Positions 1-64,000 of a stretch of DNA of 64,000 bases are shown here, piece after piece (within the stretch, counting starts at the first letter, position 1; each line of letters opens with the position of its first letter). The notes beneath the pieces were generated by a model. The model was not told the DNA's origin. It was given only the letters and a program-made list of their open reading frames with translations, and ran no database searches. This DNA is from Macrostomum hystrix (Eukaryota; Animalia; Platyhelminthes). The translations under genes and the position numbers were made by a program. Where the stretch lies: assembly GCA_950097015.1 (NCBI GenBank), contig CATNEN010000028.1, positions 558,001 to 622,000 on the forward strand, read 5' to 3'.

Positions 1-1074
1 CAAGCTGAGTTTCCATGCCGACGAGAATTAGGCATTAATTATTAGCCAAGAACAGTTGAAGAGCCACTGCGCAACGGGGCAATTTCTCGGCTCCCCCTTG
101 AGTCGCTCAGTACAATTCTAGGATAGGATTGGCTTTTTCGTGTTAGAGCGTTAAAGTTCCACTTTAAGCCTCCAGCCGACAGCCGGAGGTCGCTTGTTAA
201 CAATGGCTAGCCAACAAGCAACAGTATAACCAAACACAGAAGCGCAAGGCAAGATGACAATGAATCGCGAACTACAAAATAAATTATACCATCTTTTTGA
301 GCTGTGAGTGCGAGCGAGAAAATACGTAGGCCTCCCTCCACACGGTCGTAGCTTCGATATGTATATTTTCTGATCGCCACTAAGTCAGTTAAGGTGCAAA
401 GTTGAATAGTGTACATTGTTAGTACACATTTATAACACATGATGACATATTACACATTATAGGAAGCTGATGTCCCTGTAGGTTAGCCTGCTTAAGCGTG
501 CGCAATGTTGGGCGTATGCAGGACAAGCTCTAAGCCTTCTCTTTGTGAACCGCTGAGGTACAAATTGCGTTGCGTAAGTCGGACAGCTTCACGGTCAACA
601 TCACACTGAACACTTAAGGCACTTAAAGCAAGTGGAATGAGCTGGCTTGATGAAAGGAACAATGCAAAAAGAAATACAGGAGGGAGAGAAACTGAGAAAT
701 ACAAAAATATTGTCTGCTTTGGAGACCATGGGAGATATGTGGCAAGGGCGAGATGTCTGGACTCACGGTGGATGAATTATAAAATAGAATCCCTCTGGTG
801 AGAATTTAAAGATCTAATAGCACACTTTGTTAGTACAGTGAGTTTGTCACTCACTGTCAAATACTTGAATTCCAGCGGCTCCTCAAACCACCAGCCAATG
901 CGTCCAAATAATGGACCAATCAAATTCTGTGAGTCTAACCACCACCTCTAGAAATAAAAAATATTTGATACAAAAGTTACAAAGAATGAGAGACGTCTGT
1001 CAGGATTTTTAAACACATGAAGAAGGAAGGGAATAACTCATGACGTTCGATTAGAAACTAAACTTGCTAAAAAG

Positions 1075-3096
1075 ATGAACGATCAGACTGTGGATCATCA
1101 TCAGCAGCAGCAAAACAGGAGAGAAGAAGAGAAACAGAACAGGATTAGAAACACGCTGGTAGCATTCGCGGGCAACACCTCGGCTCATGGCTTTGGCAAG
1201 CTGATCTCTCCACTCTGGTATATCCAAATTCTATGGCTAGTGCTTATCGTTGGAGCCTTGAGTTGTCTGGCCTACCACATGAGCACAATGATCGGCAAGT
1301 TTCTCCAGGAGCCAGTCTCCACCTCAATCACCCTGCGTGGAGTTGACTTTGTCTATCCTGGAGTCACAGTGTGCAACAAGAAGTTCCTGGCAGTCAGCGT
1401 CATGGCTGAGAAGGTGAGATCCACCTCTCCAGGCCCACCAGGACCGTCTAGCGTTGCTGATGAAGTCTGGCAGTGGAAACCGCGGTCTCAAGGATTTTTC
1501 AACAACTTAGAAAGCTTGGCTAACCTGACAGGGGAGATTGGAGTCGCCTACCTGCAGAATGTTAGTCGAGATACTTCGCTCACCTCGTCGGACTACCTAA
1601 TGAAATATGAAGACAACAAAGTCAACCTAGCTCCACTATTGATTCGAGACACTAACGGCATCGGCAACTTTGCCGAGTTCAGCCTGCACCCTGAGAAGCT
1701 GCTCATCCGTTGTCGATTCGGACCTTACGCCTGCGACATCTCTGATTTCACTATTGGGCAGATGCATGACAATCCATTTTGTATGACGCTTGACGTGAAA
1801 GGTTTTCAGGAGAAGTATCATCTCACTGTCAGCGACGTCAATTCTTACGGCCTGGAGCTGTACTTCTACTCTGACTCGAGCCAATTCAATACTCAGAACT
1901 TGATAGCAAACATGAAGAAGGCATCGGATTCTTTCTTCCGTATGAACAGTAACGGAGGCGCTGATGTGTACATTCACCAGCCGGGCGCGTATCCGGCGAC
2001 AGGCCAGAAGATTGAAGTCCCGAATGGCTGCAAGGCGAGTATGAGCGTCACCTACCAGGAGTTTCAGTTTGTTAATATTGCAAAGCGACCTTGCCTGGAT
2101 GAGTATCCGACCAGCGAAGCCAAGTACTGGCAGCGAACAGCCTCTAAAACAGATAGTAGTGTATCATTTACCTACACTAACACTGATTGCTTCTTTAAAG
2201 AGTTGCAAACTGACATCTATGAAAAATGTGGCTGTCTCTCATACGACTACCCAGTACCAAACAGCTTGAAAGCGAATGGGGTAGGACTTTGCTTGAACCT
2301 TACCCAGGCGTACATTGTGATGAACGCAAACTCTACACAGAGTTTGAATGTATCATCTCGGGAAGAATTTCTCCTGCAAGTGATCTCGGCTACAACAGGT
2401 GGGTCAGTCAGCAGTCATATTAGAGCAGCTCTCATCCGCGTCATTAAATTGTTCACTTGTGAACGAATAGCTTTCAACTTATATTCCGTCAAAGCGGCCG
2501 CTCGTTGCACGGAGCGCTGTCACTCTTCTCAGTACACGACACTGACCAGTCTGTACAACTGGCCAAGTGAAAACTCAGACCTTTTATCTGAAGATCTGCT
2601 GAAATGGCTCGATTCGAATGTCTACTATAGAAACAATGAAAGTGTTCTGAACCAGACGTTTGTGCGCGAAGTGAATCGCGGAATCTATGACATCCTGTCT
2701 CAGGTGAGAAGTCGCGGTGCGAGCGTCGGAACCAGCAACTTCTTGTCCATTCAGCTAAAAGCGGTAGACCAGTCCGGCAAAAGCACCATCATGGAGGAGT
2801 CTCTGTCCTACCAGTCATTCGACCTGCTCAGCGATATCGGTGGCATTCTCGGCCTGTACCTGGGCGTGTCCTTGCTGACACTGTGCGAGGTGATCGAGCT
2901 AGTGCTGGGCCTCGCCTACTTTATTTTCTTAGGAGCCAGGAGTCGAAGCAGAGTACAGCAGCAGCAGCAACAGCAGCAGCAGCAACAGGTAGAAAAGCGG
3001 GCAGTCGTGACTCAAGTGCAATCAATCGAACAAAAATCTGATGAGGCGGTTCTGAGTGACTTGGAAGATGACCCAGCCATCACCACGTCTGTTTAA
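1075..3096 (+). CDS. DEG/ENaC (amiloride-sensitive sodium channel family) subunit, copy 1, intronless, 673 aa
   Basis: N-terminal HG motif (TSAHGFG), TM1, YPGVTVCN post-TM1 motif, Cys-rich thumb (CGC, CTERC), and TM2 signature LLSDIGGILGLYLGVSLLTLCEVIE with the GxS filter. Confidence 0.95.
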   Translation: MNDQTVDHHQQQQNRREEEKQNRIRNTLVAFAGNTSAHGFGKLISPLWYIQILWLVLIVGALSCLAYHMSTMIGKFLQEPVSTSITLRGVDFVYPGVTVCNKKFLAVSVMAEKVRSTSPGPPGPSSVADEVWQWKPRSQGFFNNLESLANLTGEIGVAYLQNVSRDTSLTSSDYLMKYEDNKVNLAPLLIRDTNGIGNFAEFSLHPEKLLIRCRFGPYACDISDFTIGQMHDNPFCMTLDVKGFQEKYHLTVSDVNSYGLELYFYSDSSQFNTQNLIANMKKASDSFFRMNSNGGADVYIHQPGAYPATGQKIEVPNGCKASMSVTYQEFQFVNIAKRPCLDEYPTSEAKYWQRTASKTDSSVSFTYTNTDCFFKELQTDIYEKCGCLSYDYPVPNSLKANGVGLCLNLTQAYIVMNANSTQSLNVSSREEFLLQVISATTGGSVSSHIRAALIRVIKLFTCERIAFNLYSVKAAARCTERCHSSQYTTLTSLYNWPSENSDLLSEDLLKWLDSNVYYRNNESVLNQTFVREVNRGIYDILSQVRSRGASVGTSNFLSIQLKAVDQSGKSTIMEESLSYQSFDLLSDIGGILGLYLGVSLLTLCEVIELVLGLAYFIFLGARSRSRVQQQQQQQQQQQVEKRAVVTQVQSIEQKSDEAVLSDLEDDPAITTSV

Positions 3097-5168
3097 AAGG
3101 CTAATTAATGATCTGCTTGTGATGACTCGCGAGAAATCTGTGGCGACATAAAATTTTGGTAGGGATCAGAATCGGTCGAATATTAAAGCTAACTTTTCTC
3201 TAGAAATTTTCATGGGCACTCAACCACACATTTCCAGACGAAAACCTTCAGGTGACATTTTCATAGCGCTTTTGCTTCCTTTTTCAGTGGGACTAAAATG
3301 GGACTGAAATTAAAATGACAGGATCTATATTCCAGCAACGGAACAACAAGTTGTTAACGATTGAAGGAGGCCATCAGAACATCCTGAATGACCGATCGAA
3401 TAATGCAAGTACATCAGGACAAAGTCCAAGTCCTGGAGTCCCAAACTGACGTTTGAAGATAGGTGTGATTCATCTAAAGTCCTTTAAAGTCTGCTTTGTT
3501 CGCTAAGAGTACATTCTAAGGTACAAAAAGACAATAATTATGTATCTAAGCTTTAAGCTTCTGTTTCAGATATTATTTGAATAATATTCAAAGTCTTATG
3601 TATATTAAATTACATTAAATTAAATGAAATGAAATTAAATTAAATTGCATTATATTAAATAAATATCTTGGCAGAGTTTTTTTTGCAGATTTTGGTAAGC
3701 AAATTGTTATACTGAATCGATCGATGTGCCGAGTTTAATATGCGAAAGATATTTTCGGACTTTTCTTGCTGGATTTTTACGTATTTCGTCCTGCCATTTG
3801 ATGCCGTCTCAGCACCCCACCTATATAAGTTTGAGAAGCACTACATTATCGAACTAGCCTTGCTACTACAAGTAGACAGTATCTGGGCTTATTATTCCAT
3901 GTACTCGTACTTGCTAAATTACTTGGAAAAAAGTCAATGCTATTATCATGCTGGTTGTCATGAGATAAATTAAGTATACTACTAGCAATATTCAACAGTT
4001 TTTTTTAAGTCAATCATGAATTTTTAAACACATCTCCGTGTACTTAATGAGACTAGGTAAATAGTATATTGAGTGTCGTCAACTCAGTGTTTGCAAAACG
4101 TCGTCTCAACCTGACAACTAATTAATAGGTCCTTCAAAATAATCTACCTACGCACCTGAAATGCCTAATTCTTAGCAACTAAATTAACGATAACATGAAA
4201 TTCCGAGGAATCGTTAAATAGTAATTCATTGCATAGACTTTTTATATGTATAGTTTTCGATCGAAAGTAAAAAACGACAAAAAATATTTGATAGGCAGAC
4301 AGGTGAAAATATGAATGAAACTACTTTGCAGAGTTTCGATCGCTTCAATCATCATCCTTCCGCGTGACAATCAGCATATCATTCAGCTTCTCGCTTTGGT
4401 CATTCAAATAGACCAGCCCGACTCGATGGGTCTCGACCCTGTTGAACACCCGGGTCTGTCGAATCAGGTGTGACAAGCGATAGTTGACTTTTAAAGTTTG
4501 CAGATGTTCGGGGCCGCAGTTCGAACCCTCCGGGATGCTGCCTGGAGATAAGAATATTTGGTAGACAAAACAGTTAGAGAGATTGTATTTGAGAACAAAA
4601 AACTAACAGCAAGACAATCCACTCGAAGCAACACAAGTCAGACCAGCAGCTGCGTGAGTCATATCAAAGCAGGCCCTGGTTCTTATCACCCAGTGTCTGT
4701 CTTTTCAATCTGATGAGTTTTTAACAGTAAAACTACCAACAACTAACCTGACAATTATTTTGTGTTGCACCCTAACGGAGCAGCGCAAGCACACGAAACT
4801 CAAATACAAAGGCCAACTTTTTGTTGCGCATCTTCTGAAACAATAATCAAGTCGCCGGCTCTTCAGACCGTCGATATATTCAATGGTTCTGGCCGAAAGT
4901 CAGATTTTTCCAATACGAGCTAATTGTATTTCATACACTCCTATACACTAATTAGCACTGCGCCTCAGCGCGGCCTTGCCCAGGCCTTCAAACTTTATCA
5001 GCATGTCACCCGAATGTGCCTGCATCATCTCCATCTACGGTGGTCACCTACCTTTATCTAGACGGACTGCTGAACCTTCAAGGGCTACAACAGGTGGAAC
5101 TAGTCCACTATGGACACCGTGACGTGAATTTCTCCAATTTCACTGATCAAGCCTAAATATTAGGCGCA

Positions 5169-5326
5169 GCTCAAACACAGGACACCATCACCTAGTCTGT
5201 CAACCAATCAGTCACCACCCAACGCTGTTAGCATTCAGGCGCTGCCAAAAAAATTCACGGAGGAATTCCCCTCTCCCCTTGGTATAAAAACGGGTCGCAA
5301 GATGGCTTGGTAGTCCTACTGTTAAT
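5169..5326 (+). repeat. Dispersed repeat family B, copy 1
   Basis: CCTAGTCTGTCAACCAATCAGTCACCACCCAACGCTGTTAGCATTCAGGCGCTGCC also occurs inverted within 37172-37327. Confidence 0.85.
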
Positions 5327-5473
5327 AGGAAACGTAGAGAAATTGTATGTTATGATTTTAGTTTCCTGGTTTACCGTATGAAAACGGTCGTTAGAGACTA
5401 TTTTGTCTGAAATTGCCGAGGGATGAATATTGCCTATTTTAAAGGACTCTCTCAAGGGAGAGCGGGACATCAG

Positions 5474-5700
5474 TCACCAGAGGGAGGGACACCAGACGCC
5501 AGAGGGAGGGACATCAGACACCAGAGGGAGGGACACCAGACACCAGAGGGAGGGACACCAGACACCAGAGGGAGGGACACCAGACACCAGAGGGATGGAC
5601 ACCAGACACCAGAGGGAGGGACACCAGACACCAGAGGGATGGACACCAGACACCAGAGGGAGGGACACCAGACACCAGAGGGAGGGACACCAGAGGGAGG
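5474..5700. repeat. 22-bp minisatellite (CCAGAGGGAGGGACACCAGACA), between the ENaC genes
   Basis: Direct periodicity, about 10 copies. Confidence 0.95.
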
Positions 5701-6159
5701 GAAACTATTTGCCAGAGCTTTGCGATTCAATTCGTATTCCATAGCTACCCTCAACAGCATATTGCAGCTCTACTAGACAAATAACATATTTGCAAACTCC
5801 AGTTACGCTAGCTTGGTAGGATAAATAGACTGCGTAGACAATCGATTGGTGCATGTATGAGAGACAAGTGCGAAGTATGACTCAAGTGTATGTGGTTTCA
5901 GGACTCAGCAGAAACATTCTTTTGCTTGCTAAGAAACAAGACTGGCACTGAAGAGATAAAAAGAATTTTAGTATACCTGCATGCTTATTCAATAAAAGCC
6001 GGTAGTACCACGTATTCGTCTAGGAATTCTGACAAAAAGCCGAGTGAAGATCTAATGCAAAGAATCATCACAGGCTGTGTCAACAATCTGAATATAAGAG
6101 AGACTTCAAACTGATGCCCGTACGGAGAGTTGTGACTTGTTTCTCGCAAACCTGGAGGC

Positions 6160-8151
6160 ATGGCTTCAGCAAACACTAACAGTTCCGAATCAGAAAATTC
6201 AAAGCATAGAGAGCGAGATGAAGAAAAGAGAGTTAGAAGTACGCTGATAGCATTCGCTGCAAACACCTCAGCTCACGGCATTGGCAAGCTGATCTCTCCG
6301 CTCTGGTACGTTCAGGCATTGTGGCTTGTGCTCATCCTGGGAGCTTTGAGCTGCTTAGCTTATCACATGAGCACAATGATAGACAAGTTCCTCCAAGAGC
6401 CAGTGTCCACCTCCATCACCCTGCGTGGAGTCAGCTATATCTATCCTGGTGTCACGATCTGCAACAAGAAATTCCTGTCTGTGAGCGCAATGGCACAGAA
6501 GTCCAGTAAAACCTCTGGCGGCCCCGGTCCCCCGGATGCCATCAACGTCTCCGACCAGATTTGGTCCTGGACTGCAGTCTCGATTGACTTCTTCAAGAAG
6601 CTGAGGGGACTCAACGATCTCATCAACCAAGTCGGTCAAGCGAATCTGCAGAGAATGAATGCAGACGTAGCACTTTCTTCATCCAAATACCTGATGGAGA
6701 ATTACGACTTAAAGAGCAACTTGGCTCCCTTGACGCTTCGAGACACGGATGGCATGGCTAGTTTCACTGATTTCGGCCTGCACCCTAAGAAGCTGCTCAT
6801 CAGCTGCCGATTTGGTCCCAATGCATGCGACATCTCTGACTTCACCATTGGGCAGATGCATGACAATCCGTACTGCATCACATTTAACGTAAGCAGCGTT
6901 CAAGTTAAGAACGACCTCACAAGCAATGACGTCAACTCGTACCAATTGGAACTGTACTTCTACACAGACTCGAGCCAGTTCAATGCACAGAACTTGATAC
7001 CCGAGTTGCAGATCGGCTCCGATCCATTCTTTCACATGAACAGCAATGGTGGGGCCGACGTGTATGTTCACCATCCCGGCGCGTATCCGGGGACAGGCGA
7101 GAAGATCCAGGTCCCGAACGGCTTCGAGGCAAAAATCAGCGTCAACTACCAGGAGTTCCAATTTGTGAACATTTGGAAACGGCCGTGCCTCGACTCGTAT
7201 CCAGCTGACTCAATCGAATATTGGCAGAGCTCAACACCTGGCTCTGAAAGCAGCGCCACGTACGCCTTAACTAACAAGGATTGCTTCTACACGCTGCTTC
7301 AGTCTCGAATCTACGAGCGGTGCGGGTGTCTCTCGTACGACTATCCCGTGCCAAAAAAGCTTATGGGTAAAAAGGCCAACTTGTGCTTGAATATCACACA
7401 ATCTTACATAGAAGTGAACAGGAACACTACTCAGAGCTTGAATGTGTCTTCGGCTAATAATTTTATCGCTCAGATGGTGGCCACCGTAAGACAACGCAGG
7501 ACCGTCAGCTCCGACATTGAGGCAGCTCTGCTACGCATCCTTGATCTTTTTCGGTGCGAGCGCATCGCAATCGGTGCAAATTTAGTTAGAGCGGCTTCAG
7601 ACTGCACGGAGCGCTGCCACTCTTCTCAGTACACTACGCAGACCAACTTGTACACCTGGCCCAGCCAAAATCCCGACCTTTTATCCGGAGATCTGCTCAA
7701 GTGGCTCGATTCGAATGTCTACTATCGAAACAATGAAAGTGTTCTGAACCAGACGTTTGTGCGCGAAGTGAATCGCGGAATCTATGACATCCTGTCTCAG
7801 GTGAGAAGTCGCGGTGCGAGCGTCGGAACCAGCAACTTCTTGTCCATTCAGCTAAAAGCGGTAGACCAGTCCGGCAAAAGCACCATCATGGAGGAGTCTC
7901 TGTCCTACCAGTCATTCGACCTGCTCAGCGATATCGGTGGCATTCTCGGCCTGTACCTGGGCGTGTCCTTGCTGACACTGTGCGAGGTGATCGAGCTAGT
8001 GCTGGGCCTCCTCTACTTTGTTGTCTTAGAAATCAGAACACGGCGCTGGTCGCAGCAGCACCAGCAGCAGCACCAGCAGCAGCAGGCGCATAGACAGAAG
8101 AGAACAAATACTGGCGTAATCCAAGTGCAGCCAATGGTGGCTGAGGAGTAA
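6160..8151 (+). CDS. DEG/ENaC subunit, copy 2 (tandem paralog), intronless, 663 aa
   Basis: Same motifs (TSAHGIG, YPGVTICN, CGC, GVS filter). Collinear with 1075-3096 along its length. Confidence 0.95.
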   Translation: MASANTNSSESENSKHRERDEEKRVRSTLIAFAANTSAHGIGKLISPLWYVQALWLVLILGALSCLAYHMSTMIDKFLQEPVSTSITLRGVSYIYPGVTICNKKFLSVSAMAQKSSKTSGGPGPPDAINVSDQIWSWTAVSIDFFKKLRGLNDLINQVGQANLQRMNADVALSSSKYLMENYDLKSNLAPLTLRDTDGMASFTDFGLHPKKLLISCRFGPNACDISDFTIGQMHDNPYCITFNVSSVQVKNDLTSNDVNSYQLELYFYTDSSQFNAQNLIPELQIGSDPFFHMNSNGGADVYVHHPGAYPGTGEKIQVPNGFEAKISVNYQEFQFVNIWKRPCLDSYPADSIEYWQSSTPGSESSATYALTNKDCFYTLLQSRIYERCGCLSYDYPVPKKLMGKKANLCLNITQSYIEVNRNTTQSLNVSSANNFIAQMVATVRQRRTVSSDIEAALLRILDLFRCERIAIGANLVRAASDCTERCHSSQYTTQTNLYTWPSQNPDLLSGDLLKWLDSNVYYRNNESVLNQTFVREVNRGIYDILSQVRSRGASVGTSNFLSIQLKAVDQSGKSTIMEESLSYQSFDLLSDIGGILGLYLGVSLLTLCEVIELVLGLLYFVVLEIRTRRWSQQHQQQHQQQQAHRQKRTNTGVIQVQPMVAEE

Positions 8152-8399
8152 CATATCTTTGAGCATAGCGAGCAAAGCTTTGTTTGGTCTGAGAATACTG
8201 TATAATATTGCATAGATTCATGGCTTGCTTAAATCCTTCTAGATTAAATAATAAGAGTTGAGATTACACCTTACTGATCCAGGTCGCAAATACTTTAAGA
8301 ATTATGCATAAACTATTCGTAGAAATCGTTTATAAACCTTTTCATCAGCACCCGAAAGTAAATAATGAAAATAAATATTGAGTGGGCACGAAAACTTTC

Positions 8400-9772
8400 T
8401 CAGTTTATGAATAAAAGCAACAAAAATGTTTGTAACTTACAGTTAAGATTTCGCTTCACATACGACACGTCTGGTGGTATCTTTTCGGCTAGAAGACTTT
8501 TTATAGTCGCCGAATGCTGCAGTTCCACCTCTTGAACCTGTTCGCTGAAGCCGGAAATGAGTAAGTCGGTATTGGTCGGCAGCATTGGTTTAAAATGGGC
8601 CACAGCGTACACCGCCGTGGATGATTTTGACACCGAGAAGCCGAAGCCGCAGTAGCGAGTCTTCGGCCATACCAGCTGTAGAAAATTCACTGAAACCAGT
8701 TTCCGATTCGGTCTTGACTACAATGTACGTAGTCCGGTTAAACATCGAAGCTTTTGAACTCATTCACACAGCCAGCCATCAAATAATGTACAAGGAGACC
8801 ATACACTCCGATAGTCGTGTGACTTGTGTATTGATATCCCTCGGGATGGAAAACTCCCCGCTAACTATGTACATTGAGCGACAGACTGACGCCCCCTTCT
8901 TCCTTTCGTCCCCTTACTATGTACATTGAGCGACTGACTGATGCCCCCTTCTTCCTTTAGTCCCCTAACTATGTAGATTGAGCGACAGACTGACGCCCCC
9001 TTCTTCCTTTCGTCCCCTAACTATGTACATTGAGCGACTGACTGACGCCCTCTTCTTCCTTTAGTCCCCTAACTATGTACATTGAGCGACTGACTGACGC
9101 CCTCTTCTTCCTTTAGTCCCCTAACTATGTACATTGAGCGACTGACTGACGCCCTCTTCTTCCTTTAGTCCCCTAACTATGTACATTGAGCGACCGACTG
9201 ACGCCCTCTTCTTCCTTTAGTCCCCTAACTATGTACATTGAGCGACTGACTGACGACTCATCTTTCTCTCGTTCTTTAGCTATGTTAAACTGAAAATATT
9301 CAATTTATAATACAATGAATACAGTTTTAACCTGGTCTGCAGATCTCAGGCAACTGGATACCCTTGAACTCGAGCGCTTCATCAAACCACGTATCAATAA
9401 CTGCAGAGCCTACAGATGTTTTTTGAACGAACTGTGTTAATACGCTCGTAAATTAATCTCTTCATTTTACGAGCGTAGTTATGCCAATTAATAATTAATC
9501 AGCAGAAAAAAATAATCACCGCTAAATGATATGAACTTTTCAGAGAACAGCCGGCAAATGCATACGCCGATTCCAAACTTTGAGGACTGCGAGTCTGACT
9601 GCATCACGTCCAACGCAGCGAGGGTGTCCGCCCAGTCCTGCGCACCACTGTAGGAGCTGGCCACGTGCTCCGGCCGGAGAATGAGGCTGAGGCGCAGCTT
9701 CAGCGGTGGAGCGCAGAAAAGTCGCCGAATTTCGTTGACGCGTTCCAAACATTCTAAGTTAAATTTTTCCAT
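8400..9772 (-). CDS. CAP/SCP-domain protein, GAPR-1/GLIPR2-like, 3 exons, about 206 aa
   Basis: Exons 9772-9520, 9409-9332, 8689-8400 with GT-AG introns in matching phase (1,1). The joined protein reads EKFNLECLERVNEIRRLFCAPPLKL...AQDWADTLA...GSAVIDTWFDE...NFLQLVWPKTRYCGFGFS...VYAVAHFKP, the CAP fold motif order. Further upstream exons are not excluded. Confidence 0.85.
8858..9262. repeat. 52-bp minisatellite in CAP gene intron 2
   Basis: TTAGTCCCCT recurs at 9061 and 9113; about 8 copies. Confidence 0.95.
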
Positions 9773-9974
9773 TCTTTACTACTCAGTTCTTGTAGCTATC
9801 ACCAATGGATAAGCGCGAAAATTTCTTTGCTGGCTCGCTGCGTAAGGCTTTTTACATCCAATTTTACCCGTTTTATCTTTTGGACGGCTCAGTGCCATAG
9901 ACGATTCGGTTGCTTCCGGTTTCAAAATAGAAAAAGACCAACGCTTTACTTTTTTCCAAGACTAAGGGACACTG

Positions 9975-10665
9975 AACACACACAGAGACCGACTGGACAC
10001 TAAACACATTCAGAGACTGACTGGACACTAAACACATTCAGAGACTGACTGGACACTAAACACATTCAGAGACTGACTGGACACTAAACACATTCAGAGA
10101 CTGACTGGACACTAAACACACACAGAGACTGACTGGACACTAAACACACACAGAGACTGACTGGACACTAAACACATTCAGAGACATTCAGAGACTGACT
10201 AGATACAAAACACACACAGAGACTGACTAGACACTAAACACATTCAGAGACTGACTGGACACTAAACACACACAGAGACTGACTGGACACTTAACACATT
10301 CAGAGACTGACTGGACACTTAACACACACAGAGACTGACTGGACACTAAACACATTCAGAGACTGACTAGATAGAGGACGCATTCAGAGACTGACTAGAT
10401 AGAGGACGCATTCAGAGACTGACTAGATAGAGGACGCATTCAGAGACTGACTAGATAGAGGACGCATTCAGAGACTGACTAGATAGAGGACGCATTCAGA
10501 GACTGACTAGATAGAGGACGCAATCAGAGACTGACTAGATAGAGGACGCATTCAGAGACTGACTAGATAGAGGACGCATTCAGAGACTGACTAGATAGAG
10601 GACGCATTCAGAGACTGACTAGATAGAGGACGCATTCAGAGACTGACTAGATAGAGGACGCATTC
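9975..10665. repeat. Two abutting 28-bp minisatellite variants
   Basis: GAGACTGACTGGACACTAAACACATTCA switches to GAGACTGACTAGATAGAGGACGCATTCA near 10370. Confidence 0.95.
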
Positions 10666-10995
10666 ATACGAGTAGACTGACTGGTCAGTGGAGTGAAGTA
10701 GCTGGACTTTCATTTTTAAGTAATATAAATTTTAGCATGGCGAAAAATATAGCGAAAGGCCTGAAAATGCGCTTGTTTAAAGCGGTACATTCGTTCTATT
10801 TAACTGATCGGGGGACAAAATAAAAAGCAAGGTAACTAATTAGTTTTCTGTGTGTGTGTAACAGGTAAAACTTAATAAAAATGACAGAAAGCATGAGTGA
10901 TTAGTGATAGAGTGAAAATGTGAATCAAACAGAAAACGTGAAAAATAGAAAAAACTCAGCAATCTGAAATCTTGCATGCTGCGTCCGCGATTTCC

Positions 10996-13900
10996 TCAAA
11001 GCATCGATTTGGACTTCTCAACGCGAACACTGCGACTCAAAGAGAGCCAGAATATTGAGGCGATGAGAAAGCTGATGGCCGAGGCCCACGATGGTATAAG
11101 CGACCAACCAGCTGTCACAGATCTGTAGGCTGTGCTGCAGAACTACCGATTTCAGATTTGGGATGGATTCATGCAATCTATCCCCCGTCACTGCTATCTA
11201 TCCCATGTCACTGCTATCTATCCCCTGTCACTGCTATCTATCCCCTGTCACTGCTATCTATCCCATGTCACTGCTATCTATCCCCTGTCACTGCTATCTA
11301 TCCCCTGTCACTGCTATCTATCCCATGTCACTGCTATCTATCCCCTGTCACTGCTATCTATCCCCTGTCACTGCTATCTATCCCCTGTCACTGCTATCTA
11401 TCCCATGTCACTGCTATCTATCCCCTGTCACTGCTATCTATCCCTGCCACGGCTATCTATCCCCTGTCACTCTCATCTATCCCCTGTCACTGCTATCTAT
11501 CCCCTGTGACTGCTATCTATCCCTGCCACGGCTATCTATCCCCTGTCACTGCTATCTATCCCCTGTCACTGCTATCTATCCCTGCCACGGCTATCTATCC
11601 CCTGTCACTGCTATCTATCCCCTGTGACTGCTATCTATCCCTGCCACGGCTATCTATCCCTGCCACGGCTATCTATCCCCTGTCACTGCTATCTATCCCC
11701 TGTCACTGCTATCTATCCCCTGTCACTGCTATCTATCCCCTGTCACTGCTATCTATCCCCTGTCACTGCTATCTATCCCCTGTCACTGCTATCTATCCCT
11801 GCCACGGCTATCTATCCCCTGTCACTGCTATCTATCCCCTGTCACTGCTATCTATCCCCTGTCACTGCTATCTATCCCCTGTCACTGCTATCTATCCCCT
11901 GTCACTGCTATCTATCCCCTGTCACTGCTATCTATCCCTGCCACGGCTATCTATCCCTGCCACTGCTATCTATCCCCTGTCACTCTCATCTATCCCCTGT
12001 CACTCAGATCTATCCCCTGTCTCTCAGATCTATCCCCTGTCACTCAGATCTATCCCCTGTCACTCAGATCTATCCCCTGTCACTGCTATCTATCCCTGCC
12101 ACGGCTATCTATCCCTGCCACTGCTATCTATCCCCTGTCACTCTCATCTATCCCCTGTCACTCAGATCTATCCCCTGTCTCTCAGATCTATCCCCTGTCT
12201 CTCAGATCTATCCCCTGTCACTCCCATCTATCCCCTGTCACTCCCATCTATCCCCTGTCACTCCGATTTATCCCTTGTCACTCTCATCAACCCCCAATTA
12301 GTCCTAATCAACCTCTGTTGCTCCTATCCACCCTCTGACGTAGTAGGTCCAATTTTGTATAGAATTTCGCCCTACTCACCTCCTCCGGCGTCTTCACCAG
12401 CGAGTAGCACGAGCACTCGGCGCAGGTCCGGGGCTTTCTAGACATTCGCGAGATTTTCTCGTGCTCAATCGAATTTCCAAATGAAGCGAAAATACCTAAG
12501 TTTTAGGACAGTGATTTAATTTATTTAATGAAGTTCAATTCACACTACTAATAAGTAGCGAAAATAGCATAATAATCAACGCACCTGCTGTTAAATACAG
12601 CACCCCAGTGACTGTAATTGACGGCACGACTCGGGCGCCAACCCCGATGGCGCCAGTTACAATCGAGACGAAAATGCACAGCATTACCACAATGCAGCAG
12701 GATATTGTGTTGTTTTGCATCTCTGCATGCGAAATTTAGAACGATTCGAGTCAGCTTTATACAGTTGCTTATAAAGCCAGGATTTTTTCCAGGGAGGGCG
12801 CCACTACAACGGGGGCGCCACTACCACGGGGGCACCACTAACACGGGTGCCACTAGCACGGGGGCACCACTACCACAGGGGCGCCACTACCACGGGGGCA
12901 CCACTAACACGGGTGCCACTACCACGGGGGGCGCCACTACCACGGGGGCGCCACTAAGTTTCGTCAGCCATTGGAGGGAGGCTGCGGTCTTCTTCGCTAC
13001 CCTTCAGGCTACACCCCGGCTTTTTATTCGCACGGTTCAGTTGAGCTAAGTTTTTGCACTAAGGTGAATTTGAGATCGCCTCACTCATAATCTGAGACTC
13101 CGGCTGACTCCGTTCAGCAGCCGGCTGACCCGGACCGGCTCTGAGGGCGCCGCCGTCGGCGATGTAGCTGAAGCAGGAGGCGTTGCGCATCGGACTGCTG
13201 GCCTGGCAGTGGGCCGAGTAGTGGGCTCGATTCTGCGGGTCTGATACGGTTCGGCAACTCGGCCTAGTAGGCTTTCCCACTGATAGGATGGTGCTTGAGT
13301 AGGCTTTCCCACTGATAGGATGGTGCCTGAGTAGGCTTTACCACTGATAGGATGGTGCTTGAGTAGGCTTTCCCACTGATAGGATGGTGCCTGAGTAGGC
13401 TTTCCCACTGATAGGATGGTGCCTGAGTAGGCTTTCCCACTGATAGGATGGTGCTTGAGTAGGCTTTCCCACTGATAGGATGGTGCCTGAGTAGGCTTTC
13501 CCACTGATAGGATGGTGCTTGAGTAGGCTTTCCCACTGATAGGATGGTGCCTGAGTAGGCTTTCCCACTGATAGGATGGTGCTTGAGTAGGCTTTCCCAC
13601 TGATAGGATGGTGCCTGAGTAGGCTTTCCCACTGATAGGATGGTGCCTGAGTAGGCTTTACCACTGATAGGATGGTGCTTGAGTAGGCTTTCCCACTGAT
13701 AGGATGGTGCTTGAGTAGGCTTTCCCACTGATAGGATGGTGCCTGAGTAGGCTTTACCACTGATAGGATGGTGCCTGAGTAGGCTTTCCCACTGATAGGA
13801 TGGTGCCTGAGTAGGCTTTACCACTGATAGGATGGTGCTTATAGATTTGTAGGTAAAGTGAGAAGGTTTCCCATAGGTTTGAAGGTAAAGTGAGTAGGTT

Positions 13901-15338
13901 TCCCATAGGTTTGAAGGTAAAGTAAGAAGGTTTCCCATAGGTTTGAAGGTAAAGTGAGTAGGTTTCCCATAGGTTTGAAGGTAAAGTAAGAAGGTTTCCC
14001 ATAGATTTGAAGGTAAAGTGAGTAGGTTTCCCATAGCTTTGTAGGTAATGTGAGTAGGTTTCCCATAGATTAGCTAGCTCAAGGAAATTTCGTTCAGAAC
14101 AAAGCGAATAATTATGTCCTAAGTGCAACGATACTGGTTCTCTAACGTTCAGAATTCATTAATTTAATTTATACCTTAGATGAAATTCATGCTTAATAAA
14201 ATTGCAATTACTTAGCGTGTCTATTGTGAATTGCATCCTTGTTAGCGTCAAGGATCTTCATGACAAAAAAACGTGAAGATTTCAAGCGCATTTCATGCTG
14301 AGACAAATTTTTATGCTGAAAACAACAAGCTCTGACAGAACAGAAACGCATAGAACAGGCAGGCAGTGGAGGAAGAGATATCGCGCAATTTACGCTCTTG
14401 AGAACCAGCCTCCTAGGCACAGTGAGAGTGTACAACTGACTATGTGAGTGTGTGCTCAGATACCTCGCTGGCCCCCTCGAAGGACACATGGAACTGCAGG
14501 AAGGACACATGGAACTGCAGGAAGGTCACATGGAACTGCAGGAAGGACACATGGAACTGCAGGAAGGACACATGGAACTGCAGGAAGGACACATGGAACT
14601 GCAGGAAGGACACATGGAACTGCAGGAAGGACACATGGAACTGCAGGAAGGACACATGGAACTGCAGGAAGGACACATGGAACTGCAGGAAGGACACATG
14701 GAACTGCAGGAAGGACACATGGAACTGCAGGAAGGACACATGGAACTGCAGGAAGGACACATGGAACTGCAGGAAGGACACATGGAACTGCAGGAAGGAC
14801 ACATGGAACTGCAGGAAGGACACATGGAACTGCAGGAAGGACACATGGAACTGCAGGAAGGACACATGGAACTGCAGGAAGGACACATGGAACTGCAGGA
14901 AGGACACATGGAACTGCAGGACACGCAAAGTGAGTCCAAGAACGTAGACTCACTGGCGGGGTCCATCAGGTTGCACACAGTCCAGAGTCCGCCGCGCATG
15001 TTCAGTAGGCAGGCAGTCTTCAGTGATCGATTACCAACGGTGGCGGGCAGCAGGATGAGTCCCGCCTTGTCGCCAGACGGTGTCAGAAGGCTGAGCGTCT
15101 CCCTAGAGCTGGTGTTTACGGCGGCAAAGTCGAACGTGACACTGTCCCAAGCGCCCGTCGTGACAGCGGCCAGGAACAGCGCGGCGCTGACGCAGCTGCA
15201 TGCAGCCGCGGCCATGGCGAGGGCTCCGCTGCTGCTCGCGCCGCTGGCGCGCTGACGCCGTCGACTTTGACCTCCCCTGGCTGATGAAGCGGCTGCCACC
15301 GCAGTCGCCGTTGTCGTTGTGGTCGTTGTAGTCGCCAT
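10996..15338 (-). CDS. Claudin/PMP22/EMP-superfamily tetraspan membrane protein, 5 exons
   Basis: Exons 15338-14954 (TM1, W, GGLWTVC motif; donor GTGAGT), 13279 or 13240 to 13085 (CFSY), 12722-12585 (TM2-TM3), 12495-12380, and 11142-10996 (AGWSLIPSW TM4, stop). Phases are consistent (1,1,1,0). The exon 2 and exon 5 acceptors are less certain. Confidence 0.8.
11172..12295. repeat. 20-bp minisatellite (TATCTATCCCCTGTCACTGC) in the last claudin-like intron
   Basis: Direct periodicity, with 19-bp and CAGATCT variants. Confidence 0.95.
12776..13025. repeat. GGGGCGCCACTACCAC-type short array in a MITE-like remnant
   Basis: Repeats at about 12795-12960, bounded by GCCAGGATTTTTT and GGCTACACCCCGGC. 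Confidence 0.5.
13265..14070. repeat. Two abutting 32-bp minisatellite variants in claudin-like intron 1
   Basis: GAGTAGGCTTTCCCACTGATAGGATGGTGCCT to about 13840, then GGTAAAGTGAGTAGGTTTCCCATAGGTTTGAA. Confidence 0.95.
14480..14924. repeat. Near-perfect 21-bp minisatellite (GGACACATGGAACTGCAGGAA), about 21 copies
   Basis: One variant unit seen, at about 14524. Confidence 0.97.
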
Positions 15339-17109
15339 GCGGCCTCCCCCACTCCTGACGCTGACAAGACTGCTGCTGACGATGCTGTCGCTGCGACTGA
15401 TGGCGACTAACGGGACAGCGAGGGCGACTGCGGCTGCTGGTTGAGTTTGGCAAAATATTTTTGGATTATGGATGAAGATGGAATATCGCAATCATACGGA
15501 AGATATAAGGGCACTGATGGAAGCAAACCTTTGTGTTGGGCTGCTGCTGCTGCTATTGCTGCTGCCGCTGCTGGTGCTGCTGCTGCTGTCGCTCCTGCGA
15601 CTGAAGCCACTCTCTCTTGCCCGTCCGATCTCAATAAAACTGCTTGACGCCTCATGAATAATTTAGAAGGCTTGAGAATGGCGGGCAAAGCTGCTCTTTC
15701 CCTCCGAGCTCTCTGCTTTCTGGCCTCCTGCCCGAGCCTTCTCCTTATCAGGACAGCGGTCCTTCCAATAGTTCAACTTCTGGCCTGGTCGCTGCAGCAA
15801 TGGCAGCCAGAAATCTGCGAGCTCTGGCCGGAAGGAAGCCGGCGTTTTGATCTGTCGGGTAGGTCGATGGCGGAGTGGGAGGCTGCGGAGGGCCGCGGTT
15901 GGTTGACGCTTCTTGGGGGTTGGTTGGCATCGGGGGTAAGAATTGGGTGCATTTCTGTGCACGACCACAGTCGATGGGAACTGAACTCAATGACTTCTCT
16001 GTGGAACACTTTTATTCCTAAGTCCTCTTTCTTCCCGCCTCTTTTGTCCCATCTGTCCGGGCTGCCAATCGGCTATCAAACTATTTCACTCTGATCCCGT
16101 GTTTAAGAAGAGCTCTGCGGTCACCCGCTAGCCTATGCTCAGTATGGCCTCTAGTCCAGCGTTTGAGTCCAGTTTGAGTAGTCAATTGGAAACTAGGAAT
16201 GTCTGTCTAACTTCGATAAATGCAATGATCAACCGATCCGTTAGTTGTTTCCTAGTCCCAAAAGGATAGAAGCCATTAAAAATTAAGTTTTAGGCAAACT
16301 CCAGACAGCCTTCGACCAGAAGAAGTGAAGTGCGGAGTGCGGACTTATCAGACAGCTCAAATTATGTGTGTCAGGCCCGCTTCGTGTTTATACCGGTTCA
16401 ATTTTGCCATCACCGATGGCTTCTGGAAAAAAAAGCTCGGACATGTCTTTCTCTGGCCGGTCATTAAACATTAAAATTCCCTCGGGACTCGGCCCCAGCG
16501 CCGACGAGGGCAGCTCGCTAGTAACTGGTATCGACTTTTTTTTCTGCTCGACAAAATTCTACTCCGCGAACAGGCTTAATTGCCTGGCTCATTGTTTGCA
16601 GTAAGCGGAGTCGCTCTATCATTTTATCGGATGAGGTCGCGCAAACTGCAGCTCTGCCAGTTCCGCTCGAGTCGGCGGCTTGAAAGTACTTCATTTCGCA
16701 TTCAAATTATGCCGAGATTTAGTAGAAGTGTGATCATACGATATGGATAATATTTACATAACCCAGCTATTTATACAATATAAGGCTAAATAGTTCTCAA
16801 ATTTGAGAATCCTGCCAAAACCTTAGTTCCATGCCATAGGAGGATTTGAATAAATCGGGAATAACTAACTATTGCACACTCTAGCCGCCTGTTGTTATTT
16901 TATTTTAGGATCGCATTCTTTTTAAAGTACAACAGCAAAAAAATTATCCTCCTATTTTCAGCGTAATTTTTTACATATAAACTTCTGCGCTTTCTACGTC
17001 GTACTTATAGTAGAGTTCTTTGGTTGTGGAAGTCAAATTCAAACGAAAAATAGGTAATCGATGAGTAATGCCACTATTGTAAAGCATTGTATTGTAAAGT
17101 AAATTAAGT

Positions 17110-18932
17110 GGGGAGAGAAATGCAGGGAGCAGACAGAGTTGAAGGGAGAAATGCAGGGAGCAGACAGAGTTTGAGGGAGAAATGCAAGGAGCAGACAGAG
17201 TTGAAGGCAGAAATGCAGGGAGCAGACAGAGTTGAAGGAAGAAATGCAGGGAGCAGAAGGAGTTGAAGGAAGAAATGCAGGGAGCAGAAGGAGTTGAAGG
17301 AAGAAATGCAGGGAGCAGAAGGAGTTGAAGGGAGAAATGCAGGGAGCAGACAGAGTTGAAGGAAGAAATGCAGGGAGCAGACAGAGTTGAAGGAAGAAAT
17401 GCAGGGAGCAGAAAGAGTTGAAGGGAGAAATGCAGAGAGCAGAAAGAGTTGGAGGGAGAAATGCAGGGAGCAGAAAGAGTTGGAGGGAGAAATGCAGGGA
17501 GCAGAAAGAGTTGGAGGGAGAAATGCAGGGAGCAGAAAGAGTTGGAGGAAGAAATGCAGGGAGCAGAAAGAGTTGGAGGAAGAAATGCAGGGAGTAGAAA
17601 GAGTTGGAGGAAGAAATGCAGGGAGCAGAAAGAGTTGGAGGAAGAAATGCTGGGAGCAGAAAGAGTTGGAGGAAGAAATGCAGGGAGCAGAAAGTGTTGG
17701 AGGAAGAAATGCAGGGAGCAGAAAGAGTTGGAGGAAGAAATGCAGGGAGCAGAAAGAGTTGGAGGAAGAAATGCAGGGAGCAGAAAGAGTTGGAGGAAGA
17801 AATGCAGGGAGCAGAAAGAGTTGAAGGAAGAAATGCAGGGAGCAGAAAGAGTTGAAGGAAGAAATGCAGGGAGCAGAAAGAGTTGGAGGAAGAAATGCAG
17901 GGAGCAGAAAGAGTTGGAGGAAGAAATGCAGGGAGCAGAAAGAGTTGGAGGGAGAAATGCAGGGAGCAGAAAGAGTTGGAGGCAGAAATGCAGGGAGCAG
18001 AAAGAGTTGGAGGGAGAAATGCAGGGAGCAGAAAGAGTTGGAGGAAGAAATGCAGGGAGCAGAAAGAGTTGAAGGAAGAAATGCAGGGAGCAGAAAGAGT
18101 TGAAGGAAGAAATGCAGGGAGCAGAAAGAGTTGGAGGAAGAAATGCAGGGAGCAGAAAGAGTTGGAGGAAGAAATGCAGGGAGCAGAAAGAGTTGGAGGG
18201 AGAAATGCAGGGAGCAGAAAGAGTTGGAGGCAGAAATGCAGGGAGCAGAAAGATTTGGAGGGAGAAATGCAGGGAGCAGAAAGAGTTGGAGGAAGAAATG
18301 CTGGGAGCAGAAAGAGTTGGAGGAAGAAATGCAGGGAGCAGAAAGAGTTGGAGGAAGAAATGCAGGGAGCAGAAAGAGTTGGAGGGAGAAATGCAGGGAG
18401 CAGAAAGAGTTGGAGGCAGAAATGCAGGGAGCAGACAGAGTTGAAGGCAGAAATGCAGGGAGCAGACAGAGTTGAAGGAAGAAATGCAGGGAGCAGACAG
18501 AGTTGAAGGAAGAAATGCAGGGAGCAGAAAGAGTTGAAGGGAGAAATGCAGGGAGCAGAAAGAGTTGGAGGGAGAAATGCAGGGAGCAGAAAGAGTTGGA
18601 GGGAGAAATGCAGGGAGCAGAAAGAGTTGAAGGAAGAAATGCAGGGAGCAGAAAGAGTTGGAGGAAGAAATGCAGGGAGCAGACAGAGTTGAAGGAAGAA
18701 ATGCAGGGAGCAGAAAGAGTTGAAGGGAGAAATGCAGGGAGCAGAAAGAGTTGAAGGGAGAAATGCAGGGAGCAGAAAGAGTTGAAGGGAGAAATGCAGG
18801 GAGCAGAAAGAGTTGGAGGGAGAAATGCAGGGAGCAGAAAGAGTTGGAGGGAGAAATGCAGGGAGCAGAAAGAGTTGAAGGAAGAAATGCAGGGAGCAGA
18901 AAGAGTTGGAGGAAGAAATGCAGGGAGCAGAA
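17110..18932. repeat. 31-bp minisatellite (GAAATGCAGGGAGCAGAAAGAGTTGGAGGAA)
   Basis: About 1.8 kb of direct periodicity. Confidence 0.97.
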
Positions 18933-19772
18933 GGGCCTCTAGCAAATATTTCATGCTTGAGAAATGACTCACTTGGCATCCCCAGCCAAAATGACTGGAT
19001 TCAAGTGCTGGTGGGGAGGAGGAGAGGAGAGGCCGCCAAGGCTGAAATAAGAAATTCGAGTGCTCGGGCCTCCCTTGAAACTCAGGACTGAACGAACCCA
19101 TATTCCCTCCTTAGTTGGATGCCTGAATTCTCGCTCCGTCTCTCTCGCCCTCTCGCCCTCTCGCCGTCCTAGTCTCAGCTCTATAGGCTCGCAGCCTCTC
19201 GTTGTGTCGCTTGAAGAGCAAAGTCTCAGTTTCCTCTCGTCTATTTGAATAGCTTGGCGAGCTGCTTTGCGAAACCCTAGGCAAACAGAATTTGCAGCGA
19301 TGAGAGACGAAAAATCACTTTTTTTCTGCCCCAATTCATTTTGAGTTGAAAGTTATCGCGTTTTACCTAATCATTTTTAGCCATTTTAGTCCTCCTGGTG
19401 CACTTTTGACGTCATAGTCGGGAAAATGCATTATTTTTAAGAAGGATATTTTCCACAGCTTTGCTCCTCCTTTGTAGAAGGCCCATAGATTCTGTTCGTT
19501 TCTCTTCCCATTTTAGTGCCGCAATTATCCCCGCTTTTATCCCATCCGTTGTGCACTTTCGCTACTATTCTCAACTCTTAAATATCCCCTGTACCATCCT
19601 GAAAATCTCCAACACATTATCTGATCTTGCCTTATCTGCTGCTACCTCCCATCGTCTTCCTTTATTCCAAACATTTCCCGTCTTCTCTTCCATCCTTTTC
19701 CACTCACGCTGTCGCTATAATCTCTTTTGTCTCTCTCTGTCTGCCTCTCTCCTCTGACCGTACGTGTACCAT

Positions 19773-20402
19773 TTTCCTCTCACCCTGTCCCATCCACTCT
19801 CCTCTCACCCTGTCCCATTCACTCTCCTCTCACCCTGTCCCATTCACTCTCATCTCAACCTGTGCCATCCCTCTCTCCTCTCACCCTGTCCCATCCACTC
19901 TCCTCTCACCCTGTCCCATTCACTCTCCTCTCACCCTGTCCCATTCACTCTCATCTCAACCTGTGCCATCCCTCTCTCCTCTCACCCTGTCCCATCCACT
20001 CTCCTCTCACCCTGTCCCATTCACTCTCATCTCAACCTGTGCCATCCCTCTCTCCTCTCACCCTGTCCCATCCCCTCTCCTCTCACCCTGTCCCCTCCCC
20101 CACTATTCTCACCCTGTCTCCTCCCTCTCTCCTCTCACCCTGTCCCATCCCTCTCTCCTCTCACCCTGTCCCCTCCCTCTCTCCTCTCACTCTGTCCCAT
20201 CCCTCTCTCCTCTCAGCCTGTCCCCTCCCTCTCTCCCTTCACCCTGTCCCATATCCTCTCCTCTCACCCTGTACCCTCCCTCTCTTCTCTCACCCTATCC
20301 CCTCCCCCACTATTCTCACCCTGTCCCCTCCCCCTCTCCTCTCACCCTGTCCCCTCCCCCTCTCCTCTCACCTTGTCACATCCCTTCTCCTCTCACCCTG
20401 TC
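19773..20402 (+). repeat. CT-rich satellite (CTCACCCTGTCCC core), left arm
   Basis: The core is the reverse complement of the array at 20735-22217. Confidence 0.9.
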
Positions 20403-20734
20403 GGCCTGTCCCCTAAGGCATTCTTTCTAGACATCCATCACCTCTCTTTAGAACGCAAAATGACACAGAAAGCTAGTGCACTTAAAGCAGCTTGAACCAT
20501 AAATCATTTCAGCAGCCAAAAAACGTTTTATGATTTAGATATTTACAACCTCCTTACCAGAATAGCCCGCTTATCATTCATCATGGCTAACATTGGCGAA
20601 AAATTACAATTCCTAATTTTCAAACACGGCTGAATATAAATTACAATGACCTGGTTGTCCGCAGACACATTCACCAGCTTGCAGGCGCCCAACTTAAAAT
20701 GTGGAAATTAAAATGCAAAAGGAGAGGGGATGGG

Positions 20735-22217
20735 ACTGGGTGAGAGCCGAGGAGGAGGGGACAAAGTGAGAGCAGAGGAGGAGGGGACAAAGTGAGAGCA
20801 GAGGAGGAGGGGACAGGGTGAGAGCCGAGGAGGAGGGGACAGGGTGAGAATAGTGGGGGGAGGGGACAGGGTGAGAGCCGAGGAGGAGGGGACAGGGTGA
20901 GAATAGTGGGGGAGGGGACAGGGTGAGAATAGTGGGGGAAGGGGACAGGGTGAGAGCAGAGGAGGAGGGGACAGGGTGAGAATAGTGGGCGAGGGGGCAG
21001 GGTGAGAATAGTGGGGGGAGGGGGCTGGGTGAGAATAGTGGGGGAGGGGACAGGGTGAGAGCCGAGGAGGAGGGGACAGGGTGAGAATAGTGGGGGAGGG
21101 GACAGGGTGAGAATAGTGGGGGGAGGGGGCTTGACTTAGCTGCAGGGTGGTCCATGGACGCAGCGGGGAGGCGAGGGTCGCCCATACCGCTAACCCCTGT
21201 AGGCCCGCAGACAGGCAAGGGCGCGGGGCCGGTCAGGGTGGTCCGCCGGTCCGTCCTGCAGCGTTGTCTTCCGTGGGGAAGAAAGTGGCTCGTCTTGTTG
21301 CACGAAGGAACTGGACGAGCCGTGGAATGCTGTCGGGCTGGCAGATCTCGTCCATGGACGGGTTGGGCCCGAGGTAGCGAAGCCGGTCTCTGTTAAAGAA
21401 AGGGCAGTGACACACAAAGTGCTCAGCATCTTCGGTGTCATACTCACAGAATGGGCAGAGTTCACTCTCAAGGTCACCCCGGAGGAAACAGTGCCTAGCG
21501 AGGTAGCCGTGGCCCGTGAGGGTCATGGCGAGGGCGCGGATATCCTTCCGGTTTTGGTTCAAAAGGATGCTCCTGAGCCTGCGAGACGGGCGCGGAACTG
21601 CGGCACGGGATTGCCGACAGTTCTGGGTGCCCGCCCAGGGGGGAGGGGGCAGGGTGAGAATAGTGGGGGGAGGGGGCAGGGTGAGAATAGTGGAGGGAGG
21701 GGACAGGGTGAGAGCCGAGGAGGAGGGGACAGGGTGAGAATAGTGGGGGAGGGGACAGGGTGAGAATAGTGGGGGAGGGGGCAGGGTGAGAATAGTGGAG
21801 GGAGGGGACAGGGTGAGAATAGTGGGGGGGAGGGGACAGGGTGAGAGCCGAGGAGGAGGGGACAGGGTGAGAATAGTGGAGGGGAGGGGACAGGGTGAGA
21901 GCCGAGGAGGAGGGGACAGGGTGAGAATAGTGGGGGGGACAGGGTGAGAATAGTGGGGGAGGGGGCAGGGTGAGAATAGTGGAGGGAGGGGACAGGGTGA
22001 GAATAGTGGGGGGGAGGGGACAGGGTGAGAGCCGAGGAGGAGGGGACAGGGTGAGAATAGTGGGGGGGAGGGGACAGGGTGAGAGCCGAGGAGGAGGGGA
22101 CAGGGTGAGAATAGTGGGGGGGGAGGGGACAGGGTGAGAATAGTGGGGGAGGGGACAGGGTGAGAATAGTGGGGGAGGGGACAGGGTGAGAATAGTGGGG
22201 GAGGGGACAGGGTGAGA
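20735..22217 (-). repeat. GA-rich satellite (GGGACAGGGTGAGAATAGTGGG), right arm, interrupted by the LINE fragment
   Basis: Variable 22-27-bp units on both sides of 21131-21637. Confidence 0.9.
21131..21637 (-). mobile_element. 5'-truncated non-LTR retrotransposon 3' end (I-group, LOA/R1-like ORF2 CCHC finger)
   Basis: Translation CRQSR..LTGHGYLARH..CPFCEYDTEDAEHFVCHCP..LVQFLRAT followed by a 3' UTR. Flanked by the 13-bp direct repeat GGGGGGAGGGGGC at 21118-21130 and 21638-21650. Confidence 0.85.
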
Positions 22218-23134
22218 TTGGGCTTGGTAAGAAGGGGAAGACGGAGCGTAGAACAGAAAAAGGACAGTGAAAAAACGGACCGCTGATGAAGTTGATCAGC
22301 CGCGGGACCCAGGCTCTCATCCTCACCCGTCTACTGCGAATTCTCACTTAGATCCCCTGGGAGAGATTTTCATGCAGAGATAATCCTCCGAAATTGACTC
22401 TAAACTGGGCATAATTCCCAGAGACGCTGAGAAGTGAAGCCTCCATAACTCGCGAAGAGAACCGGCATCCCCCATCATCGCCTTCATCAAATTGGGAGCT
22501 CGCGGCGCAGCCGAACAGACAGGAAGAAAATGGGCTCCAAGAATTTCATTTCGACTTGGCAGAGATTCAGCCAAAACTATTGCATCTCATGCAGCTGTGC
22601 CGTTGGAAAGGAAAAATAAGGATTCTGGAAGTGCGACACAAGGGAGGTGGGGTTGAACTGGGAGAAAGATGAGACACGACTCACTCGCGCTACTGCCTTG
22701 AGCTGCCACTGCACCCCCTCCGCCAGCTACCCCGGGCCCTCCGCTGCTCTAATCTTTGTATATTTTAGGCGAGCACCGACTGTATACCCCCGCTCACCAA
22801 TGGGATGTCTGCCCCTCTGCTTCCTGCATTCCCGTTCTGCCCACCCAACCGGCGGGATCCCCTTAACCCCCTCCTCGGTAGCCGTCTCCGTCACGTCCTA
22901 TCCACGAAGTCGGTGACTGCTCGCCCATCCCGGGTATTAATAAAATGCGGGGCAGAAGGTCTAGGCGGCATCAGTGTCGTAAGCTGACTTTTTAGGATTT
23001 TTTGACAGCAGAAACGGCAAACAAAGAAATGGTGAGTGGACGTACAGGTGTGTTTGTTTTTAGCACAGATACTGTAACCCGAGATACTATACTATACTAT
23101 ATCTATTATAAAGTGATTTATTATCTGTGCTTTT

Positions 23135-24050
23135 TAGTTGAGATTGGGTTCCTTAGCTATTGAGATTGGGTTCCTTAGCTATTGGGATTGGGTTCCTTAG
23201 CTATTGAGATTGGGTTCCTTAGCTATTGGGATTGGGTTCCTTAGCTATTGGGTTTGGGTTCCTTAGCTATTGGAATTGGGTTCCTTAGCTATTGGGATTC
23301 GGCTCATTAGCTATAGAGATTGGGTTCCTTTGCTATTGAGATTGGGTTCCTTAACTGTTAGTATTAGGTTCCCTAGCAAATTGGTTTCCTTAGCTATTGG
23401 AATCGGGTTTCTTAGCAATTGGATTCCTGGGCTAAATGGGATTAGGTTCCTAAGCTAATTGTATTGGGTTCCTTAGCTGTTGGGATTGGTTTCCTAAGCT
23501 ATTAGGATTGGGTTCCTTAGCTATTGGGATTGGGTTCCTTAGCTATTGAGATTGGGTTCCTTAGCTGTTGGGATTAGTTTCCTTATCTATGGGGATTGTT
23601 TTCCTAAGCTATTAGAATTGGGTTCCTTAGCTATTTGGATTGGGTTCCTTAGCTATTAGGATTGGGTTCCTTAGCTATTTGGATTGGGTTCCTTAGCTAT
23701 TTGGATTGGGTTCCTTATCTATGGGGATTGGGTTCCTTAGCTATTAGGATTGGGTTCCTTAGCTATTTGGATTGGGTTCCTTAGCTATTTGGATTGGGTT
23801 CCTTATCTATGGGGATTGGGTTCCTTAGCTATTAGGATTGGGTTCCTTAGCTATTTGGATTGGGTTCCTTATCTATGGGGATTGGGTTCCTTAGCTATTA
23901 GGATTGGGTTCCTTAGCTATTTGGATTAGTTTCCTTATCTATGGGGATTGGTTTCCTAAGCTATTAGGATTGGGTTCCTTAGCTAATTGGATTGGGTTCC
24001 TTATCTATGGGGATTAGTTTCCTAAGCTAATTGGATTGGGTTTCTATTTG
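23135..24050. repeat. 22-bp minisatellite (ATTGGGTTCCTTAGCTATTGGG)
   Basis: Direct periodicity with degenerate copies. Confidence 0.93.
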
Positions 24051-24450
24051 GGATTGTGATTTTAATTGGGATCTGTGTGCATTTCGATGGATGGAATAGT
24101 AAGTCGAATGACCTCATGCAGAGAAGAAATTTAAGGACAGTGATAAGGCGGATAAATTCTCATTAGTCAAAGGCTCATTGCAAGTGACTCACTTCAAGTT
24201 ATTAGCTATTCAAGTTATGTTAATGAAGCCGACTTGCTATAGTTAGGCAAGATTGACGTCCAAGGAGCAAAGCAATATAGTGCCTCCCCATCAGTTCTTC
24301 TGCTTCAGACAGAGAATGGAGGGGGGTAGTTAGAGCAGTGAGTCTAGGACAGCTCATGCTGAGCAATATCTGGTCGGATAGAGTGACAGCAGATGCCAAA
24401 TGTGTATCTGTGGATGTCTGACTCATTGAGTATTTTGAGCAGTTTGAAAA

Positions 24451-27433
24451 ATGAGGCCGAAGACCCCGAGAGTAGTAGGGGAAATATTATCGACAATCGT
24501 TGGACAGGATGAAGAGGTGCCAAGCTTCAGCAGGCATTGGAATTGCAGACTAGAAGGGCCTGCGCCTGCTGCGATAAATTTTGGAATAAAATGTGGAATA
24601 CGAAGAAAACTCGATGTTTGGGCCACTTTTCTCCCTGATCGAGGATTTCGACTCCCGGGGGGGACTGAGGGGGTCCTGGAGCTCGCGGCGCTGGTGCTGG
24701 CGAGGTGGCGGAAAATTGCAAACGAGGCACTTTTCCCATCCCCTTATTCTTCCTCTCCTGCGGAGCAAAGTCGATCCAGGGTGAGTGTGTGAGTTCTCAG
24801 CGTTCAACGTTCATCGGCGATCATTGCTAAAAGATTGTGAGCAGCAGCAGCAGCGAAACCCCTAGAGACACGCACAGTTGGTTTCTTTCTCAACCTCCAG
24901 CGAATGGAAACTGGATACGGCTGGCTCCGATACAAACTCGAAACAGAAAAGCTTCCCTTTTTAAATGCCAAATTTCGCTAATTTCCTTTTTTAATTCGAA
25001 ACCAAGAGCCAGATAAAAAAATGCCTCGTAAATGCTTGGAATGCTGCAGCAACAAAAAAGAATACGATTCGCTTCCATATAATCCATCCTTACACTAATC
25101 CATCCTTACACTGGTCTATCCTGACACTAATCCATCCTTGACACTTTCCCACCCCGTCATTGTTCCTAACCTACCAGCAGGAGCCTCCTGTGCTTCTCCT
25201 TGGCGACGATGGCATTCTGCCTGGCGACTCATTGGACGGAGCATCTTCTACTGCCGCTGGCTTCGACTATGACGGCGGCATCGGTGGTGTCGGCGGCGTG
25301 GGCAGCGGCGGCAGCTCCGCCGTGGAGCCAATGTACCAACTGGACGGCTGCTTCAACAACTTCTGCGACATCAACGATGAGCCGCTGTTTGTCTTCGAAG
25401 AGAGCCTCCTGCTGCCTGTTCAGCTGCGCTGCTCAGCCGACCTCGGCCAGGTGCTCCGGTCGCCGATAGTGGCAATGACCGCAATCGGTGGTCACCTGGC
25501 TGTCACAGACGGCTACTCGATTTTCTCCTTCACTTCGGCCAAGAGGAACTACAGCGACCTGCGCTGTCGACGGAGCTTCCGGCCGCTGCCGCGCGGCTTC
25601 GCCGACCTGCGCATCAACTACATCAAGCTGCAGAGTCCGGACACAATGTACGCCACCGCTGACCTGGTGCAGGAGGCCACTGAGACTCAGGTTGGCTGCA
25701 TCCTGTCTACCAGTCTCATTGGTCAGGTGCTCAACAGGAAACTGTACAGAGACGGCCAGCTGCACGGCTTCGACTTTGACCAGGCGGGCTCAGTGTTTCT
25801 GTGCTACTCAGGCCAGAGGAAAGCAGTCAGCCGCATTGTCAAGCTGGCCTCCGATTTGAGGCACCTGTTTCACCTGGACATCGATTGGGATAAAATTCCC
25901 AGACAGGTTTGTTACGGAAGAGCACTGGACTACTGCATTGCATAGTTCTCGCAATCTACTATGAATGAATGCTGTAGTTTACAGTGTAGCTTACAGAATG
26001 AGCTGTAGTTTACAGTGTAGCTTACAGAATGAGCTGTAGTTTACAGTGTAGCTTACAGAATGAGCTGTAGTTTACAGTGTAGCTTACAGAATGAGCTGTA
26101 GTTTACAGTGCAGCTTACAGAATGAGCTGTAGTTTACAGTGTAGCTTACAGAATGAGCTGTAGTTTACAGTGTAGCTTACAGAATGTGCTGTAGTTTACA
26201 GTGTAGCTTACAGAATGTGCTGTAGTTTACAGTGTAGCTTACAGAATGAGCTGTAGTTTACAGCACGGCACTAGGAAATTAAGCTCAATCTTGCGCTGAG
26301 ATTCGAACTCCTAACCTCTAGGTCAAACGTCCGACGCTCTAACCACTAGGCGACAAGCTCAATTTACCTTAGCTTCCTAACCTAGCTACAAGTATCTTAC
26401 TGTACTGTCCTGTACAGTACATTTGAATAGCACACTGCCGCTCAGTATGATTGCAAGAGCAAATTTCTCGCAATTCCCAAAATTGATGGGAATTTCTTGA
26501 GTCCTGCAGCTCTAATAAAGCTGAGTGGTCAACATCAGAGGCTATCTTCTACTCAGGAAAAAATGAAAGGAAGCCTAGAGTTGGATTTTGAGCACGCAGA
26601 TTGAATAGCTCTCATTTGATTGCAGCTCGCCTTAATGAGAACTCGTTAGCCTAATGAAAAAAGCTTTTGCTGATAATCTGGAGGGGCATTGATGTAATGA
26701 GCCATACCCTTGAACTAGAATCTTTCTGGGATTTCATTTCCGTTTTGTTGAGAAGTGAGATGACAGACTCCGAGTCAGAGGTGCCATCTACTATTGGCCC
26801 ATCAATATAGTTTCTTTTTAGTCCACGAGTCACGTTGAAAAAGCACAACATTAAAAATGTAAGCGAACAAACGACCATCATGGATTATTCAGAATTGAAG
26901 GCTGCTACCCATAGATCTGCATTGGAGCTAGTCGATTGGCTTTGAACCAAATGGGGGAATGAATAAGCAATTCTCCTCGATTATTCAATGTTCAGATCTC
27001 ATGCTGCTGGGACTCCAATGAGACCTGGGTCTCAGGCCAGTGGGGCGCGGACGGCGGCTTTCTGCTCTCGATGCGCTCCGACGATCCCAAGGGCAGCGGC
27101 CGGGTCAACAGCTGGCTGAAGCCGTCCGCCTGGAGATTTGAAAGGCTCCTGCCCAATCAGCTGCTGAGCCTGGGCAAGGGCCGCCTGCTGGCTGTGAACT
27201 CGGCCAATCAGGAGGGCTCACTGTACGCTCTGTACTGGACCCGCCGAGTGCCCGGCATGGCCAGCCAGGGCTGGGTGCCCGAGTGCCAGCGAATCAACCA
27301 CGCCGACAACTGGGGCGTCAGCGCGCTCTGCTTCGACGCTGAGGCCGATGGCTCCGTGCTGGTGGCCAGAAACAACCAGATCTACCGGCTGACCTTCAAC
27401 AGCGGCGGCAGCGGCGGCTGCTCAATCAGTTGA
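24451..27433 (+). CDS. Probable beta-propeller (NHL-like) protein; family tentative
   Basis: GC-rich exons 25178-25906 (donor CAG|GTTTGT) and 26996-27433 (acceptor TTCAG) join in phase 0. Segments such as LHGFDFDQAGSVFLC and VSALCFDAEADGSVLVA look like propeller blades. The upstream exon 24451-24780 (AGG|GTGAGT, phase 0) is weaker. Confidence 0.6.
25968..26263. repeat. 31-bp intronic minisatellite (GCTGTAGTTTACAGTGTAGCTTACAGAATGA)
   Basis: About 9-10 copies. Confidence 0.95.
26289..26359 (-). pseudogene. Degenerate tRNA-like sequence (SINE head or tRNA pseudogene)
   Basis: Minus strand GCTTGTCGCCTAGTGGTTAGAGCGTCGGACGTTTGACCTAGAGGTTAGGAGTTCGAATCTCAGCGCAAG has A-box and B-box-like motifs, but the anticodon and acceptor stems are broken. 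Related B-box fragments occur near 28195-28235 and 28315-28350. Confidence 0.6.
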
Positions 27434-27937
27434 AGCTGGGACTGATGTTGTTCAGCAGACGGATTTTGTGGGTCATTGACGGACTATTTAAATAGGAGAA
27501 CCCTCATTGGCATTTCAAACCACCGATGGGTCCATAAGTAGCTTTATCGTGGCAACTACCCGACATGTATCGAAATATGGATAACTACGGGTAAAGCTAT
27601 TTATTTCACACTTGCGTTTCATTCAATCCGAAAAGTCATGATGTAATTACCAAATTTGTTTTAGTCAAAACAACTATTGCACTATGTTTATACTATTTTT
27701 AACGTGCATATATAATGTGCTCATATTGGTTAATACACGATTTTTGTTCTGGTTTTAATTGCCGATATGTATGGCTCGTATATTTTAATCGTTGCATTAA
27801 ATGAGACATTTCTAATTTCTAAATTTTATTCATCTAAGTCCTTCATGTTTTTCCACGATATTTGACATTTCCAGCTAAATTGGTTAGAGACAGTACGCAG
27901 TATGAAATTATCTACGATATTTAAAAATTCTCCAGCA

Positions 27938-28135
27938 ATGGCGCATCATTTGGTGACGCTAGACCCGCAGCCAGCGAGGAGGCAATTCTGCCCATTTCGC
28001 AGACTCCTGAGCACACATGCACACAGATACTGTACGCAGGCACACGCTCACACAGGTGTGTACATCTGCCCTGACTTTCTCATCGTCAGGCAGTGTACAC
28101 TCTCACTGTGCATTGGAGGTTGGCCCTCAAGGGCC
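27938..28135 (+). repeat. Dispersed repeat family A, copy 1
   Basis: Shares CACAGGTGTGTACATCTGCCCTGACTTTCTCATCGTCAGGCA and flanks with 63136-63300. A partial inverted copy lies at about 14398-14465. Confidence 0.85.
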
Positions 28136-28364
28136 TAAATTGCACAACAAGTCCCCAAGCCTTCTCTCCGCTACTGAGCCACAAATGAATTTGGCCTAGC
28201 CGCGGAATCGAACTCAGGGACCCTTGTGCCAGAGAACTCTTGCAGCCAACTTATCAAATTGGTGGATAGAAAAAGGAAAATTAAGCGGCTCTACGTGTAG
28301 TACGCCAATATTTTCTCTCGGCTGAGATTCGAACTCTGGACTGCGACCTCCCAATTTATAGGGC

Positions 28365-29770
28365 TCAGATGTGAAATATTCGTTCGTTCGTTCGTACAAA
28401 AAGCGAAGTAAGACAATTTTTCAAATTGCGATTGCAGACTATCCTGTCCTTATTGATACTGACAGTAATCAGATTCAATACTAGCTCGTAAGATGATTGA
28501 AACACCATGGAACTCGTGTGCGACAAGCGGAAACTGCCCGATCGGTTAGTTGTGCAGCGTGACAAGTGCACAACTGGCCCACTGTTAGTGCCGTGAAAGC
28601 TGGCATCAATAACGCTGCTCGCTACACTGCACTCCGCTCCATTAACAGGCTCCTCTGTACTCAAGACGGGGAAGGGGAAAACAGGATGTGAGGAAGAAGG
28701 CCTCGGGCGGAATTATTATTGCACCGCGGGACACACAGGAAGGAACTGAGAGAAGACCAGGCCAGCTAGTTACTCAGAGTCAGAGCCCTCTATATTTTTC
28801 CGTGACCAAGATCCCCCCTGGGAAGTGCACTGTGTGAGTGAGTCGTCCCGGACGTACTTGAAGCGGATGCCAGCCTTGGAGGAAGCAACTAAATAGATGA
28901 GGAAGTGGACGATACAAAGTCATAATTTTTAATTCGTGACCGCTCTTGCATGTGCTGCAGATCGCATTAAGACGTAATAAGTAAAAGCTAGGTTTGATGC
29001 TCTCAATCTCAGTCATCAATGGGTCCACTCTGAAAACGTTCTCGCTATAGGTTCTCCAGAGGAGAATGGAAACAGCACCTACCTCGACTGGGTCGGATGT
29101 ACAGCCAATGGCATCGAGCGACCTGTCTTGAATAGTCGCAGCTATTGCGTCAGTTGTTCAGTCCATGTGGTGTATCATGTGGTGTATCATGTGGTGTACC
29201 AGGTAGTTTTTCCCGACCTTGCAATACATTGCAAGGCTATTATGCTAAATGCTAAGTTTCATCCAAATGCTAAAATTACAATTATTACATTTCAAAATAC
29301 GAGCATATGAAGAAGCGTTTTAAAAAGGACACGCAGGTAAAAAAAGGAGAGTGAAGCCAAATACAGCCACCTTATCTGTCTATCCTTCAGTGTGGCGCAC
29401 AAGTACACACACGCATACACACACACACATGTCAATAACCTGACATGAGAGATCGAGATTGAATGGATTCACGCCTCCTCTCTTCGGCATTTGCATCTTC
29501 AGCTTGCCTGAATATGGCTGCAAAACAAACACTGCAGCCTTACAGCAACAGATAGATGGGGTGTGCAGGCTTTAGCTGGCGGAATAAAGATGGCGAACTT
29601 GGGAAACACGAGGAAAGAAGGCTGTATAGGGGATAGGCGTAAGGTAATATAGAGGGGGAGAGACGGTATGAGGTAAGGACGTTGTGTGAACCTAAGGCGA
29701 GCATGCGTGACAGTAAAAATACACCCACCATTGCAATGCACGCAGCAGCTGCGCTTCGTTCTGCGCGCAT
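28365..29770 (-). CDS. Tentative 4-exon gene of unknown function, about 220 aa
   Basis: Exons 29770-29544, 29122-29083, 28874-28774, 28659-28365. Donors GTAAGG, GTAGGT, GTAACT with AG acceptors, phases 2,0,2 give one open frame. No family recognised. Confidence 0.4.
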
Positions 29771-30034
29771 TGCAAATCTGCAGTTTCAAAGAAAAGGAAA
29801 CATCATAGCCGGCCCTCTACGAATTCAGATAATGAATTTTGCTTAAGCAAGACAGACTGACTGTGCAGTACGATGTCCTAATTTTTCGAGGCTAGGCAGG
29901 CAATATTAATTCTTATAAACAGGGCCTTTTGATCGAAAAAACTGGTATGAACCGCTTTTAATGCGAAACAAAATCTGATGAAATTAATTCCGCTGCGGGT
30001 GGATTATTTGCAGTTTGAAAAACTTTTCGCGAAA

Positions 30035-32314
30035 ATGCGTCAGATTTTGCTGATACCACTGCTGGCTATTGTGGCGTCTGCAAATGCTGCCAGCAAACAT
30101 CCGTCGCTGCCATTCTGGAATCCGACTCTCAACTGGGACGCGCGAGTTCGAGACCTGCTCAGCCGGCTGACAGACGACGAGCTGGTGGAGCAGTTGAGCA
30201 AAGGCGGCGCCGGAAAGAACGGCGGTCCCGCGCCGGCGGTGCCTCGCCTGGGCATCCGGCCTTACCAGTGGAACACCGAGTGCCTCAGCGGCTTCGGAGA
30301 GGCCGGCCCGGCCACATCGTTTCCCCAGGCTATCGGCCTGGCTGCCACCTTCAGCCCCGAACTGATTGAGGCTATGGCTCGAGCGACCGGTCTTGAAGTT
30401 CGAGCGGCTTTCAACGACTACTCAGCGGCTGGCAACTTCAGCGACCATCATGGCGTCACTTGCTTCGCTCCGGTCATCAACCTGCTGCGACATCCCTATT
30501 GGGGCCGCAACCAGGAGACCTACGGCGAGGATCCACACCTCACCGGCGTCCTTTCAGCTGCGTTCGTCCGCGGCCTGCAGGGTGGCGACCTGGCGACTAA
30601 CCGCTTCGCGCTGGCTGGCGCCGGCTGCAAACACTTCGCCGCGCACAGCGGCCCCGAAGACTATCCGGTGTCGCGCGTCTCCTTCAACGCAGTCGTGCCA
30701 GAGCAGGACCTGCGCCAGTCCTTTCTGCCGCAATTCCGCCGATGCCTTTCAGCCGGCAGCTTCTCTGTCATGTGCAGCTACAACGCGTTGAACGGCGTCC
30801 CGGCCTGCGCCAATCATCGCCTGCTGACGGACATTCTACGCGGCGAGTGGAACTTCACCGGCTACGTTGTCAGCGATGAGGGCGCGCTGGAGTTCGCTGT
30901 CGACTTTCACAAATACTTTGCTAACAGGTCAGTCGCCGCGATTGGCGCTTTCGAGGCAGGAGTCAATCTCGAACTGTCGCCGCCCGGCTGTCCGGACCAG
31001 GCGTGCATTGTGTTTGAGCATCTGCACGAAGCGGTGGCTTCCGGACGCATCAAGCGTCGCCAACTACTGGAGCGCGCTTATCCACTGTTTTACACTCGAA
31101 TGCGCCTGGGCGAGTTCGACCCGCCGGAAAGCAACCCCTACAGCCGGCTACACCAGGCGGACATTGTCCAGACGCCCGGACAGCGTCAACTATCTGCGGT
31201 CTTAGCGGCTGCCAGTTTCGTTTTGTTAAAGAACGCCGACGAGTTCCTGCCGCTGAGTGGCAACCAGATCATAGGCAGGCAGGTCGGCCTAATCGGCCCT
31301 TTCGCCGACAACATGACGCTCATGTACGGCTCGTATGCAGCCGATCCGATGCCGCAGTACCAGGTATCGCTGCTGTCCGGCCTAACTAAAGCTGGTGCCA
31401 TCGGTAGTGTTTATCGTTACTGCCTGGACGGTGTGCTGTGTCGGAGGCGCAACGATACGGCTTTGTCGGAGGCGGTGCAGAACAGCGACCTCCTGCTTGT
31501 CGCCGTGGGCACTGGTCAGCAAGTTGAAGCCGAGAACATCGACCGACGGAATCTCAGCCTGCCAGCTGGTCAGGATCGTCTAGTGCGCCTCCTGGCCGCA
31601 GGAAAAGGAAAATGGCCGCCGGCCGTTCTGCTGATCTTCTCCGGCGGACCGGTTGACATTCAACCGGCTGCCAGGCCGGATTCCGGAATTCGCGCCATCC
31701 TCTGGTGCGGCTTCCCGGCTCAGGAGGTTGGAGTGGCAGCGGCCGCCGTCCTGACTGGCGAATTATCACCATTCGCCAGCCTGCCATTTACCTGGTACTC
31801 GCCAGACCAGGCGCTGGCCTCCATAACCAACTACACGCTGACGAACATGACCTATCGCTTCCTGGAGGATCCACCGTCAGGCAAGGGACCTCGCCCGCTA
31901 TACCGGTTCGGTCAGGGCCTAGCGTTCTCCGCCTGTCGAGTGCATCTCACCGATCTGGAGGCTCCCGACCGACTGCCACGCGGAGAAAATCTTGACGTGG
32001 CATTCAGCGCCAGCGTATTTGGCGACTCCGCTGGTCGCTACCGCGGCTGCATGTACTCAGCCAAGGCGTACTTGAAGCCAACTGGCGTTCGTGTTGGTCG
32101 CAATCCGCGTATTTGGCTGGCCGCCGTGAGCCTGGTTGCCTGGCGGGAGGACAAGCGACAGCGAGTGTACATGCGGCTACTGGCCGAGGACATGGAGCAG
32201 TGGAGCGGGAGCCGCATGGCTGTACTGGCCGGAGAGTATGAGCTGCATATAGGAGATTACTTCGATGAAAAGTGCTCCGATTGTCGGCTCGTTAAGAAAT
32301 TTGTTATCGTTTGA
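30035..32314 (+). CDS. Secreted glycoside hydrolase family 3 beta-xylosidase/beta-glucosidase, intronless
   Basis: Signal peptide MRQILLIPLLAIVASANA. GH3 motifs WGRNQETYGEDP, CKHF, VMCSYN, nucleophile motif VVSDEG, EAENIDR, and a C-terminal Fn3-like region. The track ORF begins at 29978; the Met at 30035 fits the signal peptide. Confidence 0.93.
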   Translation: MRQILLIPLLAIVASANAASKHPSLPFWNPTLNWDARVRDLLSRLTDDELVEQLSKGGAGKNGGPAPAVPRLGIRPYQWNTECLSGFGEAGPATSFPQAIGLAATFSPELIEAMARATGLEVRAAFNDYSAAGNFSDHHGVTCFAPVINLLRHPYWGRNQETYGEDPHLTGVLSAAFVRGLQGGDLATNRFALAGAGCKHFAAHSGPEDYPVSRVSFNAVVPEQDLRQSFLPQFRRCLSAGSFSVMCSYNALNGVPACANHRLLTDILRGEWNFTGYVVSDEGALEFAVDFHKYFANRSVAAIGAFEAGVNLELSPPGCPDQACIVFEHLHEAVASGRIKRRQLLERAYPLFYTRMRLGEFDPPESNPYSRLHQADIVQTPGQRQLSAVLAAASFVLLKNADEFLPLSGNQIIGRQVGLIGPFADNMTLMYGSYAADPMPQYQVSLLSGLTKAGAIGSVYRYCLDGVLCRRRNDTALSEAVQNSDLLLVAVGTGQQVEAENIDRRNLSLPAGQDRLVRLLAAGKGKWPPAVLLIFSGGPVDIQPAARPDSGIRAILWCGFPAQEVGVAAAAVLTGELSPFASLPFTWYSPDQALASITNYTLTNMTYRFLEDPPSGKGPRPLYRFGQGLAFSACRVHLTDLEAPDRLPRGENLDVAFSASVFGDSAGRYRGCMYSAKAYLKPTGVRVGRNPRIWLAAVSLVAWREDKRQRVYMRLLAEDMEQWSGSRMAVLAGEYELHIGDYFDEKCSDCRLVKKFVIV

Positions 32315-32724
32315 AAAAACTAGAAATCTTTTTTACTCAACTCTGTGTCACAGTCTAATTGGTCGAAGACTGAACAGCTGCCGTAAGCAATAGCTTCGGC
32401 TGTGTTGTCGGCTGCACATCTGGCTTAATCAAAATATTTATTTGGCAGTTAGTATTTCGAAATGTATCGAAAATATGCATACGATGGCAGGTAGGGATTT
32501 GGTTATCTCCACTCCGAGGATTTTTTATACGTATCCAAATTTATCACCACCATTAATCTAAATCCCAAAGTTATGTAATACACTTATTTTTCTACGTCAG
32601 GTCTAATGTTTCTATAAAAATACCAGTACCTCTTAATAGTGACTTCCATTTAAATTTCTCTTTATTATTGAACTGCTACTTGAAGTAACAAAAACAGTTT
32701 TTTATTAGGACAGTTGCGTTCTTT

Positions 32725-32945
32725 TGACATCTGCTGCGATTCTAGCTACGATTCTAGCTATGACATCTGCTGCGATTCTAGCTACGATTCTAGCTATGAC
32801 ATCTGCTGCGATTCCAGCTACGATTCTAGCTATGAAATCTGCTGTGATTCTAGCTACGATTCTAGCTATGACATCTGCTACGATTCTAGCTATGACATCT
32901 GCTGCGATTCTAGCTATAACATCTGCTACTATTATGCTACTATTA
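32725..32945 (+). repeat. 12-bp-based satellite family C, locus 1 (36-bp superunit)
   Basis: GATTCTAGCTAC / GACATCTGCTGC subunits. Confidence 0.9.
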
Positions 32946-33959
32946 AGATTGCAACTATTATTCAAGCTATGGCATCTCCTGCATCCTAATTCATAATTCC
33001 TACGATTCCTAATTAAATTCTACAATACTCCAACTACGATTCGATATGGTACGAGAATAGTTTCAACTTTGCTAAGGTTTCTCCTCAGAAGACTCATAGC
33101 TCATTCTGGTAAAAATTAGCCAGGTTTTGTGAATGATACCTGTTTTTGTGAAAAAATCAGTCTACGTACCCCATCGGAGTTCTAACACTCCAATGCTTGT
33201 TATTGTCTAAACGAAACGAACATCAGTGGTCAAGTTAACACTCTACCGCAGAAATTCTCACTTCCAGTAAGCTCGCTAATAATAACCTGTCAGTTGAGTC
33301 GGAAGGCGAAATTGCGCACGGTCACATGCTGCGTGCGCCTAAGCGAAGTGAGCAACCAAATTGGGTTTTTAACATATTTCTAAGAAAGAAAAGAAACTAA
33401 GTAAAGAATAGAACGGAGAAAGAAAATAATATCAACAACAGTAGATGCGATGAATAGATTTTCTAGTCCAGGCTACAAAGAAATAAGATAGACACGGAGG
33501 CACAGAATGGACAGAGGGAGTGAGAGAGAGGGAGAGAGCAATTGTATCAGTGGCTCTGCAGAGGAGAATGAGAACTACAGATTCAATTCAGAGCATAGAC
33601 GAAAAGAAAAGCATTAGTTTCGTAGGGCCGATATGGTAAGACTTGCAGAGTTGCGCATTGCAAAGCACGAACAAAAGTGAGAGACGGGTGGAGTAGAGCA
33701 GAGACAGCACAAAGGTGAATATACAATAATCTCACAACAGAATACTGACAGGCTTCACTCGCGCAGCCATTTAGCTTGCGGCTGGTTGCCTTAACACCAG
33801 CCTTGAGACCTCATTGTGCGTAGTTTGCTTGCCTATGCTCAGTTGTCAGGCTGAAGGAAGAGCCAAGAGCAGAAAAAATATAGTCCCTTAAAAGCGTTGC
33901 GCATTGCTTACCACGAGTTATCCAGCAAAAGAAAATCCCTTTTGTTGTAGAGGCAAGAC

Positions 33960-35586
33960 ATGCCGCTGGTACCGCAGCGTCCAGTTTATCCGTCGGCCAA
34001 CGCGGCAGAAGCCATGTCAGCTGGCTACTTTGCCCAGGTGCGCTACCTGTTACAGACTGGCGGAACAGGAGCGGCTGATAGACGCGAATCCGCAAGCGGT
34101 CGAACTCCTCTGATATTGTGCGCACTGGTGCGCGACACCAGCTGGGCCGTCAGCCTGGCCCGCCTGCTGCTGGAGAAGGGTGCCAAAGTTGGACTCAAAG
34201 ACAAGCGCGGCATGAACGCTTTGCACTACGCGTGCGCGCACGGTCGGGATCAGCTGGCCGAGCTGTACCTCCAGGCCATAGACTATCGGGTGAATGACTG
34301 CGACTGCTACAAGAACACGGCCATGCACTACGCGGTGAGAGGCGGTCGGTTATGTATTGTGGATTTGTTGGTCAAAATTTTGCAACGCCTACAACTGCCA
34401 GTGAGTCCGCCCAATAAAGAGGGCGTCACGCCGCTCATGCTAGCGTATATGTCCGGCCGGATGGACATCGCTGGGAAGCTGCTAGCCGCCGGAGCCGACT
34501 CCGACGCCATCGACGCGTTTGGCAAATCGACGTCGGCCTACGAAAGGGAAGCGACGGAGCGGCTGCGCGACGCAGAGGAAGCGGCTGCGGCTAAGGTCAG
34601 GTTTCGATAAGCGACTAAGTTTGAATGAATGTGAGAGAATGACTCTATTTAAATTCTAAAAAACTCGCTTTACTTTCATTGTGAAGGCCGCTGGCAGGAA
34701 ACTCCGCTTTGACGATGTTGACGGCTGGAGACGCTACCAAAGCAGGCTAAGATCTGCACCTGCTGGTCGTCGCTGCGGCTCGGCCGTATCTACTGCTTCC
34801 TCTGTCGCCCCGGCGGGCACAGAGCCAACTTTTAAAAAGTCGCAGCAAGAGATTCGCAGGACCCGAATGTACCAGCCGGAAGCCGCTGAACTAATCGCAG
34901 CCGCGTCGCCGTTGGATCGACGAAACGATCCCGGCGAGGTTTTTCGGACAACACCCTCGGATTTCTTCGGCCCGACCGCTCGCCAGCAGCGGCAGCATCA
35001 TGAGATCAGCATCAGCGGGGTTCGCGTCGGCTCCGCTACCGCAGCCCAGCGACCTCGAGCTCGGTCGGCCGCGCCGAATTGTCGTCATTGCTCTTGCAAT
35101 GACAACAGAGCAGACGCCATCGACACCAACGAAGAAAGCAGCGACTCAGATCGATCACGCGACTCGAAAGAGATGCGGCATCTTCGGCCAGCAGTTCGAC
35201 AACGCGGCAGCGACGCACTGACGATGGCGCGCCTGTTTAACGACTACGAGTTCCATTGTTCTTCGCTATACCGACCTCCGCCTAGACCAGCAGATCCGAC
35301 CATGTACGTGCACGACTTCGCCGCACGCTACATGTCACCTTCGCTGACTGACCCCGACGGAAGTGGCGCAGGTGGCGGCGCCGGCGGAGGTCCGGGCGGC
35401 TCGACCGGCGACTCGGCCGGCGGACGACGACGAAAAGAGGCCGGAGCCGCCGGGCGGAAGGGAAAACGTGCCGGTCCAGCAGCGGCGGCGGCGGCAATGG
35501 CGGCCATTGTGGCGGCGGACTCCGCCAAGAAGAAATCCGGGGCGGCGGGTCGAATCAGCAGAGCCGCGTTCGGTCGCGAAGAGTAA
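33960..35586 (+). CDS. Ankyrin-repeat protein (ANKRD63/ANKRD34-like) with a disordered C-terminus, 2 exons, about 511 aa
   Basis: Ankyrin repeats GRTPLILC, GMNALHYAC, NTAMHYA, GVTPLMLA. A 91-bp intron at 34596-34686 (AAG|GTCAGG ... TGAAG|GCC, phase 0) joins track ORFs 33960 and 34681. Confidence 0.85.
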
Positions 35587-36148
35587 AAAACCATAAACAA
35601 AGACCTCGACGATTAGATCTCAACAGTCTTTGTGACGCAAAGAACTATGGGTGCATGCTTGAGACGAATACCGTTTTGCTCTGAATGCTGTATAATATGC
35701 TAGATGCAGATTTGTGAAAAATTTCCTTCACAAGTCCAAGTGTAAATCGATCAGGTGAAACTAAAACGATCTCGAATTGACCCTCGCCGTCCCTGGTGTT
35801 CCGCACTGTGCTTTATTGTTTCATTGTTGTTAATAAACTGTAATAGTTACTCACTTTCAATAAAGATTTCTTTAAAGTCTTCAAAAATTTTTCCACAAAA
35901 ATGCACATAAAAAAATGAATCATCTATTCAACTGCTCGATAAGACAATGTACAGGTAAATAATTTCAGCAAATATTGTTTTCGTTGCCAGAAGTTTTAAA
36001 TATATTTTTACCATTGAAGTTCAGCAATGGTGAAAATAACACAAAAAGGATTCGTTTAGAAAAATATTCATTTATTATGACTTAGAGGACTAGAAGTGCG
36101 AGCCATGAAGATGACATTAGCTATTGACCAAATATTATATATATATTT

Positions 36149-36180
<32 letters not shown>

Positions 36181-37171
36181 ACCAATGTAACCATTGGTAT
36201 TAAAGGAGATAAAAAATGATATAAAAATATTAACTTCCGGTTTAGTACTTGCGTAAAATAAAAAATCACAGCTAGAATGTGCGTTATAACTAACAAAGCC
36301 GAAGATCAGTTAAAATATGGAAATTTGGTCGTGTGGCCCTGTGGACTATACTTAAGAATTCATCTCACTGTGGAATGGGTGCCTGTTACTGTTGCACAAA
36401 AAACGTGCTCAGCAGACCCAAAAAATAAAGAGACTAGTCAAAAACTCCCAAGAAAAAAAGTAGTATAAAAATTATACAAAATTCGTAGGTAGCGTCGCTT
36501 AGGGAAGATAGGACAAAAGTCGCCGAGGTTTCGCCGCCACGGAGATGTGAGGATTTTACCCCGAGGCAATCCCGAAAAGAAACAGGCAACACTCGGTCTT
36601 AACCCTGCAGCTCTTGCAGTTCTGATATATTTTACACATTTGATCAACTACGGCCCGCAGTCTGTAGTGACGTAGCACGTAGAGCCCTTCCTTAGAGAGA
36701 AACAACCCCAGTTTCCTTAGGTGAGCACGGCGGACCACGTCACTTTCTGAACCTTGGCCACCTGACTATTTACCACCGGAGAGCTTACCACTCCGCAGAG
36801 GATCTGAGAGCGGTAAAGGTCGGTAAAGGTTCCTCGTGAGTCAGAGGTGCGAAGGGATGAGGTGGCAGACAAGGGGGACCTAAAAGACCCGTCGCAAATA
36901 AATAGACGAAAAATAGACGCATGGGGTGGGCGCAAGGCTAAAGCAAAGAGTAAACCAATTAAAAAACAGCAGAAAGAAAGAAAAAGGCGGGGAGGGGTTA
37001 AGGCCAGCGCCTACCCCAGCCCGGCACACGGGCAAATCGAGGAAAGAGGGGGAGGGGTGGGGCGTGCCGAGAAAGAGGCTCATCCCTACCCCTAAGCCCA
37101 ATCACTCTAACCAAAACAAAGTGCAACTGCACTGGCGGGCCGAAGGCCCAAAAACAGTAATAGGAAATATA

Positions 37172-37327
37172 ATTAACATTAGGACTACAACAAGCCATTT
37201 CGCCGCCCGTTTTATACCAAGTGGGATTTTCCACCCCCTGAAAATTTTAGGCAGCGCCTGAATGCTAACAGCGTTGGGTGGTGACTGATTGGTTGACAGA
37301 CTAGGCGATGGTCTCCTGTGGTTGAGC
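37172..37327 (-). repeat. Dispersed repeat family B, copy 2 (just 3' of the GPCR stop codon)
   Basis: Reverse-complement match to 5169-5326. Confidence 0.85.
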
Positions 37328-37352
37328 GAATTGAAATTCCACGAATGGAAAC

Positions 37353-39563
37353 TCAGGCAGCTCCAGTCATTTCTTGCGGGTATTCACGAATCACCGATTC
37401 GGCTTGATGGCTGTGTCGAAGACGCAACTGCGCATGGTTGGCAGCGGTTAAAGGCTAAATTTAGTGCCGATCGACAACAAAATAACCTTTTATTAATTTC
37501 CGACTCACGATCAGTTCCGTTAGAGTCGCCTTCTTCCTCACCACAGGATTTAAAAAGAATAAGAAGAAATTCACTGTGCCTGAAATTAGAGGTTTAATAT
37601 ATAAATAAATTTCATTTGATTTAGTCAAGTGGAAGTAGCGCCACATAGCAAACTAACCAATCATTGGAACCGAAAGCGCGCTCAGAATGTATAGCGGAAA
37701 GCTAGGCTTATCCGGCGAAACAGCATTGTTAATTCGATTAGCAAACGGCAGCAGCTCCATGGCCAGGAAAATCATGGGATAAGCCAGCAGGGGATAAACC
37801 TGTTCCCGATGAACCTCGGCAGCTGAGGCAGCCAGATCGGCGACGGCGTCGACAGAAATTCCGATTCCAGACCGATCGACGTTGGTGGCAGTGGAGGCAG
37901 CGCCGATTCCAACGCCGTCGCGAGAGTCACGTCGGAGTCTAGCTAGGATAATGGCATAGGCCACCAGCATGGCCAATAGGAGAACGATGGCCGGCACAAA
38001 CCAGACGGCCATCCGCCAGGCGGTGTCTGTCACCCAGCACCAGGCGCCAGCTGGGCCATAGACCCCAGGCTGAGTCATAGGAAGAAGAGCCGGTAGTAGC
38101 GGGGCAGCAAAGCAGACGACCAAGTAGAGGCTGCGATTTGGAAACTGTGTACATCACTAACAAACTCAGTGGTGCATTGGGTGCACACGACAAGAGCATT
38201 ACTAAAAACTTTTTTCTTTTTGCAAACAAATACACTAATTACATGCACATCTATTCTATCTACTAAACCAACTTTTATTACTTATTAGTAATAAGTGTTC
38301 AATTTGTGAAGCATCAAAAGTCAAAAATATATTTAAAAATGCTTCTATAAAATACTTTATTGACATGGGCATGGCAGAAGCAATGCAAAAAACTCACATT
38401 TCAAATCTATCAGTGATAGTTGACTTAACAGTGTAGAAGAATAGATAAACTGTAATTGCTGCAACCCAAAGTAGAACATTCCATTCTGAAATATTAATAT
38501 TTAAATCAAATAGCAATAATGATACATTTTATTATAAACAGAGAGATTTTCATTTAGCCATGTACTAATATATAACTTAAGAAAAAAATACAAATCAGTA
38601 ATTTCTAGTCATAAATTTACCTGAATAAGTAAGCCAAATTGCTTCAAAGATACAAATTGGACTGTTTTCCTTTGGCTCTCCCTGAAGCAAATTTTATATG
38701 AAAGTAGAATAAATATTTAGCTTGTATAAAACAACAAATAAAACATTTGTAATTGTTTAAACAAAAAGTAGACATGGGATAAGCCAATAAGGGATAAACC
38801 AAATTCCAATTCTAGACCCAACAAAACTATCCACAACTTGGCCACAAATTAAACCTAACCTCTTTTAATTTGTAAAGATTTATGACTACTTTTCCTTTAA
38901 TTAGTTACTAAGATATGCTAACATTAAACATAGCTAGTTTACAAAGTAGCAGTTTCAGTACTAGCAAAATCAATTATAAAAAGTTAGAAACTTACCAATA
39001 GGTAGACAATGCAATCTAGAAATATAGCAATTGTTGTGTATGTGATCAGGCGATAAGAAAATTTCTGGTAGAACTTGAAGATATAGATAATAAACAGAAG
39101 TAGGACACTGAAAAAAAAGACAAAAATGCATACACATAATAATGACATACTAGGTACACATATAGACTCACTTAAAATTGTGTTTAGCAGATATAAAAAA
39201 TTACCTTGCAAGCACAGATAATGTGGCAGTTATCCTTTTGATGAAAATTATTGCTGACTGAAATGTGAAATGTAGAAGTGTGCTAACACAGAATGCATAC
39301 AAAAAAAAATATAAGAGGAATCCCTTTATTTTGAAAGTAATTTTAGTAAATTGATTTGATAGATCATACTTTTATCATCATCTTTCAATTTTCAATTACA
39401 AAAAGTTTGCTTATTCCTTGCTCGAGTTACATGAAATTGGGGAGAAAATTATAAAACAACATAATCGTCTATAAAATCGCGAAATGATGTCACAAAACCT
39501 TACACATTTGTCGGGTTCAGATGGAAAAAGCAGACATACTCCATGGTATGACGTATTCAACAT
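37353..39563 (-). CDS. 7-TM cAMP-receptor-like GPCR (Dictyostelium CAR/CrlA, GPR157-related), 8 exons, 330 aa
   Basis: Exons 39563-39504, 39257-39205, 39107-38996, 38681-38621, 38485-38398, 38130-37658, 37579-37509, 37427-37353. All GT-AG with consistent phases, summing to 993 nt. The protein has IKRITATLS, FSYRLITY, CIFEAIW, LLWVAAIT, YGPAGAWCW, YPLLAYP. Confidence 0.88.
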
Positions 39564-40053
39564 TTATTAATAAGTGATTCTAAGCGATTTAATTTATGGC
39601 GCAGTATTTTTTACTTATAAAAAATAAAACACAGTCGATTATTATTATTTAACCAGAAAACCAGACGAGATCGATATTCATGCTGCTGCGAATTGCTAAG
39701 CGATATAAAGTTATATGCTGTTTAACATATTGAGTACAAAAATATTTTCACACACACGCTTTACTTTAAATAAAAATTATAACAAAAGCACGAAATCTCC
39801 AGCAAAAAGTATACAAAGATTCTGGTGCCAAAATCTGTTTAAGAAAAACATGCAGGACAAATCAAATCGCCACATATTTTTTTGCTGTGAAACTTTGTTG
39901 TGAGCTATTATGGTTTTTTACGGATGCTCATGATGATGACTTATGATATTTAGAAAATAATAAAATCTAGAAAATTTTCTAGAAAACTAGAAAATATTTA
40001 GACTGTGACTAATCACAGTATTTTTAGCCTCTTTATTTTCAGCGTTTTGGCAG

Positions 40054-40205
40054 GTTCAGGATACAGTTTTTAATCGTTTAAAAATATCCAAGCTTTAGCA
40101 CGAAATAGTTCAGGATACAGTTTTTAATCGTTTAAAAATATCCAAGCTTTAGCTCGAAATAGTTCAGGATACAGTTTTTAATCGTTTAAAAATATCCAAG
40201 CTTTT
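40054..40205. repeat. 54-bp tandem repeat, about 2.8 copies
   Basis: GTTCAGGATACAG at 40054, 40108 and 40162. Confidence 0.9.
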
Positions 40206-43200
40206 CATAGACAGCTCAAATACGTTTTGCCAAACAAGCACTTTGGAGACATTTTCGTTAAAAATGTTTGATCTCATTGCTTCTTTGCTTTCGCACCACC
40301 TTTTGACGACACAGTGTTAAGGTTAAAGTGGCATTATCCTTGATCATAGTATTTTATTATTTTAACCGGAAATTCGCAAAGCGTTCATTGGTCCTAGAAT
40401 ATAATTTATAGCCTGGACTAAAATCTAATACTTTTAATCCCAACTCTACGAAACTACACGAAGCTCGATCGTCTCTGATTGTTTTAAGCGTGTGAAAAAG
40501 TATGAAGACAGCTACTAATCGATCTGTGCTAGCTTCTTCACCTGCTGTCAGTCTAGGTTCATTCAATGGGATAAATGCATTTGGTAAAAAACTCCAAAGC
40601 CGAGGACTCTCTAGAATATGACGGGGATCGCTGTATTGTGGCTCGCAGATGCTATATTATAGATGCTATTTAGATGTTACGAAGGTATCGGAGACGACTT
40701 GCATGAGGATGAGCTTGCAGGAGCAGTGAGCTTGAAATGAGATCTGGAGGGGCAAAAACAATCATGCATGCGTTGTATTGCACAAAGCGCGATTCAAGAG
40801 CTTTCCCTCATTCGTACTATATACGGCAGTGTCAGCCGCTGCTGCTGCTGCTGCTGCTGCACGTGCCCCAATCTCTTGCTTCTCAAACGACAGTAGCAAG
40901 CTGCAAACTGCAATATCATTAGAGAGGAAATTGTGCCATTTTTCGCCCTCCCCCCACTCACCCAACGGCTTTTGGAGCGAAGCGATGAGAGCTAGAGCTA
41001 GGCGATGATTTTTGCCTGCTTCACGGTAAAATCAAATTCAATTAAGTGCTTTTTTCAATTATCAGACACGATTTGAAGAGGTGGAATAAAGTTTCAAGTT
41101 CTATCCAACGGGCGTGCGCGTGTATGAAATCAGTTTGACATTTTTGATCCCGACATCGTGAAAGCACTCGATTAAAGACAATAAACATGACAACACAACA
41201 ATTCTCGCTAGTTTAATTAAAAAAGTGCCAGCCCGACAAGCCGTGGTTTAATTTTTTGTTGAGGAGGCTTCTGAGTGCTTCTGAGTCCAGGCACGGCAAT
41301 TTAATTGAATCTGATCCGATCAGCCCTCGGCGCATTAACACGACTAATTGAAATCTGCGAATTCTGACTTTTTCTAATATGAAGTCTCTGTTTGCTTTGG
41401 AGTCCGCATAGAGACTATTTCTTAACAGTAGAAAGACCACGCTCTGGGGAAAGACCATGGGAAGAAATTTCAAATACCTAACGCCTGCCTCACGATAACT
41501 CCCAAACCGAATGACCGATTTTCGGGGAAAGTCCAACATATGGTTATGGATCTAATTTTTCAAAGCCATCGGAGTCAGTATCGTCAAAAGATTCAGCGGT
41601 TCTTATCGCAGCGAATAACATCTTGTTTCAAAAGTAAAAAAAATAAACTCACTATAATCAATACAGTTATGGTCAACAATAATAACCGACATGTTTACAA
41701 GATGAAATTTTGTGAGCAAAGTTGGTATTTGAACTCCCCCGTTGTTTTTCTTCTGTTAATAAGTCTATGAAATAAACAAAATATATATGAGTAATTTAGC
41801 AAAATCGTTAGCGTCAATAAGGATCAGACTTCACTTCTAGCTACAACTGTCATATTGACGATATCCTATTGTATGATACCTAATCCCAAGCTATTATCTC
41901 TTTAGCCAATATCCCGTAACCAGTCAGGAGACGCCTATATGCCTATAAAATAAGTATAGTCACCCTTTACAACGTCACCTGTCATTGTTCAATCGTTTAT
42001 GCAGTACGATAGCGCATAATATTCTCGGATTGAATTAGTGTAAACCAACGATCTACTCACGCAACAGTGAACACAACGTCACCGATGCTACGCCTTTGTT
42101 ACAAAAAACTTCAAAGAGACATCTAGCCGATATTTTTTTGCTAGATCTCAGATTTGCCGAATAATATCAAACAGACAAATTGCTTTGATTTGATGTAATT
42201 CTTTAGTTATTACTAGGCGATTTCCTTGTATGGGCGTTTCACTACTCAATTTATCATTGGCATTCCAATTGGCAAACTGATTTCCATTAAATTTATTGCA
42301 GACTACACATACCCCTAGTTTGAAGGTACCTAGGCTTCATTCAGATACAGCATGCAGTGCTACCTTTGGATAAACTTAATCAAATAATGGCAGACAGACA
42401 GCCAATGCACGTCTCAAAAACTATAAAGGTGATCACCTGTTAGATAAGACATTGTGTTCTGTTCTCCTGTTAAACAATATTATTCAACTGTTAGATATTA
42501 TTTTCACCTGTTAGCATCTTTTAGTTCATAGTTAAGATTAATTAACTATTAGGTCTGATGTTATCATGCAATCCCATTTTGGATATGACAGAGTTCTTGA
42601 ATGATTTCGAGGAAGCAACGAAGCGTCTAAGAGAAAAACTGTTATTTGAAGGCATCTGGATTTCATCATTTCTGGAAAGAGTGTCAAAAAGCAGGAAGCC
42701 TCACTCTTCTTCAATATGCTGCTGCTGCTGTTGCTGCTGGATTCGGGACTTCGAAGGCGTCTCAATTCGCTGTGGGAATTCGATTGGCTGCTCCAACAAT
42801 CCCCATGCAACTACCCGCTCCCCCCCGCGTCAGTCTGCTCTCTACCTCGCTCAGTCTGTCTCGACTCAGCCCTCCGTCTCAAAGGCATTGTCTAGAGCCT
42901 GAATAGAGATCAGCGAGGAGAAGCCCCTCCGTCTCCTGAGGCTGGGACGGTCGGGTATGCCTTTTTGGGGCGGTTGGGGTGGGGCTGGATACTGGAGGAA
43001 ATCCCTATTTATGAGGCCTAAATATCAAACTGCCTGTTCTGAGCTGCTGCCGTGAGTATATCAGATACGAAACACAAAGAAGAATTCCCGGCCAATAATT
43101 CAAGAAGCTGGACAATTCGCATTGAAAATTTCTCGCCTCCCGCCTGTCGGCAAAGCAATCATTGAGGCGTACAAAAGTCACCCAAGCAGCAAAGGGCTCG

Positions 43201-43363
43201 GTCTATCAGGGATCGGTTTGAGAAGCCCTCGTTGTTTTGCCGTTTCTCTCACCTGGTTGATAAATATCCCATCGCTGCGATATCTGTCGCCGTTCATTCG
43301 ACCACCAAGCTGCCCGAGCTGTTCATCCTACGGCGACGTCTGAATAAGTGGATAGGTGAGACT

Positions 43364-43397
<34 letters not shown>

Positions 43398-44801
43398 TCT
43401 CTTATCTATCTATCTATCTATCTATCCATTTTGGCGAAAATGTGTTAATCCGAATAAAATTAACACCGCTACGAGCTATAATCGACCAACTCATAGCTCA
43501 ATGAGTAACTTAGCTACTGCGATTGTGCTAACTGTCTCCACGAGTCGCTGAGGATAATCGACCTATCTCTCTAAGCCAAACTTTCAAAGGCCTATTCGAC
43601 GCGATTCAGATGATTGCGGACTGATTGATTTTCCTTGTAAGATGAGCCGCTTCAGTTAGAAATAGGCAGGGAAATTTGAAGTGCCTCATACCCGTTGAAT
43701 AGACAGAATTGGAGAGTCAGGTAAATACACTCGGGCGGATAGCAGAACATATTTTGACTGAGAAAATGCACAGGATACGCTTAGTAAGCGTTCTAAACCT
43801 ATTAAGGTATGCGACCCATTGTGTACAATTTACAGGAGAAAGACCAAGGGGTAATTTCAAATTTCGCTTTTTCTGTATCTCCCAAAATATTCAACCAAAA
43901 GCCATGAAAATCCTGAACACGGTCTAACATTTTCCACTCTATCTGACCTTCCAGAATCACAGAACATCGGCATTCATTCGGCATTCAGTTTGGGAGCTAT
44001 CGTGAAATACGAGGCTGTGGGTATTTGAAAATCCACAACGTGATCTTTCTAATGTTAAGCGTTCCAACTTACAACATTCTTTAGGAAATATAAAATTCAA
44101 ACTTGCGAATTAGGCGAAAACGTAGCGAAATTGTAAAACGCTTGTGTAATAAATGTTCTAAAATGCCGAGACTAATCTTTGGGAAAAAGTTTTCTTTTTA
44201 AAATCTGGAATAGTATCAATGAAAATCGAACCCTTGTTAGTTGTAGTGTAGCGAATGCTTGTTCAGCGAAACCAGCGCAGATCTCTCTGAGCAAAGCTCT
44301 GCAGTCCCAGTTTTTCTTCCTGTGTCGTCAAATGAGGCCTCCTCGATCCAGTCGGGGCAGGAGGGAGAGCAGTGTGAGTCGGTGGTCGGTGGGCGGTTCT
44401 CAATTTTTTCTAATCGTAAAACAAAACCGACCCGCAAATTCGACTTGACTGCTATTTCAAGAGAGACAACTGCAAACTACGCAACAATATTTAGAAAGCA
44501 ACCAGCAAATTTATTAATTCACCGCACAGGGTGACTTCGGCGGCTCTGTAATAGGATTCCATTACTAGGCTTTTTTGTCTGAAAAAAAATAGACAAGTAT
44601 AGACCGACATTGGCCTCGAACTCCGCAGATCTCATAAAACAGGTATTGTTCACCTTCTAGAGGCAGCAGCAGCAGAAGAAGACGAACAGTTTCTGCGCAG
44701 CACTTGTTCACTCGGACTTTTATAAAGCGTCGAGTCGGCCGCATCAAAAAAGCATTCGGTTCTTCGCTACTTCCTTCCCAGACGCCAGGCTCGAGTCGCA
44801 G

Positions 44802-47800
44802 ATGCTCGCGTTCAGCAGTTCAGGCGGCCAGGCGGCGGCTGCTGCGGCAGCTGCTACCCAGAGGCAGCTGTTAGCCATGGTTCGTACGCCTCCAGCGTCA
44901 GAGTCACAATCGGGTCAGTCTCAGCAGCAACTGGCGCTCGCCACTGCCGGGCAGATGTCTATGCCGCCGCCTCCAGCGCCGAAGCTACTGGATTACGGAA
45001 TGGCTTCACCCGGCGAGGGCTTCGACCTGATGACTGGCCTGGACGCGGCGACTCTGTTCGCAATGTCCGCCGTGGCGACTCCGATGACAACGTCGGTAGC
45101 GGCTGCCGCGGCTGCGGCCGCTGCCGCAGCTTCAGCGGCTGCAGCTGCAGCCTCTTCGTCGTCCGCATCGGGGCATCAGTCCGCTCTTCCAGTGGGCTTC
45201 TACACTGAGTGAGTTTGGCCTCCTTAATTATTTTACCTGCTATGAATTCGCTTACCTTCATTGATAAGGTATCTTCTTCTCCCCCTCATCTTCTTCTCCC
45301 CCTCATCTTCTTCTCCCCCTCATCTTCTTCTCCCCTTCATCTTCTTCTCCCCTTGATCTTCTTCTCTCCCTCTTCTTATTCTCCCCCTCATCTTCTTCTC
45401 TCCTTCTTTTTCTTCTCTCCCTCATCTTTTTATCCATAGTTTTTTTCTTCACTCGTATTCTCCCCCTCCTCATATTCTCCTCCCCCTCATCATCTTCTGC
45501 CCTTCATCTTCTTCTCTCCATCATCCCTCATTCCTTACATGTAAAAATACAGGACAATCAAAGGAGCCAATATCTAAGCAAACATGTAAAAGTCCTTACT
45601 CAAAAACAAGTTAAACGTCTTTTCATTTATTTGGTCTAAATAGAATTATAAAATTTTGGATAAAATTTACGATTAATGAAGAAAACAAAATCTCGGCACG
45701 CTGCCCTGCACCTTTTTGCTAGTTATTTCCTCTCAACAAAGCTCGAATTTATCTGTGATTTACTGCTGCGCTGCCTGCGCAGTTTGTCCTTTTTCTGTCT
45801 CCCTCCACCATCCAGCCACCTCATTGTGCCCAGTTCGGCCTGGCGGTCTGGCCCACTCATTATCGGCAGCGAATGCGCAGATATCATCTGGGCTAGCGCT
45901 GCCCAGCAGGTGAATGTCTGTTATGTCTGGCTGTGTCTGTTTTGTGTGGCTGTGTCTGTTCTGTCTGGCTGTGTCTGTTCTGTCTGGCTGTGTCTGTTCT
46001 GTCTGGCTGTGTCTGTTCTGTCTGGCTGTGTCTGTTTTGTGTGGCCTGTGTCTGTTCTGTCTGGCTGTGTCTGTTCTGTCTGGCTGTGTCTGTTCTGTCT
46101 GGCTGTGTCTGTTCTGTCAAGCTGTGTCTGTTTTGTCTGGCTGTGTCTGTTTTGTGTGGCTGTGTCTGTTCTGTCTGGCTGTGTCTTTTCTGTGTGGCTG
46201 TATCTGTTCTGTCTGGCTCTGTCTGTTCTGTCTGGCTGTGTCTGTTTTGTCTGACTCTGTCTGTTATGTCTGGCTGTGTCTGTTCTGTCTGACTGTGTCT
46301 GTTCTGTCTGGCTGTGTCTGTTTTGTGTGGCTGTGTCTGTTTTGTCTGGCTGTGTCTGTTTTGTGTGGCCTGTGTCTGTTCTGTCTGGTTGTGTCTGTTC
46401 TGTCAAGCTGTGTCTGTTCTGTCTGGCTGTGTCTGTTTTGTGTGGCTGTGTCTGTTTTGTGTGGCTGTGTCTGTTCTGTCTGACTGTGTCTGTTCTGTCT
46501 GGCTGTGTCTGTTTTGTGTGGCTGTGTCTGTTTTGTGTGGCTGTGTCTGTTCTGTCTGGCTGTGTCTGTTCTGTCTGGCTGTGTCTGTTTTGTGTGGCTG
46601 TGTCTGTTTTGTGTGGCTGTGTCTGTTTTGTGTGACTGTGTCTGTTTTGTGTGGCTGTGTCTGTTCTGTCTGGCTGTGTCTGTTCTGTCAAGCTGTGTCT
46701 GTTCTGTCTGGTTGTGTCTGTTCTGTCAAGCTGTGTCTGTTCTGTCTGGCTGTGTCTGTTTTGTGTGGCTGTGTCTGTTTTGTGTGGCTGTGTCTGTTTT
46801 GTGTGGCTGTGTCTGTTTTGTGTGACTGTGTCTGTTTTGTGTGGCTGTGTCTGTTCTGTCTGGCTGTGTCTGTTCTGTCAAGCTGTGTCTGTTCTGTCTG
46901 GCTGTGTCTGTTTTGTGTGGCTGTGTCTGTTCTGTCTGGCTGTGTCTGTTTTGTGTGGCCTGTGTCTGTTCTGTCTGGCTGTGTCTGTTCTGTCAAGCTG
47001 TGTCTGTTCTGTCTGGCTGTGTCTGTTCTGTGTGGCTGTGTCTGTTCTGTCTGGCTTTGTCTGTTCTGTCTGGCTGTGTCTGTTTTGTGTGGCTGTGTCT
47101 GTTTTGTGTGGCTGTGTCTGTTTTGTGTGGCTGTGTCTGTTTTGTGTGGCTGTGTCTGTTTTGTGTGGCTGTGTCTGTTTTGTGTGGCTGTGTCTGTTTT
47201 GTGTGGCTGTGTCTGTTTTGTGTGGCTGTGTCTGTTCTGTCTGGCTGTGTCTGTTTTGTGTGGCCTGTGTCTGTTTTGTGTGGCCTGTGTCTGTTCTGTC
47301 TGGTTGTCTCTGTTCTGTCAAGCTGTGTCTGTTCTGTCTGGCTGTGTCTGTTTTGTGTGGCTGTGTCTGTTCTGTCTGGCTGTGTCTGTTCTGTCTGGCT
47401 GTGTCTGTTCTGTGTGGCTGTGTCTGTTCTGTCTGGCTTTGTCTGTTCTGTCTGGCTGTGTCTGTTTTGTGTGGCTGTGTCTGTTTTGTGTGGCTGTGTC
47501 TGTTTTGTGTGGCTGTGTCTGTTTTGTGTGGCTGTGTCTGTTTTGTGTGGCTGTGTCTGTTTTGTGTGGCTGTGTCTGTTTTGTGTGGCTGTGTCTGTTC
47601 TGTCTGGCTGTGTCTGTTTTGTGTGGCCTGTGTCTGTTCTGTCTGGTTGTGTCTGTTCTGTCAAGCTGTGTCTGTTCTGTCTGGCTGTGTCTGTTTTGTG
47701 TGGCCTGTGTCTGTTCTGTCTGGCTGTGTCTGTTTTGTGTGGCTGTGTCTGTTTTGTGTGGCTGTATCTGTTCTGTCTGGCTGTGTCTGTTCTGTATGGC

Positions 47801-50800
47801 TGTGTCTGTTCTGTCTGGCTGTGTCTGTTCTGTGTGGCTGTGTCTGTTCTGTCTGGCTTTGTCTGTTCTGTCTGGCTGTGTCTGTTTTGTGTGGCTGTGT
47901 CTGTTTTGTGTGGCTGTGTCTGTTTTGTGTGGCTGTGTCTGTTTTGTGTGGCTGTGTCTGTTTTGTGTGGCTGTGTCTGTTTTGTGTGGCTGTGTCTGTT
48001 CTGTCTGGCTCTGTCTGTTCTGTATGGCTGTGTCTGTTCTGTCTGACTGTGTCTGTTTTGTGTGGCTGTGTCTGTTCTGTCTGGCTGTGTCTGTTCTGTC
48101 TGGCTGTGTCTGATCTGTCTGGCTGTGTCTGTTCTGTCAAGCTGTGTCTGTTTTGTGTGGCTGTGTCTGTTTTGTCTGACTGTGTCTGTTCTGTCTGACT
48201 GTGTCTGTTCTGTCTGGCTGTGTCTGTTTTGTGTGGCTGTGCCTGTTTTGTGTGGCTGTGTCTGCTCTGTCTGGCTGTGTCTGTTCTGTCTGGCTGTGTC
48301 TGTTTTGTGTGGCTGTGTCTGTTTTGTGTGGCCTGTGTCTGTTCTGTCTGGCTGTGTCTGTTTTGTGTGGCTGTGTCTGTTTTGTGTGGCTGTGTCTGTT
48401 TTGTGTGGCTGGGTCTGTTTTGTGTGGCTGTGTCTGCTCTGTCTGGCTGTGTCTGTTCTGTCTGGCTGTGTCGGTTTTGTGTGGCTGTGTCTGTTTTGTG
48501 TGGCTGTGTCTGTTCTGTCTGGCTGTGTCTGTTTTGTGTGGCTGTGTCTGTTTTGTGTGGCTGTGTCTGTTTTGTGTGGCTGGGTCTGTTTTGTGTGGCT
48601 GTGTCTGTTCTGTCTGGCTGTGTCTGTTCTGTCAAGCTGTGTCTGTTCTGTCTGGCTGTGTCTGTTCTGTCAAGCTGTGTCTGTTCTATCTGGCTGTGTC
48701 TGTTCTGTCAAGCTGTGTCTGTTCTGTCTGGCTGTGTCTGTTCTGTCAAGCTGTGTCTGTTCTGTCTGGCTGTGTCTGTTCTGTCAAGCTGTGTCTGTTC
48801 TGTCTGGCTGTGTCTGTACTGACAGGTGGTACCTGCACTGCTAACAATGCGATCGCTGACTGCTCGCGTTGCTAAGGATTTCTGGTATAATTTAGCTAAA
48901 TTCTGCAATATACTCAAGAATGTAATCTGATAGACTCAGGATAATGTAAAATAATCCAGTTTTTCGGTCTGACAAAAGGGGCAACGCCCATAGCTAAAAC
49001 GCATCTTGGAAAATGCGTTTTAAAGGTAATTTTCCTTCTTGAAGTCATCAGATACGCATTGAAAATATTGTCAACAAATTTAAAATCCTATGGCTTAATG
49101 CCTTGTTTTTCATGACTTATCTGCTCCATGCCGTCTCCTAAAAGCAGCGAACTATATACACCCGTGGTTTACAATTGAAAACATTGGTGCAACTTACATG
49201 CCTAATATAGGAATAAATTCTCATTGGCTGCAGCCACCGCCAAATAAACAAAACGCCATTAACCCTCGACCTCAAACTATCACATTGTTTAATTTCTTTG
49301 AAGACACCACTTAACCTTCATTAGTTCCATTCCTTTAAACAAAACACCTCTATCCTCACTTCACCCACCTCACTCCCTCGCAAATTACCATTTCGCTTAT
49401 TTACCCACCCCCATCCCCTGCCAGTTTAATTCAGTCCATTCCCCACATCAATCCCGAAGTTTTATTGACTTTAACAAACCCCTCCCCACCAGTTTCAATC
49501 TTCTAAACCACCACCTCCCTCCCCACCAATTCCTATCCTTTTACCACCACGTCCCTCCCTACCAATTACTATCCTTTTTTCCGTCACCTACCTCCTAACC
49601 AATTCCTTTCCTTTTTACCACCACTTCCATCCCCACCAATTCCTATCCTTTTTACCACCACCTCCCTCCCCGCCAATTCATATCCTTTTTACCACCACCT
49701 CCGTCCCCGCCAATTCCTATACTTTTTACCACCACCTCCCTCCCCGCCAATTCCTATCCTTTTTACCACCACCTCCCTCCCCGCCAATTCCTATACTTTT
49801 TACCACCACCTCCCTCCCCGCCAATTCCTACCCTTTTTACCACCACCTCCCTCCCCGCCAATTCCTATCCTTTTTACCACCACCTCCCTCAAACGGCTAA
49901 TTCCTACCCTTTTAACAGCCACATCCCTCGCAGCCAACTCTTATTGTTAAAACCATCACCTCCCTCCCCAATTCCTATCGTTTAAATCACCACCTACCTA
50001 CCCCGCCAACTCTATCCTGTAAACCACAAACTCCCTTCCCTCGCTGATTATATTCCTCCAAGTCCATTCGCTATATTCCCTCGCCAACTATTTTTTCTGA
50101 TTGAAGCTTATCCAAGCTAAATATAACAACCTAACACCCGCCTCAGCCGAGAAATTCGCGAAAAGTGGGACACTGAATTCTTGCGTCAGCGTTGTCACCT
50201 AATCGCCGCTTTGAGCCGCAGCCTTGAATACTTCACGGAGGGCATCCTGTGGAATGAGTCCACGTCTGGCCTGGGACTCATGGACGACGCTATGGAGGCG
50301 AGAATTCGCGCTCTGACAGACGGCCTGCCGCCGCAGGGCAGCTACGGCAGCATGTGGCACACGCCGACTCCCCTGACCCAGCAGGTCCTGGTGCCGCAGC
50401 TGCTGCCGCACGCTAATCTGGTTGTGCAACAGTCGCTGCTAATCCAACTTTCAATTATTGGCTATTCCTTCTACGATGGGGCCAAAGTGCGCTTCAGGTG
50501 TTCGGTAAGCTCACCTGGCTCAGTGAATTATGTTGCCAGCCTAGTCACTAAGCAATTAGTAAGTACTAGTTGATGACTGCAGAACACAGGGAGAGTGAAA
50601 CGTATTCGTAAGAATAGTGAAAATAAAACTAGGAGAAGGAGATCTGTAAGGATAGGGGATAGAGTTGGAGGGACAAGGAGTGAGGTGGGTGAGGGTAGGC
50701 GATGGAGTTGGAGGGACAGGGAGTGAGGTGGGTGAGGGTAGGCGATGGAGTTGGAGGGACAGGGAGTGAGGTGGGTGAGGGTAGGCGATGGAGTTGGAGG

Positions 50801-53800
50801 GACAGGGAGTGAGGTGGGTGACGCTAGGCGATGGAGTTGGAGGGCAGGAAGTGAGGTGGGTGACGCTAGACGATGGAATTCGAGGGACAGGGAGTGAGGT
50901 GGGTGACGCTAGACGATGGAGTTGGAGGGACAGGGAGTGAGGTGGGTGACGCTAGACGATGGAGTTCGAGGGGCAGGGAGTGAGGTGGGTGACGCTAGGC
51001 GATGGAGTTGGAGGGACAAGGAGTGAGGTGGGTGAGGCAAGGCAATGGAATGGGATGGCAGGGAGTGAGGTGGGTGACGCTAGGCGATGGAGTTGGAGGG
51101 ACAGGGAGTGAGGTGGGTGAGGCAAGGCAATGGAATGGGATGGCAGGGAGTGAGGTGGGTGACGCTAGGCGATGGAGTTGGAGGGACAGGGAGTGAGGTG
51201 GTTGAGGGTAGGCGATGGAGTTGGAGGGACAAGGAGTGAGGTGGGTGAGGGTAGGCGATGGAGTTGGAGGGACAAGGAGTGAGGTGGGTGAGGGTAGGCG
51301 ATGGAGTTGGAGGGACAAGGAGTGAGGTGGGTGAGGGTAGGCGATGGAGTTGGAGGGACAGGGAGTCAGGTGGGTGAGGGTAGGCGATGGAGTTGGAGGG
51401 ACAAGGAGTGAGGTGGGTGAGGGTAGGCGATGGAGTGAGACTGACAGGGAGTGGGGTGCGTAAAGGCATAGAAGAGGGAGGTCATGATGGGTATAAAGTT
51501 AATGAGTGAGAAAAAATATATAGTGCTTGCCTTCTAATTAAACTCATTATCGAATAAGCGAGTTTATTGAATTCACAGGAAAAATGTTATTTTCACAATG
51601 AGTTGATGAAATACTGCATCGAGGAACCACAAATTGACCCAGGTTACTGTAGGAAAATTCCAAATTAAACCCTATTTTGTATTTTTTTTCTATCCCATTG
51701 TTAACTGCTTATAAAACAGCAACTTCTAAGCGGCTTCCGCACAATTTTTAGGAATTTGCTGAGGCTGAAAATGAAAGGTAAACGGAGGCATTTTTCTTTT
51801 GATTAACTAACAGGGAAATAGACGCAGAAAAAAGCTCAGAAATGGTTTTTTATTGTTTAACACCTGAACTTACGAAGCTCCTGGCTCCTTCGTAGCCAGA
51901 TTTAGAATTATTTTATTTTACTCTGGACACATTTATCTCGCCCTTCCAAATTACTTCTTCCTTTTCTGTTCAACAATGAGACGAAGCATGGAAGTTACTC
52001 TATGCAATTCAACTTTTAAATCTATCGGCCTATTCTACTCAATTATATAAAGGACATGTTACTGTTCGATGTTTTCTAGACTTTAATTTCACACAACTGG
52101 TCACTCCTCATTTTATTAACCATAAAAATGCATCTGCTATTTGTATGGTCATTATTTGTATGAATTGCAGCAGGAGTCGTCGCTAGAATCGCAGCAAGTG
52201 TAGTCGCTAGAATCGCAGCAGGAGTCGTAGCTAGAATCGCAGCAAGAGTTGTAGCTAGAATCGCAGCAGGAGTCGTAGCTAGAATCGCAGCAGGAGTCGT
52301 AGCTAGAATCGCAGCAGGAGTCGTAGCTAGAATCGCAGCAGGAGTCGTAGCTAGAATCGCAGCAAGAGTTGTAGCTAGAATCGCAGCAGGAGTCGTAGCT
52401 AGAATCGCAGCAAGAGTCGTTGCTAGAATCGCAGCAGGAGTTGTAGCTAGAATCGCAGCAAGTGTTGTCGCTAGAATCTCAGCAGGAGTCGTAGCTAGAA
52501 TCGCAGCAAGTGTTGTCGCTAGAATCTCAGCAGGAGTCGTAGCTAGAATCGCAGCAAGTGTTGTCGCTAGAATCGCAGCAGGAGTCGTAGCTAGAATCGC
52601 AGCAAGAGTTGTAGCTAGAATCGCAGCAGGAGTCGTAGCTAGAATCGCAGCAGGAGTCGTAGCTAGAATCGCAGCAGGAGTCGTAGCTAGAATCGCAGCT
52701 AGAGTTGTAGCTAGAATCGCAGCAGGAGTCGTAGCTAGAATCGCAGCAGGAGTCGTAGCTAGAATCGCAGCAGGAGTCGTAGCTAGAATCGCAGCAGGAG
52801 TCGTAGCTAGAATCGCAGCAAGAGTTGTAGCTAGAATCGCAGCAGGAGTCGTAGCTAGAATCGCAGCAGGAGTCGTCGCTAGAATCGCAGCAAGAGTCGT
52901 CGCTAGAATCGCAGCTAGAGTTGTAGCTAGAATCGCAGCAGGAGTCGTAGCTAGAATCGCAGCAGGAGTCGTAGCTAGAATCGCAGCAGGAGTCGTCGCT
53001 AGAATCGCAGCAAGAGTCGTCGCTAGAATCGCAGCAGGAGTCGTCGCTAGAATCGCAGCAAGAGTCATGGCTAGAATCGCAGCAGGTATCGTAGCTAGAA
53101 TCGTAGCAAGAGTCGTCGCTAGAATCTCAGCTGGAATGGTATCTAGAATCGTAGCTGGAATCGTATCTAGAATCGCAGCTGGAATGGTATCTAGAATCGT
53201 AGCTGGAATCGTATCTAGAATCGCAGCTGGAATGGTATCTAGAATCGCAGCAGGAGTCCGTGCGAAAATGTGGAAAATGTGTCGCAGTCTCGTTAATTGT
53301 TACTAATTGTCATTTGAGCAGCTAACGAGGCATATAAGTTTACAAGCGTTATGCTTGTTCTAAAAGCAAAGCAAAGGGCGCCATCATGTTGCAATTAATT
53401 ACTAAGGGCCTCTCCGTCTTCATGGCGACAGGGGCGGCTTACTTGGGCTGTCTCGCTCGTGTTTATTTACGCAGGCAGCATTGAGATATGCTGGACTATT
53501 GGTCTATCCGTTCGGAAACATTTTTAGTGCATTGAAAGCAAAGTTAAATTATCCAAATTTATATATTTGGTTCTTCGAATATTGTTCGCAAAATGAATTT
53601 TTTAAATGCCTTTTTGAAAAAAACTAATTCGTGGTTAGGTAATCTGAGTAATGTCAGGGGGCGCTAATGGGGCACAAAGGGAGCGCCAACCACCCTATTA
53701 GGGGCGCCAACCACCCTAATAGGGGCGCCAACCACCCTATTATGGGCGCCAACCACCCTATTATGGGCGCCAACCACCCTATTAGGGGCACCAACCACCC

Positions 53801-54979
53801 TATTAGGGGCGCCAACCATCCTATTAGGGGCGCCAACCACCCTAATAGGGGCGCCAACCACCCTATTAGGGGCGCCAACCACCCTATTAGGGGCGCCAAC
53901 CACCCTATTTGGGGCGCCAACCACCCTAATAGGGGCGCCAACCACCCTATTAGGGTCGCCAACCACCCTATTAGGGGCGCCAACTACCCTATTAGGGGCG
54001 CCAACCACCCTAATAGGGGCGCCAACCACCCTATTATGGGCGCCAACCACCCTATTATGGGCGCCAACCACCCTATTAGGGGCACCAACCACCCTATTAG
54101 GGGCGCCAACCATCCTATTAGGGGCGCCAACCACCCTAATAGGGGCGCCAACCACCCTATTAGGGGCGCCAACCACCCTATTAGGGGCGCCAACCACCCT
54201 ATTTGGGGCGCCAACCACCCTAATAGGGGCGCCAACCACCCTATTAGGGTCGCCAACCACCCTATTAGGGGCGCCAACTACCCTAATAGGGGTGCCAACC
54301 ACCCTAATAGGGGCGCCAACTACCTTAATAGGGGCGCCAACCACCCTAATAGGGGCGCCAACCACCCAGCTACACCAGTCAACGCTTGAGGGGCGCCATA
54401 AATTTATGACCAAAATTTAGGGGGGGGTTAAATCCGCCCCTGTGTTTTGCACGTTTTAATTATCCTAAAAATATCGTTTTACAGCAATGCCCCAAAGAAT
54501 GGACCTCGATGAAGGGCCGCATTGTTTTCCACCTGTTCCGCCTGGAGGGCGCCACGCCTCTGCTGGACCCCCAAACCAGCGAGGTGCTGCTGCCGCGCGG
54601 CTACAGCCTGTTCTTCCGGCTGTTCAAGCAGCAGTGCCATGAGACCAAGGGTCACCGGCAGGGGGAGCACACCGTGTTCGAGGAGCCGCAGTGGTACCCG
54701 GAGGAGATCGAAAAGGTTAGTAAACCTAGTGACTTCCATAGGCAAGATTTGTCAGCGCCCGAACCTCACTGCAAAGACGAAGAGGACCAAAATTTTCAGG
54801 TGCTGTACAACGTGTTCTGGCGCATCGGCCAGACCCTCTACAAGGTGAGCATCGGTGACAAGACTGTCCAGATGTGGCGCAGGGCTGGCAATCCAAGCCA
54901 GAAGCACGACAAGAGCAGCTGCCAGGCCTGTCAGCAGGGCTTCTGCCAGGGCAAGTCGGCGGCTTCCACCGGGAATTGA
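44802..54979 (+). CDS. RTP-type 3CxxC zinc-finger protein with an Ala/Gln-rich N-terminus, 6 exons, about 442 aa
   Basis: Exons 44802-45208, 45816-45909, 48826-48884, 50147-50504, 54485-54715, 54800-54979. Phases 2,0,2,0,0 are consistent and sum to 1329 nt. The C-terminus [53 protein letters not shown] matches the zf-3CxxC pattern. The link to the 5' exons is less certain. Confidence 0.75.
45255..45530. repeat. CT-rich low-complexity repeat (CTTCTTCTCCCCCTCAT-like), intronic
   Basis: Degenerate 17-18-bp units. Confidence 0.8.
45915..48820. repeat. 19-bp compound minisatellite (GCTGTGTCTGTTCTGTCTG and variants) filling an intron
   Basis: About 2.9 kb; explains all the Cys/Val-rich ORFs here. 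Confidence 0.97.
49540..49900. repeat. 37-bp minisatellite (CCACCACCTCCCTCCCCGCCAATTCCTATCCTTTTTA)
   Basis: TCCCCGCC recurs at 49741 and 49778. Confidence 0.9.
50660..51450. repeat. 43-bp G-rich minisatellite
   Basis: GATGGAGTTG recurs at 50701 and 50744. Confidence 0.93.
52160..53255 (-). repeat. 12-bp-based satellite family C, locus 2 (24-bp unit GCAGGAGTCGTAGCTAGAATCGCA)
   Basis: Reverse complement of the units at loci 1 and 3. Confidence 0.95.
53655..54442. mobile_element. MITE-like element with an internal 21-bp satellite (GGGGCGCCAACCACCCTATTA)
   Basis: Ends CAGGGGGCG ... CGCCCCTG, with TGT on both flanks. The internal array spans about 53680-54365 and includes a 294-bp higher-order duplication. 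Confidence 0.5.
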
Positions 54980-55017
54980 TGAAGATCGGGTCCCCTAGCA
55001 ACTGCCCTAGCAACTGA

Positions 55018-55040
55018 TTCGAATCCCACCGCTGCCACCA
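55018..55040 (+). other. tRNA-Leu 3' end plus CCA (candidate LTR primer-binding site on the minus strand)
   Basis: TTCGAATCCCACCGCTGCCA-CCA matches the metazoan tRNA-Leu(AAG/TAG) 3' end as recalled, including the post-transcriptional CCA. No 5' tRNA half is present. Confidence 0.6.
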
Positions 55041-56130
55041 CGTAACATGACTACATCCTAGACAAAGGAATTTTCCATCTGAGGATTGTGCAAAATAAAA
55101 AACGGGCGTCGGACAGTTTTTAGTGTTCTGAATGCTGAATAAGTTTCCATGTAAAATACTGAAATGGTGATTGGTCAATAGCTGATCGTTAGGGCTGTGA
55201 TTGATAGCAATGAGGGGCTCATTAAGTTTTTCCCGCTTTTGCCTTTCCTAAGTGATACAGGCTTTTTATTTCTTTTAAAGCAAATTTGCGTTAAATTAAA
55301 ATGACTGTAGATTTGTTTCTTGCGGCAAAGTCAGCGCACTTTTACATAGTTTTATAGTTTTTATGTTGAATCCAATTTATTTATTTGACCGCTCACTCTT
55401 AGAAATTCACGCTCAGTAACCAAACACGCAGAATTCAACATCGTAACAAAAAGCGACGCATATTCTCATTACTACTTATAATGCTCAACAGTAGTGTAGA
55501 AAGGATACTACTAAAAGTTATTTTAGGTTAAAGAAATACAATATCTCATGATCTTTGATCTGTGTTGAATTTGCTTCGTTGTGCAGTCTCGCTTTCCTGT
55601 TGTGTGTGTGTTTTTTAGAAAATTTATTCGTGGTGTTGGCTTGCTCTGCAACTCTGCCATTCCCTGTATTCTCTGTCTATCAATCTTTGGTTCTTGATTT
55701 ATTTAATTCACATTTTTACCAGCCTAGTCGCCCAGAATTGAAGCTATAAGTCCTTCTGAAGTAACTTCTGAAAATAAACTTGTTTTATTGAGTGCGAAAT
55801 TAGCAACTTCGAGTAGGTTAAAATTCTTACTGGCTGTGACAAAATTGAAATGAAATATTTTTATCTGACCTGCTGTCCTTTGCTTATGACTCTGTCTCAT
55901 TGATTGTGCGAATAGTGCTTCTGTATAACATCAGGAACACATTAACTTTCGGACCAAAGCAAAAATGATAGTGAGACTACACGAGAGAGAACGAGAGAGA
56001 ACGAGACAAAACGAGAGAGAATGAGAGAGAAAGGGAGAGAGAGGGAGAGAGGGAGAGAGAGAGAGGGAGAGAGGACACTGCCCATTGAATTTCAAAAATC
56101 TAATGTTGGAATCGATTCCGATATGTATCG

Positions 56131-56240
56131 AAAAAATTGAAATCAGGATTCGAACCAAGGCAAGTCCAGACGCGTTTCGCTCTTATTGGAGCTCATCAGT
56201 AGAGTCTAGCCTAGCGCTCTAGCCATTAGGCTATAGGCGC
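56131..56240 (-). mobile_element. tRNA-derived SINE-like Pol III unit carrying the hammerhead
   Basis: A box TAGCCTAATGG (56233-56223), B box GGTTCGAATCC (56156-56146), T6 run at 56136-56131. The acceptor stem does not pair, so this is not a functional tRNA. Confidence 0.75.
56159..56211 (-). ncRNA. Type I hammerhead ribozyme (minimal stem III)
   Basis: The minus strand reads GGCTAGAC TCTA CTGATGA GCTC caataa GAGC GAAA C GC GTC TGGA CTTGCC. This gives the full core, a 4-bp stem II, a palindromic ACGCGT stem III, a GUC cleavage triplet (C at 56169), and stem I TCTA/TGGA extended by GGCTAG/CTTGCC. Confidence 0.88.
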
Positions 56241-57357
56241 TTGTTCAAATCCAGCCTTCAATCTCAACATATCGTAATCGATTCGGCAGCGCCCCGCAAC
56301 TCAATCCATACTCACTCAACTCCGTGGCACTGACTCGGTCGTACGAGACGCCGGTGCTGGCCTGAGAAAGAGGGAGAGAGGGAGAGAGAGAGTGGGAGAG
56401 AGGAGAGAGGACACTGCCCAAAAACGAGTGAGAGTGAGAGAGAAAGGGAGAGAGGGAGAGAGAACGAGAGAGAACGAGACAAAACGAGAGAGAACGAGAC
56501 AAAACGAGAGAGAACGAGACAGAACAGGAGAGAACGAGAGAGAACGAGAGAGAACAAGAGAAAACGAGAGAGGTAAATGAATAAACGAGAACACTCTAAG
56601 GTCTGTGCAGAACCCAAAATAAACAAATAACCAGTGAAGTCGCAGCCATCAGCTGTCATTTCACGTAAAAAATGCGGATCTAAATTGTCGAGCAGCTTCT
56701 GGTGCTATAGTTGATCTCCTTACACACAACACTGCGCCTCTATTTGACATAATGAAAAACGCCAGAAATAGCAATCAGTAACAGCAAACTACGAGCTAGT
56801 TCGTGACAAAGTGCGGGTGTAATACTTATTCGGTTCAAATATTTGAATAGAATAGTTCTAAACTAGATATCAACAAAGGACAAACAGCGAGACTGAAATT
56901 GTTTTAATGGAGCCTAAACAGATACAATTAAACTACAATCAAAGTGTAACAAAGTTAAAAGCGAATGGCATTTAAAAACCGGATCTAGAAACTAAAAATA
57001 GATTTTACATGTAGATAGACACTGTAGATGTTTGGTCCTCTGGGATCGTTTGAATTGATTCAAGTGAAAGGAGAGACGAATAAGAACTGCTTGAATAAAG
57101 ACAGATTCTGGTCGAGTTAAACGTGTCGCAAATTAAATGAAATTAAGAATACTTAAGCGAAATAAACAAAATACAAAAAGGCGTCTCTACAGGATTCTAA
57201 GAGACTATTCTTCAACACGATGCAACTATCATAGCTAAAGGAAAGACAAACAACTGCAAGCAAATAAGAATGAATGAAAAAGACTGAATAGCGAAAGTTA
57301 ATCAAAGTGCAAATTTACTATTTAGTGAACCGGAGCAGCACACAAACACACAAGCAG

Positions 57358-58437
57358 CTAGTTAAGTCTTCCCCAGCCATCAGAGGCCGTATCAAATATG
57401 TAGTTCTCGCCAAAATTATTATCCCAGAATGTCTGGCCGCTGGTGCAATAGGAGATACAGAATGCAACGCGGGCTGAACTGCCAGCAGCGGCCAGCTCTG
57501 ATACCGTCAGACAGAAGCTGAACTGGTCCGTCACGCCGTTACTTGAGTCAGGAACGTACGCTGCTGCAATGTCCACGCTGGTACGCCAATTGTCGAATGT
57601 GACTTTCAGTGTAACGCACTTTTCAAAGGCCATATTGGCTACGCGAATGTAGCCGCGAATTTCTCGGCTAGCCGGCGCGTAGGACGCCGTCTCCAACACA
57701 ACCTTCTGGGCCATGACTCGGGCGTTGAAGCCTGCTGCATGACCCGGCTGGGAGAATGTTGGTCGCAGGACAATGGCCTGCCGCCGCTGCTGAGCATCGC
57801 CGCCCAGAGCTGCAGTGCTTGCTGGCTCGTCGCTATCCTCACTGCCTGTCTGGTCGCCTAGCTCCAAGTCTCTCGTGGCCTGCGGCGGAATTTCCGGCGG
57901 ACTCTCGGGATCCAGGACGTGCTTCACGTTGGCCAGATCTAGGCCGAACGCGTCAGCGAATCTAACGGCCTTTTTAACCAACGTCGGTGTGCCTGGCGGA
58001 GTCTTCTTCGACTTCAGTGATGAAGATCGCTTGTTCAGTGGGCGCACACTCAGCAGGATTTCATCCTGGCCATTGCTGGCCTCTGTAGGAATGGCACCTT
58101 CGGTCACTGCGGCGACTGTTCGCCCGACAGCCCGCTCGTGTGCCTCGAAGAAGTTCGCCGGGCCGTGTCGAGCCCCGCTCAGCTCAGCTAGAGCCAGGGA
58201 CAGGCTATCGACGCTGCCGCGGCTGGCTGATGAATGGTCATGGCCGGCGACTTCCTCCAGTGACGGCGGGTCGAGCATGACCACTGTGAGCGGAGACGAC
58301 GGACCTCTGCGGCGTCGATCTCTTGGACTGTGCGGCTGCTGCTGTGGAAGCAGTTGTTGATGTTGCTGTTGTTGCTGCTGCTGCTGCTTTTTCTTAGCCA
58401 CGACATTATTGCCGCCGTTCTCTGATGGGCCAGACAT
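57358..58437 (-). CDS. PPP1R3: Protein phosphatase 1 glycogen-targeting regulatory subunit (CBM21), intronless, 359 aa
   Basis: PP1-docking RVxF-type motif KAVRFAD. CBM21 motifs VVLE, IRGYIRVANMAFEK, TFDNW, DQFSF, FWDNNFGENY. Confidence 0.92.
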   Translation of the reverse strand: MSGPSENGGNNVVAKKKQQQQQQQQHQQLLPQQQPHSPRDRRRRGPSSPLTVVMLDPPSLEEVAGHDHSSASRGSVDSLSLALAELSGARHGPANFFEAHERAVGRTVAAVTEGAIPTEASNGQDEILLSVRPLNKRSSSLKSKKTPPGTPTLVKKAVRFADAFGLDLANVKHVLDPESPPEIPPQATRDLELGDQTGSEDSDEPASTAALGGDAQQRRQAIVLRPTFSQPGHAAGFNARVMAQKVVLETASYAPASREIRGYIRVANMAFEKCVTLKVTFDNWRTSVDIAAAYVPDSSNGVTDQFSFCLTVSELAAAGSSARVAFCISYCTSGQTFWDNNFGENYIFDTASDGWGRLN

Positions 58438-58849
58438 GACCAATTCAGGCCGTCACCACTCTCTTAACTTATCACTTTCTATAGATTTTTAGAGGCTCCT
58501 TTATTAACTTTTTAGCTGCAGTACCGGCCTAACCCAGATCGGGCATGCCGCTTCCTTGAATCCAGGATCTGAAAGCATTCCAATAAAAATTAAATTTTTT
58601 TTGAACTCTTCAATTTAGACTTTTAAGTCACTCTGGATGAATCATTATAAGCCATAGACATATTATTAGAGAATTTTAGTATCTACCTATGAAAATGATA
58701 AACAGTACCAATCTTTCAATAGTAGCTATTTTAATCATTTTGGCCATAGACTAGAGAAATCTACTGAAATACATTCTACAAGAGGGCTCAGGTTAAGATT
58801 TATTGAAAGACATGATTTTAACTCCAAAACTTGCCAACCATTCAAGAGT

Positions 58850-59348
58850 GTTGCTACGACTATGCTAGCCAAGATTCCATCTACGATTCCATCTACGATT
58901 CCATCTACGATTCCATCTACGATTCCATCTACGATTCCATCTACGATTCCATCTACGATTCCATCTACGATTCCATCTACGATTCCATCTACGATTCCAT
59001 CTACGATTCCATCTACGATTCCATCTACGATTCCATCTACGATTCCATCTACGATTCCAGCTGCAATTCTAGATAGGATTCCAGTTGCGATTCTAGATAC
59101 GATTCCAGTTGCGATTCTAGATACTATTCCAGCTGCGATTCTAGATACGATTCCAGCTGCGATTCTAGATACGATACCAGCTGCGATTCTAGATACTATT
59201 CCAGCTGCGATTCTAGATACTATTCCAGCTGCGATTCTAGATACTATTCCAGCTGCGATTCTAGATACTATTCCAGCTGCGATTCTAGATACTATTCCAG
59301 CTGCGATTCTAGATGCAATACCAGCTGCGATTCTAGATACTATTCCAG
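58850..59348 (+). repeat. 12-bp-based satellite family C, locus 3 (CCATCTACGATT array, then a 24-bp unit)
   Basis: A pure 12-mer run followed by CCAGCTGCGATTCTAGATACTATT. Confidence 0.95.
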
Positions 59349-60589
59349 AAAAATAAATAATTTCCACTCACAAATCGCAAGTAGTTTCAGCTGACACCGA
59401 TTCAGATTTTTTCTCTTCAGAAAATCTGTTTTTTTCTAAATGTGTGAGTTAAAGATAAATGGCAACTTCAGTAGTCTTAATCTAACATGTGACCAGGAAA
59501 GCTGTTAAAAGAGAATGATGAAATGGCATTATTCAACTGTGTTCTAATTGTATAATATTTTGCCGGTCCGCGGTCCGTAGTTATTGTGTATAGAGAATCA
59601 AAGGAGAGAAGGAATTGCTGCCGTCTGCTGCCCCTCTCTTACCTGAATTCTATTTTTATATATTTTATTGTTATTCGCGGTCATAGCGAAAAGCATTGGT
59701 TGGCGTAACAAATTGTGTACATTCTGTGCGACTCCCCCCTCCTCTTCTTTGGAAGGAACGAACGAACATTAGGCGTTGGAGAGAGGTCCTTTCACAGCTA
59801 GGCAACTATTTGGAGTGTCCAAGTGGGGCGAGAATATAGCGGAGAGAAAGAGAGAGACAGACAGACGGACAAAATGTTCAGCTAAGAATTTGCGCGATTA
59901 TGGCAGAATTTTTCTCACAATTAAAATTAGTGAATAAGAAGTGTTTGCGCTAAACAAAATCGGGTCTCCTCATGAGTCGCATTCAGTTTAGCATTTGGTT
60001 GAGTGACTGTCCTGTGTAGCTAATCTGCCGCAAACAGGTTTCTTGCTTTTCTGTCTGCTTTAGTTTGTTTTCATTCTGTCCTTTTTTCTACGCCAAACCT
60101 AGAATTTACTTGGCAAGGTGGCAGATAAAGACAAATTTGTTTTGAGTGTCTTAGTCTGGCCTGTAACCCTCAGAGTGAGGTCACAGCTTGCTTGTTGAGC
60201 ACATGAGTTTATGTGCCTTTTACAGTATTGATCTAGGGGCCAAAGAGCAAGATTATGTACGACCTCTTCCTAGTTTGTGTTTGTTGCATTGGTCTTTTGG
60301 CTCTTCTAGAAAATCTTGGAACTGAGGCCCTCTTATCTTAGAACGGAATCCTGGCTGTTGTTAACAACTTCGTTTTGTTCTTAGCTTAAACTAAACAGAC
60401 AAGTGACCGCAATTATTTTTTCAGCCAGAGATTGACAAATTGCAAACGGCGCAACAATTAAGTAAAGAGGTACATGTAGCTAATCAGCTAGAGAAAGACG
60501 ATGACACCTATTCGCAAAATAATCAGAAAGTCGGGAGAGAGAGGCATCTGTAACCGGATCTCAGAAGCATCTCAGGGTGAGAGAGATAG

Positions 60590-61535
60590 AGAGAGAATAC
60601 ATCTGCAACCAATCAGAGATCGCTAGATGGGTTAGATAGAGAAACACCTGCAACCAACCAGAGAGTGATAGACGGGTAAGAGAGAGAAACATCTGCAACC
60701 AACCAGAGAGTGATAGACGGGTAAGAGAGAGAAACATCTGCAACCAACCAGAGAGTGATGGACGGGTAAGAGAGAGAAACACCTGCAACCAACCAGAGAG
60801 TGATGGACGGGTAAGAGAGAGAAACATCTGCAACCAACCAGAGAGTGATAGACGGGTAAGAGAGAGAAACACCTGCAACCAACCAGAGAGTGATGGACGG
60901 GTAAGAGAGAGAAACATCTGCAACCAATCAGAGAGTGATAGACGACGGGTAAGAGAGAGAAACATCTGCAACCGATCAGAGAGTGATAGACGGGTAAGAG
61001 AGAGAAACATCTGCAACCGATCAGAGAGTGATAGACGAGTAAGAGAGAGAAACATCTGCAACCAATCAGAGAGTGATAGACGACGGGTAAGAGAGAGAAA
61101 CATCTGCAACCAATCAGAGAGTGATGGACGACGGGTAAGAGAGAGAAACATCTGCAACCAACCAGAGAGTGATGGACGGGTAAGAGAGAGAAACATCTGC
61201 AACCAATCAGAGAGTGATGGACGGGTAAGAGAGAGAAACATCTGCAACCAATCAGAGAGTGATGGACGGGTAAGAGAGAGAAACATCTGCAACCAATCAG
61301 AGAGTGATGGACGGGTAAGAGAGAGAAACATCTGCAACCAATCAGAGAGTGATGGACGGGTAAGAGAGAGAAACATCTGCAACCAATCAGAGAGTGATGG
61401 ACGGGTAAGAGAGAGAAACATCTGCAACCAATCAGAGAGTGATGGACGGGTAAGAGAGAGAAACATCTGCAACCAATCAGAGAGTGATGGACGGGTAAGA
61501 GAGAGAAACATCTGCAACCAACCAGAGAGTGATTG
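60590..61535. repeat. 45-bp minisatellite (GAGAGAAACATCTGCAACCAATCAGAGAGTGATGGACGGGTAAGA)
   Basis: AACCAATCAG recurs at 61201 and 61246. Confidence 0.95.
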
Positions 61536-63135
61536 AAAGAAGAAGAGTCAGCAGGTAGAAATAAGCTGTGCCCGAATTAGTCTGTCATTTTGTTTACCTT
61601 CCCTTATTTTCCTTCAAAATTTTCTCTTCAACTAGTATGTCATATTTGCAGATGCAAGGCAAAACTAGCAGAAATAAGAAGTCGTTCAGCCGTATGGAGG
61701 AAACTGCGTCAATTGTTCCTAAGACTAAATGCGTTGAAGCAAGCGCAGCAACTCGTAAATTCTGCCAGCATCTAGTTTTATAATAAGCCTAGTCCCATAG
61801 CCCCCAGCCTTCATAAAAAAAGCATATTTTACGGCGAAGAGTCTGCATGGAGCCATATTCTGACCCCACTGACAGTGTGTGTGGATGCTAGCGTAGGCCC
61901 CGATGTACTTTTAAGCAAGGATCTGACGCAGGGCTCCCAATAAGCACGCCTCGTTTTTATAGGTTAGACCGCATTCTGGAATCTAGTGTCCGGCCGAATC
62001 TGCTGATGAAATACGAAATGTACTTTTTGCTGCAGTCCAAAACTTTCGCTCTGTCTCTCTCTCACCCTCTTTTTTCGGTCGTCAAAATACCTCGGAAACT
62101 TTATCGAAGCTGGAATGCACTTCTCTGCCACTGCATTAACCACAAAAGCAACGACCGCAGTCAGCTTTTGGGAAGCTATTGTTGTGTTTATAGGAGCTTA
62201 GCGTCTGATACCTGCTTAAAAGTACATCAGGGCCTTCACTAAATGATGAAAACTGATAGAAAATGAGTTTGCCATTGTTTAGTATTAACAACTAGTTGAT
62301 TTACGTAAACAAACGGGGCTTATCAATAGATAGTGGGCTAAATCTTCTACGAGCTACTTTTAACAGTAGTGAGCGAAAATAATTGCAGAAATTAATTTGT
62401 TAAACAAACTGTGTTTATCCATTTGGGTACCAAATTTGGGTACCAAAATCTTCAACGCGTGTCTGGCGTCTGTACTTTTTCTATCCGCACGAAACTCCCC
62501 GTTTTCATGCTCCACTGACACCGGAGTAGATCCTAGATTTCTGGACGACTTACATGGTATAATGCAGTCATTCAGGCCTTCAGCATTCCACATCCTCAAC
62601 TCCTTGTCATTCCTCTCTCGTTCCACTAAGTCTGCAGTAGCCTCATCGGGTGCCCACCCACCCTCCCGCGGCTTCATTCTCTGTTGACTTACATCGACCA
62701 GGTACTATTGAGGCTTGCTGCTCAGCATGAAACCCCTCAAAGCCTTCAATATTAATTACCGCCTACACACTTTTTCTGTTTATTTTAAGATGAAATTCTT
62801 CATAATTATCTTCTTCATCAACAAAAAAGCGCGCCAACGCAAGCCTCTAGTGAGCGTGTGCTTGTGTACTCAGAACTCAAGCTTCGAGTTGACTTTTCCC
62901 ATGCTAAAAAAATGGCGCTTTTTTCTTATACGAACCGAATTGTCTTCAACAGTGTGTAAACACGTCAGGGGTTAAACCTATCAATCATTTTTATAGGCAA
63001 AATATTGCATGCAGTGTGACATATCTTGAAGTGACGATGGGTTGAAAGCTAGTTTAGCGGACCATATCATGGATAATGATGTTTTTATACAATTATAGTA
63101 AAAAAAAGAATAATTTTGCAGGATGGTCGTGGGCT

Positions 63136-63300
63136 GTGGCACACCATTGTGTGACGGTAGACCGCAGCCATTGAGGAGGCAATTCTGCTGAATCCTGAGC
63201 ACACAGATACCGTACGCAGGCACACACTCACACAGGTGTGTACATCTGCCCTGACTTTCTCATCGTCAGGCATTGTACACTCTCACTGTGCTTCGGGGGT
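63136..63300 (+). repeat. Dispersed repeat family A, copy 2
   Basis: Aligned by eye to 27938-28135. Confidence 0.85.
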
Positions 63301-64000
63301 TGAACCCTTGGAAATGGAGAAAAGTTAAGCAAACAATGCAATAAAAAAGTTTGATTGCCAAACAATTTATTAAATTCCTTGTCAGATTTTAACGCAATCT
63401 AAAATTCTTCCTCACCTAGTGTACAAGTGCAACAGCTAAAAGATCAGATCCAGAAATCGTCTGGGCAGTAGATAAGACAGTGACTGGGCCCGGACTGGCA
63501 GCTCTGGACAGAAAGTCAATCATTTTTTCTGCTTATTTTTCACCCGAATTCTATCGGTGCTATTGTGCTTTGAAACAGGTGGTCGTAAAATTAAACTAAA
63601 CGAATGTTATTAGATAGTGAGCTCTAGCGACAGCTGTGACAAATGATAAGTAGCACAAGCGACAGCGGACAGGCAGGCAAAGAGAAAAAACGGTCCAAAA
63701 GCAGCGTTGCCAGCAGAGACACGACGGGTGGCGCCCCCTCCTACCAGTGCTGCGCGCCCGTCTGTAAGGAGTGAGACGACCGGAGAGGAAGAGAGAACAG
63801 AGTGTGAGAGAGGCAGAGACACATGCAGACAGCTTGGAGAAGCTAGCACGGGGCAGAGGTATAGTTAGAGCGGGTTGTCGGCTAAGAGAGACTTTACAGA
63901 GGCCCTGCTCCAAGAGCCAACCTCTACGCAGAGGCTGGCTAAAATCCAGAATCCGCAGCCATCGCCAGACAGTGTAAACCAACCGACCTTTCTAAGGCCA

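Follow-up and report, generated by a model that had tools for sequence, protein, structure and literature searches.

Repeats that carry hammerhead ribozymes are widespread and poorly understood mobile elements of animals, among which we know of one case, Sm-alpha of Schistosoma, with Pol III boxes. Sm-alpha and Sj-alpha (Ferbeyre et al., 1998; Laha et al., 2000; both as described in PMC6765202, PMC2770079 and PMC2576457) are SINE-like retroposons, abundant non-coding repeats of ~330 bp that unite Pol III A and B boxes of tRNA origin with a type I hammerhead of canonical form; tandem copies are required and solitary copies are expected to be crippled. In this hammerhead, helix II has 4 bp, loop 2 has 6 nt, helix I carries a bulge and helix III is weak. 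The promoter is placed ahead of the ribozyme (PMC6765202), and tRNAscan picks out a contiguous tRNA-Gln-like part (PMC2770079). Non-LTR retrozymes (Cervera and de la Pena, 2020) are non-coding elements of 170-400 nt and <50% GC that carry a canonical type I hammerhead, are highly self-paired and co-occur with Penelope-like elements (PMC7229834). They form tandem arrays without a recognisable promoter, and their inserts exceed one unit and possibly have long target duplications; reviews state that metazoan retrozymes seem to be promoterless (PMC7761336). The terminal repeats of Penelope-like elements bear minimal hammerheads with a palindromic helix III that act as dimers (PMC4209133; Lunse et al., 2017). 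The canonical type I hammerheads of metazoans possess a helix I of 6 bp and a helix II of 4 bp, and in this ribozyme class helix III consists of 1-2 bp with a palindromic loop and dimers are active (PMC4209133).

The locus described here lies in a 64-kb stretch of DNA, the window of this analysis, and is probably a lone insert of about 1.2 units that belongs to a young, non-coding and very abundant ~336-bp retroelement of the metazoan non-LTR retrozyme or Schistosoma Sm-alpha kind. The general kind is already known; the unusual feature is a ribozyme nested inside a split promoter of Pol III type. As in Sm-alpha, a type I hammerhead of canonical form shares an abundant non-coding repeat with tRNA-derived A and B boxes, and the likeness to Sm-alpha and retrozymes put forward in an earlier note on this DNA is borne out by the arrangement of boxes, hammerhead and T run. 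However, the Sm-alpha promoter precedes its ribozyme, whereas here the ribozyme is nested between the boxes, where a tRNA has its anticodon arm, and cleavage would therefore split the promoter. In addition, no tRNA fold is detectable here, in contrast to the contiguous tRNA-Gln-like part of Sm-alpha. With a GC content of 0.46 and long intronless genes, the host also seems unlike a schistosome.

The cassette runs on the minus strand from 56240 to 56131, in the order A box, hammerhead, B box and T6. It is part of a repeat unit of 336 nt (56085-56420, minus strand; GC 0.49; ends approximate), in which GGGCAGTGTCC and a TC-rich stretch are followed by the body, the A box-hammerhead-B box cassette and a tail. 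The unit length is given by GAGAGGACACTGCCC, which occurs twice, at about 56070-56084 and 56406-56420, with a spacing of 336 bp. The unit has no coding capacity, and with its length of about 336 nt, its GC content and its type I hammerhead it falls within the range of retrozymes. A partial second copy of the 5' part of the unit (GGGCAGTGTCC with the TC-rich stretch; 56022-56084, minus strand) follows the full unit and adds about 60 nt, which brings the insert to about 1.2 units. A 39-nt exact direct repeat is present on both sides of the insert (55983-56021, identical to 56456-56494), and is either a candidate long target-site duplication or an older microsatellite. Like those of non-LTR retrozymes, this insert exceeds one unit and may be flanked by long target duplications; as both insert ends lie in a GA/TC microsatellite, neither the limits of the unit nor the target-site duplication can be placed unambiguously. 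The insert ends in the TC-rich stretch, not at the ribozyme site, and its target is GA-rich, which fits priming by microhomology. Elsewhere in the 64-kb window there is no second copy of the repeat, even partial, and the ribozyme count is one. The tandem array typical of retrozymes is absent at this locus, which has one ribozyme in about 1.2 units; instead of a promoterless array, Pol III boxes and a T run surround a lone ribozyme. Strong predicted self-pairing is shared with the retrozymes: the fold z-score of the 336-nt unit is -4.4 as a linear and -4.9 as a circular RNA, with 68% of bases predicted to be paired. In these folds the antisense-B-box-like segment GGCTGGATTTGAAC (56246-56258, minus strand) pairs with the B box region, closing the cassette as a long hairpin.

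The type I hammerhead (56157-56213, minus strand) was delimited by its Rfam match, manual numbering and folding energies. The core CUGAUGA (56199 to 56193) is followed by a 4-bp helix II, GCUC/GAGC (56192-56189 with 56182-56179), which is capped by the 6-nt loop CAAUAA, and by the GAA of the core at 56178-56176. Helix III is a loop-less palindrome, ACGCGU (56175 to 56170), and self-cleavage is predicted between C17 (56169) and U1.1 (56168) from the position of GUC relative to the core. Helix I has an inner part (56206-56200 with 56168-56162) and an outer part (56212-56209 with 56161-56158), which are split by a UA bulge at 56208-56207 and amount to 7+4 bp in the family consensus. The type I core is complete (C3 U4 G5 A6 N7 G8 A9, G12 A13 A14, A15.1-U16.1 and C17, located at 56199-56193, 56178-56175 and 56170-56169), and every part named in the earlier note (CTGATGA, GCTC/GAGC, the CAATAA loop, GAAA, GUC and a two-part stem I) was found. 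The 4-bp helix II, 6-nt loop 2, bulged helix I and weak helix III recall the published description of the Sm-alpha hammerhead. The Sm-alpha helix II and loop, GUCC-CAAAUA-GGAC, differ in sequence from the GCUC/GAGC and CAAUAA of this ribozyme.

The closest Rfam family is Hammerhead_HH9 (RF02275, clan CL00010), to which CUGAUGA, GCUC/GAGC, loop 2, GAAAC and GUC are identical at 25/26 positions, and the outer helix I part GGC/GCC also aligns. The covariance model of HH9 gave a match of 32.8 bits, with E values of 2.7e-6 in 801 nt and 4.8e-7 in 141 nt, but one below the gathering score of 52, and for that reason the whole-window Rfam run at gathering scores reported none; two clan relatives scored lower still. 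The deficit of about 19 bits stems from the shorter helix I and from a helix III that lacks a loop. In amniotes, HH9 occurs as an intronic ribozyme in single copy; it has a 3-bp helix III with a loop and works as a monomer, whereas the present ribozyme has no helix III loop. In shuffled sequence the 26-nt core string had 0 matches, even when 3 mismatches were tolerated. The evidence supports a real type I hammerhead whose core is intact and whose palindromic helix III is of the dimer type.

Helices I and II form, but helix III, being a loop-less palindrome, requires two ribozymes. A single hammerhead has no closed three-way junction, and closing the monomer junction with a 1-bp helix III was calculated to cost +5.7 kcal/mol. 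The calculated energy of the dimer is -26.7 kcal/mol for this copy vs -39.1 kcal/mol for the family consensus, and the consensus double hammerhead differs from the dimer MFE by no more than 0.5 kcal/mol and is 5.3 kcal/mol better than two monomers. Predicted folding thus favours the double-hammerhead dimer, and the palindromic stem III ACGCGT, which the earlier note had taken to be of the dimer type, is present and loop-less. A palindromic helix III, dimers and a link to retroelements are features shared with the hammerheads of Penelope-like terminal repeats; however, the present ribozyme has a canonical 4-bp helix II, no extra nucleotide and a non-coding unit.

The A box TAGCCTAATGG (56233 to 56223, minus strand) agrees with TRGCNNAGTGG at 10/11 positions and corresponds to tRNA positions 8-18. 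It starts 7 nt past the G at 56240, matching tRNA numbering, and is situated inside a near-perfect hairpin (56241-56213). The B box GGTTCGAATCC (56156 to 56146, minus strand) is the sole match in 64 kb, with 0.39 expected. The A-box pattern has 4 matches in the window vs 2.1 expected and by itself is not enriched, so the boxes are meaningful only in combination. The two boxes are 66 nt apart, and a T6 run (56136 to 56131, minus strand), a candidate Pol III terminator with no variant at >=10% among the family contigs, follows 9 nt past the B box; another T run, a T5, occupies 56094-56098 (minus strand). Both boxes and the downstream terminator had been correctly recognised in the earlier note; they are conserved across the family and probably constitute an internal Pol III promoter and terminator derived from a tRNA with an Arg-like D arm. 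ARAGORN found no credible tRNA by default, with introns, or after the ribozyme had been excised in silico in about 400 versions, and relaxed settings gave only spurious calls, including a weak tRNA-like shape on the plus strand at 56246-56258. The Rfam tRNA model had no match at E up to 10 in 141 nt. The family resembles tRNA-derived SINEs in its tRNA A and B boxes (with the Arg-like D arm TAGCCTAATGG), its lack of coding capacity and its high copy number. In SINEs, however, the tRNA head is at the 5' end, whereas here the tRNA-like promoter is internal, with 120 nt or more of the repeat ahead of the A box. Also unlike SINEs, the unit contains internal T6 and T5 runs and lacks a cloverleaf as well as any LINE-like or A-rich tail. 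These T runs would halt Pol III short of the full unit. The boxes may yield a short by-product of about 110 nt, or transcription into downstream units.

Abundance, extent and transcription were followed in Logan contigs of four runs, among them X7 (DNA, same organism) and X10 (labelled as RNA). In X7 the unique flanks have a depth of 75-87 and the element one of about 3,800 to 29,000 (6,834, 29,000, 9,359, 3,828 and 4,349 in bins over 56066-56370), summed contig depth not being equal to true copy number. Repeated sequence spans at least 56080-56370 at 45-350 times single-copy depth, reaching >120 nt further upstream than the A box and 50 nt beyond T6, and high-depth X7 contigs (56080-56184, 56204-56283 and 56216-56301) link the hammerhead to both sides. 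The mapping skipped 56017-56079 and 56362-56474, as each fits two places owing to internal repeats; 56080 as an edge of the repeat was therefore rejected as an artefact. In X10, whose flanks are about 99% identical, the element is represented by a 157-nt contig over 56131-56287, and the unique intergenic flanks have zero depth. The RNA-like run X1 has a depth of 50.8 over the gene region 57358-58443 and downstream to 56679, an intergenic depth of 0, and contigs on the element at 56080-56193 and 56165-56279. Because RNA-like contigs run through T6 (56080-56193) and already start ahead of both the A box and the predicted Pol III initiation site (to 56279/56287), they point, if weakly, to transcripts longer than the 110-nt cassette. 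One expressed variant among them skips 56205-56249 and is without the A-box hairpin. Contig ends are uninformative on RNA ends because they are branch points of the assembly graph; the ends at 56165 and 56193, considered as RNA ends at the cleavage site, were rejected as k-mer overlaps around a variant at 56164. The compact 110-nt unit proposed in the earlier note is contradicted by the extent of the repeat and by RNA-like contigs that overrun both cassette ends. A compact SINE-like unit is likewise unsupported, because a Pol III transcript from a tRNA head cannot carry the upstream part.

The earlier statement that all positions are intact holds for the core but not for helix I. At 56164 (minus strand) this copy has a private C in place of the family G, which leaves the fifth pair of helix I as a C-C mismatch; the consensus G gives an unbroken 7-bp helix. 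The family base is found at this position in all 14 X7 contigs and in one contig each of X1 and X10. Over about 280 nt this copy differs from the family majority at two positions only, 56164 and 56256, which marks the element as young. No variant at >=10% occurs in the ribozyme besides 56164, and the A box, B box and T6 are invariant at the 10% level among family contigs; the family is too uniform to show covariation. A search of metagenome contigs with a CTGATGA..CGAAAC..B box pattern gave 8 loci, all of them unrelated chance or foreign motifs, and a family-specific pattern had zero matches in genome contigs and viral contigs. As its single ribozyme has a private mismatch in helix I and lacks a partner anywhere in the 64 kb, this copy is most likely inert at its locus, much as solitary copies of Sm-alpha are expected to be crippled.

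If the element is of the retrozyme or Sm-alpha kind, family RNA would be made as transcripts exceeding the cassette, as the RNA-like contigs hint, and would fold into a highly paired rod with the hammerhead close to one tip. Two hammerheads, provided by tandem units or by two separate transcripts, would then pair through their ACGCGU palindromes and exchange strands of helix I to form a double hammerhead, which is in line with the energies and with what is known for the ribozyme class. Hammerhead cleavage leaves a 2',3'-cyclic phosphate and a 5'-OH, the ends that are joined by the tRNA-splicing ligase RtcB. By analogy with published retrozyme work, a host RtcB-type ligase may circularise the unit-length RNA, and a reverse transcriptase acting in trans, probably a Penelope-like one, could copy circular or multimeric RNA into inserts of more than one unit.

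A bolder reading, which we consider unlikely, is a hybrid of SINE and retrozyme in which the hammerhead replaces the anticodon arm of a tRNA. The Pol III RNA would be tRNA-shaped and ~110 nt long, its promoter would be split by the ribozyme, and cleavage at the position of a tRNA intron would feed RtcB. To be circularised or ligated in trans, such an RNA would enter directly the pathway by which the host splices and ligates tRNA, with the promoter restored only in circular or tandem copies. Were this true, metazoan retrozymes would gain a promoter and a dedicated ligase route, neither of which, to our knowledge, is known at present.

The boxes could instead be dead tRNA relics or pairing partners within the rod of a retrozyme-type repeat, all transcription being read-through from nearby Pol II units, a mode that has been proposed for other metazoan retrozymes. 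This would agree with the apparent absence of promoters in metazoan retrozymes (PMC7761336), with internal T6 and T5 runs that are incompatible with a full-unit Pol III transcript, and with the A-box-less variant among the RNA-like contigs. The pairing of the B box with 56246-56258 and the hairpin around the A box also imply that both may be kept for RNA structure. However, consensus boxes in the correct order, spacing and strand, followed by a terminator as at the end of a tRNA, are improbable from structure alone, and the Sm-alpha precedent is reported to be transcribed by Pol III (PMC6765202). We therefore hold relic boxes to be improbable.

Quite improbable, in our judgement, is a stand-alone Pol III small RNA gene to which the surrounding repeat is incidental. 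Here TFIIIC would bind the A and B boxes, Pol III would start near 56240-56245 and stop at T6, and the ~110-nt RNA would dimerise via ACGCGU and be cut into about 75 nt and 38 nt. The perfect B box, the 10/11 A box at a tRNA-like distance from a G at +1, the 66 nt between the boxes, the T6 9 nt past the B box and the invariance of boxes and T6 among family contigs at the 10% level all suit such a gene, and a 110-nt RNA would be under-sampled by standard RNA-seq. The X10 contig stops exactly at 56131, the final T of T6, but this end may be a graph branch point. Moreover, the co-amplified repeat outruns the cassette by >120 nt on its upstream side and by 50 nt on its downstream side, RNA-like contigs span T6 and begin upstream of the predicted start, an expressed variant skips 56205-56249 with the A-box hairpin, and the tRNA-like fold is gone.

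An inner inverted repeat brackets the cassette, its 5' arm (56267-56284) pairing with its 3' arm (56109-56126) at 17/18 positions, as detected by self-BLAST and folding. It might suggest a miniature inverted-repeat DNA transposon of about 176 bp (56109-56284) with 18-bp terminal inverted repeats. This is very improbable and was rejected: high depth and contig continuity go past both arms, to 56080-56108 and 56285-56370, so the arms are internal, not terminal, to the unit, and no short target-site duplication abuts them. Chance likeness to a hammerhead and promoter boxes, for which the sub-gathering Rfam score and the unenriched A-box pattern might be cited, is effectively refuted by E values of about 1e-6 to 1e-7, by agreement with the model consensus at 25/26 core, helix II and loop 2 positions, by the 0 shuffle matches and by hundreds-fold amplification with an invariant core.

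With its ribozyme inside consensus A and B boxes and a terminator, the family would be a second, differently organised example after Sm-alpha. It offers a clean system for the part of Pol III in retrozyme RNA, and is suited to testing whether the splitting of a promoter by self-cleavage enforces circular or tandem propagation.

Nothing points to a host function for this locus, which is ordinary, its copy being young and solitary with slight damage. A role of the element in the 3' end of the upstream PPP1R3-like gene is not supported, as the RNA-like contig of the gene stops at 56679, about 440 nt short of the element. The insertion site is an intergenic microsatellite about 1.1 kb downstream of this PPP1R3-type gene.

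The cassette lies on the minus strand, where the sequence read 5' to 3' from 56245 to 56131 opens with tRNA-like sequence, in which G at 56240 precedes U8-A9 and the A box. The A box, TAGCCTAATGG (56233-56223), is in a part that presumably resembles the D arm of tRNA-Arg. Downstream are the elements of a hammerhead ribozyme: the 5' strand of helix I (56212-56200), CUGAUGA (56199-56193), helix II GCUC/GAGC with the loop CAAUAA (56192-56179), GAA (56178-56176), ACGCGU of helix III (56175-56170), C17 (56169), and the 3' strand of helix I (56168-56158). The B box GGTTCGAATCC (56156-56146) is 66 nt from the A box, T6 (56136-56131) is situated 9 nt past the B box, and T5 (56098-56094) is farther downstream. 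The earlier note had described an A box, a hammerhead, a B box, and T6, and this description is correct in all its details. Judged by motif content, the boxes, their spacing, and a T-run at the expected end of a tRNA gene are consistent with a putative type 2 Pol III unit.

The covariance-model check proposed in the earlier note was positive in E-value mode, with a 32.8-bit match of Rfam Hammerhead_HH9 at 56150-56214(-) (E of 2.7e-6 when 801 nt are searched and 4.8e-7 for 141 nt), and yielded no match in the whole window at gathering thresholds. Of 26 positions in the core, helix II, and loop 2, 25 are identical to the HH9 consensus, and the bit deficit arises because the helix III loop is absent and helix I is shorter. 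The 26-nt core string occurs once in the window and never in shuffles, and the B box is the sole match within 64 kb. The A-box pattern by itself is not enriched in the window; therefore, the boxes are meaningful only jointly. No tRNA was found in the cassette by ARAGORN or Rfam, whether introns were allowed, thresholds were lowered, or the ribozyme was excised in silico.

Contigs from four public sequencing runs were placed on 55700-57500. In X7, a DNA run from the same organism as the window, word depth is 75-87 in the unique flanks and rises to 6,834 (56066-56126), 29,000 (56127-56187), 9,359 (56188-56248), 3,828 (56249-56309), and 4,349 (56310-56370) in successive bins. This means that the family has many tens to hundreds of near-identical copies, summed contig depth not being equivalent to copy number. 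High-depth X7 contigs (56080-56184, 56204-56283, and 56216-56301) join the ribozyme to both flanking sides, and therefore the unit takes in at least the 120 nt that precede the A box and the 50 nt that follow T6. An apparent left repeat edge at 56080 is an artefact, as 56017-56079 and 56362-56474 were skipped in placement as internal repeats. GAGAGGACACTGCCC occurs twice (~56070-56084 and 56406-56420) with a spacing of 336 bp, and thus one unit is ~336 nt (56420 to 56085, GC 0.49). In the insert, a full unit is followed by a repeat of its initial ~60 nt, made up of GGGCAGTGTCC and a TC-rich stretch; the total is ~1.2 units. The compact 110-nt unit of the earlier note was therefore too narrow a view, the cassette being the core of a larger, abundant repeat. 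The insert is surrounded by GA-rich microsatellite, and a 39-nt exact direct repeat (55983-56021 and 56456-56494) may be a long target-site duplication or a pre-existing satellite. No second copy, whole or partial, was found within the window, and pattern scans of sequence collections gave no relatives.

Over ~280 nt, the window copy differs from the family majority at only two positions (56164 and 56256); it is therefore young, ~0.7% from the consensus. At 56164 (minus strand), the window copy has C, and every other contig has G (X7, n=14; X1, n=1; X10, n=1). With the consensus G, pairing to C at 56204 makes the inner helix I a continuous 7 bp; in the window copy, a C-C mismatch interrupts it. 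Apart from this position, the ribozyme, the boxes, and T6 show no variation at the 10% level among family contigs, and so the core and stems are conserved family-wide; the family is too uniform for covariation in the stems. One 619-nt X7 contig at single-copy depth represents a family copy elsewhere in the genome. It matches 56080-56172, breaks exactly in the middle of the helix III palindrome (ACG|CGT, 56172), and continues into unrelated sequence with a further reverse-oriented tRNA T-arm, GGGAATCGAACCC; it may be a recombinant or template-switch product.

Helix III (ACGCGU) is loop-less, and closing it within a single molecule, by one A-U pair, requires +5.7 kcal/mol. For the family consensus, the predicted minimum free energy is -16.9 kcal/mol for the monomer (-33.8 for two) and -39.6 kcal/mol for the dimer. 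A double hammerhead with helix I swapped and an intermolecular 6-bp helix III has -39.1 kcal/mol, 0.5 above the dimer minimum and 5.3 below two monomers. The window copy is clearly poorer in this respect (monomer -12.7, two monomers -25.4, double hammerhead -26.7, and dimer -30.2 kcal/mol). The layout of the predicted ribozyme agrees with canonical metazoan type I hammerheads, in which helices I and II measure ~6 and 4 bp, helix III has 1-2 bp and a palindromic loop, and dimers are active if a second copy is nearby (PMC4209133). Identity with the Penelope-type minimal hammerhead is excluded, since helix II is longer in that variant and position 9 is followed by an additional nucleotide; no Penelope-like element with a minimal hammerhead is present in the window.

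The 336-nt unit is predicted to fold at -121.4 kcal/mol (z -4.4), much better than shuffles, and as a circle permuted to begin at the cleavage site at -116.9 kcal/mol (68% paired, z -4.9). The cassette is enclosed by two nested inverted repeats. The outer one pairs 56109-56126 with 56267-56284 (17/18), an antisense-B-box-like stretch (56246-56258) pairs with the B box region, and a near-perfect hairpin (56241-56213) holds the A box. The 18-bp arms were ruled out as transposon termini because high depth continues beyond both, which makes them internal RNA-structure elements.

The RNA-labelled run X10, from an organism whose unique flanks at the locus are ~99% identical to the window, contains a 157-nt contig over 56131-56287 (depth 11) and covers the gene region 56816-57500, with no coverage of unique intergenic sequence. 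X1 behaves as RNA, with a depth of 50.8 over 56679-57500 (the end of the stretch examined, including the start of the gene region), zero on intergenic sequence, and 5-21 on the element. One X1 contig (56080-56193) crosses T6, and another reaches upstream of the A box, to 56279. Family RNA therefore exists, and its length exceeds that of the 110-nt cassette. Pol III termination at T6 and T5 would occur before the full unit is completed. In one RNA-like X1 contig, 56204 is joined to 56250 without 56205-56249 (the A-box hairpin and outer helix I strand); this variant without an A box represents either a subfamily or a deletion.

The schistosome Sm-alpha/Sj-alpha elements are SINE-like repeats of ~330 bp that derive from a tRNA and carry a Pol III promoter and a canonical hammerhead; their copy numbers range from thousands to tens of thousands, and their propagation requires tandem copies (PMC2770079, PMC2576457, PMC6765202). 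Metazoan non-LTR retrozymes are low-GC, highly self-paired repeats of 170-400 nt that are expressed as circular RNA, circularised by an RtcB-type ligase, and found together with Penelope-like elements (PMC7229834; bioRxiv 10.64898/2026.07.22.740005); according to reviews, they seemingly lack promoters (PMC7761336). With retrozymes, the family has in common its ribozyme type, size, composition, predicted structure, and an insert longer than one unit; with Sm-alpha, it has the Pol III boxes in common. Unlike either, it has the ribozyme between the A and B boxes, at the place of the anticodon arm, whereas Sm-alpha is described, in secondary sources, as "a promoter followed by a hammerhead" (PMC6765202). 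Predicted cleavage would therefore part the A box from the B box, and, on this reading of the sequence, the whole promoter would be kept only by circular or tandem copies. This split-promoter layout makes the family moderately interesting; the window locus holds an ordinary repeat copy that is probably inert. At an unrelated locus in a metagenome contig (Ga0307509_10028837, 4724-4782), CTGATGA, a 6-bp helix II (GCCCTT..AAGGGC), and CGAAAC lie no more than 30 nt upstream of a tRNA-like GGGTTCGATTCC; this could be a further case, from an environmental genome, of a hammerhead adjoining a tRNA-like T arm.

A match of 55885-55943 to conserved region 2 of Drosophila hsr-omega, below threshold in Rfam (14.4 bits, E 3.3), is almost certainly due to chance. 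The same 24-mer is arrayed in opposite orientation at 52042-53258 and 58765-59348, foldback-like, with arms of ~490 nt (77% complementary) 5.6-6 kb apart that flank a PPP1R3-like gene, a 21-mer array (53678-54367), and the hammerhead repeat. A huge minisatellite (45915-48821; 19-mer TGTCTGTTCTGTCTGGCTG, ~153 copies, 91% match) is almost without A on the plus strand (AT skew -0.95) and contains many overlapping spurious ORFs. Genes for DEG/ENaC channels, a PPP1R3-type glycogen-targeting subunit, and a GH3 hydrolase make up a content typical of an invertebrate-like animal. The tandem DEG/ENaC (amiloride-sensitive sodium channel) paralogues at 1075-3096 and 6160-8151 (673 and 663 aa) are apparently intronless, and a word-based homology search gave no relatives at E of 1e-20 or better. 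The intronless glycoside hydrolase family 3 gene (29978-32314, 778 aa) lies in a GC-rich island (0.61 versus ~0.46 around it), and the Atlas clusters closest to it belong to molluscs and Bacteroidota; thus, it may be an old horizontal acquisition.
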